Shown here in pieces: positions 1 to 64,000 of a stretch of DNA of 64,000 nt. This DNA is from Pseudovirgaria hyperparasitica. Lineage: Eukaryota. The stretch is taken from NCBI GenBank assembly GCA_010093815.1, contig ML996573.1; one strand, given 5' to 3'. How positions within the stretch are numbered: the first letter of the stretch is position 1; each line of letters begins with the position of its first letter. The notes beneath the pieces were generated by a model. The model ran no database searches. It saw only the letters and a program-made list of their open reading frames with translations, and was not told where the DNA came from. Position numbers and translations under genes: made by a program.

Positions 1-55
1 GCACTTTTCTTAATGTCATGATTGGCCGACCCGGCTGTCGATTAGGAGGCAAAGG

Positions 56-1259
56 ATGCCTGCGGATGAACTGGACGACGACACTGTTGCGAATTTACTG
101 AAAGAAGACGCGAAGACTGCGGGCGCAAGTTTCGGCTTCCTCTCGAGCAGGTAGATACGCGTAACATAGATATAGGTGTTCTTATTGCTAATGCCATAGC
201 AGGCCAAGCTCGCAAGCGCCCAAGCCTAACACGAGATTTCTCAGAAATATCATCCGCGAAACAAATACCCACAATGCGGCCTTGCTGGCAAGAGAGGCCG
301 AGGAGTCTAGGGCCAGGTTGAAAAGGCTTCGTAAAGATCCACATCCAAGAATCAGCGGGCGTAAAATAGAGGACGTCGCATCACGCGACCACCAGTCTAC
401 CAAACGTAGGCGACACGAAAGTCCAGATGTGAAGGATGTTCGGTCCGACGCTCATAGACATGGAAGCAGTAGTCACAAGCGCAGCAGACGAGATGACAGG
501 GAAGGAAATGACGGATTTAGAGGTCGCGATAGTCGTCGAGAGAGAAACGAGCCTTCGGACGACCGGCGAGGACATCGATCACAGCGCACCCATCGACGTG
601 ATCGTACAGATAAAACTGCTTCAGACAGACATAGAGATGAAAAGTACGCCTCTTCAAGTCACGATCACAACAAGTCTCGTCGAAGGAGGTCCCACAGCAA
701 AGAACGCTCACGGACCCGGTCCCCTCGGCGCCGAAAACGACATCAGAGTCGAAGCCGAAGTCGGACACGTTCACAATCACCTAGTGCATCTCATCATCCC
801 CGGATAAGCCGAAAGAAGGGACAGTTGCCAACGGAACCGGACTCCGACTCGGATCCACTAGAGGCCATCGTTGGCCCGATGCCAGTATCCGAACCTACTA
901 TAAAATCGAAGGGCCGCGGCGCTTACAAGAACTCCTCGGCAATGGATACTCATTTCTCAAAGAGCTACGATCCATCCGCTGACGTGCACATCAATTCTGA
1001 TTTGGAGGACGACTGGGACATGGCTTTGGAAGCGCTACGCGATCGGCAAAGATGGCATCAACAGGGTGCTGAGCGCCTGCGATCTGCGGGTTTCACCGAA
1101 GACGAAATCAGGAAGTGGGAGAAGGGTGGTGAGAAGACCGAGGACGATGTACGGTGGGCCAAGAAGGGCGAAGGCAGAGAGTGGGACAGAGGGAAAGTTG
1201 TAGATGATGCAGGTGACATCAATGTTAAGGTTGAATGGGGTAGATTAAAAGGTACTTAG
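56..1259 (+). CDS. Arg/Ser/His-rich nuclear protein, fungal pre-mRNA-splicing factor 38B-like family
   Basis: ATG 56, intron 151-202 (GTAGAT..GCTAAT..CAG) joins MPADELDDDTVANLLKEDA to KPNTRFLRNII and the 282-1259 ORF; RS-rich middle, C-terminal W..KGEGREWDRGK. Confidence 0.7.
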
Positions 1260-1556
1260 TGCTTGATTGGTCAAAGAATACTGGTCACGATAGAAAAAGA
1301 CATTTAAAAATGCCTGGTCCTTGAGTATTAAATGCTGCATTTATCGAGAACTCCACGTGATCGCATCCGGTGATACTTCGGCATGGTCTTGGCATTGCCC
1401 ACAAGCGAAAATTAGACGACACTATCCACAGAACTCACGAACTCGCCCACCGACCAATACTAACCTCTACCCAGCAAAGCAGAAAGGTATACAACCACAT
1501 ATACCGAATCAGTCAATCCGGTTGATAGCTAATTCTCGTGTAGTTCTCCGCCCAAG

Positions 1557-2106
1557 ATGAGTACGTTCGATCGACTAGCCATTCGATGGATGATTGCGAC
1601 TGACGGATTACCATAGCGAAGGGAACTTCAAGTTTTGGCAAGCGCCACAACAAGACACACACGCTCTGCAGACGTTGCGGTTAGTAATTTTTCATATGCA
1701 AAAGAGGAGGAGTCGACGTACATTGTTGGAGATATACACGCGAGATTGGATAGCCGAGACCAGTACTGACGGATTGACGCAACACAGGACGTCGCGCCCT
1801 CCACATCCAGAAGCACACCTGCGCCGCCTGCGGATACCCCAACGCCAGCATTCGCAAATGTACGTTCATACTCCCATCATGTCTTACTGGGTTTTCTACA
1901 AACGCTCGATACACCACACAACTAGACGCAACATGGAGAGGCTCTGTACTAACACACTTGCAGACAACTGGGGCGAGAAGGCTAAGCGCAGAAAGACCAC
2001 CGGTACTGGCCGCATGCGACACATGAAGGACGTCCCCCGCCGCGCGAAGAACGGATTCCGCACCGGTGTTCCAAAGGGTGCCCGTGGCCCAACCACCTCG
2101 TCGTAA
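1557..2106 (+). CDS. RPL37: 60S ribosomal protein L37 (eL37)
   Basis: Exons 1557-1560, 1617-1679, 1788-1859, 1964-2106 give [40 protein letters not shown]...[19 protein letters not shown]; canonical splice sites. Confidence 0.97.
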
Positions 2107-3119
2107 ATGGGGAGCGGAGTAAAGCGTGGATGACAAAAAACAGAAGCGGCTTGGGGAGTTTGCATCGGATGGGCTGGCACAATATGGCCGATTGGCCCGG
2201 CATGACGTTGTTGTCTTTGGCATGAAATGGATCTCCATGTTGCTACATTATGCAAGTTCACTATTCAATGGGAACGTATCGAAGAAGTGTACTACTGGGA
2301 CCTCTTGCGTGACGGTGGTGGATGTATCATGCTCAACGATATGTTTGACTGGGGGTGGATGGCCATACGTTTGCCAGCTGCGAAATGTTGATTGTTCAAT
2401 GCACAGCGATGTGAGCTCTGGTACTCTGCTCCCGAAGTGTCTCAAGCCTGACCTCCATATTCTACACTCTGTCCCGGGACAAATCCACTCGAATAGCTAT
2501 CTCAGTTTATCCCACACAATCTGGCTGACCCGTAGCGTCCAGGCCTGCGTACTTCTAACTTCAGCAGTCATCGCTCCCCGCGACATCAGCTCATCACCCG
2601 GCACTCTATCCTTTCGTCCCTCCCAAGTCCGCGATATGTTTCATCCCCTATATAATGAAGATAAAGATAAACATGTCCTAGCCCACTAGCTAGCCACCTA
2701 GCCAGGCACACGAACGAATCTGACAATCCCTACCACCACCACGAGCATCATCCCCGCGAAACTATGTTTTGTCATACATAGTGTTCTGATGCATGACAAG
2801 CGAATGCAACGCAACGCGACGAATCGCACGCGAAAAGGGCACGCTTGCCACTCATTCCTCCTCTATGGATGACTTGTGTCTGTCCGAGACTTAGTCGCTG
2901 TTTGTGCACTAGATATACGATGATTGTCGATGAAGAAAGTTTTCTTGAATGGGGTATATTAAGTGTATTTTGCTGCTGAAAAATTATGCACGCTCATGCC
3001 AACGCTAATGCTATACCAACAATCCCCCAAAAGCGCCACGAACAAATGCATCATCAAACTACGCCATCCAAACCAACTACCACACGTCCAAATCACTGCC
3101 GAGCATCACAAGACCCAGC

Positions 3120-4838
3120 CTACCCACCACCAGCCGCAAACTGACTCCGCTTCCGCAGCCTCTCGCCAAAAGTCCAGAGCATAAACGGCGCCGGAATCCC
3201 AATCGCAATGCCCACAAACGCAAGCACACTATTCCCCCACCCATAATCCAAGGCAGCATACATCGCAGGCGCAAACAGGGGAAACCCAAACCCAGCCAGC
3301 GAGCGCAGCACCGTCGCGGCGCCCACCGCACTGGCAGCATAGCGCGTGTAGCTATCAACGATATACGTCTGAATGCCCTGAAAGCAGATGATTGTGCCGG
3401 CGGCGAAGACGGCAGCACCGATGTTAGGCATGATCCAGTGGGTGCGGGCCTGTGCGCTCCAGCCGTACCAGAAGAGGCCGATGGGGACGAGGATGCTGCC
3501 GGGGACCATGATCGGGGTGCGGAACTCGGGGCGGCCTACGCCGTTGTTCTTGCGCTTGAGGCGGCGGTAGAGGGCGTCGTTGAGGGGGGCGGAGACCTGG
3601 GTGCCGAGGGTGAAGCCGAGGCCGAGGGAGATGTAGTTGAGGCCGCCGATGCCGATGGATTCGTGGTAGCGCTGCTCCCAGAGGGTGGGGAAGGTGGAGA
3701 GGACGAGGTACATGATGCCGTAGAGGAAGGCCATGTAGAGGGCGAGGACCTGGACGATGGGCTGGGTGCCCAGGAGGCGGGAGGGGCGAACGAGGGCGGT
3801 GGAGAGCTTCTTTGTGAATTTGAGGTCGCTGTCGTATTCGGTGTGGAGGGCCTGGTTGCCGGTTTCCTTGCGGAGGCGGGCGGCTTTGCGGGCGAGGAGG
3901 ATGGGGGCGTAGGTTTCGCGGAGGAAGACGAGGCCGAAGAGCTGGATGACGGCGCAGGCCATGGTGGTGGCCCAGAATACCCAGCGCCATGTGGTGTTTT
4001 GCGTGATGAAGCCTCCGGCGATGGGCCCGATTGCTGGGCCTAATAGTGGTGCGAGAGAATAGATGCCGATTGCACGACCACGCTGGTCGGCTGTGAAGAC
4101 GTCGGAGAGCAGGCCTCCACCGATGGCAAGGGGGGCGCTGCCTCCAAGACCGCTCATGAAGCGGAATGCAAGCATCTGGCCGGATGTCTGTGCAAATCCG
4201 CAGCCAAGATTCCAGCAAAGAAAGAACATGTTGGCGAGTTGAAGTACCGGGACACGGCCGTACATTTCGGAGAGAGGGCCGAGGATGAGCGGACCAACTG
4301 CATAGGCCAACACAAAGATGGAGAGCATGAGTTGGCCGATGACCTGGTCTGTGACATTGAGATCGCGCATCATGGTGCCGATTGCAGGTGCGACCATAGA
4401 AGAGGCGACTGGGGAGATGAATGTGAAGCACGACACGATGACAGTAGCCCCCCATTTGTTCCCCATAGTCCAGTTCTTTGGGTTTTCTGGATCATCAGGA
4501 CCGTCCCAGGACACGAGATTGGGGTCTTTGATAGACCGCCGCGATCTCTCCTTCCTTAGCTCTTTTGGCGCTCGTTCGACGTCGACTTCGTCAGGAATAC
4601 CATTTCTAATCTCCGGCACGACTTCATCGTCCTTTTCTTTGACTTCCCCATCGGCTTCACTCTCGGTAGAGTCATCATCTGAAGTCTCCTCGTGGTTGTG
4701 GTAGACTGAATGGTCATCGAAATGATGTAATGAATAGTTGCGGTGGAGATCTAAAGAGCCCCGTCGTGTTCGTCGTGAGTTGGACGATTTTGCTTTGTGC
4801 AGTTGCGGCAATTCTGGGCCTGGTACCTCTTCAGGCAT
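3120..4838 (-). CDS. MFS multidrug transporter, DHA1 family
   Basis: 572-aa intronless ORF with WDGPDDPENPKNW, GPLSEMYGR and ETYAP motifs and about 12 hydrophobic segments. Confidence 0.93.
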   Translation of the reverse strand: MPEEVPGPELPQLHKAKSSNSRRTRRGSLDLHRNYSLHHFDDHSVYHNHEETSDDDSTESEADGEVKEKDDEVVPEIRNGIPDEVDVERAPKELRKERSRRSIKDPNLVSWDGPDDPENPKNWTMGNKWGATVIVSCFTFISPVASSMVAPAIGTMMRDLNVTDQVIGQLMLSIFVLAYAVGPLILGPLSEMYGRVPVLQLANMFFLCWNLGCGFAQTSGQMLAFRFMSGLGGSAPLAIGGGLLSDVFTADQRGRAIGIYSLAPLLGPAIGPIAGGFITQNTTWRWVFWATTMACAVIQLFGLVFLRETYAPILLARKAARLRKETGNQALHTEYDSDLKFTKKLSTALVRPSRLLGTQPIVQVLALYMAFLYGIMYLVLSTFPTLWEQRYHESIGIGGLNYISLGLGFTLGTQVSAPLNDALYRRLKRKNNGVGRPEFRTPIMVPGSILVPIGLFWYGWSAQARTHWIMPNIGAAVFAAGTIICFQGIQTYIVDSYTRYAASAVGAATVLRSLAGFGFPLFAPAMYAALDYGWGNSVLAFVGIAIGIPAPFMLWTFGERLRKRSQFAAGGG

Positions 4839-5676
4839 GTTTGCAGAGTCAAGTGAAATCGAGGTCAGCCTTGGGAATGCTTATGCCCTCGTCAACGTCT
4901 TTGAAGGCGTCCATGGTAGGAGGGGTCCCGAGGTCTATATACAAAGGCGTAGTCCGGGGATATCGGAAACGCTGATACCGACAATGACGATTGTGTAGCT
5001 AAAGCCGCTACAGGGCTGATTGTAGAGAAATAAGTGCTAAACATGCAAAGCAATGTGGAGTACACACTACGAAATGCATGCACATGGAGGCTCGCTTGAA
5101 CCGGTACCGGCAAGCCATTGTCATAAAACAATGCATTATTGGCTAGATGGTCGGAAGCCGGTGCCGGGTAGCCCATAAGGCATCCAGTTTGACCATCTTG
5201 CTCCTTTTTAGCCTACGTGCTAAGTACCGAGAGCAATATCGATACGCCGACGTCACATACAGAACAGGACTCCCAGCGCGGTGTTTGGATGTGGCATAAT
5301 GGGCCCTGGGTCATTGGAAATATGTAGTCGTCATTATTCGAGAGACAGAACCACTGGAGAGACGTGGAAGCGGAGACTGTCCACGGATGTCATCCAAATA
5401 GTGTCGGAAATGTTCGAACTCACTGCGGATTATTGTACAGTTGTTTTATTGCTTGAAGTTGTCCCGCGAGTAAGTTCGGGAATGTTGATGTGTACGTCAT
5501 GACCTGGGATCTGGAATGTCGATAGATCGGGATGATGATTATGCGTGTATGCCTGAGGCAAAGCGTACTACTGCGCGCACGGACATATGACAGAGCTTTG
5601 GCTTTTGAGCTTGAAATCGACCTTTGCGATGATGAATGGAACCGTATTGCACTTGACGCCAACAAACACGACCAAA

Positions 5677-6877
5677 ATGTCGCAATCCGGTATGAGCTCA
5701 TCGAGACTGCCGGCAACGTGTCTCCGAATGCTACGGGCGTCCTCCGATACTATCTGCAAGCCATCCACGCGAAATTTCACGTCCTGCCAATTCCGAAGAC
5801 CAACACCGGTCGCCGCACAATTGCGCATCTCCAGAAATGCATTGCCATCCTCAGCGCACCATAGGCTTTTCTCCAGTACGATAAGACAACATGCGAAGAC
5901 GGTCCAGCAAGTCAAGGCTCGGAATGAATCTGGAGTAGGTCGCACCGCAAGCATAGCATTCCAGGACGCCAGCTTACAGGTATCTAGCCCTTCTCGTGGA
6001 GAGCAGGCATACTCTTCTTTGCCACGGGCGCCGGCCTTATTGTATACTTCAAGTACGAGAAGGAACGCATGCAACGACAGCGGATAGCGGAGCAGAACAA
6101 AGGCATTGGGAAGCCGCTGGTGGGCGGAAAATTTGAATTGAAGGATAGTGAGGGCAACATATTCACGGAGGATGATCTCAAGGGCAAATATTCGCTGGTC
6201 AGTCGCGTTGACGTTTCTTTCAATCGAGGACTGCATGGACTCGGATGAAGCTAGTGGGAGCTGCAATTCGACATGGAGAAGCAGGTCCTAGGATATGTGA
6301 CTGACAAGCGTCACAGATATATTTCGGATTCACGCACTGCCCGGATATCTGCCCAGATGAACTTGACAAGATGGCGCAGATGATTGACATTGTGAAGCAG
6401 AAGAAGGGCAACATCCTTAAAGCAGTCTTCATCAGTTGTGATCCTTGGCGCGACTCACCAGAAGTGGTCAAGAAGTATCTAGCAGAGTTTCACCCTGACA
6501 TTGTTGGACTGACTGGGGACTACGACAACGTAAAGGCTGTGTGCAAGGCGTACAGGGTCTACTTCAGTACCCCGCCAGAGCTCAAGCCTGGACAGGACTA
6601 TCTGGTGGACCACAGCATCTACTTCTATCTCATGGGTGAGTCAGGCCAAACGATTTCTACGGTTGATGCGATTCATTTTGCCACCACATATGACGTTACA
6701 TGGACTCTTATCATCCAGGGTTGTGGGATGATCAGCAGCAAACATGACTGACGATGGCGTGTAGATCCGGAAGGCGACTTTGTAGAGGCGATCGGACGCG
6801 AGCGAACAGCGGAGCAAGGAGCAAAGGCAATCTGCGATTTTGCATCTGATTGGAAGGGCAAGATCAACAGAGAGTGA
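5677..6877 (+). CDS. SCO1: Mitochondrial copper chaperone SCO1/SenC
   Basis: Spliced (introns ~5935-5987, ~6198-6316, ~6636-6764): mitochondrial presequence, TM PFSWRAGILFF, YFGFTHCPDICPDEL (CxxxC), YLVDHSIYFYLMDPEG; start codon choice uncertain. Confidence 0.93.
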
Positions 6878-9849
6878 GGACCCTGGCCTTGGAAGCGGAA
6901 GATAAGACGAGGCACAGCGTTCTTTGCGCGCTTGACTTTCCACTCGACCGGTACCAGATTAATATCGAGACTGCGCGTCTCGGGAAAGGGCTGAGTGAGC
7001 CCAGTGGGACGGACGCACACGAGGCATATGAAGTGCTCTCCGCGGGAGGAGCGTGTACAATAGAATACAAGAAGCCATGTGTGATAAAATGTACAACACC
7101 TGTAAATAGCATCATCACAACGAGACGAGTAGTATGGGACACATGCATCACTATGCAAAACTTCGGCCAGACTCGAATGTTGATCAGCATGCACGATACT
7201 CAAACTGCGCGCACCGAACGAGCGCAAGGCTATCAACGGTGCGCCCAGACTGATGCCAACCTTTGGCAGAGCCTTGCCTCGTCTTGTCTCGTCTTGTCAG
7301 GGCACACAACAGCGGCATGAGTCGTTCATCGCGGCATCAAGCCTTCCCATTCTTCAGCCCAACAGCTCGCTCGCGACCCAGGGGAGGGGGGGAAACGAAA
7401 GAAGTCGGGGCTAGAACAACAAGTCGAGACATGGATAGAGAACACAGAACCGCGAATAAGCGCCATGCGAGATACAGAATACCTTTTTGTCGGGTAGTTA
7501 TATGAGGCTGTTGGGTAATATCACTTTACTAACCTTCCAATTCTCAGGTCGAGTCGCGTGCCGCGTGACCTGTAAGTTAGAGTGACGGACTGGGTCTTGG
7601 CTTCAATAAGTAGCGAGTGTTGGATTGTGGGATGTGTGGATGTTGTGCAATAAGAATGAGAAGAAATGATTGATGGATAGCGACTACTGTGGAACGAACG
7701 AACGGATGGGATGAGATGAAGCAATTCATTTTGGCGGGGCGGCGGCGGCACCTATCAACAACGAGCTAACCAGGTAGGTTAGGTAGGTAGCGTTGGTTGG
7801 TATACCTCGGCCGGAGCAGCCGCTAGAGGTAAGGTGATAATGATATAGCGCGATACCGGAAGAGGAAGCTGGGTGTTTCGGAGGCGTTGTGCTCGCAGCC
7901 TTTTTTTCTATCAACCTCCCACAAACGAAACGAAACGAACGAACGATGATTGTCAGCAAGTGAATTATACGCCACCGGAGTGTTCGCGTTTGTTCTTGTC
8001 TGTCGGTTGAGCTGCGAGATGTTGCCTCTGCTTGCCTTGCGTTGTGGAGTTGATATGGCACAGTGAAGCAGTCTGTCTGTCTACTTAGCTACCTAACTAC
8101 CTACCCAGCTACCTCAATCCCAGACACAGAACAACAGGGACATAAGAGTCTGTGCGACACCATGTGCGATAAGCCGGAGACGACGCTGCTGACCCGACGA
8201 CGACGACGTCGCTTGCTGTGATACCTTTTCGTCCCCATTCCAGCCTCCTTCCAGCCATCCAGCCATTCGTCCAAGGGTCCTTTATCCAGATCCGACCATC
8301 CTCTCGACTCGCACTAAATTGGCCAAACAGAAGAAAAAAAGTGGAGGGCGCTACGATCGCGAGCAGAAGCTGCTAAGGCTGCTGTGCATGAACAGGGCTA
8401 TAATGTCTGGGACGGAGCGGGCAGAGAGACAGACAGACTTATAGGTAGATGGATGGGTGGGCCGCTTGGTGGCCCCTGGCATGGAGCTGCAGATAACTAA
8501 CAGAGCCGTTCGAGGGAAGGCCGGATGGCAGGGACAGGGCACGCGAGCTATGTTTGAGAGGTGGTGGGCGGGCCGAATACTCTTGCTTGGTGTCGTTTAG
8601 AAGAAGAAAAAGATGATGAGCGCACGGTGGACGCCGAGATCTGCCATGCTAATTACAGGGTCATAAGCGAACGACAATATCTACCGTCTGTTCCTCGGGA
8701 GTGTGGTTGTGGTATGGTATACACAACACACAACACACACGACACTACGCACGCTACACTGCACAGAGATGCCATTGCAGCAGCTCACCTGGTCTGTGGC
8801 GCTCGGTGCTTGGCTGGTCCAGGACTTGGCGGTATGTCTTGATGCAACATCACCAGCGCCGGCACCGACAAGCAAACAGAACCAAACATTTAGGTAGCGC
8901 ATTGAGGCGTAGCTATTCCCATTCAAGCAGCAGGTTCCAACACGGCGCCTATCATGTCCTCACGATGGCGAAGGTCGTGATTATGATTGTACACAGAGAC
9001 AGAGACAGAGACAGTTGTTATGATGCAGTCGGGACTGAGAGAGGTGGCGTGGATAGGCGCATACTACTACATACGGGATGAAGCCTCCCGCGTAACGTCG
9101 ACAACGGCCATTCTTCTGCCACTTTTTCGTGTCGTGTGAAGGGTGAATACGAGGTCTAATAGCAGTAAGCATAAGGGAAGGGCGTTTTGGAGGCTGGACT
9201 AGTTCAGTGTAGTCACTCACCGTCGCCGTTCGTAATTAGTGGGTGTGGAGTCTTGCAGCGCTTCTCGAAGAAGGTTATCTCTGTGATGGAAGAAGAGGTG
9301 GTGCCGGCTGCAAACAATACGCTGCACGGGCTGCATGGGGCGCTTGATTGTGGCGTCTCAGAGGCCCGCAGAAGCCCCCCAATCACGCCCCATTTACGCC
9401 CCAGTACCCCCCCAAGATCAGCGACTCAGCGGCGTCTCACGCGGGCTAGAACACGCAAAAAACGGGCTATCGGCGGGTCATTAATGGGCGGTTAATGGGC
9501 AATTGGACCACCCCCCCCCCCTTCCCCCTCCCTTGTTAGTCTCCCGTGCCCTGTCTTGTCTTGTCATGTCTTGTATCTGTATTATCTGCAATGTGGTCCG
9601 TGCCCATCCATCCACCCATCCCGGACATCCTTCACGATAGAGGCAACTCGACTTGCTCCAATTCACTGTTGCTAGCTAATATCTTTCAATCATACTATCT
9701 CTCTCTGCGTCTGCCGAGGCCGATCCCACCTTTTCGCTCGCTATATATATTATACCCTCCACTCCCCCACCACCACCACTCGCAATGCCTGCTGTTCCTC
9801 TGTCTGGATAGCTCCGCACTCGACACAGGTACCGGCCAATATACACACC

Positions 9850-12244
9850 ATGAGTACCACCGAGGTGCTCGACAGGCCTCTGGCCCCAATGGGCTTCATT
9901 GACCCTGCTGTGTATGTCTCGCCTCCTCTTTGCACACTTCTCGCTGTCCTCCAAAATACCACAAGCTAACAATGGCTACAGCTCGCCCATGAAGGAAAAG
10001 GACGACGTCTTCAACCACCCCGCCCAGACCTCCAATGAAAAGGAAATCGAGTCAAAGGAGATCGACTCTGTCGCCGAGAAAGAGGTCGACGAAGACCTCG
10101 ACGCGGACAAGGAGGCTGATGGCAATGCCAGCTTCATGCAAGATCCCTTCCGTCCCTTCGATAACCTCCCGCCGGAGCAGCACCGCGTCCTGACCATCAG
10201 AGCCGTCTTTGTTGGTCTCTGCTGTGGTGCGCTCGTCAACGCTTCGAATGTCTACCTTGGTCTGAAGACTGGCTGGACATTTACTGCGAACCTGTTTGGT
10301 GCCATTGTCGGTTTCGCCGTCATCAAGTTCTTCTCCCGCACCTTCGCTGAGAACTTCCCCATACTTGGTGGAAACTTTGGTCCGCGTGAGAACAACATTG
10401 TCCAGACTGCTGCCATGGCTTCTGGTGGTCTCTCCAACGTCTTCGTCTCCGCTCTTCCTGCTCTCTACCAGCTGAATCTCATGGGCGACAACCCCAAGGC
10501 CGACTACTGGAAGATTGTCTCTCTGACTGCCGTCGGTGGCTACTTTGGTTTCTTCTTCGCCACCCCTCTCCGTAAATTCTTCGTCATCTACGTTGCTCGT
10601 GAGCTTCGTCTCATCTTCCCTACTGCTTCGGCTACTGCCATGACTATTCGCTCCATGCACGAGGCTGTTACCGGCGAGGCTATCGCGAAGCTGAAGATGA
10701 GGGCGCTCTCTGCTGCCTTTTCGGCTGCGCTGGTGCTCCGTGTCGTTTCCCAGTACGCTATTGGTATCCTGTGGGACTGGCACGTCTTCACCTGGTTCTT
10801 CATCTGGGGCAACTACAACAACAGCGCCCTTGCTGCCGAGAACTGGGGCTGGATCATCGAGTTCACTCCGGCCTTTATCGGTTCCGGCATGCTTGTCGGT
10901 CTCAACGTGTCCATCTCCTTCTTCATGGGTTCTGTCATCGCCTGGGGCATCATCGGTCCCTCACTCGTCGCCCAGGGCATGGCCTTTGGTCGCCCGGCTG
11001 CGAGCGTCGAGGATGGCTATGGTCCGGAGTGGTCTGGCTACATCTCCTACGCCTCTCTCAGCAAGGCCTTTTCCAACAAGGACACCCCGTCACCCCGCTA
11101 CTGGCTTCTGTGGCCCGGTGTTCTTCTCATGATTGCCGTGTCTTTTACCGAGCTGTTCCTGCAGTACAAGATCATCTTCTTTGCCTTCCGCGCCGTCTTC
11201 CGTGGGACCTGCCAGGGTATCTCTGCCGCAGGCCATGCTCTGGGCAAGAAAATGCCGTGGTTCGAGAAGCGTGCTGAGCAGGAAGTGAATGATTTGGTCG
11301 AGGACCCTGCCCCGGTCGAGGAGCAAGTCAAGTGGTGGATGTGGTCCCCCGGTCTCATCCTGTCCATCATCTGCATTTGCGTCGTGCTCGGTGTGGAATT
11401 CGACATGCCCATCGGCATGTCGCTCCTCTCCGTCGTGCTCACCTTCTTCTTCTCCTTCCTCGCCATCCAGTGCACTGGTGTCACCGACATTACGCCGCTC
11501 ACTGCTGCCTCCAAGGCCTCGCAGATTGTGCTCGGTGGCGCTACCAAGGGTGAGGGATGGGAACAGGCGCACGCCCAGAAGCTCAACTTGCTTGGTGGTG
11601 CGATTGCCAACATGGGTGCCAACCAGTCCACGGACTTGGTGTGCGACTTCCGGACTGGCTTCTTGCTCCGTACACCGCCCAACCAGCAATGGATCGCGCA
11701 GGGGGTTGGTACAGTTGTCGCCATCTTCCTCGCCCCGGCCATGTTCGTGCTCTTTGCCTCCGCTTACCCATGCATCCTCAACACCGAGATTGAGATCTGC
11801 CCCTTCTCCGTGCCGTCCGTCGCTGCGTGGCGCGCCACCGCCGTCGCCGTCACCGACCCGACCTTCCCGATCCCCAAGAGCTCCGGCATCTTCGCCATTG
11901 TGTTTGCCATCTTCGGCTCCGCCATGGTCTTTGTGCGCCACTTCCTGTGGGTCGGCAAGTGGGAGTGGATGCGCGCATACCACCCCAACATGATGTGCAT
12001 TGGTCTCGCCTTTGTGCTGCCGCAGACCTACTACGGCACCGCCATGTGTCTCGGCGCCATCCCGTCCTACTACTGGGCCAAGAAGAACCCCAAGAGCTTT
12101 GACATTTACGGCTATGCCATTGCGGCCGGTCTGATTGCGGGCGAGGGTATCGGCGGCGTCATCAACGCGCTCTTCCAGGTCGTGGGTATCGCCGGTCCCG
12201 ATCCATACGGCACCCAGATCGCCTGCCCGGCGCGGATCTGCTAA
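9850..12244 (+). CDS. OPT-superfamily oligopeptide/metal-chelate transporter (YSL-like clade)
   Basis: ATG 9850, intron 9912-9980 in frame with the 781-aa ORF; NVYLGLKTGW, ENNIVQTAA, DFRTGFLL and AAGLIAGEG motifs. Confidence 0.92.
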
Positions 12245-13324
12245 TAGATGTGGTTGGAGTTGTGTGTGTGTGCATGTTTGTTTACGGACAGACGATTATA
12301 ATGTGTTGTTATGCTTGAGAGATACCATTACGAAATTATTGATTAATGCTTCTTTCACTGTACTTGTTGCAGTGCTTGTGCTTTGCTTGTTTCGTGACTG
12401 TGATTGTGGGTGTAGGGTGGATGTAAGATGAAGACGTAAGATGATGTCCTGTTAACCTTTCTTGACTAATCCATGGATTAACAAGAGGAGTTGGGCGCCT
12501 TAACCTCGTCTCACTAATCCGTACATGGATGGATCCATCCATGGATCGACACCGTGCGGCGCGCGTCTGGTGGTGCCTAAGAAAGAAAGAAAGAAAGTCG
12601 TCAAAAGCCCGGGACTTGGGGGGTTTTTCTTTATAAAAAAAATTGGAAATAGCAACAGCGGACGTGTGAATCCTCCACCAGTGTTGTATAGAACTGCCGA
12701 TGGATTCATGAATGTGGAAGATGGGAACAGCGCTATCGGAACACACATCCATGAATCTTACTACTGCTTGACAGCTTCACCGGCTGAAACGTGTTGGTTA
12801 CTGGATGGATGGATGGATGGATGGATACGTTGGCACTTTGAGCGGCAAGGGGAGTGACCAACCAGCCCGTTGGTGTTTTCTGTTGATCTTTGGTGTTTGG
12901 GTGGTGTGGCAAGTGGACGGCGCTCTCCGAGAAAGACAAGACAAGACACAACAAACATAGCCGATACATTGAATTGAGCGATTTCACACCCCTTTTCTCC
13001 GGAAACGTCACTGTTCACTCTTCGCCTGGATGTTCATGCCAAAACCCCCCCCAAAAAAACAATTTGGACTTTTCCGCTAAATTAATTACCACGTAGGAGA
13101 ACGGCTTGTGCTCGATCCTGCCTGCCCCCCCCCCCCCCCCTTTCAAATGAAGGTGCCTCACAGCCTTGCCCGGAGGCCCAGAGCTGGTCATACATGGGGC
13201 TCAGGGGTTGTGTCTTCCGGCTTTTGCTTTTTGGCGCGGCTGGTACTGAGTGTTTGCTTTCGTGTTTCGCGGGCGAAGACTGCCTGCCTTTGGACGGTAT
13301 TCCGTGTAAGGGATGCTCCGTCAT

Positions 13325-14457
13325 CTAGGCAGTATATCTGTACCACGCCAACGCAAGTCCAAGCTGCTCGGGGTCGTTGGTGGCAAGCAGGTCGAGTAGC
13401 CCCCGCCTGTCCAAATCCTCGCATATCGCCTTATTTCTCAGAAATGCCCCGGTCGGAGCAGGGCCGCAACAAGGCATGTCCCGGCCGGGTTCGACAATCT
13501 GCTGTTGGGCGCCATTTACCATTTCCTGGGCGATGATTGCGTCGGATTTGTTGCAACCCAGCAGCAGCAGTGCTGTTGTGGCAGTTGCCAAGTCCGCGAT
13601 TGTGGGATATTGGTTGTGCCAGCATCTGTCGATGATGGCGTCGATGGACGGATCGTCACCGGCCAGGTCAGGGAGCTGCATGTGCTGCAGTAGATCGACT
13701 ATCCTCGGTCCGCGCTCCCGATGGTCGTCGGTCAGCGTCTGATCCCCATAGACCTCGAAGCCGTAATTAATCAGATAGTATATCGAACCGAGGGCGAATT
13801 GCTCCGTTCGCGGGCCGAGACAGCCGGAAGTTCCGCATGCTCCATGTTCGGCCTCGCTGCTGTTGAGTATCCTGCCGTATGGTGGCGTGCAAGCCTCGAA
13901 GTCTGCTCCGATTTCTGCCGTGCAATCAAAGTCGGAGAGCTTCAGCCGGTCGCGATCAAGGAGGATGTTCTCCGGTCGAAGATCGCCGTGCGCGAGATGG
14001 AGCGATTCAAGGAATGCAACGGCCTGGGTGAGATCTTGCATCCACTGCTTTCGAAGGCTCAGGGGCTCTAGCTTCTTGACGCCTGTTACCACCACATTTC
14101 GATGGTCCCAGATCTGGCTATATTGTAGTCTGGAGTGTAGGGAAATATCTGGTGAGGTACTACTAGTCAGTAAAAGCCCCACCACCATGGATTTAAATAT
14201 GTTGCGGAAGGGGCCGCACCCCGCATGTATTCGAGGAATATGCCGTTATCCGCCCTGTGGAAACATTGTACCACCGAAGCACACGGAGCGGAACGGGAGA
14301 AGAGATCATATATTCCGAGCTCTTTTCTAAACTGCTCTCTCTCAAAATCTCCTGATTTGGGGACCTTGACCACAATCTGAGGATGAACCTCGTACACATA
14401 GGAGATGGCGCCTTTCCAGATCCAGTGTACGTCTGGGAACTTGTCTTGGAGGCCCAT
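13325..14457 (-). CDS. Stand-alone protein kinase-like protein (accessory fungal family)
   Basis: Intron 14149-14219 (GTGCGG..CTGAC..CAG) joins IVVKVPK..FRKE..FLEYMR to DISLHSR..HGDLRPENILL..SDFD; catalytic K/E/D/N/D residues present. Confidence 0.85.
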
Positions 14458-14865
14458 TTCCGGGACAGGCTCTTATGTGAAGCAGGTATGGTTGGTAGTG
14501 TTTGGATTGTAGAGGTAGAGTAATGGTAATATGTAAGTTGGGAAGAGGCCGCGTATATCAGGGCAGGTCCATCGGGGCTTAACAGATGCCTGCATTAGGC
14601 TACAAAGATACCGTCACGTGCATCTAGCATATGGTGGTGTGTAACGTTGACTACTATATACACTAGCCTCGAATGTCCTTGGACAGGTCACTGGTGCTCC
14701 GTAGTGAAGGCGGTACAGATCTATTGGGTAATTAATTAATTAGGGGCCGTTAGAGTCAAGTCAGGCCTTGTGAGGCGCTCGGGTTCGAAAAGGATGTTTA
14801 AGGTACGGCTAGCACGTTTTGGTCAAGCAGACTTCAGCCACATCTAAATGAAGAGATGTTCTACT

Positions 14866-15675
14866 TCAACGTTCGGTACACTTCGCCTTCTCCACCTTCA
14901 TCCACGCCATTATCTTATCTAGTGCCGAAAGATCATGCTCTTTCCTAGATATATCAAAGTCATCATCTATCCAGCCGGGTGTCCCAGCTGATAGAAGGGA
15001 TCCACCAAATTCTTTGCACGATCCCCAATCGATGAGGATTGGATCATCATTACTGTCGAGTGCAATGTTGGAAGGATTGAGGTCATTGTGAGCGAGGCCA
15101 AGGGCATGGATATGCTTGATAGCATCTTGACATTTGCGTTCAAATCGATCAAGATCGAGTCCCGACGCGTCGTCGTGGAATCGATGATCCAGGATCTTTT
15201 GGTATCGGGTAAGAGCGATGCCAGTTATGTATCCCCTTTTGACCACGCAGCCGTGGTAAGGCACAATATTAGGATGCGGATGTTGAGCCAGGAATTCCAA
15301 CACCTGAACCTCTTCCCGAAACATCTGCGGAACGATGCTTCCACCAAATTCCCTTAGCAAACAATGTATCTGTGGACGCTTCAGGAACAGCTTGGTGATA
15401 TCAGCATGTTGGGGTAGTAGAGTGACACCTTGGTCCATCTTAGGGAACGCATCGTGATCAGGAACTTCTCGCAGATTCTTCCGAAGGTCTGCGTCGGTCA
15501 GATCGAATTTCCGTATTTCCAAGGCCTCGCCGGCCCATGCTCGCTCATTGGTATCAATATAGGTGAAGAGCGTACGTTTAAACAAACCGCTATCAACCGC
15601 AAACGCTTCGAATAGATTGACTTTACGCTTCGTCAAGGTCTTGCGTGGATCTTCGGGGGCATCTGCGGACATCAT
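14866..15675 (-). CDS. Small stand-alone protein kinase-like protein (different accessory family)
   Basis: Intronless; FLKRP, EEVQVLEFL, HPHPNIVPYHGC, HNDLNPSNI, IDWGSC, GTPGW; first ATG at 15675. Confidence 0.85.
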   Translation of the reverse strand: MMSADAPEDPRKTLTKRKVNLFEAFAVDSGLFKRTLFTYIDTNERAWAGEALEIRKFDLTDADLRKNLREVPDHDAFPKMDQGVTLLPQHADITKLFLKRPQIHCLLREFGGSIVPQMFREEVQVLEFLAQHPHPNIVPYHGCVVKRGYITGIALTRYQKILDHRFHDDASGLDLDRFERKCQDAIKHIHALGLAHNDLNPSNIALDSNDDPILIDWGSCKEFGGSLLSAGTPGWIDDDFDISRKEHDLSALDKIMAWMKVEKAKCTER

Positions 15676-15922
15676 AGCTACATTACACCTCTGAGATAAA
15701 TATGGCAATCATAGCACACATATCGAGTTGCTAAGTGAACTGTTCCGAGAATTAGCCGATCTGATCCATCCTATCCCGGCCTAGTTTATCAACACCAAAG
15801 CAATCCTACTACACTAATTCACGGCTCGTCATGACTCTTTCATCATTATCTATATTCAGACTTACACGTTTCTCTCCGCACATTTACAATCGTCACTCCG
15901 ATCTTCCTCCGCTCTCGAGGCC

Positions 15923-17491
15923 ATGAATTGTGCAGACACATGGCTGGCCAACGTCTGCGCTGCTAGGGGTGACATAGAGCCGCCGCCCAACCCCACAATC
16001 CCTGCTGAGTATCTGCGAAGACCACGCAGACAGCCTGCATCTGCTACCTACCTTATCTCCTCGCCCTCCTTCACGCACTCATCACTCGCTCCACGGAAAC
16101 GAGTACTCGCCGCGCTCTTCGAAATCGATTATGCGAACCAAAAGCGACGACGAGCGCTCAGCGTGCCAGGGCGCAAAATGTCACGGAGCTCACAGTCGCC
16201 AACAAGAAAGTCGAGCAGGCAGGCCTGTATAGCACGCGAGGCACGGACTTCAAATACAGAGGCTCTATCAATGGAGCATGATATCCTTGCGATGCAGCGT
16301 GTCGTGGTTCCCAATGCGACACCGCGGCGGACTCTTCGGAAGCGCGCAGTACCTCCATCGCTGTCAGCCTTGGACTTACATACAAGACCGGGACCGGTCT
16401 TGACACCTAGTACATCAAAGGATCAAGAGCATGAGAATGCTGAAAACGTTGAGGCTCAATCAGCCTATGAATCAACCACTTCCAAACGATCGCCTAGTCC
16501 AACTCGACGCATGGTTGATCTTCAAATCGCTAAGAAGCCTGTAATCCCCAGATCAGCAACATCCAGCACAGACGTTCCACATGACGTGAGAGGACTCTAT
16601 AAGACAATTCAAGCGCTGGCTCGGCGGTCGAAAGGCGTCATTCCACTGGGTATCGAGGCACGATTACTGGATACATTTTCCGGGGTCTTTTAGCTAATAA
16701 TCTACCAGTCTGAAATAGAACAGGATACTTGCGGTGACCTTGACGACCTAGAGGATTACGTTGCAAATACAGCAAGTGAAAAAACCTACGAACAATTAAA
16801 GGACGAATTCAAAGCCATGCGAGAGATTCGGAACGAGACTTCAGCGTGCAAATTGAAGCATCTACACGAGCCGAGCTGGAACGAACTTGTGCATGGCCCG
16901 ATGCTGAAGCAAGCCGCCCTTGGCCATGCTGGCTTTTCGTGTTACAATATCACCACCGCGCGAGTAATCAAAGAGCTTGTGCCAGGTAACGAATATGGGG
17001 AGCTTCTGAGAGGTAAGATGATCGACTATGCTGTCACCCTCGGCCCTCCGCTTGTTTCAATGGCACATGTCATCAGTCGCCTCGCTGCTTCTTCGCCGAA
17101 GCTCAAGCGCACCATTAACCCGTCTGATTACTCACCTCTCTGCTATGAACCTGTCGTTCTTAGCATTGAAACAAAGTCCCCCGGTGGCGGTAATGAGGAC
17201 GGCGAAGTCCACCTTTCCCTCTGGGCAATGGCCTACTTCAACCGCCTGCGGCAGCTCATACAGGATCCTGTGGCTATAACGCTCCCTCTCTTGTTGGTCA
17301 CCGACGCCCGCTGGAAGTTGTATTTTGCTAGTGATTTGAGGGACGAGATTCGTCTCATTGATGCTGTAGATATTGGCACTACAGCTGATATCATTGGGTG
17401 TTATACCATCTTAGAGGTACTGAGAGTTATTTTCAGGTGGGTCGAGGAGACATTTGCACCCTGGTTTTCGAATGGCTTAGAGCCTGAATGA
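15923..17491 (+). CDS. PD-(D/E)XK nuclease-like protein (fungal family)
   Basis: Two same-frame ORFs joined by a probable 51-nt intron 16658-16708; disordered S/R-rich N-terminus, then E..WN..VH, KMIDYA, IN.SDY.PL...P..LSIETK and W.LYFA motifs. Confidence 0.8.
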
Positions 17492-17629
17492 ATAATGTCT
17501 TACTGCAGCATAGCATATGGAGTTGGGATATGAATTTTGTTCACTTCTGCATTCAGCGAACAATTAGGAACATGGTAAGTTCAGCTAGCGATTGTGATCG
17601 CTTCGAATCTCATGATCGTTGGTCGGGAA

Positions 17630-18110
17630 GTATCTAGTAATAGAAAAAGTCTTTAAAGGTAATTCTAGATAAGAATATCGTTTGATAGATGAAGAATACC
17701 GCCCAAAGGTAGAAGAAAGGAAGGTCTACTATATTTTATTATAACTATATAATTAGAGAGAGCTTAGAATAGTATTTAATTTAAGTTCTAATTACTTTTA
17801 AATCTCTACTCTATATTACTTATTATCTTTTTAGTATTTAGTAAAAGCTTATAATCTAATTTGATAAAGATATAGTTTAGAATAATAAGATACTTAGAGT
17901 AATAAAGATATTTTAGATAAAGATATTACTTTAGAGAAGAAGCTTCTATTAGTATAGATAGAGTAAATAGAATAGATAGAGTAGATAAGTATTATCTCTA
18001 TTACATAGATCTTATTTAATACTAGGCCTATATATATAAGTAGTAGTTAGACTAGTTAGATATATTAATCAACTTTATCATATCAAATTTACCGAAGTTC
18101 CTTCTTATTA
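17630..18110. mobile_element. Short RIP-degraded AT-rich repeat remnant
   Basis: Abrupt very AT-rich island, TpA-rich and almost free of CpA/TpG, no ORF; family not identifiable. Confidence 0.55.
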
Positions 18111-19190
18111 GATATGTCGGGCGCCTTTGGACAGTGTAAACCATGAAAGACTAACACTACCTTGCCATACATCCCATTCATATATCACTCGTGCATCGCA
18201 TCGGTCCAGCACTCATTAAGCCCACTCATCTCTAGCCTCTGTAACAAGTATGTATAATCCATGTAACAACGCGTCGCAGACCGTCACACTCCTCTTCCTT
18301 CTCCGTGCGTGCCAATTTTTTTTTATAGCGATGATCGCTTCCCTTGCTTCCTTCATCTATAAATTCTCTTTCCTTCCAACGCCGCCGCACGCCACACGCC
18401 GCACGCCACCTCCCTTGCATCTACCTCCCACCCGCACCTTACTACTACTACCTACCTACCTACATGGATAACCCCTCCCACCAGAACTTATAATAAGTCT
18501 TATTCCAGACACACACTACGCGGGTAGTACTGCATGTATGTATCGCCGCACGGGCACGGGCGTCTGTGTCGCCGCAGCGCTATTTTCAGATCTGGAATGG
18601 ACAGGCATATACCCAGCGGGGTTTGCTGCGTAAGGTGGGTGGGTAGATACTGGAATGCGGCTTTGTGCTGGAGTTAGTGTATGGTTGTACCCGGGGGAGG
18701 AGGAGGAGGAGGCTGTGGTAGGGTGGCGCTTGGAGGGTGTGTGCTTGGATTATTGTGGTGGTATGTGTGTGAGTGTGGATGTGAGTGTGAGTGTTTCCGC
18801 GGATTGGATGGCGAGGACTTAGGCGCGGTGGTGGAGGAGAAATGAGGCTGTGGTGGGTGTATGATCTGGACTGCTGGGATGGTGCGAGTTCGGATATAGA
18901 CGTTTTGGGTACTGGAATGGGCTGTTCAGCTGGGGTTGTTTTGGTTTTGAAGGGGTATGGGGTGGGATATATAAAGGGGTAAGAGGGTGCGCTTGTTTGT
19001 GGATGGACACAATTACAGACGCATACGCATACGAAGACGCATACGCGGACACATACGCATATCAATATATAAAACGCTCGATCGGACTCTCTGAAGACGC
19101 CATCTATCGTCCTTCGATACTCAATCAACACTGAATCAACATCAACACCAAACCAACACCAAACCAACATCAACCCACCACCAACCCAAA

Positions 19191-19697
19191 ATGCACTCCC
19201 TCCTCCCCACAACCCTCCTCACCCTCCTCCTCCCCCTCTCCCACGCCACCACCCTCTCCATCCAAAACAACTGCCCCCACAAAATCGCCCTCCGCCCCGA
19301 CTCCCCCGCCTCCCAATCCTCCCCCGCCGACCCCATCCCCATCGAGACCAATGCCAACACCACCCTCACCCTCGACGACGCCCACCCCGGCAACGTCATC
19401 AAATTCACCAGCTCCACCTCCGACCCCAACAACTTCAACTTCAACCACCCCATCAACTTCGACTACACCGTCGCCGAAGGCATCATCTACTACGACGTCA
19501 GCGACGTGGCCACGAACACGCAGTTTCCGCAGTTCAGGCTCGCGGCGGCGGATAAGTGGCCCGGTCGGCCGGGGTCGTGTCCCGGGGTCGTGTGTCCGGA
19601 TCCGTGTAATGGGGCGGCTGGGTGTTCGGAGTCGGTGTGTAGGGCGGTGAAGGCGTGTGAGGTGGAGGGGATGGAGTTGGAGATTACTGCTTGTTAG
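19191..19697 (+). CDS. Small secreted cysteine-rich protein, BYS1/thaumatin-like
   Basis: 168 aa, signal peptide, N-terminal NNC, YYDVSDV motif, 8 Cys, ends in Cys. Confidence 0.75.
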   Translation: MHSLLPTTLLTLLLPLSHATTLSIQNNCPHKIALRPDSPASQSSPADPIPIETNANTTLTLDDAHPGNVIKFTSSTSDPNNFNFNHPINFDYTVAEGIIYYDVSDVATNTQFPQFRLAAADKWPGRPGSCPGVVCPDPCNGAAGCSESVCRAVKACEVEGMELEITAC

Positions 19698-21442
19698 GGG
19701 GTTTGAATGGGGATTGGGGGGAGGGGTAAAAGGGGGGGGGGGTTGTTTGGCGATTATGACGATTGTGCTTTTGGAACTGGATGGCACGCTCGTTTTACTT
19801 TGCATGGTCGTGTTTCTGGTGGTGCTGTTTGCGATGGGGGTTTGTCTTATGCATATCTTCTTGTCTTTGGGGCATAGGTAGTTGGTCAATCTAGTTGTGC
19901 TTTGATTGCGTTACGTCAGCTTGCTTGGTATCTGAGAAATCGAGTATTCGTCAGAGCGAGAATAGGACAGCTAAACATAACAGACATGGAGTAACACGCT
20001 TGGCTCAAGATGCATGATCTGGTTTATCTAACACTCAGAGTGCGTCAGCGCTAGGAACGCGAGAGGAAAATAGATAAACACACGTGAAAGGAGCCGCAGA
20101 ATGCTTGACATGCAGCAGTGCGTCCAAGAACTAGGATATTCCAGAATTCTGCTCACTATGATATATATATATATATGATGAAATCAAGAGTCTGACAACT
20201 TTCAACAGGTCATAACGCTCGATAAGTCACATAAGAGCAAAACAAGCACCAAATTCTAAAGCCCAGAGTGCGCTATCGGGGAACTTGATGATAGCCATAC
20301 AAGAGATCCATATTTGCGGTACCATCATTTTCATGAAGTATATAAGTCGTCGAGCTTAAGCCACGTCTGGGTATTATAATACAGCGTGTAACGACAAAGA
20401 CGAGAAAAACGAATCAAGATTCGAATACAGACGTATGAAGCATCAGTGAGGTAGTTCCATAGTCAATAACGACCATATTGATAGTATATAGCCAGAGTTG
20501 ACGAAGGCGCACTCTACTAGATGCGCCTTTGCGAAAAACATAACTCGTCTCTTCAGCGAAGCCAATTTGTGCAGACTGTGTTGAGCCTCGCTATATACCT
20601 GTCATGTATATCGTGGGATCAGTGGCGGATTTGCTTGATGGTGCTTTGATTAGCAGGCTTGAACTTGCAAGGTGCGGAGCTCTGTGTGAATCTCGAGCAT
20701 CGGCAGTCGTTATTACAATGATTTAATTAGTATATAAATTCACCTACATCCCCCTTGCATGCCATCAAGAAAGCATGCTTGCCGTTGTGGGACTAGGACG
20801 ACATCCTATAAATTCCATGTATGCCCATTTAATGAAAGCCAGCGTCGTTGACGTCACTCATTACAGTCCTACCACCCAACACAGAGACCATCACCAAAAC
20901 CAGGCAGAACACGACCAAGCCCCTGTTTCCCAAAACACACTTGGCACGAACTAGTAGGATCGCGTTTCCTCCACGCCCATTGGCGGAACATTTGCGACCG
21001 GATCTGGGGAACCCGCGCATCTCACGCGCCTCCGCAAATAACGCCCACACGCCCGCATGCAGGGCGCATCGGGAGATACACCAATAAGACCGCACCAGCG
21101 CTTCCGATCCCTAGCCTCCATTACCAAGATTTGACGGCCATGATCTTCGTGTGCGGAGTGTCCTATAGCACGCACCCCCCAGGCTCCGTCACCGATTGCT
21201 TGTGTGGGCATGCGAGCTCTGCAAATTAATGGTGAGCGCCGTTAGCGATTTGGAATGGGGGGGGAGGGATCCAGGCATCGGCTATGCAGTGTTGGCGATG
21301 GAATAATATGTGCGTAAGGCAGGCAGGCAGGCAGGGGGCTTTACTACAGGGGCGGAGGGATATAAATTCGGGTTGGTACCTTGTGGGTCGACGGAGCGTT
21401 GTTCGAAGGGAATCAGCCAAGTTTCGTCGTGATACCGCTACT

Positions 21443-22901
21443 ATGAAGCTTCTTAGTCTTCTGTCCGTTGGGATCTCTGCTGCGTATGCGCTCTCAATCA
21501 GCTCGGCGACGCCTGCGGGGGCCTCAATTGAGTATCCGCGCACCACGGTCGAGAACCGCAACAACGGCCATGGCAAGGACAAGGACAAGGACAAGGACAA
21601 GTGGGGGAACCACAAGGAGCACCGGAGACGGGTGGTGAAGATACGAGCGTCCAAGAGCGACAGCGACGACATCTCCTCGGACTTCCTCTGGGCCATCAAG
21701 AAGGCCAACCACGGCGGGCTGCTGCACCTCGAGAAGGGCAAAACATATGTGATTGGCAAGAAGCTCGACCTGAGCTTCCTCAACGACGTGTACGTCAAGC
21801 TCGACGGCGAGATTAAGGTAGGACTTGACTGTTGCGCACCAACGTGACCGTGATACCAGGACTAACTGCTGCAGTTCACCGACGACCTCGACTACTGGCA
21901 GGCCAACAACTTCTACTATCCGTTCCAGAAGTCCATCACGTTCTGGGTGTGGGGCGGGCGGGACATCCGCATCTACGGCACCGGCACGATCAATGGCAAC
22001 GGCCAGAAGTGGTACGATGGGTTTGCCGGGCAGGAGATCCTGGACCCGGGCAACACGTTCTATCGCCCGATCCTCTTCTTGACAGACAATGCGACGAACG
22101 TGGATGTCGAGGGCATCAAGTTCCTCAACTCGCCCTGCTGGACGACATTCCTGGTGCGCACAAAGGACGTCACGTTTGACAGAGTCCGGATAGATGCGTT
22201 CAGCACTAATATCTCAGTCAGTATACCTTCCCATACTTACCCCGTCTCAGACTGACCAAGCATAGGCTCTGCCCAAGAACACGGATGGCTTCGACTCCTA
22301 CAACGTAGACGGCTTCAACGTCTTCAACACAGAAGTCAACGTCGGCGACGACTGCTTCTCGCCCAAGCCAAACACAACCAACATCCACGTGGAGAACCTG
22401 TGGTGCAACGGCACGCACGGCGTATCCATGGGCTCCATCGGCCAATACCCCGGCGTCAAGGACTACATCTCCAACGCATACATCAAGAACGTCACCCTGC
22501 TCAACGGCCAGAACGGGGCGCGGCTGAAGGCCTGGGCCGGGCCAAACGTCGGCTACGGCTACATCTCAAACGTCACGTACGAGGACGTCCACATCGAGAA
22601 CACGGACAATCCCATCGTGCTGGACCAGTGCTACTTCAACATCAACGAGACCGTCTGCGCGGCCAGTCCGAGCAGGGTCAACATTACGGATGTCAGGTTC
22701 ATAAACGTGTATGGCAGCTCGTCGGGCAAGGAGGGCAAGGTGGTCGCGGAGCTGAAGTGTAGTCCTGGTGCCGAGTGCACGGGGATCCATCTGGAGAAGA
22801 TCAACATCACGAGCCCGGTAGGGAGTCCCTCGGAGATTGTATGTGATAACATAACGGGAGATATTGGCGTGGACTGCATTCCGAGCAGTGAGGCATCCTG
22901 A
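21443..22901 (+). CDS. GH28 exo-polygalacturonase (pgxB-like), secreted
   Basis: Signal peptide; introns 21818-21874 and 22217-22265; NTDG, GDDC, GTHG and RLK GH28 motifs. Confidence 0.92.
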
Positions 22902-25325
22902 GAGGTCTTCTGAGAGCCGCGCGGGATAGAATGGAATCTCGCATTTGCTTAGTGTGTTGTAGTTCTAATACGTACGACTGGACACTGATTGAGCTGTTGT
23001 GTTGTTCTCTCGTCAGAGCTTGTCATGAGTCTGGCATGCATGAGATGACAGTCGGTACTCAGGACTGGGACTTTGATGGTAAAAAGCGTGTCACGTGCAC
23101 CACAAGTCGTGTAGCCTGAGGCATTCATCCATCGCGTGCCCCGTTCCCACAGTTACCAGCGCCGCCATCCATTACCCCTATATGAATACGAACCGCAAAT
23201 ACATTCCCCGTCCGCAGCTTTGGCATCCCCTTCCTATCGGCATCGCCATGCATTCACATTGCCGATATACACAGCCAGAATATCCACAAGCATCTTGGCC
23301 CTTTTAGGCGATCCGCGGGGTACCACAGAAACGCTACATAGCCTCATCGGCAATCTCATTCAGACACATAGGAGACCCACAACATATGCTTGCGTCTTTA
23401 TCGCTAGACAGACCAGCGTGTCTAGCTCAATCTACCTCGTGAGTTGAGAGCCAGACCAGAGACCGGATACTCCCCCTAGGCACCTAGGCAGGGGAACAAA
23501 CCGCGTGGTACTGACGACGGTTAAGCTTAAGCACCTGAACCAATCTCGAGTCATTGACGGGAAGGCGATGGCGTTTCTGGCAAACAAGACACACGCACGT
23601 CGAAAAATTCCAATAATGAATTGCCGATCTGAATTTTTCTCAAGGGCCGATCATGTCCGCATATACGCTCCCAGAAGGGTGTCACGCCAGGACCGATCGA
23701 GCGGGCGGTGAACGTCAATGTGTCCGTTGTGATTGGTCGATGTGACATCCGCTAAGGATCGGGGGACCTCAGGTACCGGCGTCTCGGGCGTCGGATTAAG
23801 GTGCACAACTGACAGCGGCACTTATTCTGCCACTTCTACCGGCCGTTCGGGCCCCCCGCCTGGCACTGGCCAGTCCGGATTAGGCTAGAGTGATCCATAC
23901 TTCCAGCACACACGACAAATCTACATTCCCACAACGAGTAAATCAAGATTGTGGGACGTGGAGGAATAAGGGTAAAAAACATAAAAATAAAATTGTTTCT
24001 GTACACGTCGTCGTCGTTCTCCGAGGTAAGGGTCTGTCCCGGCCGTAAGTCGGCGTGTTGTTGTGTGAGAGTGCTTGTTCCATGTATAAAGTTTCTGGCC
24101 CAGTACTGTTTGGAGCTAGTGCGAGTGGTCTGGTTCTATAAGGGCGTTTGTTATAGGAGGAGCGCGCTATTGACCACGATACCTTGATCCTAGGCGCTGG
24201 CACTGGCACTGGCATCAGGTCATGCTAAGTGAGTGATGAGAGCAGCACCTCCTCACCAGCAGAGAGTGATGTGTAATGAACGATAAACAAAACAACACGG
24301 GACGGCAGAAAAGTGCAATGTGAAGCCCCCCAAAAAACAAAAAAAATAAATGCCATCACGATATCATACATACCGATCAATTTGTCAGATCGCGCATCAT
24401 CCCACGCATACGGGTGGTGGTGGCACGGTCCACAAGCGTGCCTATTTTCGAAATATCTGACAGATCTGATCATCCCATGGCTGTGGAATGCAGTGCAGAT
24501 TCCCCCCGAATATTCCATCATGCCACCAACCGACCGACGTTCCTGATCTGAAACTTTTCTTTTCGCAAAACTCAATTGAGAATAATCACATAGCGTGCGC
24601 GAATGTCACTGTGACCTACAGCCCGCCCGCCGCCCCCGAGTCATGGAAGATGTCACCTGTGTGTCAAACGCCAGCCCGCCGCCGCCGCGGGACCCAGATC
24701 TGGGTTAGGATGTGCAGATCGGGGGAGGGGACCCACCCGGCATGATGGATGGGAAAGGAAAGCCTCTACCGCGTGTCGGGTATCGCCATCGCCATCGCCA
24801 TTGCCGCCAGCCTCACTATTACCATACTCCAGATTACTCTACAACGCTCTCTATCCAAACCGTGGTTCTGAACTATATCAGGGGGATTTTATAGCATCAT
24901 CGGCCCAGGAATGCAAGCGCTGGGATATATGGGGGAAGGGATTGCGGGTTTGGACTGATCGGCAACTACCGATTCATGCCAAGTGCAGCATCATGCGAAC
25001 CAGGGAATGAGCTAGGCAGACTAGCTTTCTTGGCCGGCGACATGTCAGGTACGCGCGAACTGAATGGATGTCTAGTGGCATCTGTTAGTCGATCTATGGA
25101 GTGTGGGGCATTGCCCATGCCCATGCTAGTCGAGGACTCGAGGAGGTTACCCTTGTACATTGCCGGCTATACAACCAATACAAACCGCTTTGTCCGACCT
25201 ATTCCGGCAGTGTATAAGATTCGCCTTGCCCCTCTCACGCCATGCATCGTGACAGCAAGCGAGCAATATCATCTATTTTCTTCTCACATCATCATCATCA
25301 TCTTCTCTGAACAGGGTCTGCCACA

Positions 25326-27105
25326 ATGGACGCTCAGAGCCTGACGATTTACAACCTGCCCTCCGCGAAGCCGAACTGGGACTCGCTCGGCATCTTTTAC
25401 ATCACGTTTGCCGCAGTATGGACGTTTCTTGTCGTTGCCGGCATGATCTTCTGCCTGTACAATCAACGCATGCCGCTGCTGAGGGTCCGCAATCTGCCTC
25501 TCTCGTTCGCTGCCATCACGCTGCTGCACATGTACTGGATCATGGCGCAGCTGGTCTATCCGATCGGCGCGACGATGCCGGCCGTCGCGGCATACGACGT
25601 GCAGTACCTGGTCATGGGCATCGTCTTCCCCCTCGGCATCGCCCTCTTCCACGCCGCCAACTGGCGCTTTCTCCGCGTCGCGCAGCTGCAGCGAAAGCTG
25701 CTTGAGCCGGAGTACAAGCGCAAGAGCCGACGGCACGGGCTCAGCAAGGGCCGCTCGCTGCTCGCCCGATGGCACAATCTGCTGCTCGAGACCAAGGTGT
25801 CGGCGTTTATCGGGCTGGCGATGTTTCTCCAGGTGTCGGCTTGTCTGACGATGTGGGCGGTCTGCCGGAAGTATCACCCCGGGTTCGGCGCGCCGGGGAC
25901 GGAGATCACGGGGTCGAATATCCAGGAGCAATTGACGAATCTGGGTCGGGGGTGGGAGTGGTGGCCGACGGTGCTGTATCAGCTCGTGTGGATGTGGCTT
26001 GTGGCGCCGTACTTGATCTGGAGGGCCTGGGGGATTAATGATACTTTGGGATGGCGTACGCAGACTATCGGGTCGTGTCTTTCGGGGTCAGTACACGTCT
26101 GCTTGCTTGGATGTTTTTGATATGCTAACATGGGCGTTAGTCTCCATGCCGTGCCCATGTTTCTGGTCGCCCTCTACGTGCCCGCCTTCGCAAAGGTGAA
26201 CATGTACCTTGGCCCAAGTCAATGGTAAGCCAGCCGACACAGCTTTAACCAAAAAAAAAAAAAAACCACATACTAACCCCCACCCCAGGATCCATCTCAA
26301 CACCTTCTTCATCGAGATCTTCACCATCTTCATCCCCGTCCGCCAAGTCATCAAGATCTGGTCCCTCGGCAAACAAGTCAGCGACGCCAGCGAAAAGGAC
26401 GACTACCCCTGGGCCGAGCCAACAGTCTACATCCTCCGCCCCAAGCAATCCAGCGACGCCCTCACCGCCGCATCCGAGAAATTCTCCTTCACCGACAGCA
26501 TCGAAAGCTTCAACCAGTTCGACGACATCTTCGGCGCCCACCTCCTCACCATGGGCGCCCTCGAGCGCTTCCTCGGCGAACACCCCCTCCACCTCCAGAC
26601 CTTCTCCGCCTGCCGCGACTTCTCCGGCGAAAACATCATGTTCCTGCGCCGCGTCGCCGAATGGAAAGACACCCTCCCCCAACAAACAGGCAGTCTGCTC
26701 GAAGGCCAGGCCCGCATCGACGCGTACAACGCCGCGCTCGCAATCTACCTCGACCTCATCAGCCCCCAGGACGCAGACTTCCCGCTCAACCTCTTCTCCA
26801 AACAGCTGCTCGCCCTGCAAGCCGTCTTCGAGGACGCCGCGCGCGCGATCCGCCGCGGGCCCCGTGTCGACGTTGTCCTGCCGTTTGACCAGCGCTCGCT
26901 GCACAGCAACGCGGAGCTCTCGCCTAGCATTGAGCCGACGGTCGATTCGCTGGCGGATATCCCGCAGGGGTTTAATTCTGAGGTGTTTGACTCGGCGCTC
27001 GTGTCGATTAAGCGGCTTGTGCTGGATAATACGTGGCCGAAGTTTGTGGTGGAGATGAGGTCGCGGAGTGCGAGTTCGAAGTGCTCGAGCGGGCGGAGTG
27101 TGTGA
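25326..27105 (+). CDS. GprK-type GPCR-like 7TM protein with C-terminal RGS domain
   Basis: Introns 26087-26140 and 26225-26288; several TM helices (RGWEWWP, DTLGWRTQ) followed by RGS motifs FS.RDFSGENIMFL and LV..NTWPKFV. Confidence 0.85.
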
Positions 27106-28054
27106 TGGTGCTTGGGCGGATTGCGGATTGTGGATACGACGCATGGTGTGATATGGGATATGATTGTGTAGGCTTGCACGCTATGCACGACGGGATGTCT
27201 TTGTTCCTTTTGTCATGAACATGAGGGTATCACAACCAACGACCGGCATGTCGATCATGCCAACATCCTCCGGTCGGCAAAGCTGAAACCGACCGACGAC
27301 ACCAGCAAAGAGGTGTGCTCGATTTGGAGAGAACCTCCCAAAGGGAATTCGAAGGAGGGAGAAGGAGAGAGAGAGAGACAAACAGACGTCGAAACGAGGC
27401 CGTCTGCAAAGTCACACAGCAAGACTCTGTAAACAACACAATGTGTAAATTAATATCATAATGGCTTAATGGGATAATGGTATTTGGCATGGACGAGATT
27501 ACGTCTAGATAAGACAGAGATGTAGAGATAGACATGTATCAATTAGAGCGCGCATATATGAAGAAATCAGACAAACGAACTCTAGATACTTTGACTTTGT
27601 GCTTACGGTGATTTGTGTGATGCGTGCTTGACCTTTGGGATGTATCAGTGATATGGGGAAAGAATTTGTGTTTCATCTCTTTGGATTACTGATAGATTCT
27701 AGATTATGATACCCAGTCTACAAGGTAAGTGCTCTGTGCGTTGTTTTGGAAGAATGGGAAGATTTTGTTTATTTGTCTAGCGGGCAAGAGCTACGTAAGG
27801 GGCAGGAGCGACATAGGAGGCAAGAGCTGGTATCTCACACTGTTGAGCGAGTGTGTATGTAGTTCCAGTCACGTGTCCTAATTGCTGCTGTCTCTCATAT
27901 AGAACTACCTAACCTACCTTGATGCCGACGGCTCTAGTTTGATATCTACCTTATGCCCTTTGACTGACGCACATGTCAACTACCTCACCACCTCGCACGT
28001 CCCATGCCAGCCTACAACTCTATCACAAACCTCCATCCCCTTGCCCCTTACCCC

Positions 28055-29203
28055 TCAGACCATCCTCGTCGGAATCCCATCCTGCGTCCAAAACACCATG
28101 CCATGCCTCAGCCACGCCGCATACGTCCCCTCACCAACATCACTCCCCTCGTTATCGCGCCACAAAGAGCCCAGCGTCTCGCCTAGCACACTCACGATCA
28201 ATCCATGGGCCAGCTTGAATGCGAAACTGCGGGAGAGGCAGCTTTCTACGATTGTGCGGGCGTGGGCGTGGTCTTCGTCTTCTTCCTCGTCTGCACCCGG
28301 GAGACGCAGACTCAGCAGGGCATAGGCGCGCGGGCCGGACCAGGACGTGAATTCGTTGATGAGCTGCGAGTGTTCCGTGTAGTCGGGCGCGTAGACGTGT
28401 GTACGGACATATGCAGGCCCGTCCCAGGCATCATCGCCTGCATCGACGCTCTGCATGACATGCTGCATGACGCGGCCCTGCGCGATATAGTCCTCCAGCC
28501 GAGCCTTGACGTCCGGCGAGAACGCACCGTCCCAGGGCGGCAGGCCAGCGAGCAAGGGGCTATCGCGCATCCCAAGCGTGCTATCCCTGCCGCCGTTTTC
28601 GGCCCAGAGACGCAGGAAGAGGGTGTGGCAGCGGGCGAAGAAGGGGTTTAGCGGAAGGGCGGCGAGGAAGTAGTTTGTCAGGCCGGAGGGGCCGGCGTTG
28701 AAGGAGAGGGTTGTAAAAGGGGAAGACGGGTCTGCGATGGTGGACGACCAGAGACGGTCGAGGTCGCCGATGAGCATGAGGCCGACATCGGCGTAGACGC
28801 CGCCGTGGGCGAGCAGGAGGGGCCAGCGGACGAGGTCGGAGTAGTGCTGCTGGGCGTACGGGCCTGTGAGGGTGCCGTTGAGGAAGGCGGTGGGGAAGTT
28901 GGAGGGGGTTAGGGGGACGAAGGCGGAGATGTGGGATGGCGAGGAGGGCACGCTGCGGTCGAGGACGCGGATCGTCCAGCCGTGCTTGGAGAGACGACGA
29001 TGCCAGGCGCGGACGGTGCGTTGGGCGTAGGGGTGCATGGTTGCGTAGCCGGTGTTCCAGTAGAACCAGATGTTTTTGGGCGAGGTGACGGGCGGCGGGT
29101 TGAGGATTGCGGCGTCGATTTCGGAGTCGGGGCGGAGGTCGAGGAGATGGTGCGGGATGGCATGGACGCCGGGAGGTATGGGGTAGTCATCCGGATATGG
29201 CAT
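28055..29203 (-). CDS. Capsule-polysaccharide-synthesis-like glycosyltransferase (GT32-related, DxD type)
   Basis: KNIWFYW, QHYSDLVRWPLL..HGGVYADVG, NYFLA, KLAHG; first ATG at 29203. Confidence 0.85.
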   Translation of the reverse strand: MPYPDDYPIPPGVHAIPHHLLDLRPDSEIDAAILNPPPVTSPKNIWFYWNTGYATMHPYAQRTVRAWHRRLSKHGWTIRVLDRSVPSSPSHISAFVPLTPSNFPTAFLNGTLTGPYAQQHYSDLVRWPLLLAHGGVYADVGLMLIGDLDRLWSSTIADPSSPFTTLSFNAGPSGLTNYFLAALPLNPFFARCHTLFLRLWAENGGRDSTLGMRDSPLLAGLPPWDGAFSPDVKARLEDYIAQGRVMQHVMQSVDAGDDAWDGPAYVRTHVYAPDYTEHSQLINEFTSWSGPRAYALLSLRLPGADEEEDEDHAHARTIVESCLSRSFAFKLAHGLIVSVLGETLGSLWRDNEGSDVGEGTYAAWLRHGMVFWTQDGIPTRMV

Positions 29204-31782
29204 TGCGGGAGTGTCTCGGTCGTGATGGTGATGGACCTTGGTGTTACGTGTATGCTTGCTTGTATACGAGGTTAGAGGGGTTGAGCGCAAAGATTCGATG
29301 GCAGACGCGATACTCTTAGCTCTTTCTTTGCGTGTAAATTGACCTGTAGATTAGAGAATCCCGTTTTATATCATTTCGAGTTGTGCCATACTGCAAAAGT
29401 ATGGATAGACGTGAGGTGTTGGATGACTAAGGTACGAATACTCACGATGATTCATCCTCGCCAAGGCATCAATCAAGGCAGCCTTGGTGTACTAGTACGG
29501 TAGATTGGAAGCGGCTGACTAACCAACATTGGCCTCAGGCTGCTACATGCTGACTCCAGAAAGGGCAAGGATGATGTACGGTATTCTAGCTTCGTAGATG
29601 CGAACTGAATTACAGCTGTGGAATCGTAGACCTGGCTATAAGTAGTATAATTAGTCTATTGAACCCCAAGTACATCTCTGGCCAGTTGCTGGGCATGGAT
29701 CGAGACTGAGAGGTGTACATCGAAGATAGCTTTGCGTGCTATGAGCGTCGGGACTATAGATGTGAGAGACGAGTAGAACAGATGGTGGTGTGAATGCGAT
29801 ATGTAAAGTGTATCCATGCACGTGATGACAAGGACGAGTGCATAATTAGACGATGAGCAGTTTTGACGAGGTTGCTTCGAGAAGGCTGCGTAAATGTCAT
29901 ACTGGTGGACGAGAATATACGCCGATATACCACACGGGCCACGAGCAAGTCTTGTCGTCGAAATTAAAAGTGGGAATGTGGACCAGGCGAGGAATTGTCG
30001 AGTTGAGTACAGGAGTGACGCCACGACCACGGGCATTCAGCGCACGCACCGTGACGAGAACAAGTCGCGATAAGAAAGCCTCGATCCCGCTGTGGTGGTC
30101 AGTGTGAGCATGTCTATCGTGGTGAGTGGGTGGTGCGCGAGATGGCGAGCGAAAAGGGACGGAACAGCCCAAAGCAGGTGAGCCGGACTCTATTTCAGTT
30201 CGCAATTCGGATGAAAGAGGTACAGTAGAGTAGATGTGGCCTCTGGCGCATCTGGATGTTCTGGTTTGTTGACGTGTTGTTCACTCCGGACGTCTGCGGA
30301 CAGCACCTCGTCTCCAGCATTCAAGACAGACGCAAGTCGGAAGATGGCATGATCCAAACAGCAGAGAGCAGGTTGACATAAAGGGTTTAGATAGGGTAAT
30401 AGCTGTCTGCAAGAGTCCGGGGTAGAGACGACGAGGAGAGAGCACGACACTCTGCGGAGGAAAAGGTGTGACGGACAGTGCAGACAGTAGTTCAAGTGTA
30501 TATAGTGGAGTGTAGTTTGTAGTGTACATACTGTAGTAGGTAGGCAGCCCCACATGAACGATTCGTGTGCCTGTTCGGTGTACCTGATCTGTGTAAGGAT
30601 GAAGGTCGCGGACAAGGGACGAAAGCGGACAGTCACATCGACATACATATAATAGGTGATGGGATGCTTGGATGCTTGGATGCAAGGATAGAGGACTAAG
30701 ATAGAACAACGAGGTGTTGGAGGAGGAATGGAGAATTGACAGGTGAACAGTCGGATGAAAGATGACGATGTTTTGTATGATTTATTACACATCCAGTTGA
30801 TATGCCGGAGATCGGGCGGGGATGACGAGGTGCAGGTGTATTACAGCATGGCCAGCGTATCCTGGATCACGAGGCTGCACTACCCCTGACGTTTTGTGGA
30901 GAGCCAGCAGACGCCGGCGCTTCATGGAGGGTTTTTCCAGCAGCTTTTGTTACTTTAGTGCGCGCCACGACAGACGAATCGAGGGCAGTTGATCATACTA
31001 CGCGTGGTGGCAGACAGTTGTGTGAGTGTGTGGAGAGTGGAGAGTATCAATATGAGGCTGGACATGTGAGTGTAGATGGTCAGCCAAGCAATGGCTAATA
31101 AGATGAGCAGGATGAGGTCTTGCATTGAGAGCGTCAATAAGAATGGGACAATCAGCATCCTGCTTTCTGACCGGGGGGGCGGCAAGGCTGGTGGTGGTGG
31201 TGTGTGGTGGTAGGATGACGGGCAGGGCTTGATTTACCGACGAGCCAACCAGACCGCCAGAGGTTGACAAAGCCAAGTCCGTCTCTACCAGCAACCATCA
31301 ACCATCATCCTCCTCACTGGACAGCAACAAGCATTGCAGCTGCAGTGAGAGAATGAATCCTTTTGATCTCTGATGCTTGAATCCTTTCATCTTTGGATCG
31401 TGCAGCTGCAAGACAATGGCTGAAAAGACGAGAGAGTCGATATATGCTGACCTACACAGGGATTGCTTGATACCGTGGATACACATGCCTGCTCCCGGTC
31501 ATGATTCGAGTCAAGGTACATACAAGTAGACGGAGATGGAGAGTGGATATTGGCCAAGCAAGTAGAACAGCATCATGTGCGTGAATATGCAGCATCATAC
31601 ATGACTTCCTCTGCACATCCATGCTACAAGACGTCTGCCGTGCGGACTCTTCTCTCCTTCACTCGCTGTCGTCATTCCTTCTACCCTCTTCCTAGACTTT
31701 CTCTTTTTCCTTTCTCTGCCAACTCTCCACCGTCCGGCCACACACTACAAGAGACTCTCTCTATCCCCTAGATGAGGCAGCA

Positions 31783-33338
31783 ATGGCTCCTGGAAACAAT
31801 GCTGGAAACGTCAAATGGGTCGAGGTGAGACCTGCTGACTTACCCCGGACTCCAGCCAAACATTGTGCTGACCACAACCTTGCAGGGCCTTCGCGGCATC
31901 GCCTCGTTCCTAGTCATCTGTACTCACCTTGCTCGTGCCTTTGACTACGATTTGTTCTACCCCAGCGACTGGGATACCGAAAAGGACGTGCCTATCGAAC
32001 AGCCGCGTCTCCTACAGCTCCCCATCTTTAGACTCCCATGGCAAGGCCGCATATCCGTCACCATCTTTGCCTTTCTCACCGGCTTTGTCTGCGCCCTGAA
32101 GCCTCTCCGTCTGGCTCGCCAGGGAAACTACTCGAGCGCCTACACTGCCGTCGCCAAGTCTGCCTTTCGTCGGACCCCGCGTCTCATTCTTCCTGCTACA
32201 ATCGCGACATGCATAGTCTGGAGTTTGGCTCAGATGGGCGCCTTGACGGTCGGCAGTCGCTGCGACTCCTCCTGGATGCGCCTGTCCTGTCCAAAAACCC
32301 TGCCAACCCTGCGAGAAGAGTTTTGGCGCCTGTTTGTGAATCTGCGCATGACCTGGACTTATGAATTTATGGCATATGACCACCATCAATGGGCGCTGCT
32401 CCCTCTGCTCAAGGGATCCTTCATTGTCTATCTCACGCTCGTTGCGACGATAAAACTAAAGTTCCAGTATCGCATGATGCTGTACACCCTAATGTACGCC
32501 TATTTCTGGCAAAACGCCCATAAACATACCGGTAAGCACTGCCTGCAGACCCTGTCGCTGATCCCTAGCAGCCCTGATTCCCCGCCTTGTGGGAATCTTT
32601 CTATGGGGCGGCCCACGTCTAGTCCACGTGTCAGGCACACTGTCATCATTAGCTTACCACTCTCTACCAGAAACCTTTGGCATGCAGGTCTACTTTGGCA
32701 TGTTCCTCTGCGACCTCGCCAACGAGCCTTGGGCCCAAAAACTCTGCACCCACCGCTGGCTGTCGAAGCTGGTGTCGCCAGCACTCATCTTCCTTGGACT
32801 CTATGTCGCCTCCTACCCTGACGGTCTGCCGGACCGTGTCGCGACACAACCCTGGAGCGCTCAGCTGCAGTACTTTGCAACCTACATCTTCCCCGAGGGA
32901 GAGGACCTCAGTGTGCAGAAGCGATACACCGCGCTCGGTGTCGACCTCGTATGCATCGGCATATGGCTCTCCCCCCATATCAAGGAGTGGCTGTCGTGCA
33001 GGTTCCTCATGTACCTGGGCAGGTCGTCGTTTGCCGTATACCTCATCCACGGCACCCTCATGCGCACCGTCCTCATGTGGATGATCTATGGTGTGTCCGG
33101 CCAGCCCTGGGAGCTGATGACGAACCAAGAGACGGGCGAGGAGTATCCGAAAGACTACCTGCACCCCTACGGACCGTGGGTCTTTTACTTTGCCATTCCC
33201 GTCTGGATCGGCCTCGTCTACGTGTGTGCGCACATGTGGACCGAATACGTCGACTCATGGTGCGACCGTGTGGTGCGCAAGCTGGAAGACACGGTGCACG
33301 AGACCGAAGAGAAGGACGGCGGGCTCCTCGGCCATTGA
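31783..33338 (+). CDS. Acyltransferase family 3 (OafA-like membrane O-acyltransferase)
   Basis: Introns 31825-31885 and 32532-32670; WVEGLRGIAS...H, F..LTGFV, FRR.PRL, YLGRSSFAVYLIHG. Confidence 0.88.
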
Positions 33339-33950
33339 GTGATGACTGATTGATACAGCGATACCCATCCATGCATATCCATTCCACGCGAAACTCATTC
33401 CACAACTTTTTTTTTCCCACGCGCGGCAATAAATTATTATTTTCAGGCTTTTTTCGGTTTGGCCTTTTGCGACGGAGCGGCGGCACACCACTCGGAGTTT
33501 CTGATGCACGGCTTGCTGTCTTTGATGCATGACCTGCGAATACTGGGCAATCATGGTTTGGTTCGGACACGAGGCTTCGGTCCGGGCTTGTACATACTAC
33601 ATAGAAGACTGATGGTGCAGGAGTCTAGAGAGAGAGAGAGAGAGGTACATCAGCTACGCGGGACGCGGTCCCCTATTAATATGTTACGGAAGTAGACGAC
33701 AGTCGGTCTACGCTTGTTCTTGTGTCTGCCTAGACGAGTTATATGTGAATGCGCGGTTGAATTGGCCTGTCAGTGAGACGACGGCATGTTCGTGGGACTA
33801 TGCCTGGGCAAACAAGTCAACCAAAACCTCCTCCACCAACAGCAACACCCAACAGCGCAAACCACGCACAAATCGCCAAAAAGATAAAACCTCCTCTAAC
33901 TCCAAGCCTCATACATGTGTAACTAACCCCCTTTCTCTAGCCCTCCTTCT

Positions 33951-34217
33951 CTACCCGCGCATCCACCCTCGAAGCCTCAGCCGACCCACCCACCACCACC
34001 CCTCCCCACCCTTTTTCTTCAAACCACCACCACCATTATCCTTCTTCTTGGTAGCAGGATATGCCTTGGAAGTCCGGAAGTGAATGTACCACACCAGCAC
34101 GCAGAGCGTCGTGAGGCCGATGTAGACGAGGAGGAGGGTGAGGAGTGGCGAGGCGTTGGCCTGTATTGAGAGGAGGGCGGCGGGGGTGAGGATTGGGCGG
34201 AGGAATTCCCAGGCCAT
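33951..34217 (-). CDS. Small single-pass membrane protein, unknown function
   Basis: 88 aa from a good-context ATG (aaaATGG); one hydrophobic helix followed by a Lys-rich tail. Confidence 0.55.
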   Translation of the reverse strand: MAWEFLRPILTPAALLSIQANASPLLTLLLVYIGLTTLCVLVWYIHFRTSKAYPATKKKDNGGGGLKKKGGEGWWWVGRLRLRGWMRG

Positions 34218-34787
34218 TTTCTTTCTTGGTGGTTTGGATGTTGAGGGAGGAGAGGGTAGATGGTTGCTTGCTTTACAGTGTGGTTGATTGATGGATTGGG
34301 TGTGTATATAGGCACTGTAGACACGCATGCATGGAGGCTTGATATGTATGTATATACTGCTACGACGACAACAACGTCCTGCAACAATTCCGACTAGGAT
34401 ACTTCCAACTCATGCTGTTCCAGCCGCGTTTCGCACGCGTGACAGACTGGACAGGGCTGTGATTTCACGTAAGACGGGCGTGTGGGCTCGGGTATGTGTA
34501 CTATAGCATGGGTCTGGATATCGTATAAGTGTATACATACCAGGAAGCGATGTGATACTTCTCTTTATCATGGCATATGCAGATGTGATATGTAGGGAGA
34601 GTCGGCATGGCATGCAACGGCGGCTAAACCCTAAACGGCTAGCCGGACTAGCTCTAGCGCCGCTTTCCAACGGTCCAGTCATGACGCTTGCAAATCGGTG
34701 CTGATTTTCCGCCCTGTCTGTCTGTCAACCAAAAGAGTCCTCACACGCCGACCGACATCAAACATTGAACATCTCGACGCACTCGCC

Positions 34788-36112
34788 ATGGCCTCCGCTC
34801 CGCACGCACGGCGCCTGACTGCTGGTGTCCTGTCAGCATCCTCATCCTCATCCTCACTCCTACAATCCTCCTTCACACGCCGCCGATGCTTCGCCACCAC
34901 GCTCCCCGAACCCGCCGTAAAGCCACAATCACAACCACAACCACAACCATCATCCCGACCGGCGACATCATTCAGCAACAAGCTCAACGCAGGGCCCAAG
35001 TTCGGCGACTTTGTCAGCGGCAAGGAGGAAGCCCTGACGCCGGACGATGCGCTGGAGCTGCGCACCGCAATGGTGGGACCGGAGGGCAGAAAGAAGCAGA
35101 TTACGAGACTGCCGGCGTGGCTGAAGACGCCGATTCCGAATAATGACAACTATAAGAAGATCAAGAAGGATTTGCGGGGGCTGAACTTGCATACCGGTAT
35201 GTTGTCCAGGGCTGGCGTTTCTCAGACCCGTATCAATGTTGCTAATCCGCGAGTGTAGTCTGCGAGGAGGCCCGATGCCCCAACATCTCAGACTGCTGGG
35301 GCGGCTCGGACAAGGCCGCGGCAACGGCAACAATCATGCTCATGGGCGACACCTGCACGCGCGGCTGCCGCTTCTGCTCCGTCAAAACCGCAAAAGCACC
35401 GCCTCCCCTCGACCCGCACGAGCCAGAGCACACGGCCGAGGCCCTCAAGCGCTGGGGCCTGGGCTACGTCGTGCTCACCTCCGTCGACCGCGACGACCTC
35501 GCCGACGGCGGCGCCCGCCACTTCGCCGAGACAATCATGAAGATCAAGCAAAAGTCCCCGTCCACGCTCGTCGAGGCCCTGACGGGCGACTACGCCGGCG
35601 ACACGGACATGGTGAGGCTCGTCGCGCAGTCCGGCCTGGACGTGTACGCGCACAACGTCGAGACGGTCGAATCGCTTACCCCTTCCGTGCGCGACCGCCG
35701 CGCCACCTTCCGCCAGAGTCTGGACGTCCTCCGCACGGCGAAACTGGCGCAGCCGGGCCTCATCACGAAGACTAGCATCATGCTCGGCCTGGGCGAGAAG
35801 GAGGACGAGCTCGTGGATGCGCTGCGCGAGCTGCGCAATGTCGACGTCGATGTCGTTACGTTTGGGCAGTATATGCGGCCTACGAAGCGCCATATGAAGG
35901 TTGAGGAGTACGTCACGCCCGCTGTGTTTGACATGTGGCGTCGGCGCGCGCTGGAGATGGGGTTCTTGTACTGTGCTAGTGGGCCGTTGGTGCGCTCGAG
36001 TTATAAGGCTGGTGAGGCGTTTATCGAGAATGTACTGCGGAAGCGAGCGCTGCACAGGCCGGATGTTGCTGTCGCTGCCGCGGAGGCGGGATTGGCGAGG
36101 AAGGAGCTGTGA
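34788..36112 (+). CDS. LIP5: Mitochondrial lipoyl synthase (radical SAM)
   Basis: Intron 35197-35258; [13 protein letters not shown] and CTRGCRFC clusters, [16 protein letters not shown]. Confidence 0.97.
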
Positions 36113-36359
36113 GGGCTTGTTTTTTGGGGGATTTTGGGGGAGAAAACATGAGTTGGGATTTGTTGCGTACTATTACTACGTACATTTGCATGCATGCATT
36201 CAACACGGCGCGTTATAGAGGGCTTGGGATACGATACACTGGCGTTGCGGTCTATATTCGTACTAGAGACTAGGGGGTCGAAGTCGTTCAGGCGTTTGTA
36301 ACCCGTGCTACTACTACCAGCTAGAAAGGGGCTGCTCAGACTACCTTCAACATCTGCTG

Positions 36360-36430
36360 TATATACTTTATACTTTATACTTTACACTTCATACTTCATA
36401 CTTCATACTTCATATTTCATACATTATACT
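36360..36430. repeat. Heptamer microsatellite (TATACTT/CATACTT)n
   Basis: Tandem 7-mers visible between the convergent LIP5 and phosphatase 3' ends. Confidence 0.8.
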
Positions 36431-36496
36431 TCACCCCTCAAAAACACAACACACATACACCACACACCATACACCCCCAACCAACCGACCAATCAA

Positions 36497-38569
36497 TCAC
36501 CCAGCACACATGCCCACAATCCCACCCCCATCCCTCCCCACAAGCCCATCCACATACCCCAGAAACACATCCACGTCCAGCATATCCACCCGTCCGAGCG
36601 CCGGGTGCGCGCTGCGGAAGATCCGCCCGCCCCAGAGGATGCGCAGATATCTCTTGTCCGTGCCATCCTCCTCTGCTTTGGCCTCGTCCTTCTTCTCCTC
36701 CTTCTTCTCTTTATTCTCCTTATTCTTCTCTTTCTTCTTCTCCTTCTTCTCTTTATTCTCCTTCTCCTTCTTCTTCTCCTCCTTCTCCTTCTCCTTCTCC
36801 TGACCCGCATACCGCTCGCCCTGACCCCCACGCCCACGCTCCCCATCCCCATCCGCATCCCCATCCCCACGCCCACGCCCACGCCGCCCATAAACCTCAA
36901 AAACAACCTCACTCCCCATCCCAGGCCAAACCATGACGTCGACCTGCAACAGCGCCAGAAGACGGGCTATACTGCCGTCGTGCGCGACGTTATGTCTGTA
37001 TATGACATTACTCCCTCCCTCAGCTTGACGATTACTAGTAGTAGTCCTTCGCCGCCGGCTTGCACCGTCACTCTCCCGGATATGCAGCGCCAGCTCAGCA
37101 AGCCAGAGCCCGAACGAGGCGGCGCTGGCGTGTAGACTTTCGGGCGCGTCGCGGTAGATGTAGGAGTATTCGAGTTGGGCGAGGCGGAAGATTGTGTTTG
37201 CTTGGGCTTGGGTTGTGCAGATTTCTTCGCCTGCCCGCTTTCCATCCCCTTTCCCGTTCCCGTTCCCTTTTGCATCCCCTTCGCCGGCATGCCCACCACC
37301 AGCACCACCACCATCATGCCCACCAGCATGCCCAGCACCACCCCGACAAGGCAATCCCCGCGCATGACACGTCCGCGCCGAGAGATTATCAAAATAATGA
37401 TCCCAGGAGCGATGCCACGCGGCGTCATCCGCCGATACACCGGACACGGCGTCCAGAGCAGCGAATAGCGAGGCTGAAGCAGCGAGATGCGGTGTCCAGG
37501 ACGGGTGCGCGCTGCCGATGGCGTAGGACGCGGATGCGGATGATGCGGCGGGGCAGGGGTATGTTGGTTCGAGGGAGTCTGTTGCGGAGGGGGCGAGGAG
37601 GAGGGGGTAGGGGGTGGAGTTGGTGGAGTTGGTGGAGTTGGTGGAGTTGGTGGAGTTATGGAGAGAGGGAATCAAGCTGCGCGTGAGCATGCCCGCGACT
37701 TGGGATGTAATTACGTTGGCCGTGACGCGGACGGATATGCTGCTGCTCTCTGCATCATCATCATCGGTAGCATTAGCAGGAGGGAGGAAGCCGAGCAGGT
37801 CGCCGTAGACGCCCCAGAGGTCGAGGCCGTGCTGGTAGGAGTCCTCGAGGCCGCCGCGGGTGATCTGGGGGAATTGGCAGGTGCTGTTGTTGGGGCTGCG
37901 CGGGGAGAAGGGGTTGATGGGGGATTTGTCGAGGGACCAGTATGTTTGTGCGGAGGGGATTGAAGTGGGGTTCAGGGGCTGGGCGTAGGAGAAGAGGGCT
38001 TCGTTGGTGCAGGACCAGGGGGTTGGGTCGTCGGGGAAGGTGTTGTCGGCGTAGGGGGTGCGTTTGTGGTGGCGGTGGATCTGGTTTGTTTAGATATCAT
38101 TCTTGATGTGGTTTGTTTTGCTTTGCTTTGCGGTAGAAGCGGGAAATGTGTTATAGAGCGTCCCGACACGACCAAGCACACTCACCACTTCGACATACTG
38201 CAACTCATACTCCGCGCTCGCAACCGGATACTCCTCCTTCCGCACATGCGGCATATTGCACCAGTTATACGTCCCATACTCCACACCCTCCGGCAGCTCA
38301 CTCCCGCTAAACACAAACCCGTTCGTCCCTTCATCACCCATAACCCGCCCCAAGTCATTGATCCACGTCTTGTTCGGCGGATACCACGCCACACCAAGAC
38401 TGGACGAATTACCTACAGCAACGCCCTGCACGGCGGCGAACAGAGCAGGCATCAGTGCCGGCGCAACATAGCCGTACAAGAACATGGCGAGAGACGTGAC
38501 GGAGACGAAGACGGCGGAGAGAGCGAGACTCAGACAGATATAGCCGGGGACATGGTTCCGGCCGGACAT
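36497..38569 (-). CDS. Histidine acid phosphatase family protein, secreted or membrane-anchored, with low-complexity insertions
   Basis: Intron 38081-38185; YNWCNMPHVR, catalytic IHRHHKRTP, CQFPQIT and AHDGS; frame open into the 36497-37690 ORF. Confidence 0.88.
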
Positions 38570-38959
38570 GGCATCTTGGGATGATTAGGACCTTCCTGAA
38601 AGCGAGGCTGTGGAGATGACTTGGCGAGCTTGGTCCATGGATGATGAGGATGGATGGATGGTCTTTAAGGTCGATGTTGATATTCGTCGTTTGCCTAGAA
38701 CCTGACTCTCTTGGCATTCGGATGTCGCGCTATGTCTCCCCCACCCAAATTTACGTAAGACGGACATATTCTAGCATTTTATCGTATACTTATTACTATA
38801 TAAGGTCTAAATATATATATACTATCGAATATTAGTTAATATACTTAGTATTAAGTCTACACGTATTTTTTTTACCTATATACCCTTCTCTAGGTTAAAA
38901 AAACCCGCTTAAAGCGTTTAGTTTACGATAGACGCGTTAGTTAAATCTTCTCCTTCTTC

Positions 38960-39847
38960 TCCTCCTCCTCGTTAGTATAAATCTACTACTAAATTAGTAG
39001 AGGCTACTACTATAAGGGTAATAGCGAAGAAATAAGCTTATAAATATACCGCGGCGCTAAAAAAACCACGTGTTATTAACGTTTCGGCGCCTCCGGAGGC
39101 TATACCTACTCCTCTATCTATCTCTTTATCTCTATCTTCTTCTTCTTCTCCTTCTTCTCCTCTAGTAGATTCTATAGATAGTAAATAGAATAAGGTTATA
39201 GAAGATAAAGAGGAGATATATAAGATCTACGTATTCTAGATATTATATATTAATAGAAAGAATAAGATAGTAGATAAACTTACTACTATTCCGCGATATA
39301 TATTTAAATATAAGATATACGAGAGTATGATTAATAACTTAATTAGTATAAGACTTAGTACTAATAACTAGGCCTTTAATACTTACTAGATAGTATATAG
39401 CCTTAGTATAAGGAAGAAATAGCGGAGGACTCTTACTATTAATAACTAGTCGATTATTAGCTAGGAGAGAGTCTATATAGTTATAGATAAGATCTACTCG
39501 CTCGCTAATATAAAGGATAAGGTTATTATAATTACCTTTAAGGATAGCGTAAAGTGCGAGTCCTAGGGTAAGAAATCTCTTTAGTAACCTTAACGTACTC
39601 GTTACCATAACTCTTCTATACTATTACTAGATATAGAACTTTAAAGTTCGCTAAATATAGAGACTCTATTAAGAGGGCGTACCGCGATTATATATAATAA
39701 GGCTTAGTAGAGGAAGGAAGCTAGCCTAAAATAGATTAAGATAATTAGTATAATAGAGTTAACTTACTATTATACGGACGTTAGTTATACTAATAAGCGA
39801 GGCTACTATTTTATTATTCTATCCTTATCTAGTTACTACCTATCCTA
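38960..39847 (+). pseudogene. RIP-degraded ORF of unknown, probably transposon-associated, type, interrupted by LINE copy A
   Basis: Manual de-RIP gives an acidic tract, then a globular region ending W.C..KRG.C....S.H at the LINE 5' end. Confidence 0.35.
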
Positions 39848-42780
39848 AAAAAACTTCTTTTACACCTCTAAGAGGCTAACTTGGTCTATTCGGGGTAATA
39901 TAGCGAGATACATACCTTAATCGATAGAGTACACCGAGTATACTAACTACTACTATACGCACGTACGTGTAGTGTTGAAACTAAGATATTATCGCCGTAT
40001 AAAGATATATATATACCCTCTTAAAATCCTCATAGAGATAGAGGCACGGACTACGCTACTAGAACGCTAATATACCGACTCCCTTTTATTAGTTAAGGGT
40101 AGCCCTTAACTAATAAATATAGCGGCCTTAGGCACCGATATACCCTAGTATATACCGGATATACCCCCACCGGTACGATAGAAAAGGCCATATAGCGATA
40201 TTACTAAGGGTAACCATATACCTATCTAAAACGTAGAACACACCTAAAGGCGTACGCCGCTATAGATAGACGGAATAAAGGGGACCCCGAGAGGGGAAAC
40301 CCTCCTAGATTATATTAACTACTAGGTAGTACGTATAGAGAAGGAAGCCGGAGAGGGCTAGAAGACCCTTCTATATATATTCTAGAACCTTATCTAGAAT
40401 CTAAAGGGAATTATAGAGGAGGAGAAGAAGATATAACTAGGAGGACCGGAGGGTAGGCTCGACCGAATAGAGGCTAGCCTATATAGAATCTAGGAGGAAC
40501 TTACTTAAGATAAGCGCCCTAGTATATAGATATAAATAGTAGTAATACTAGAGACTATACTACGGGCCCCCCGGACCGGCGACGTGGCGTATAGTATACA
40601 CGTTATAATCTAGGATAAGGATACCCTAGTATAGGTCTAGTAAGCATCTCTAAAGGATATAGTAAGTAAGATTAACGAATAAAAGAGAATATAGTTAAAC
40701 GTCGTTACTACTAAACTCACGCTAGGAGGAGTAGTACTTACCACGATAATAAATATCGTGTAGTAGACTATCTTACGCGATCCGAACGCGATTAGTAGTA
40801 TCTTCCTAGGCGCCTCTATTAGGGCGGCTATATACCCGATATAGGTATACTCTATACCCGTAAGCGGATAGATTATTAGAGAAGAGAATATTACGCGGAT
40901 AGAATAGTTAAATAAGCGAAAATACCTAGGGATTAAGATTATAAGAGTATAGTAGAAGAATATATAAGGGATTAAAACTAGATCGAAGATATACTCTACT
41001 ATAATAGTAGAGCTTAAGAACCCCGCCCTCGCGTATTAAATCACGTAAGAGAGATTCCTAGTAGAAGGGGAGCTTCTTATAGCGGAACTATAGGATAGAG
41101 TATAGGCGATAATATAGTACTTTAACTATTAGAGATACGGGTATACGGTATAGCGGTACTCCTAAAAGACTAGGTATAGATAGTATTAATAAGAATATAG
41201 TACCTAGAAGTGCCTCTACGGGACACGAGGAGAGGGCTAGAGGGATAGGGATACGGTAAAGTACTCTAACTATAACGGTAAGTACCTGTCGTAGTCGGCT
41301 ACGTGCGCGAAACGCAAATAGATTACTAAATATATCTACTTAATCTAGATAAAGGGAGTAAGGTAGCTATAAACGATGCGATCTACTACTATTCCTCTCT
41401 TTACTATAATACTACTACTATAGACTACCTCCTCACGAGGAAGCGGTTAGAAATAGTAAACTATTCTAAGAAAGCTAATAATAGGACGGCCCTAAGGAAT
41501 TACTAAGGCCGCCACTATATAAGGATAGTCGCGTCTTAGAGGAACGAATATATAGGCCTATATATTCTCTAGCACCTAATAAGAGACCAAGATATGCTCC
41601 TAATTATATAGGTAAATATATAGTATAAATATAAGAACTAGGCGATACTCCTCGAGAAGACCGGAGCTATAATACTCGCTATATAGAAGCTATATAAATA
41701 CTACTAGATAAATAAACTAATAATATACCTAGAATATTATATAATATACCCCCTAGGACCGGAGAGGAGAGTCCTCTTCCATATCTATAAGTCTATTCTA
41801 CTCTTATTATAGTCGTATACTAAACGGGATAACCTCCGGATAATACTATACCTCTAGACGAATATTAGACCCCTCTATATATATAATATATATAATTAGA
41901 ACCGATCGCTTTAGGCGGATAATATGCTTAAGGGTACTACTAAGCTAGGATAACACATCCTCCTAAAAGACTTTAACCTCTATTATAGCTAGTAGGGTAG
42001 ACTAACCGTCACCCGCGAAGAGCTTCGAGCTAGAGAACTACGCACCCGATACTACTACTTTCTATACCTTCTTATACTAGTAGAATAGATTACCTAGCGA
42101 AAATATAAATAAGATAAGGGCGGATCTACACTCGACCTTACCCTAGCCACTAGACACATTTATAATAGGACTTAATACTACCGCCTAAGCCTTATATAGA
42201 TAGACTCCGACCACGAATATATAGAGACTATAATAGACGTATCTACCCCTTAAGACTAACGAGGGCGATAGCTATAGAAGAATACTAACTAGAAAAAGTA
42301 TCTAAAGGACCTAGAATCGATAATTCTAGACCCGTCTATAGTTAACGTATCTAATGGCCCGGCTATTAACTAGGCCGTGAATATACTCCTATAGGCGTAC
42401 TAGGGAGTAAGAGATAAACACGTGCCGTACTAAATATATAGACCCCTAGACCCGAAAAGTATACCTTAAGTGCGAGAGCATAGGCGAGAAGTCCGGAGAT
42501 TATATATACGCGTATACTATAACCGTATACCTAAAGTATAGGATAAATAGAGAGAGGCGAGAAGATAATAAGATAAGGTCCTCCGTAACGAGCGACGTAA
42601 ATAGTAGTATATAGTTATAGATAGATATACACGTAATACCACTAGACTATAGTATATAGTAAAATAGGCCAAAAGCACCGCCTCCCCGACACCTATACTA
42701 CTTATACCTCCCCTTATATATTAAGAAAAGACATACTCTACGAGCCTTAAGAAAATAGAGATTCTATAAGAGGTTACATT
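39848..42780 (+). mobile_element. Tad1-like LINE copy A (5' UTR, ORF1, APE endonuclease; truncated before RT)
   Basis: 5' end matches the reverse complement of 57430-57528; ORF1 zinc-knuckle relics ~41110-41300; APE motifs (G)DFNL ~41965 and DSDHE ~42203; similarity to copy B stops at ~42780. Confidence 0.85.
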
Positions 42781-42789
42781 AGGAAAGAT

Positions 42790-43340
42790 ACGGCGCTCCC
42801 AATGCTTCTAGGTCTCCCGGTACTTCTAAAGTTATCCCAAATGGGTCCCGGTACTTCTAGAGTTGTCCTAATCCTCCTAGAGTCGTCCCGGTACTTCTAG
42901 AGTTGTCCTAATCCTCCTGGAGTCGTCCTAGTCCTCCCGGAGTCGTTCTAGTTCTCCTAGAGCCGTCCCGGTTCTTTTAGAATCGTTCTATCGAACGTTA
43001 AGAAAACGTTTAATCCCGTTATATACCGGTATATATAGTAACGTCCTACTAAATGCCGGTATAGTATAGCGATACTACTTTATATTACGACTATACTTCG
43101 AGTATCTAGGAATATTCTATAATATACCGGCGGCGTATAGTATGTTAGAGTATGATCCTATTATATACCGGCATATATAGTAACGTCCTACTATATGCCG
43201 GCATATAATAGTAATGCTACTTTATACTACGACTATACTTTGAGTATCTAGGAATATTCTATAATATACCGGCGCATGTCGGAACATTCCGTTGTATGCC
43301 GGCATATATAGTAACGTCCTACTATATAACGGTATAGAAT
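42790..43340. repeat. Tandem repeat arrays (15/30-bp CCCGGTACTTCTAGAGTTGTCC-type units, then ~140-bp units)
   Basis: Directly visible duplications, e.g. 43020-43135 vs 43163-43275 vs 43293-43335. Confidence 0.75.
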
Positions 43341-43399
43341 AAATATCTTATTTCTCTTTACGTATAGATATATATAGATATATAATCACGAGTAAACAG

Positions 43400-46300
43400 C
43401 GGTTCGTATTTATACTACCATGCTATCTAGTCTCTTAGAAGCTAATTGACTAACTACCTTACTTACTTCTATGCTACTATATCTCTATGGGATTAAAGCA
43501 TACGCCTATTACTAGTATGTTAGGTATGGCTATCTCTACCGTAGCTGCATCTCCTTTTCCTAGGTCTAAGGCTTATATTCTTGTGCTTTCGATTACCTTA
43601 CCTAACGCGGTGAGTCTAGCCTCGACCTCTAAATAGTCTAAAATTAAAGTATACGCATATACTATAGGCCGATATTATCCATGGCGATAATGTCTTATAC
43701 TTGCCTACGGCCACGTCTCCTTGCGTAAGTATTAGTCTACTAATACTATAAAACCGGCGACTATTAGGTCTTATCCTTCGTAGACCTACGAAGCTAATAC
43801 TAGTAGAATACACGGAGAATCCGACTTGGTCGACCTAAATAATCTATATGCCTTGTTTGATTTGGACGTACTTAGGCCGGCTGGTAAATATACTAATATT
43901 TTCGCTTATGCATATGGACGTAGTACCTATATATATTAGTAAATTACGTTACTAGTAGGTAGTATAAACACTCACTAAGTATAGGAACATTAAGCTTACC
44001 GGTACGGTATATACGAGTACGATTTTCTCTAGGCGGTTGGCGGATATTCGTCGCGCGTGTCTAGTACTTTTATTATAAACGTTATTATTAATAAAGTTAC
44101 GGATCTAGTTTACCTTCGAAGCGTGTTTATTAGCTAGCGATACTATCTCCTTTCGCATGGCCTTATCTAGCTATAGGAGCGCTTCGCGTATGGGATTAGC
44201 GATTATCTTACTCGGTATACCATTATTACTATCCCTCCGACGCGTAAGCGTGATATTAATTTACTCGTCTTCTATCTTTTTATTAGTAAGGTATATAAGT
44301 GGTATATATATAGTAGCTAGCCTAGCCTAATAGTAGTATGCGTTAAGCCCGGACCCGGTACCCCCTTTCGATTTACTCTAGGCGGTAGATTATACCTACG
44401 AGTCCCGCGGCGTTCCGTTAGGCTATAGATTATTAAACTATCTACCTCTATTCTCGTATAACCGTACGATTATCTTCTCTAGTTCTATAGCCGGGACGGA
44501 TATAAACTCTACTACTAGCTTTAATATCGTAGATAGATATACCTCTCCGTTAAACCATTTGGTTAGTAGTCCCCGTTATAGGATGAATAGTAAATACCAA
44601 TCGGCTACCATACGTAGTGTGCGCTTACCTTCTATGGTTTCTAATGCCCTACGGACTATCGCGGCCATCGTGTCCGCCGACTTACCTTTTATTAAACTAA
44701 GGAGTTTATTCGACCACGTTATGATAATCTTCTTTATAGTTTTATTCTATAGGCTCTCGAATACTCTTTTAGTAGTATTATTATCGACGTAGTCGGGTAA
44801 CTTATCTAGAGCACCTGCCTCGATAGCCGCTAGAATATCTATTAGACTATTTAAGAGGGGCGTTATACTAACCTATATACTAAATATAAGGGTATTATAT
44901 ATCGTATATTTATACTATTTTATATCGGGGTTCTTTGCGGAATGGAACTCGTCTACTATTAATATACCGAGGAATACTACTTCGCGAGTTTAAGTGTTTT
45001 TAGTACTAAATTATTTCGCCCTCTTTACTCTTATAACCACGCGTCCCTTAAAAGATTTAAGATATTAGGGTTCTATACTCTAGACGGTACTATAGATTAT
45101 ATGGTTCTTTGCGTATCGCGACGGAAATTCGGTAGTGGCGGTCCTATTAACGGGAATTAACCATGCCCTAATAACACACTCCTCGTCGGTCTCGAATTTA
45201 GTAGTATTACTAATATCGACGCTATGTTTCTATTCGGGGTGTAGGCATCTCTTAGCTAAGTATTATCGGTCTATATATGAGAATTATCGGATACTAGGGG
45301 CGTCGGTAAGGGTTTTCGAGTACGCTAGCCGTACTATTATCTTTATCGGGTTCCGTTTATCGATTTAATCGGTGAATATACTATCCGTATCGTTATATAT
45401 CTGTTTAAAGCGCTGCGGCCAATGCGCTATTAGAAGGGACCTTAGATAGTATAGTATAAATGGTCCTTGAAGGCGGGGCATATAGACGAAATTATCGGTC
45501 TAGCTACACGGATATTTAATCGGATGTAGAGATTATATTAGGTACTTTCTATCCATGCCTGAGTCTTAAGTCGGTTATAGATGATTTCCTAGATTAAGTT
45601 CCATGTTATCGCGTAGAAAGTCCTAATAAAACGCGAGGCGGATAAACGTTATAAGCACGATTATCTTCCCTAGCCCTAGGCCATCTACTAAGATCTAGTA
45701 CTTCCACGGACCCGCCCGCTACTTGAATATAGTAACTACCGCGAGTAACTAGCCGGTCTATGGCCTATATAACCCACTTATACTAAAGGCTAGATATAGA
45801 GTGGGTATGTAGCCGAACTCCTTTATTAGGTCGTCTAGCGTAAGCCTAAATATACTTATAGTAAGTAACCGCATCTCTTCCGTATAATGAGAGATAGCTT
45901 AGACTACTTTATCGGAGTTATTAACGGCGAATATTCTATAGGTATATTAGTATGGTAGTGTATATTCCTACTTACTTCTTAGTATGACTTACGCTTCCTA
46001 TAGTTTCGTACTAATATCGTTATCTACCGGAATTAAGTCCTCTATATCTAGCTTTACTTCATCTCCGTTAGAGTCGTCGTCTATAGAAAGGATTTTAAAG
46101 TTAAGGCCGTTTACTAATATACTATCCGATGTATATCTACTATATAAATTATCTACTAACCCGAACAGTTCCTGGTTTTCACGTGTCTACCGGTTAATAT
46201 CTAGTAGTATAATATATTCTAGTTTTAGGCGTTTCGGAGAATCGACTAGGTTTACTATATTATCTAAGAGTATCCTCTTTATTTCTAGTAGCCGTAGGTA

Positions 46301-48100
46301 AGTCTCGCTAGTATCTAGAGGCACGACGGCATTCGTGGGGGAATTATCTATGTTAGTAATTATAGCCGCACCTATCTTTGATACTACTCTAATGTTAGTA
46401 TCTAGGACTATATATGTATATATGTGTCTAAGTATACTAGCTGCGTCGTCTTCTATTTTAGTATCTTCCACGTTCTCTTTCTCCGCATATTCCGGCGGTA
46501 ACTATAACTATATCTCTATGGCTAGTATGTTTACGCGTGGATGAGCTTCGCTAGGCACGACGATATTTATAGGTGGATTATCTATGTTAGTGGTTATAGC
46601 CGCACCTATCTTCGATACTACTCTAATGTTAGCATCTAGAACCATGTATATATATATATATCTAAGTATACTAGCTGCGTCGTCTTCCATTTTAGTATCT
46701 TCCACATTCTCTTTCTCCGTATGTTCCGGCGGTAANNNNNNNNNNNNNNNNNNNNNNNNNNNNNNNNNNNNNNNNNNNNNNNNNNNNNNNNNNNNNNNNN
46801 NNNNNNNNNNNNNNNNNNNNNNNNNNNNNNNNNNNNNNNNNNNNNNNNNNNNNNNNNNNNNNNNNGTATACTAGCTGCGTCGTCTTCCATTTTAGTATCT
46901 TCCACATTCTCTTTCTCCGTATGTTCCGGCGGTAACTATAACTATATCTCTATGGCTAGTATGTTTACGCGTGGATAAGCTTCGCTAGACACGACGATAT
47001 TCATAGGTGGATTATCTATGTTAGTAGTTATAGCCGCACCTGTCTTTAACACTACTCTAATGTTAGTATCTAGGACCATATATATATATATATGTCTGAG
47101 TATACTAGCTGCGTTATCTTCTATTTTAGTATCTTCCACGTTCTCTTTCTCCGCATGTTCCGGTAGTAACTATAACTATGTCTCTATAGCTGGTGTGTTT
47201 ACGCGTGGATGAGCTTCGCTAGGCACGACGATATTCGTAGGTGGATTATCTATATCGGTAGTTATAGCCGCACCTATCTTCGATACTACTCTGATATTAG
47301 TATCTAGGACTATATATATATATATATATCTAAGTATACTAGCTACGTCGTCTTCTATTTTAGTATCTTCTATATTCTCTTTCTCCGCATGTTCCGGCGG
47401 TAACTATAACTATATCTCTATAGCTAGTATATTTACGCGTGGATGAGCTTCGCTAGGCACGACAACATTCATAGATAGATTATCTATGTCGGTGGTTATA
47501 ACCGCGCCTGTATTCGATACTACTCCGATGATGTTAGTATCTAGGACCGTGTGTATATATATGTGTCTAAGTATACTAGCTACGTCGTCTTCCATTTTAG
47601 TATCTTCTATATTATCTTTCTCCTTATATTCTAGCGGTAACTATATCTACGTACCTATGCCTATAGTATCTATGTCTAGTTTAGCCTCTATTATATCTAT
47701 GGTCGTAACCGTCGGTACTAACTTACTATTTATAGCCGCGATATACTAATTGAATTCTCTAGTAACGGTTTCCTTAACTATCCTATAGAGTATAGTAGTG
47801 TCTATACTACTAGTTTTAAGCTCTATCACCACTTCTTTACTTACTATCTTAATAATGGCAGCCCTATATATATTATAACTTATTTTAGGTATTAGGTATG
47901 GGCCTCGGAGGTACTAGATATAAGGTAGAAGGGCGCTAACGCTTAAGGCCTCCGTACGTCGTATATGCGTGTTACGGTTAGCTATTCTATAGCCGGTAGT
48001 TAAACTAGGATAGTCGTGACTCTCGTTATACCTATCTATTCCTATATACGACTTAGGCCATAGGTAGTAAGACGGCGTTAATGGCGATAAGATATGAAAA
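43400..48100 (-). pseudogene. RIP-degraded SNF2-family helicase
   Basis: Minus-strand IL(A)DGLGLGK(T) at ~45665-45695, ILIVDEFHSAKNP at ~44928-44967, (A)TPLLN at ~44850-44870; ends approximate. Confidence 0.75.
46310..47645. repeat. 234-bp tandem repeat (at least 5 units) with an assembly gap at 46736-46865
   Basis: GCACGAC anchor recurs near 46321, 46554, 46988, 47222 and 47456, i.e. ~234-bp spacing outside the gap. Confidence 0.9.
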
Positions 48101-48229
48101 CTAGATTTAGGCGGTGGGAGTTAAGTCGCTACGTTTAGCGATTATAACGTAATTTCGATAAGTATGGAGGAAGTGAAGTATATAAGTGAATGTTTAATTA
48201 TTAGAGTGGATCTTATATAATTATAGTCA

Positions 48230-49650
48230 TAGTAATAATATAGCTAGTAGAACCGGGCGTATCCCGACGTGAACTAGGTAGATACCGGCTTATACTAGTA
48301 TTGTAACGTCTTAACCGAACATGTGCGCCATAGTTATATAGCTAGTAGAATCGGGCATATACTAATATATAGTAGGTAGAAGCCGTCTTACGTCGGATTA
48401 TATCGCCTTAGCTAAGCACGTACGCTACTCTTACTACCTCTAGTACCCTTTTTATTATTCTATTAGTCTTCGAAAGCGATATCTATATCCTCTATATCTA
48501 AGGTGCTTTTAAGGCTTTTAAAGTCACTATCTTTAGAGCTTATAGGTCGGTCTCGCAACTTCCCGGATGCCGATAGTAGTGTGTATAGTGTCGCTAGAGA
48601 AAGGGTTAAGTCGTTTAGGTGATACTATCTACTACCTATAATACCATCTCCGTGGGTATCTCTACCGTCGTAGGTAGTAGCTTTCTATTACTATTATTAT
48701 ACTAATCGTAGCGAGTATAGTATTAGGGACGGAGGGGCGGATTTATTCGAGCGTAACCTATATATAGCCGTCTATGCTATCATGTGTTAGTCGCTGGTTT
48801 ATATTTCATTTTACTTTGGGTATACTATCTATATCCTATCTAAGGCTAAGGAGTATTATACTATTACTATATTCTAGGATATATTCGATTACTAACTATA
48901 GAAGCTATCTAATATCTACCTCTAGTTCCGTTTTACTTATTATATACTCGACTACTAGTACGATAGAATATATGGTAGTACGGCTCTAGTTAAGTGCCCT
49001 CCTAGTCTTCGTTACGTATTAGACTCTAATTCGCCGTATAAATACTACCGAATTAATACACGAAGCGTCGCTATGGTCTTTCCACTAGTTAGACGTGGAT
49101 ACTAGTATTTCGAGGAATACGTTGTTGTTGAACCTAATTATAAATTTGATTTTTCTTATAGTATATACGTTAGTAGGCTATGGGACCGCTATAAGTATAG
49201 GCTATGAGGTCGTGGTATACGAGAGCTATAAGGTCGTGATAGATGGGGGTTATAAGGTCGCGATAGGCGGAGGTTATAAGGTCGTGATAGGCGGGGATTA
49301 TAAGGTCGTGGGATATAGGGCTATAATTATACGCCTCTTCTTATACTCGGAGATAGTTTTTCTATAATGTATAGTTTTCTATACTATAGTGCGTACCTAG
49401 TCGTAGATATGGTATAGCGCCTTCATCTCTATATACTCTACTACTCTTTTCTATACTACTAGGAATTCGCCCGCTACCTTATTAATAATCTCACGTACTC
49501 TTTTTACGCCGAGCTCGTTCTTAGTTCGACGCCTATGGTCTACGAGTAGAGTAGCCGTATATACTTCTATATATAGCTGCCTTATACGCGCCTCCATAGC
49601 TTCACGCTTTACTTATATATCTAGGCTTAAGATGCGAAGTAGTACTATGG
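48230..49650 (-). pseudogene. RIP-degraded ORF of unknown function
   Basis: De-RIP frame ..KREAMEARMRQLY..RRRTKNELGVKRVREII..; includes a 21-bp tandem repeat at 49190-49320. Confidence 0.35.
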
Positions 49651-52214
49651 TAATTACTATATTCGGACGGTTACTTTATTATAGAATCGGATTCGATATA
49701 TTAATCGTGTGTAGTTAACGTACGTAGTTAATATAGTGTTTATAATTTACGGACTAATTATATCGTATATATATGGTATATCGTAGGTGCGAGGAAGACG
49801 GAGGTATAGATCGAATAATAGAGGTAGAAGCCGGAATAACGAGGCACCTACCAGGTGAACCTCGTTTATATCCTTGTTATTCCTCGAACACGCGTTTATA
49901 ACACGCACGTGACTTAGCGTGGCGTGGTTAGGCGTGTGGTTATTTACTTTATATCGTCTAATACCCTTAATAGAATTGGATAGCCATGATTCGTATCTCG
50001 TAATATTATATCGTAGGCGACTACGTCTAGAACGGCATATGGCCACGTATATACGAGGTACCGCGTTAGTCTTATCCCATTTTATATTCATATACTTATC
50101 CCTAGGTACTCTCCGAGTATCGTAAGCCTATATTTCGTCGTATTCGAGTGTCGTATCCTTCTATGCTTTTAAAGTACGCGATATTTGGGTTTACTATATC
50201 CCGTATATATTATAGTTAAAGTCTAAAGGTAGAGGCTTTGATTAGGGCGTATGTTTTTTTATATTTTCTCTTTAGATAGTAATATCTCCTAATATAAAGG
50301 CTAGAAGTAGTTTTAAAAGTATGAAGGGGACAACTAAAGGAAGCCTACGTTATTAGGCCGGGGCTTACGGTAGATATAGAATCGTGTTTATTTCTTAATC
50401 GGTAGGTACTAGTTAACGTGCCTAGTGGCGCCGTATTATCTAATAGCGCGTCCATACTAGAGTAGATATAATAGAAATACCCTTAATGGGTCTTTAATAG
50501 AGCTAAACTATCTACCTAGTAGGATATCGTGACTATAACTAAAATAGATACAGAGGTGTACTTACTAAGAAGCCGTGACTAAGTAGCCCTAACACGTGAG
50601 TCTAATCGTATACTATTACTAATTGACTTCTATGTCTTTATATATCGTAATACCGCCGTCTCGGCCGGCATCCTCGTAGTCTCCATCGTTCTAGCCGCTA
50701 GTAGTTACTTTATTAGTAGTATTAGCTCTAGTAGTATTAGTTCTAGTAGTATTAGTTCTAGTGGCATTAGCTCTAGTAGTATTAGCTCTAGTAGCATTAA
50801 CTAGATTATTACCATTTATGCGTGCTGGTAATTTAGTACGGCTAGGATAATAACGCCGAGTATAACCGGTAGTCCTATAATTATAGTAAAATGTACCCGT
50901 AAGCGTCTTGGGTTTAGGGTAAACATTAGCTTTATAGCCGATGTCCTAATAGTTATTACATGTAAGTGTCGACCCTCTTAGATACTTAATAGACTTATGT
51001 CCTTCGACGTTATATTTATAGTAGACTAGCGGCTTACGGGGCTTAGTACTATTAGTAGTTTATTAATCGCTTTATTCTCCCCTCTCTCTAATACTAAGTA
51101 TAGGGCGACTATATTAGGGATTAGGTATGTTAGAGAGTAGAGGGAGGCCATCTAGGTCGGGGGTCGTGCACGTGTATATCGCATGAATCTTAGAGTACTT
51201 ATTCTATATCTTGCCGAGTACGCCGTCTAGGACTTTCTACCTCTTAAGAGATATAAAGTTAGCGATAATAACTATTATCTATTTAGCGCGCGTGATAGTA
51301 ATGATATTACGGTTTACTTCCGAGAGGAAGCCGAAGCGATTGGTTTAGACCGGGTCGATAAGGACTATATTATTATTATAACCCTAAGAACCGTCCTATA
51401 AACGCTATTAGACAAGCTTCTATACCGGCTTGGGTAGGGTATTAAATTAAGCTTTATCCGCTGCGGCAAGTATAGTTAGAAGCGAGTTTCTAACTATCCC
51501 TTTAAACAGATTACGTTAGGCGGCGTATATAGAAATATAGAGTACGCGATCGAGTGCGACGCTATAATAGAAGAGCTCGGTAATAATCTACTAAGTGAAA
51601 CGTAATAAGTCTATATTATATATTAAGTTATTCACCGTGTGCGCGTAATCCCCGTTAATGTTAGTGTATACGACGTGTCAATGGCCGCGGATTCCAAATA
51701 TTTATCGAACGGTCTCTACGAGTGGTATATTAATATTATTCGTCATACGGGGCGAGGTCGTTAGCTCGCCCGAGTAAGTAATTAGCGATATAACGTTTAT
51801 TATCCTAGGAACTAAGCGTTCTAACTTGGTAAGGCGAGTGGTCGGGAAACTATATTATATCTAGCGCTTTATAAAGGAGATCCTCTGGTTCGCGGCCTAT
51901 ATATTAGTACTATCACGCTAGTAGGTGTCGAGCTAGCGTGGGTCGCCGACGTAAATAAATGTCGGTTACTATTCCATAGTAGTGTAATTAACGATAATCC
52001 CGAGTGTATTACTTTTAAGGATACGCGTAGCCTCTTCTATTACGACTAAAATCGGATATATATTACGGGCTACCTTGGCGATATTTATAATATATGGGGT
52101 CCCTACATAAATCTAGGCGTGGATAGTAACTAGGTCCTAGGTAGCGAGGTATAGCTCGTTTATCCTATTATGCTCCTCCTTAGGCATGTCCTTATTACGA
52201 GCGTAACGTTTATA

Positions 52215-55200
52215 ATAATAATAATAATAATATTATATAACTAGGTAGAGTAGTACTCTATAGGCCTATGCCTCCTCTAGTCTAAGCCACTATGTAAGAA
52301 GAAACCCCATAGGGAAAAACTTCCTTATATCTGTAACTACATCTCGTTAAGCCTCTGTTTCGTCTTAAGTATATAGCTATAGGGTACGCCTATTAGCCTA
52401 TAGCCTATATTACCGTTATTTTACCCTTAGGTAGCACGTGTAGGTGCGGAGGTTATTAGTTAAGGGCTGCCCTTAACTAATAATCGGGGTTCTCCCGGGG
52501 TTCTTCCGGTATATATCGGGTTGCTACCGGCGTGTACCGGGTCTCTTCCGGCATATATTTCCGGGTCTACTAGAATTAGAGAAGTGGTAGGTGTGTAATC
52601 ATCCACCGGGCGACATCCTTAGGGTACTCATTAAGCCATCGTATGATATCGGAGGTTCTTGTCGTATAGATGAGCTTCTGCCTTTACATGTAAAGATCGG
52701 GGCACATTACGAGATAGTGGTGTATTATACCTCTCCGGCCGCACGCCTTATACTATAGAGACACGTTAGGGACGCCTCTCTTATAGAGGTAGTATAGAAG
52801 TCCTATGGCGCCCGTTCGGGCTTAGAGGAGTATAGATGCCTAGGCCTTTATAAGCCCTTTATATATCTATTTACTTAGCTCCTTCTATGGTCCTCGGATC
52901 TACTCTAGGTACCTATCCTACTAGGAGGCCCACTAGGCCCGGAGTATCTCTTTCTACTTATCTTAGATCCACGACCGTATGCTTCGTCCGAGCTCTCGAA
53001 GGCTCTATTAGTCTAGAAGGGTATCTAGGTTATCCTTAATCTCTTATGCTACTTAGTTCGAGTCTATTTCTATCGGGCACTTATACCGTAGTCGAGTCCG
53101 GCCTATATATAAGAGTACTTAGTAGTATACGCTAACTCGCGCGCGTAGCGCGGCGAAGGTATAGTCTACTTTTTCTATACGTTCCTATACTTGTTATTTA
53201 GTAAAGTATGCCACCCTCTATATCTAGTAGAAGTCATGTATACTTATGACGTCTATCTCGCGTCGTAGTAGCACCGTGTTAGTAGCTTTATATACGCCTA
53301 ATATGAGACGGAGTATACGGTTCTATATAGATTCGAGTTTCATTCGCCTAGTCTATATAAGGGCCATGTACTAGCACTCGTGTCCGTACGTGAAGGCGGG
53401 TCGTACTATAGATATATATAGTTAGCGTGCCTTATCCCGGGTGGTTCCCTACATGGAGGCTGTAATCCGTCGTATAGCGGCTTCTACCTAGAGGGCCCTG
53501 GAAACGGCGTATGCTACCTATGGTCCCCATTTAAGCTTGTTATCGATCATGACGCCGAGTACGCGTATGCTTTGTATCGGTGGTTCGTTGAAGGCGTCTA
53601 TTCTAGGGCGTCGCTCGCCTTCCCTAGTGGCCTATTTCCCACGGCGGTTAATAAAGTGCATGAGTTAGTACTTTTCGGGGGCGAACTTTACTCCGTGGCG
53701 CTTTGCCCATTAGACGTATCTCCCGTGGTCTTATTCGAGTCGTCTACATGTTTAGCTAGTGTTATTATTAATAGCTAGAAGGTATGTGTCGTCTACGTAC
53801 CCTACTACCTCTATGCGTTATATTCTCTAGAGGAGGTCTATAGTAAAGAAGAGGAATAGGATTAGGGAGATGGTACTTCCTTATGGGATGCCGTAAGCCG
53901 TCTTCTTGTACTCACTTCGATATCTGGGGATATATATCTAGGTAACTCTTTCGGCGAGGAAGGACTATATGAACCGCGTAATCTACGCGGGTATACGCCT
54001 CTTCCGTAAGTTATGGATGAGTCTCGTGTAGTTTACTTTGTTGAATACGCCGGCCATGTTAAGGGAGAGTAGCGTTACTACACGTCCCTGCTTCTATGCG
54101 GTCTAGATGACTTCGAGGATGTGTTAGATAGCGGTAATTAGGGAGCTTCTAGCCTTCGCCTTCTGGTTTACTAGGAGGAGGTTATATTCCTATGCTGCGG
54201 CGCTTATCTTCTTCGCGATTATAGTCTCTAGTATCTTCCCGAGATAGGAGAGGAGGGCGATTAGTCTCTATCCTTTCGGGGAGTTAGAGTTCTTCCCTGG
54301 TTTCGGGAGTATAACGGTATAGACGGCCCGGAAGCTTTAGGGGTGGTATCCGTTCTTAATATATACTTAAAATATATAACTAATAAGTGGTAGGGTAGCT
54401 AGTATAGTGCGTTTAAGGCACCTATTCGGTATCCTATCTAGTCCGGGTACCTTGTCATTCGGGAGTACTTTAACGGCGTCGAGTATATCCTCCTCGGTGA
54501 CCTCTTAGGGGATATTAATTACGTCTAGGTATTTAGTATTATTAATATCTAATAGGTCTACTAGCTCCGGGAGGGGGAATATAACTTTACGTAAGATCTC
54601 CGTCTTCTCCGGGCTTATGGAGTATATCCTCTCTTAGTGTATTAGGGGAGGCATTAGTAGCGGCGGTGTCGGCGCGTCTACACCCTTGGCCCACTTTACT
54701 ATACGCTATAGCCCTACGGCTTACCGTGTGTGTTTATCGGTGATCGTGCGCTATTACTTTCGTCGTTTATTATAGAGGGCCCTATTACGATGTCGCACTA
54801 CTTCCTTCTACTCTTCCCATGCCTTAGTCGTCCGGATATAGTATACACGTGTATATAGTCTACGGGCGTCTCTTCTATACTCTCGCATTTAAGGTATGCC
54901 CCTCGCTTCTAGGGGTCTATACGTTCGGTATAGCACGTGTTTATCTCTCGTAACTTGGTATGCTTGAAGGAGGACTTGCACGGCCTTATCTATGGCTGGG
55001 CCGTTGGATACGTCGACTATAGAGGGGTCTAGAATCGCCGATTCTAGGTCCTCTAGGTATTTATCCTAATCGGTGTCCTTCTATAGCTATTTCCTATGTT
55101 ATTTATTAAGAGTGGAGACGTCTATTACGGTTTCCATGCATTCGTGGTCGGAGTCCGTCTATATCCGGCTCGGGCGGTAGTACTATACTCTATGGCTAAT

Positions 55201-57528
55201 GTACTCGGTAGCGAGGGTAAGGTCGAGCGTAGACCCGTCCTCGTCCTATTTATGTTTCCTCTAGGTGATCTACCCCACGGGTATAAGGAGGTATAGGAAG
55301 TCGTGGTACCGTGTATGTAGTTCCCTTACTCTAAGTTCTTCTCTCGCGACGGCTGGGCCTCCCTACCATCTATGGTGGAGATTAAAGTCGCCTAGGAGGA
55401 TGTGTTATCCCGGCGTCGTGGTGCCCTCTAGTATATCGTCTAGTGTAAGCGATCGCTATTAATTATAGATATTATGGATATGGATAGGCCCTATGCTTAT
55501 CTAGAGATGTAGCGTTATCTAGAGGTTATTATGTTCGGTATAAGACCATTCTAAGAGCGGGATCGACTTATATATATAAAACATAACTCTCCTATCCGGG
55601 CCCGTGGGGTGGATGGTATAGTATCCTAGGTGTGTTATTAGCTTATTAGTTTAGTAGTGTTTATATAGTTCCTGGATGGCTATTATTGCGGCTCCTGTCT
55701 CTTCTAGGAGCGTCGCTTGGTTTTCTCGTTTATATTATACGTTCGCCTATATGATGATAAGTGTATCTTATGCCCTTATTAGGTGCTAGGGAAAGTTCGA
55801 GTCTATATATTAGTAGCGCTAAGGCGTGATTATCCTTGCGCGGTGGCGGCTTTAAGTATACCCCGGGGTCGGCCTATCTTTCTCTATATAGTATACTATT
55901 ACGCGTTATCCTCTCCCCTTCGGGGGGTGGTTACCGGATTCATAAGTAAAGTTAGGGATGGCGGCGAGGGTAGCGAGGGCCTTATGGCTTAGTGTATCCA
56001 CCTCGCTCCTCTTATCTTCATCGTGTTAATATATTCTACGATCTACTTACGTTTCGTGCATGTTACCGACTAGAATAGGTGTTTCCTATCGTAGTTAGAG
56101 TACTTGGCGGTGTCCCTATCTCGCGTCTCGTCGCTCTGCGTCTTATGAGGGCATTCCTTAGTATTATGGCCCTATTTATACTACCCATAGGCGGTCTTCT
56201 AAGAGCACCTCTACCTAGTGTGCCTATATCCCTAATAGTTGAAGCATTGCGTCATTACCTATGCCCTATCCCATGGTTCCGCCGTGAGTAGCTCTCCTTC
56301 GGCTAGGAAGCCCTCCTACGTTATTCTATAGGCGAGAGCGGGGTCCCTAAGCTCTACTATTATAGTAGAGTGCTTTTTCGATTTTATCTTAATCCCTTAG
56401 ACGTTCTTCTACCACGTCTTCGCGATCTTAATCCTAGGGTACTTTAGTTTATTAGATCGCTCTATTCGCTCGATATTATCTTCTCCGATGACGTGTCCTC
56501 GGATAGAGACGGTATGTACCTATATCGGGTATATGGTTACGCGGACGGACGCGCTGGGGAAGATATTATTAATCGCGTTCGGGTCGCGCGAGATAGTCTA
56601 CTAGGCTGTATTAGTAGTAGTAGTTAGTACTATACCTTCTAGGGTGAGTTTGGCGGCCACTATATTTAACCACATCCCTTTCTATTCGTTAATCTTATTT
56701 ATAATGTCCTTTAGGGACGCTTATTAGACTTATGCGAGTACTTCTTTATCCTAGATAGCGACTTATATACTATATGCCCCGTCCGTAGGTGCCCTTGGTG
56801 TTTTAGCTAACATGGCTGTTCCGCTTATGGGTGCGGCGACCTATGCCCACGTGCTAGGGCGTTTTCCCTAGGTGAGGCCCTCCTAGATCCTCTATAGGCT
56901 GGCCTCTATACGATCTAGTCTGGATTCCGGGTCTAATTCCGGCGCCTGTTTTACTCCTACGGTAAGCTCTCTAATATTCTAGATAAGGTTCCGGAAGATA
57001 CTAAGGAGGGCCGTTTCTCCCTTCTTAACTTCCCTCTCTATACGTGCTACCTAGTAGTTAATCTTATCCGGGAGGGTCTCCCCGGGTAGGGTCCCCTCCG
57101 TCTCTATTATCTATAGCGTTATACGCCCTTAGTTGTTTGTTATTTATTAGACGGGGGTTTAATCATTCTAGGATATGCCGCTATATAGCCGTTTCTACCG
57201 TACTAGTGTTAGGGGTATACCCGGTGGAAGCCGGGGTACGTCGGTGCCTAAGGCCGCTATGATTATTAGTTAAGGGCAGCCCTTAACTAATAAAAGGGGG
57301 TCGGCGTGTCGGCGTTTATTAGATGTAGTCTATACTCGTGTTATCGAAGAGTCTTCGAGCGTATATATATAGTGTCTCTACACGTCGGTATCGTCGCGTA
57401 TTATACGCTATACGTACGCACGTGTGTTAGAGGTTGTTATACTCGGTGTGCTCTATCGTTTAATGTATGTAAATCGCTGTTTTGCCCCGAATTAACCAGT
57501 TTGGTCCGTTGGGGTGTGAGAAGTTTTT
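52215..57528 (-). mobile_element. Full-length Tad1-like LINE copy B (ORF1 with CCHC; ORF2 APE-RT-zinc finger), RIP-inactivated
   Basis: QCFNC.G.GH...C ~56210-56260; LLGDFNLHH ~55375-55400; GIP(Q)GSTISPILF ~53855-53895; YVDD ~53790; C..C....H....C ~52705-52755; (ATT)n tail ~52215-52232; 15-bp TSD AGCGTAACGTTTATA at 52200-52214 and 57529-57543. Confidence 0.93.
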
Positions 57529-60119
57529 AGCGTAACGTTTATAGATAACGTGTAATGGCTAAGCCGTTTCTTTCTCGAAATTCTTGGGGATCCATTTATA
57601 TTAGTATCAAGATTTAACGAGTCTAACGACCTCGAGTATAACGTAACCGGTATATAGTTTCTATAGATAAGCACGGGGATCCGTACTATATTCCGATGGT
57701 CGTTTACTATAGTCGGCCTAGACTTACGCGAGGATGGTACCGCCTATTATATCGTTCTAGGTTAGCCCGATAAGAGGGTCGCCGCGATGAGATAGTCTAG
57801 CTATAGTAAAGAAAACCTCTTAATTAACGGCTTCGGGGTATCTTCGAAGAACGACCGGTGTCTTTAGAGACTTATAGCGAGTAAATATATTACTTATATA
57901 TTTATATGCTTTTCTTATAGCGTCGTCGTAGGTTTCGTTAGTTGGGCCGATAATAATATATATATATATCCTATATGTTTAGGTGGAACCTAGCGTAGGG
58001 AGATGCGCTATCACATCGCTAGATAGGATGACTACCTTAGTAGTATAAGCGATAATAGAAGCACCGTTCATTTCGTTAATTAGAAGTATAGCTAGTAGTA
58101 GATAAAGCCATAAATAGCTCTTCCTAGCTCCTCCATAGCCGTGAAGTAGGAACTAAGCCCTAAGTGCGTCTATTGCCTATATATAGGTATACCATTATTA
58201 GGGAGATAGCTCTAAACGTATGATATCCTAGAGATCGTGGAATCTTTTATAATCTTTAATGTAGCGGTTATAGTTAACGGGTTAAAGATTCAGGTAGTTA
58301 TTACTAAGTATTAGGTCCTATACGGAGGGTAGTAAAGGGGATAGGATACTAGAGTGGACTTTAGATGATATTAGGAGTATGTATATATCGGCGACAGGGC
58401 TAGTAATGGAACCTTCGTCGCTAATAACATCGTAACTATGTTCTATATTTATATCCTTATTATTATCTAGGGATATGGATAATTTAGAAAGAGTAATAAG
58501 GGTATTCTAAGGCTCCGTACTATAATCTAGAATCTTGTCGTTAGGGTTAGGGGACCTATATATTAGAGATATAGATACTAAGTCCACGATAACATTAAGG
58601 ACTATCGTATTAAACGCATCCTAAGCGGCGTGGTCGTCTACGCCGCCGTCTCTAGAAGCTTATACGGCGTGGTAGGTTAGTTTCTAGCACGTATTAATGC
58701 GTTACTTAGTAAGCTTATCATAGGTTTATACGCTAACTAAAGCCGGAACGTCCGTGAACCCTATAAGCGTAGTAAGGGACGACCCGATCGTACTTAAACT
58801 AGTATCGCTAGTCCGAATGAAATGTTTAGGACGAGCTCAAGTTACATTAGTAACCGCATCCATTAATATAATCGGTACCTTAGGTGCTTTAGGAGGACGC
58901 CTAACCTTATCGAAGACTTTTAGAGCGAGGCATTCGAATAGGAGGACGCCTAGACGAAATCGAAGGACTTTAAAGCGGTACGCGTCGTTATTATAATCCT
59001 TTGAATCTACTTTAAGGTACCCACGACTACCTGGTTCTATACGATAGAATCCTTTCGCATTAATAGGATAGACGATAGCTAAGAGCGCCCGAGTAACATC
59101 TAAGAGCTAGATATACCTAATAGTAACGTCTTAGAATTAGGATAATAGAAGATCCGTCTATTCGTCTTATAAGGTACTTATAGCGATATATATTAGGTAG
59201 TTAAATTTCTTATTAAATGACTCGCGGTAGGGAATAGAGATCTAGGGCTAAGTGTCCGGCCTACTTATTATACCGTATTATATATAGGGAGTAGTAACTC
59301 CTACATGCCATGAATTAATTAGATCGCTCTCTAGTTTAAGCTTATTATTAAAGCTGGTAAGATCCATAGGGTCACGTAGCGGTAGCAAGATATGAACTAT
59401 AGTATAAGCACCTAGATCTTCGAAGAATTACTTCACTCGTTTATATATTATATCGGGTCCGACATACGACGGGATGGTAAAACCTATACCGAGAAGCTCG
59501 CTAGCTATAAGTTCGATAACCTAAAAGTCGCGAGGGTCTTCGTAGAGGCCGGTGTTAATATATAGTATATTAGCTTTATCCGCTTTGCTTATAATGAGAT
59601 TAGGAAGTTTAGGAAAATACTTGATGAAGTCGTCTACTTACTTAACCTTAAAGATCTATACCATAGGGTGGTCGGATAATAGGAGGATGTTAGTACGATT
59701 AAAGCGGAGTAAGCTTATTAAGGATACCGATTTCCCTTCGTTAATCTATCGGAAGCGAGTATATAACTTAATCTAAGAGCGGTACTTAGGGAATTCAAGG
59801 AATCTATATGTATAACTAATCGACTCTTTAAAGCCGTGACCTTTACCACGAGCCTTAAATACTACTAGCTTAAGCTCGGCTTAAGTTTTCGCTTATTCCT
59901 ACTTAAGTCTATCTATTTCTCTACTAATACCATAGACATTCCTAAAGGTTAACTATAGATCGCCCTATATAAGAGAGATCTAATAGGTAGCGTAAGTAGG
60001 AACGGGAGCCTTACTACTTTAGACCTTCTTAAGTTCATACTCGTCGTTAGGACGGTAGTTACCGGTAAGTATACTAAAGACGAGTGGTTTATTATCGGTC
60101 GAGATAGTAGTCGTATTAT

Positions 60120-60415
60120 AAGCTTCGACTTAAGCGTAAGGCTCGGCTTAAACGTAAGGCTCGGCTTAAACGTAAGGCTCGGCTTAAACATAAGGATCGG
60201 CTTAAACGTAAGGATCGGCTTAAGCGTAAGGCTCGGCTTAAACGTAAGGATCGGCTTAAGCGTGAGGCTCGACTTAAACGTAAGGCTCGGCTTAAACGTG
60301 AGGCTCGACTTAAACATAAGACTCGGCTTAAACGTAAGGCTCGACTTAAGTGTAAGGCTCGACTTAAACGTAAGACTCGACTTAAACGTAAGACTCGGCT
60401 TAAACGTAAGGCTTA
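60120..60415. repeat. 18-bp minisatellite (about 16 units), coding repeat in the helicase relic
   Basis: CTCGGCTTAAACGTAAGG units; minus strand de-RIPs to (PHVQAE)n. Confidence 0.9.
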
Positions 60416-63400
60416 ATTACGTCGAGCGTAGACTGGTCCTAAATATCGCCGAATGTAACGAGTTCTTGATCCATATTATGAACTATAAATATAACCTCGT
60501 TAACTATTATATAGAATAGACCTTAAGGGTTAATAGAGTCGAGTTCGACGTAGTATTCGTATATAGTCGTGATTAACACGGAATAAAGTATAGAAGGTAA
60601 GATTTAGGTTTAAAAACCAAGATAAGTAGAGGAAAGGTTTATAGAAGTTTTCTTTTATAACATAGGGACGACCAAAGGAAGCTAAGATTAACGTAGGCTA
60701 AAGTAATAGTAGCTTAAGTAGTATATAAAGTGGGGTAGTATACTACTATTATATAAGTCTAGTAGCTCGCCGACCGAGTATATAGTACGTTATAGAAGGC
60801 TATCGAATCGGGGCTTAGGTAAATATAGGTATAAGTAAATAGTATTATATGAAAGTTCAACCGTCTAACACACTAACGCCATAGACACCGAGTCTATCTC
60901 CTAAATTCTACGGTAACTATCTCTTCTAGGTAGTGAGATATTACTAGCCATGCCTTACCTATTCTATTTATGGTAGAGACACTATATATCCGTTAGCATA
61001 CTAGCGCACGTGTCTAACTACCGCTTAAATATAACTTGCCTTATACTATAATACGTACTATCGAGCCGATGTTATACCGATATTTATAGGTTCGTGTCTA
61101 TAAACTCCTCTCCCGTAATATCGAAACCGGTAATATTATCTAGCGATAGGACTACATAAGAAGGAGGCGGACTTAGTATATCTAGTTATATATAGACTTC
61201 TACTATCGCCTTAATAACTACTACGCCGGTAGACGCTTCCTCCCTAGCCCTAAATGGTATATAATATTGGACTTTTACACGTTCGCTCGAACTCTCGAGC
61301 GTACCGGCATTATATATCGATTCGTAAGGCGATTAGGTTATAATCGCTAGCATGTTAATATCGACGGGTAGAGTAGGCGGGACGGCGGCGCTCGACTCTC
61401 CTAATATAACGTTAGCTGGCTAATAATATAATAGGTAAATATACTAGTCGCGTCGTTATTAACGTCTATCGTTTAAGTAGGTAAAGCGTTAACTACGCCT
61501 ATATCGAGTGGACTAGGGCGTATCTATATACTATTAACGAAAGACCTAAATCTAGTAAGGTATCCGCTATATATATGATACTATACGTAACTAATAACCG
61601 AAAACCTAAGATATATAAATGGTGTTATGTCCACGGAAGAGCGACGGCATTATACTAGTATATACTAGATATGCCGGCATATATCGGTATACACCGCTTA
61701 GTAGTCGTAATATATCGATATATGCCGATATCTATCGGCGTATATATATCTTAAGCTTACCTACGCACGCTAGACGGATGAATCCCGCTACTATACTTAT
61801 AGCGCGACGTTTCTATATGGTTAGATTATAGTTAACACGTTATAGTAGGCTTCTAAATATACCGTTTATATCGCCTACGCGGAAAACCACCCGATCTAGT
61901 CCTAAGCCTAGTGCCTATTTAATAGCCTACTATAATACCTAGTCTAAACTATCCTTACGAAGGATTATATTACTTAACTCGCTCGGTAGAATCGGGTACT
62001 CTAGGTAGACGCGACTATACCTATAACCGCCTACGTCCCCTAGTGTATCTATAGATAAGCTAATAAATTCTAATAGTTTATTTATACTAAGACCTGCTAT
62101 ATCGCGTATTTTTATACCCTTAATATTTAATAGCGTCGTGCTATTCTACATGGCCGTTATTAGTACTAGGGTAACCCGAGTATAATCGCGGATAAGGACT
62201 ATAGGTATACATATATAACACGGCGGCACGGCTACCTTAGGAGATATAGATACTAGTAGTCCGACGGTCGAATAACTAGGTTAGCTAGATATATTAGGCG
62301 GGTTTATAGGGTATATATAATATCACGACGGCTCGTCTAGCCTGGGGTATCGTTTTAACGTATATGATAGTATTTAGCCAACCGCCGCCAGTTACGCGTA
62401 AATACTAAGAATATAGTATTAAGTTAACACATGGCATCTACCCGTGAAATAGTATAACTACTATTAATGAATATATATTTATCCGCGACCGTCTATAGGT
62501 AACGCTCTCGTTTTATATGGTGGTCCTTTACTTCCTTACTACGTAGGTTTAGTAATAGGCTAGTAAATTCCTCCTAAATCAACTCTTCTATGTATACCCG
62601 AAGTTTCTACCTATCAGACGCTCTGAATATATGAAGTAGGTCGAGACTCGCTTCTACTCGGCTATTTATTCGCGGCTGGCCGGACGTAGCCATAGGTAGA
62701 CGGAATAGGGAATAGTATATATTACTAGGGTAATAGAGAGACGAGATATATATACTATATAATAGGCGTAGGTATAACACGTACGTTACGGCTACATTAA
62801 CGCGAGTAGTCCGCATGGTTTTTGGTAATAACTCGTTAATTTAATGGAGGCGGGGAAATATACGGCCGGTATCCGATCCCGTACTAATATAGGGCACGTG
62901 AAATAACGACGTTAAATATATAATACTCTATATATAACGTTAAGTTTACCGGGCGATAGCCCTACTCCGGTAATACTATCTATATATAATAAAAGAGTAG
63001 CGTAGTATATAGACACGATAGGATAGTAGACCGTCTTTATAACTACGTGGATCTACCGCTAAAGAGAAATACTATAAGATCTAGTATATACTATTATAAA
63101 TATACTATTATCTATTATATTCAGGTATGCTAACTCGGCGTACGCGAAATATAGATAACCGCTAACCCGTTATAGTTCGCTATCGTTCGAAGCCTAACGA
63201 GTAGAACCAAGGAATAAATAGTAGAAATAGTTAGATATAAGAGTTTTTAGCGATTAGGGGATAGTCTAGGTAGCTTAAGGGAAGGATAGAGGACCTCCGC
63301 GAAGCATATACTCATACGATATTAATATACGAATATTTAAGAGAAGTACGTAATACTAACTATCATCTCTATAATAGGTCGTTATCGATTAGTACTATCG

Positions 63401-63674
63401 TTAAGAAGAGATAGACGAGCGTGACGACGAATAATCGTAGTAGCGAACCCTTATATTAAACACGAATAATACGACGCATTAGTACGGTATATTTATCTAT
63501 TACGAGAACGTATATCTAGTTACCGTAGTTTCTAACAGTCTATATAAGAACGCATACATTGATAATACAGCGATATAAGTCTAACTACACTTATAAGGCT
63601 AGGGAAAGAATAAAGAAAGAGGAGGAGAAATATTAGGAGGGGGAGATACTTAAGGAAGACGTTTCCCTGGTAAG

Positions 63675-63810
63675 AGCGTTATATACCCGGTATATACTTA
63701 TTCACACTTATTTACATAGACTCGTTATATACCCGGCACTTATTCATTAACAGACTCGTCACGTACCTAATACTTACTTAACCATAGACTCGTTATATAC
63801 CCGACATCTA
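63675..63810. repeat. Degenerate ~35-45-bp tandem repeat
   Basis: AGACTCGTTATATACCCG-type unit occurs 3-4 times. Confidence 0.6.
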
Positions 63811-64000
63811 ACGAGGCATAAACGCGAATAACGAAAACATTAGGATCGGGTACGAGCTAGGTCTAGTAGGCCTAGAGACATAGTTCGGATTTTAGGGTAT
63901 TAATGTATATAATCTATCTATATTAGGTTAATGCTATCTACGTCTGGTTCTACCCGTAAATAAGGATCCTTTAAGTTCTATATGCCCCTTTTAGAGGCGT

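Follow-up and report, generated by a model that had tools for sequence, protein, structure and literature searches.

What is the long AT-rich stretch that begins where a LINE is cut in mid-gene on contig ML996573.1 of Pseudovirgaria hyperparasitica (GCA_010093815.1), and did it ever move by itself? The window is a piece of this contig of 64,000 nt, of which we analysed the stretch 42,781-64,000. A first-pass annotation had taken this stretch for the remains of a multi-gene mobile element of more than 21 kb carrying an SNF2 and a UPF1-like helicase. Our best explanation, to which we give a probability of roughly 0.55, is that it is a dead copy, killed by RIP, of a long repeat unit that exists in tens of copies and carried an SF1 helicase gene and an SNF2-like gene. 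We read the stretch as a large repeat, now extinct, that was probably mobile. At present the copy does nothing past being a member of an AT-rich, gene-poor block. The features are collected in Table 1.

Table 1. Features of the RIP-affected block from LINE A to the right edge of the 64,000-nt window.
Feature	Position	Strand	Description
LINE A	39,849-42,780	+	first 2.9 kb (5' part) of a LINE, truncated after the endonuclease domain; left flank of the repeat unit
3' tail of repeat unit	42,781-43,642	-	0.86 kb, apparently non-coding, subterminal repeats
SNF2-like ATPase core relic	46,192-43,643	-	40 stops (TAA or TAG only) in a single frame of 850 codons
234-bp (78-codon) tandem array	46,319-48,150	-	at least 5 units plus ~0.5 kb upstream
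RIPped spacer between both genes	48,151-50,696		24/48-bp array at 49,203-49,326
Helicase, C-terminal part	50,697-52,211	-	motifs II-VI, three CCHC knuckles, then a 15-bp array
LINE B	52,212-57,528	-	full-length LINE within the helicase gene; (TTA)n-like 3' tail
Helicase, N-terminal two thirds	57,529-60,123	-	864 codons in one frame, 44 stops
18-bp tandem array	60,125-60,413		16 units, TRF 88% matches
RIPped DNA to window edge	60,414-64,000		no gene recognised; multicopy to at least 62,780

RIP saturation starts at ~38.75 kb and continues through to the end of the window. In each 2-kb bin between 38 and 64 kb, TA/AT was 1.5-1.75 and (CA+TG)/(AC+GT) was 0.15-0.55, compared to 0.4-0.9 and 1.0-1.4, respectively, upstream of the block. 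The left border is sharp, with the signal decaying within ~0.5 kb (38.5-39.0 kb). TpA excess, depletion of CpA/TpG, and transitions between copies were all found. As claimed at first pass, the gene relics (GC 0.38-0.40) are as saturated as the LINEs (LINE A: 0.38), and they exceed LINE B (0.455, the most GC-rich of these) in AT. Among the in-frame stops of the three relic frames, 109 of 112 are TAA or TAG and three are TGA, and there are no frameshifts across their 850, 864, and 443 codons. Stop-codon density was dropped as evidence of coding, antisense frames being as stop-poor as the true ones. LINE A is 68.7% identical over 2,974 bases to positions 57,528-54,596 of LINE B (self-BLAST) and retains an Exo_endo_phos_2 relic (E 0.001; ~41,876-42,223); in a RIP-aware alignment, its homology to LINE B ends at 42,780.

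The C-terminal part of the helicase matched AAA_12 in Pfam (E 2e-8; 34.5 bits vs. a cut-off of 27; profile positions 17-193 of 195), and its best solved relative in a PDB search was ZNFX1 (chain 9q9z_A; E 6.8e-5). Three CCHC knuckles lie at 51,023-50,847, within 59 codons of the helicase frame, when C-to-Y and H-to-Y changes are read through; they are followed at the C-terminal end by a 15-bp (5-codon) array at 50,698-50,799. The knuckle consensus is C-X2-C-X4-H-X4-C, and a RIP-tolerant form of it gave five matches in the six-frame window, three of which make up the helicase cluster; no such cluster arose in 200 shuffles. Pfam reported no zf-CCHC for these knuckles. The AAA_12 match above cut-off and the three clustered knuckles bear out the SF1 helicase with zinc knuckles read at first pass.

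The DNA at 57.5-60.1 kb belongs to this helicase gene as well and makes up its N-terminal two thirds, split off by LINE B. We conclude this because the reading frame (...KRYA before and after LINE B) is continuous across the insertion, the target-site duplication is perfect, and the profile positions are collinear: in an HMM built from 27 matches, positions 478-601 fall at 57,957-57,601 and positions 615-1026 at 52,217-50,697. In the N-terminal part the HMM matches weakly, at 4.7 bits (E 9e-4 over the six frames), and a phmmer comparison with P0029 gave E 1.1e-4. This part contains a Walker-A-like GYGGARKS (read by eye) and a motif Ia-like IIIGPTNETYDD, gave no AAA_11 or other Pfam or PDB match, and includes ~650 N-terminal codons that match nothing. 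LINE B itself has the endonuclease (Exo_endo_phos_2; Pfam E 5.8e-9), the reverse transcriptase (RVT_1; E 8.6e-17), the 3' tail, and the target-site duplication of a LINE insertion, the last being a perfect AAACGTTACGCT at 57,540-57,529 and 52,211-52,200 (12 bp, or 15 bp including the preceding TAT). The further unknown ORFs of the first-pass annotation dissolve, in that 57.5-60.1 kb belongs to the helicase and 60.4-64 kb is without any stop-poor frame.

An exhaustive protein search with the helicase returned 55 matches in 1.84 billion representatives (best 1e-18), none of them a close intact relative, with the best matches showing 26-28% identity. The nearest intact relatives form a small fungal family consisting of P0004, P0022, P0006, and P0059 (family HMM 1.8e-28), the last being labelled at source as a Diplodia seriata hypothetical protein; P0004 has 110 listed relatives, and no CCHC domain is given for any of them. 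The gene is predicted to have comprised ~1,330 codons and to have encoded a superfamily 1 helicase of the UPF1/ZNFX1 kind with three CCHC knuckles as its C-terminus. SEN1 is presumably a UPF1-like SF1 helicase as well.

On the minus strand the unit reads helicase, a gap of ~2.5 kb, SNF2-like ATPase, and a 0.86-kb tail to 42,781. The consensus of SNF2 motifs I, II, and III is GLGKT, DExHxxKN, and TGTPxQN, and the relic has, collinear in one frame, GLGKI (45,676), DEFHSAKN (44,953), and TPLLN (44,863), respectively. GLGKI and DEFHSAKN each occur once in the six-frame window, and the motif trio appeared in 0 of 300 shuffles in a post hoc test. SNF2-rel_dom was the sole Pfam family at E≤10 (E 0.0042) and scored 16.7 bits, under the cut-off of 24.9; the Helicase_C lobe was not reported for the relic at that threshold. 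An SNF2 match was likewise missing from PDB, NCBIfam, PADLOC, and PHROGs, none of 8,000 scored candidates (protein lengths 467-1,488) was a homologue at E≤0.001, and AlphaFold, run on the single core sequence without an alignment, returned a mean pLDDT of 32.7, too low to be of use. The SNF2 helicase relic proposed at first pass is less firmly supported than put there, by a sub-threshold Pfam match and the collinear motifs I-III and by none of the four other libraries, and we refer to it as SNF2-like.

A tandem array (TRF period 234, 87% matches), broken by an assembly gap of N at 46,736-46,865, lies in frame upstream of this relic and runs straight into the SNF2 frame. It has 12 stops per 428 codons in that frame and 15 per 427 in one antisense frame; the counts are suggestive only, because that antisense frame is nearly as stop-poor. 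The array is probably an N-terminal extension of the SNF2 gene, which was probably an SNF2-like ATPase gene of ~1,500 codons whose N-terminus held at least five 78-codon tandem repeats. In the spacer between the two genes, Pfam found nothing (minus strand, E≤1; plus strand, E≤0.1) and there is no stop-poor frame; in the distal DNA past 60,414, there was no Pfam match and every one of the six frames is interrupted by 7-10 stops per 100 codons.

We compared 42,781-62,780, at 80-100% likeness, with contigs from two runs (X1 and X2) on one sample of the same organism. This matched 22,260 contig pieces in X1 and 11,155 in X2 at ≥80% likeness. At 24 sites outside LINE B, taken from the best supported 40 of ~1,300 variable sites, there were 6-23 distinct contigs per site and per-site depths of 4,165-23,027 (X1) and 1,340-11,772 (X2), compared to ~150-380 (median ~258) for contigs with unique joints. 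Summed depth of the non-LINE DNA was accordingly ~5-90 times that of unique junctions; summed contig depth is not copy number, and X1 and X2 differ twofold for one sample. Mean summed depths left and right of LINE B were 20,458 and 22,557 (X1) and 9,167 and 10,126 (X2), and depth stayed even across 42.8-52.1 and 57.5-62.8 kb with a sharp change only in the LINE; the spacer equals the other unit parts in depth, and 60,790-62,780 is similar to them. Transitions account for 1,166 of 1,186 variable places in X1 (98%). The repeat unit is present in tens of diverged copies in P. hyperparasitica, and the helicase relics are multicopy as the first-pass annotation had supposed. Its size estimate survives in part: the RIPped stretch does measure 21.2 kb, but 5.3 kb of it is the LINE B insertion, leaving a unit of at least 15.9 kb inside the window.

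As described at first pass, repeat arrays begin where LINE A stops, at 42,780. The tail holds a 40-bp array (x3.4; 42,845-42,981; TRF) and a ~142-bp direct repeat (43,013-43,341; self-BLAST), as well as six of the ten window matches of the palindrome TATGCCGGCATA and its RIP variants. The palindrome was rejected as a marker of a second end, with one exact and one near match at 61.67 kb being too few. The unit ends at 42,781, ± 4-7 bases. In another locus, the same end meets a different flank: a single joint, seen in both runs at single-copy-like depth, leads from 44,992 through CATT to 42,781; since both contexts share CATT and the TA before it, the joint can be placed only to within 4-7 bases. 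The flank in that locus resembles sequence near 44,992, in the interior of the SNF2 relic. The left flank of the unit in this window is unlike 44,850-45,000. The unit therefore has one discrete end against two different flanks. Self-BLAST of the window, which contains one unit end, revealed no partner for this end in the form of a terminal inverted or long terminal repeat.

No transposase, tyrosine recombinase, Rep, integrase, or element-owned reverse transcriptase was found in the frames scanned, in line with the first-pass reading of the window. On the minus strand, the frames of 42-64 kb were scanned at E≤0.01 (E≤1 where no gene is assigned); on the plus strand, those of 42.8-52.2 and 57.4-64 kb were scanned at E≤0.1; and 38.5-42.8 kb was scanned in all six frames. 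Since RIP cuts sensitivity, the absence of a match weighs little either way.

These observations would fit the following order of events. The unit would have spread, with one copy landing in LINE A, whose 3' half is expected past the far end; LINE B would then have retrotransposed into the helicase gene; and RIP, which mainly targets duplicated sequence, would have struck the whole unit because it was repeated, turning both genes into pseudogenes through C-to-T and G-to-A changes alone. The mobilising enzyme, if there was one, would lie outside the window. We infer that the two motor proteins were the unit's own accessory proteins, a knuckle-bearing nucleic-acid unwinder and a DNA translocase, in the first of which the knuckles may have been chaperone-like.

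The strongest rival, which we regard as somewhat unlikely, is that a host gene cluster was amplified passively by segmental, tandem, or subtelomeric duplication, as with yeast Y' or telomere-linked helicase repeats, and was then hit by RIP without ever having moved itself. It draws on precedent, in that the X3X3R8 repeat of Parastagonospora nodorum is called an 'endogenous gene cluster' by its authors (PMC3017866) and helicase-bearing subtelomeric repeats are described for Colletotrichum higginsianum (bioRxiv 10.1101/721753). It also agrees with the lack of a mobilising enzyme in the scanned frames and with the contigs, none of which joins 52.2 to 57.5 kb as a LINE-free helicase would; with no uninterrupted helicase copy seen, LINE B may be part of the amplified unit, which would favour passive duplication, yet a missing joint carries no weight in such contigs. 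Against it stands the end at 42,781, which abuts a LINE truncated within its gene at one locus and the interior of another copy at a second; unrelated flanks of this sort are a pattern of insertion and not of copied blocks. The window also holds no telomere array, a two-unit probe (≤1 mismatch) having given two matches, a number reached by 6 of 100 shuffles, and no RecQ domain was found. A mobile element, in preference to a passively duplicated gene cluster, is what the two flanks suggest to us.

It is also conceivable, and in our view quite unlikely, that the relics of the two genes and the stretches without an assigned gene are two or more unrelated repeat families that happen to adjoin. AT-rich RIP blocks of fungi are usually mosaics of nested elements, this block does hold two LINE copies, and the contigs, being short, never span both the SNF2 part and the helicase part of another copy. 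However, summed depth is even on both sides of LINE B, which is indirect evidence for a single unit, the two genes are co-oriented, and no added similarity break, target duplication, or terminal structure separates them. Far less probable is a Starship-like giant element in which both genes would be cargo or accessory genes and a DUF3435 tyrosine recombinase would lie past 64 kb, one of two options in the first-pass annotation, the other being an undescribed class. A size above 16 kb and an end beyond the window would suit it, and at the known end the flank reads TTAC before ATTAGG, resembling the TTAC target of one Starship family; but DUF3435 is absent from the scanned frames, the tens of copies are far above the usual Starship numbers, and SNF2-type cargo did not appear in the parts of the Starship literature searched. 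Finally, that single-copy host genes were ruined by RIP leaking from the adjoining LINEs, the case the first-pass annotation had raised against itself, is scarcely credible: RIP can spread into neighbouring unique DNA, but diverged contig pieces matching these genes number in the thousands, RIP ends over a distance of ~0.5 kb where the block begins on the left, and saturation here extends over 9 kb and 6.5 kb.

In some fungal genomes rich in RIP, repeat families resembling host DNA-repair gene clusters account for a noticeable part of the sequence, and such families may or may not be mobile. To this, the dead repeat copy described here adds a defined end against two flanks, a pair of SF1-helicase and SNF2-like genes, and an order of events in which the unit would have entered a LINE, a LINE the unit, and RIP come last. 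We did not find an SF1 helicase with CCHC knuckles and an SNF2-like ATPase described as one unit in the literature searched. A bolder proposal, which we consider unlikely, is that the unit represents a new kind of large fungal mobile element whose own genes are an SF1 RNA/DNA helicase with gag-like CCHC knuckles and an SNF2 translocase in place of the known transposase, recombinase, Rep, or reverse transcriptase modules, and of which X3X3R8 would be a member mistaken for host genes; such an element would have multiplied to tens of copies and then been extinguished by RIP. Should intact relatives exist in RIP-free fungi, they would reveal what moves such units; if there are none, the copy is just another extinct repeat of an AT-rich block and of local interest only.

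Among known systems, ZNFX1 and the fungal family of P0004, P0022, P0006, and P0059 share the helicase core with the Pseudovirgaria protein but differ in the low identity (24-28%), the unmatched N-terminal ~650 codons, and the knuckles. Helitrons likewise encode an SF1 helicase and occur at high copy in eukaryotes; theirs is Pif1-like and fused to a Rep nuclease, whereas the helicase here is of the UPF1 kind (AAA_12) and no Rep, Helitron_like_N, or PIF1 match was obtained. Starships resemble the unit as large, multi-gene units of filamentous ascomycetes that RIP can affect, and the far end of the unit lies beyond the window, where a captain gene may yet lie; Starships are defined by the DUF3435 captain, not found in the scanned frames, and usually occur in one to a few copies per genome, in contrast to the tens found here. 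To our knowledge, a helicase together with an SNF2 protein is not a described Starship accessory set. The helicases of subtelomeric repeats are RecQ-type or otherwise unlike the Pseudovirgaria helicase. These repeats (yeast Y', telomere-linked RecQ, and the 11/18-kb elements of C. higginsianum) are multicopy with a very large helicase gene, as is the unit, but here the helicase is UPF1/ZNFX1-like SF1, the window has no telomere array, and the known end lies inside a LINE. In C. higginsianum, one gene of the repeat combines helicase, chromo, OrsD, and zinc-knuckle domains (bioRxiv 10.1101/721753). The closest published analogue is X3X3R8 of Parastagonospora (Stagonospora) nodorum, compared here by description only: a RIP-affected repeat of 26 kb with Rad5/SNF2-like helicase genes, whose X3 repeat (9,364 bp; 213 copies; 1.24% of the assembly) gives, as a de-RIPped consensus, a weak SEN1 helicase match (E 0.28), according to the part of the report at hand (PMC3017866; Hane and Oliver, 2010). 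Both are long, multi-gene, RIP-affected ascomycete repeats with SNF2-like genes and uncharacterised ORFs. X3X3R8 carries in addition a Rad6-like ubiquitin-conjugating enzyme gene, whereas UQ_con had no match in the scanned Pseudovirgaria frames, though such a gene could be located past 64 kb; in that same part of the report there is no mention of CCHC knuckles or 78-codon repeats, both of which the Pseudovirgaria unit has.

The region from 42,781 to the window end is most likely a long repeat unit, now dead, that carried two co-oriented motor-protein genes, reached tens of copies and was then entered by a LINE and mutated by repeat-induced point mutation (RIP). The window is fungal in character, and its left part, up to ~38.5 kb, shows a GC content of 0.45-0.58, normal dinucleotide ratios and ordinary-looking genes (MFS and OPT transporters, kinases, a PDDEXK_12 nuclease, a glycosyltransferase-like protein, an acyltransferase and a radical SAM protein). 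From ~38.75 kb to the window end the composition (GC 0.35-0.46; TA/AT 1.5-1.75; (CA+TG)/(AC+GT) 0.15-0.55) is the signature of RIP, and the border is abrupt, with the switch falling within 38,500-39,000. In-frame stops in the three relic frames are TAA or TAG in 109 of 112 cases and TGA in the other 3, and the frames run unshifted across 850, 864 and 443 codons, which fits C-to-T and G-to-A changes in the absence of insertions or deletions. Two further observations concern the surroundings. The PDDEXK_12 nuclease is an open frame at 16,694-17,491 (+) with a strong match (E 7e-57) amid kinase-like fragments, immediately preceded by a 291-codon open frame (15,818-16,693) that matches no family; and ~1.1 kb of RIPped DNA, with zero Pfam matches between 38,500 and 39,848, separates the last normal sequence from the 5' end of LINE A, the partial LINE at the left flank of the unit.

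Self-BLAST returned a single long internal match, pairing 39,849-42,762 (+) with 57,528-54,596 (-) (2,974 bases, 68.7% identical), that is, LINE A with LINE B, which lies inside the helicase gene. A transition-tolerant alignment extended this likeness to 42,780, so the unit boundary at 42,781, proposed by the first-pass annotation, is exact or nearly exact. LINE A shows a CCHC knuckle pattern, with RIP changes tolerated, at 41,118 (+ frame), a place that matches the knuckle expected in a LINE ORF1.

Features of the RIPped region, in window positions
Feature	Coordinates	Strand	Description
LINE A	39,849..42,780	+	5' 2.9 kb only; weak endonuclease relic (E 0.001)
Probable SNF2-like relic	46,192-43,643	-	single frame of 850 codons; 40 stops, exclusively TAA/TAG
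234-bp tandem array	46,319-47,663	-	at least 5 units; 130 N inside; same frame into SNF2-like relic
AAA_12 match of helicase relic	52,130-50,802	-	one frame; E 2e-8, 34.5 bits, above the Pfam cut-off of 27
LINE B	57,528..52,212	-	full length; Exo_endo_phos_2 (E 5.8e-9), RVT_1 (E 8.6e-17); (TTA)n-like tail

LINE B is a clean insertion, spanning 52,200-57,540 with its tail and a 12-15 bp target-site duplication. The 12 bases AAACGTTACGCT (minus strand) directly precede its first base (57,540-57,529) and recur directly behind its tail (52,211-52,200), the duplication amounting to 15 bases when the preceding TAT is counted, and K-R-Y-A is read in frame across the duplication on either side. This duplication and the continuous frame are the main proof that LINE B split the helicase gene, and they turn the stretch at 57.5-60.1 kb, previously taken for further unknown ORFs, into the front of that gene. 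The frame upstream of LINE B (864 codons, 44 stops) contains a Walker-A-like GYGGARKS together with IIIGPTNETYDD. When 27 of 55 helicase-search matches (800-1,700 residues; P0003 and P0005 omitted) were combined in an HMM, this aligned its positions 478-601 to 57,957-57,601 and 615-1026 to 52,217-50,697, so the two halves are collinear and nearly abutting; the 27 sequences had been selected through the C-terminal part, which makes the match there circular, and the N-terminal part provides an independent match, though a weak one (4.7 bits; E 9e-4 across six frames). Searched with phmmer against the 55 matches, the N-terminal half found P0029 (E 1.1e-4) through the same motif; Pfam and PDB both gave no match to this half. 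With both halves joined, the gene was ~1,330 codons long. We also considered TTAGGGTTAGGG as a telomere signal and rejected it, as its occurrence (exact at 58,541-58,552 (+), plus one further near match) is within chance; the exact copy lies inside the helicase relic, where the coding strand reads P-N-P-N.

The closest solved structure to the helicase relic was ZNFX1 (9q9z_A; E 6.8e-5), followed by DNA2 (E 0.072). The 55 matches (E<=0.001) came from phmmer run exhaustively on 1.84 billion representatives; just one of them is under 1e-10 (E 1e-18, 28% identity), and AAA_11 plus AAA_12 were present in all 8 helicase matches scanned. A ninth match, P0005, is a repeat protein aligned through the knuckle region only. 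The nearest fungal-looking matches, P0004, P0022, P0006 and P0059 (the last labeled hypothetical protein, Diplodia seriata), form one family with 27-41% mutual identity, and an HMM of this family matched the relic at 1.8e-28. Just past the helicase core, three stretches have C-X2-C-X4-H-X4-C spacing when Y is allowed for Cys or His, whose codons RIP converts to Tyr codons; they make up three of the five pattern matches in the six-frame window (a fourth is that in LINE A), and a cluster of three was absent from 200 shuffles. A CCHC domain is listed in none of 110 relatives of P0004.

The second relic is probably SNF2-like. SNF2-rel_dom was the sole Pfam family at E<=10 (E 0.0042; residues 165-455), at 16.7 bits under a cut-off of 24.9, and GLGKI, DEFHSAKN and TPLLN are ordered and roughly spaced like the consensus of SNF2 motifs I, II and III. 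The GLGKI and DEFHSAKN patterns are unique in the six-frame 64-kb window, and the trio occurred in 0 of 300 shuffles in a test devised after the motifs were seen. No SNF2 match to the relic was present in PDB, NCBIfam, PADLOC or PHROGs, screening 5.8 billion proteins by shared words gave no match, and an alignment-free fold prediction (pLDDT 32.7) gave no usable model. The SNF2 helicase call of the first-pass annotation thus holds in a weaker form than claimed: it has a sub-cut-off Pfam match and ordered motifs, but four other libraries are blank. Because the 234-bp array shares its frame with the relic, the gene may have been longer, with 78-residue repeats and a total of ~1,500 codons; the density of stops is no proof of coding in the array, since one antisense frame has almost as few. 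At 46,736-46,865 the array is interrupted by the 130 N of what is here a scaffolded draft assembly, so that its unit count is a lower bound and its frame across the gap provisional.

We then turned to two public sequencing runs stored as contigs, X1 and X2, which come from one sample of one study and contain 62% and 54% of sampled words of 47,000-52,200; the sample may equal the source of the window, in which case they represent one organism and lend no independent support. Aligning contigs to 42,781-62,780 at >=80% likeness, a threshold that leaves more diverged copies invisible, matched 22,260 pieces in X1 (>=99%: 6,084; 95-99%: 6,807; 90-95%: 7,160; <90%: 2,209) and 11,155 in X2. The variable places in X1 (n = 1,186) were transitions nearly throughout (C>T 357, G>A 505, T>C 163, A>G 141). 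At the 24 sites outside LINE B among the best supported 40 of about 1,300 variable sites, 6-23 distinct X1 contigs were found per site, and site depth was 4,165-23,027 in X1 (median about 11,800) and 1,340-11,772 in X2 (median about 4,500). Compared with the depth of unique-joint contigs and the longest pieces (about 150-660, median about 255), these values suggest ~5-90 copy equivalents of the unit, that is, tens. The thousands of pieces, with several contigs per site, bear out the earlier claim that the region is multicopy, and RIP leakage into single-copy genes can be set aside as the least credible explanation.

Binned summed depth, which by the method's own warning is not copy number and differs twofold between X1 and X2 despite one sample, is even on both sides of LINE B (X1: 20,458 ± 3,844 left, 22,557 ± 4,426 right; X2: 9,167 vs 10,126). 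LINE B itself reaches 36,000-227,000 in X1. Its 3' end (52.1-53.5 kb) has 4-5 times the summed depth of the LINE body, which fits many 5'-truncated LINE copies. A joint from 57,528 to 59,269 with 6 letters between was found among the contigs, suggesting another copy in which the 5' end of a LINE, its orientation unchanged, lies 1.7 kb farther up the helicase gene, through either repeated LINE entry into the repeat or a deletion in that copy. No contigs joining 52.2 kb to 57.5 kb were seen, and missing joints are uninformative by the method's own rule; LINE B may be shared by other copies.

The end of the unit on the SNF2 side is discrete. In both X1 and X2, a contig first resembles window sequence ending at 44,992, then reads CATT and continues from 42,781 onward, with a single-copy-like depth of 262 and 207. 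Position 44,992 falls inside the SNF2-like relic and CATT is window 42,777-42,780; since the left flank of the window is unlike 44,850-45,000, this joint comes from a different locus. The unit's tail thus adjoins two flanks that are unrelated to each other, namely LINE A, interrupted within its gene, and the interior of another copy, which is the pattern that nested insertion yields. As both contexts share CATT and the TA that precedes it, the boundary carries an uncertainty of 4-7 bases. Further along the window, self-BLAST found no repeat of the 42.8-43.4 kb tail in either orientation. A palindrome of 12 bases, TATGCCGGCATA, gives, together with its RIP variants, 6 matches clustered in the tail (43,022-43,336) and recurs once or twice near 61.67 kb (61,670-61,691); it could be a binding-site motif of the element.

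Because the end is discrete and recurs in two contexts, the flanking LINE is cut and the depth is even, we favor, at a probability of roughly 0.55, that the unit was once a mobile element. It would have been amplified to tens of copies first, with LINE entry and RIP afterwards; going by their families, the helicase would unwind with knuckle-aided nucleic-acid handling and the SNF2-like protein would translocate on DNA. The main rival, a host gene cluster passively amplified, is the less probable reading, and it is the one given by the authors of the nearest published analogue, X3X3R8, an 'endogenous gene cluster' with Rad5/SNF2-like helicase genes (PMC3017866). That the region is a mosaic of separate repeats is improbable, given the even depth. 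A Starship, as raised by the first-pass annotation, is very improbable: no transposase, tyrosine recombinase, Rep, integrase or non-LINE RT appeared in the frames scanned, which covered the minus strand at 42-64 kb, the plus strand at 42.8-52.2 and 57.4-64 kb, and both strands at 38.5-42.8 kb, in searches that RIP blunts. Within 48,151-50,696 and 60,414-64,000 there were no Pfam matches (minus E<=1, plus E<=0.1) and no stop-poor frame. The undescribed class that the same annotation offered as the alternative to a Starship may apply. Overall its observation is partly confirmed: it holds for the most part, with a weaker SNF2 call and a revised gene map.

Several known systems resemble the unit. 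In P. nodorum, the repeats X3 (213 copies, 9,364 bp, 1.24% of the assembly) and R8 were merged as X3X3R8, spanning 26 kb, and the de-RIPped X3 consensus had a weak SEN1 helicase match (E 0.28) (Hane and Oliver, 2010; PMC3017866). By description, X3X3R8 and the present unit are the same kind of object, and by this analogy possibly of the same family; the Rad6-like ubiquitin-conjugating gene reported for X3X3R8 was not found in the present unit within the window. Within the literature searched, X3X3R8 is named in that paper alone. Subtelomeric helicase elements of 11 and 18 kb are described from Colletotrichum higginsianum, with a zinc knuckle also in one of their helicase-element genes (10.1101/721753). 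The consulted part of PMC10799480 has helicase and SNF2 domains within host-TE fusions and no such repeated unit, and the literature searched, as far as its text was available, did not describe any repeated unit that pairs an SF1-CCHC helicase with an SNF2 gene. The present unit belongs with RIP-degraded, helicase-bearing multi-gene repeats, a kind already known.
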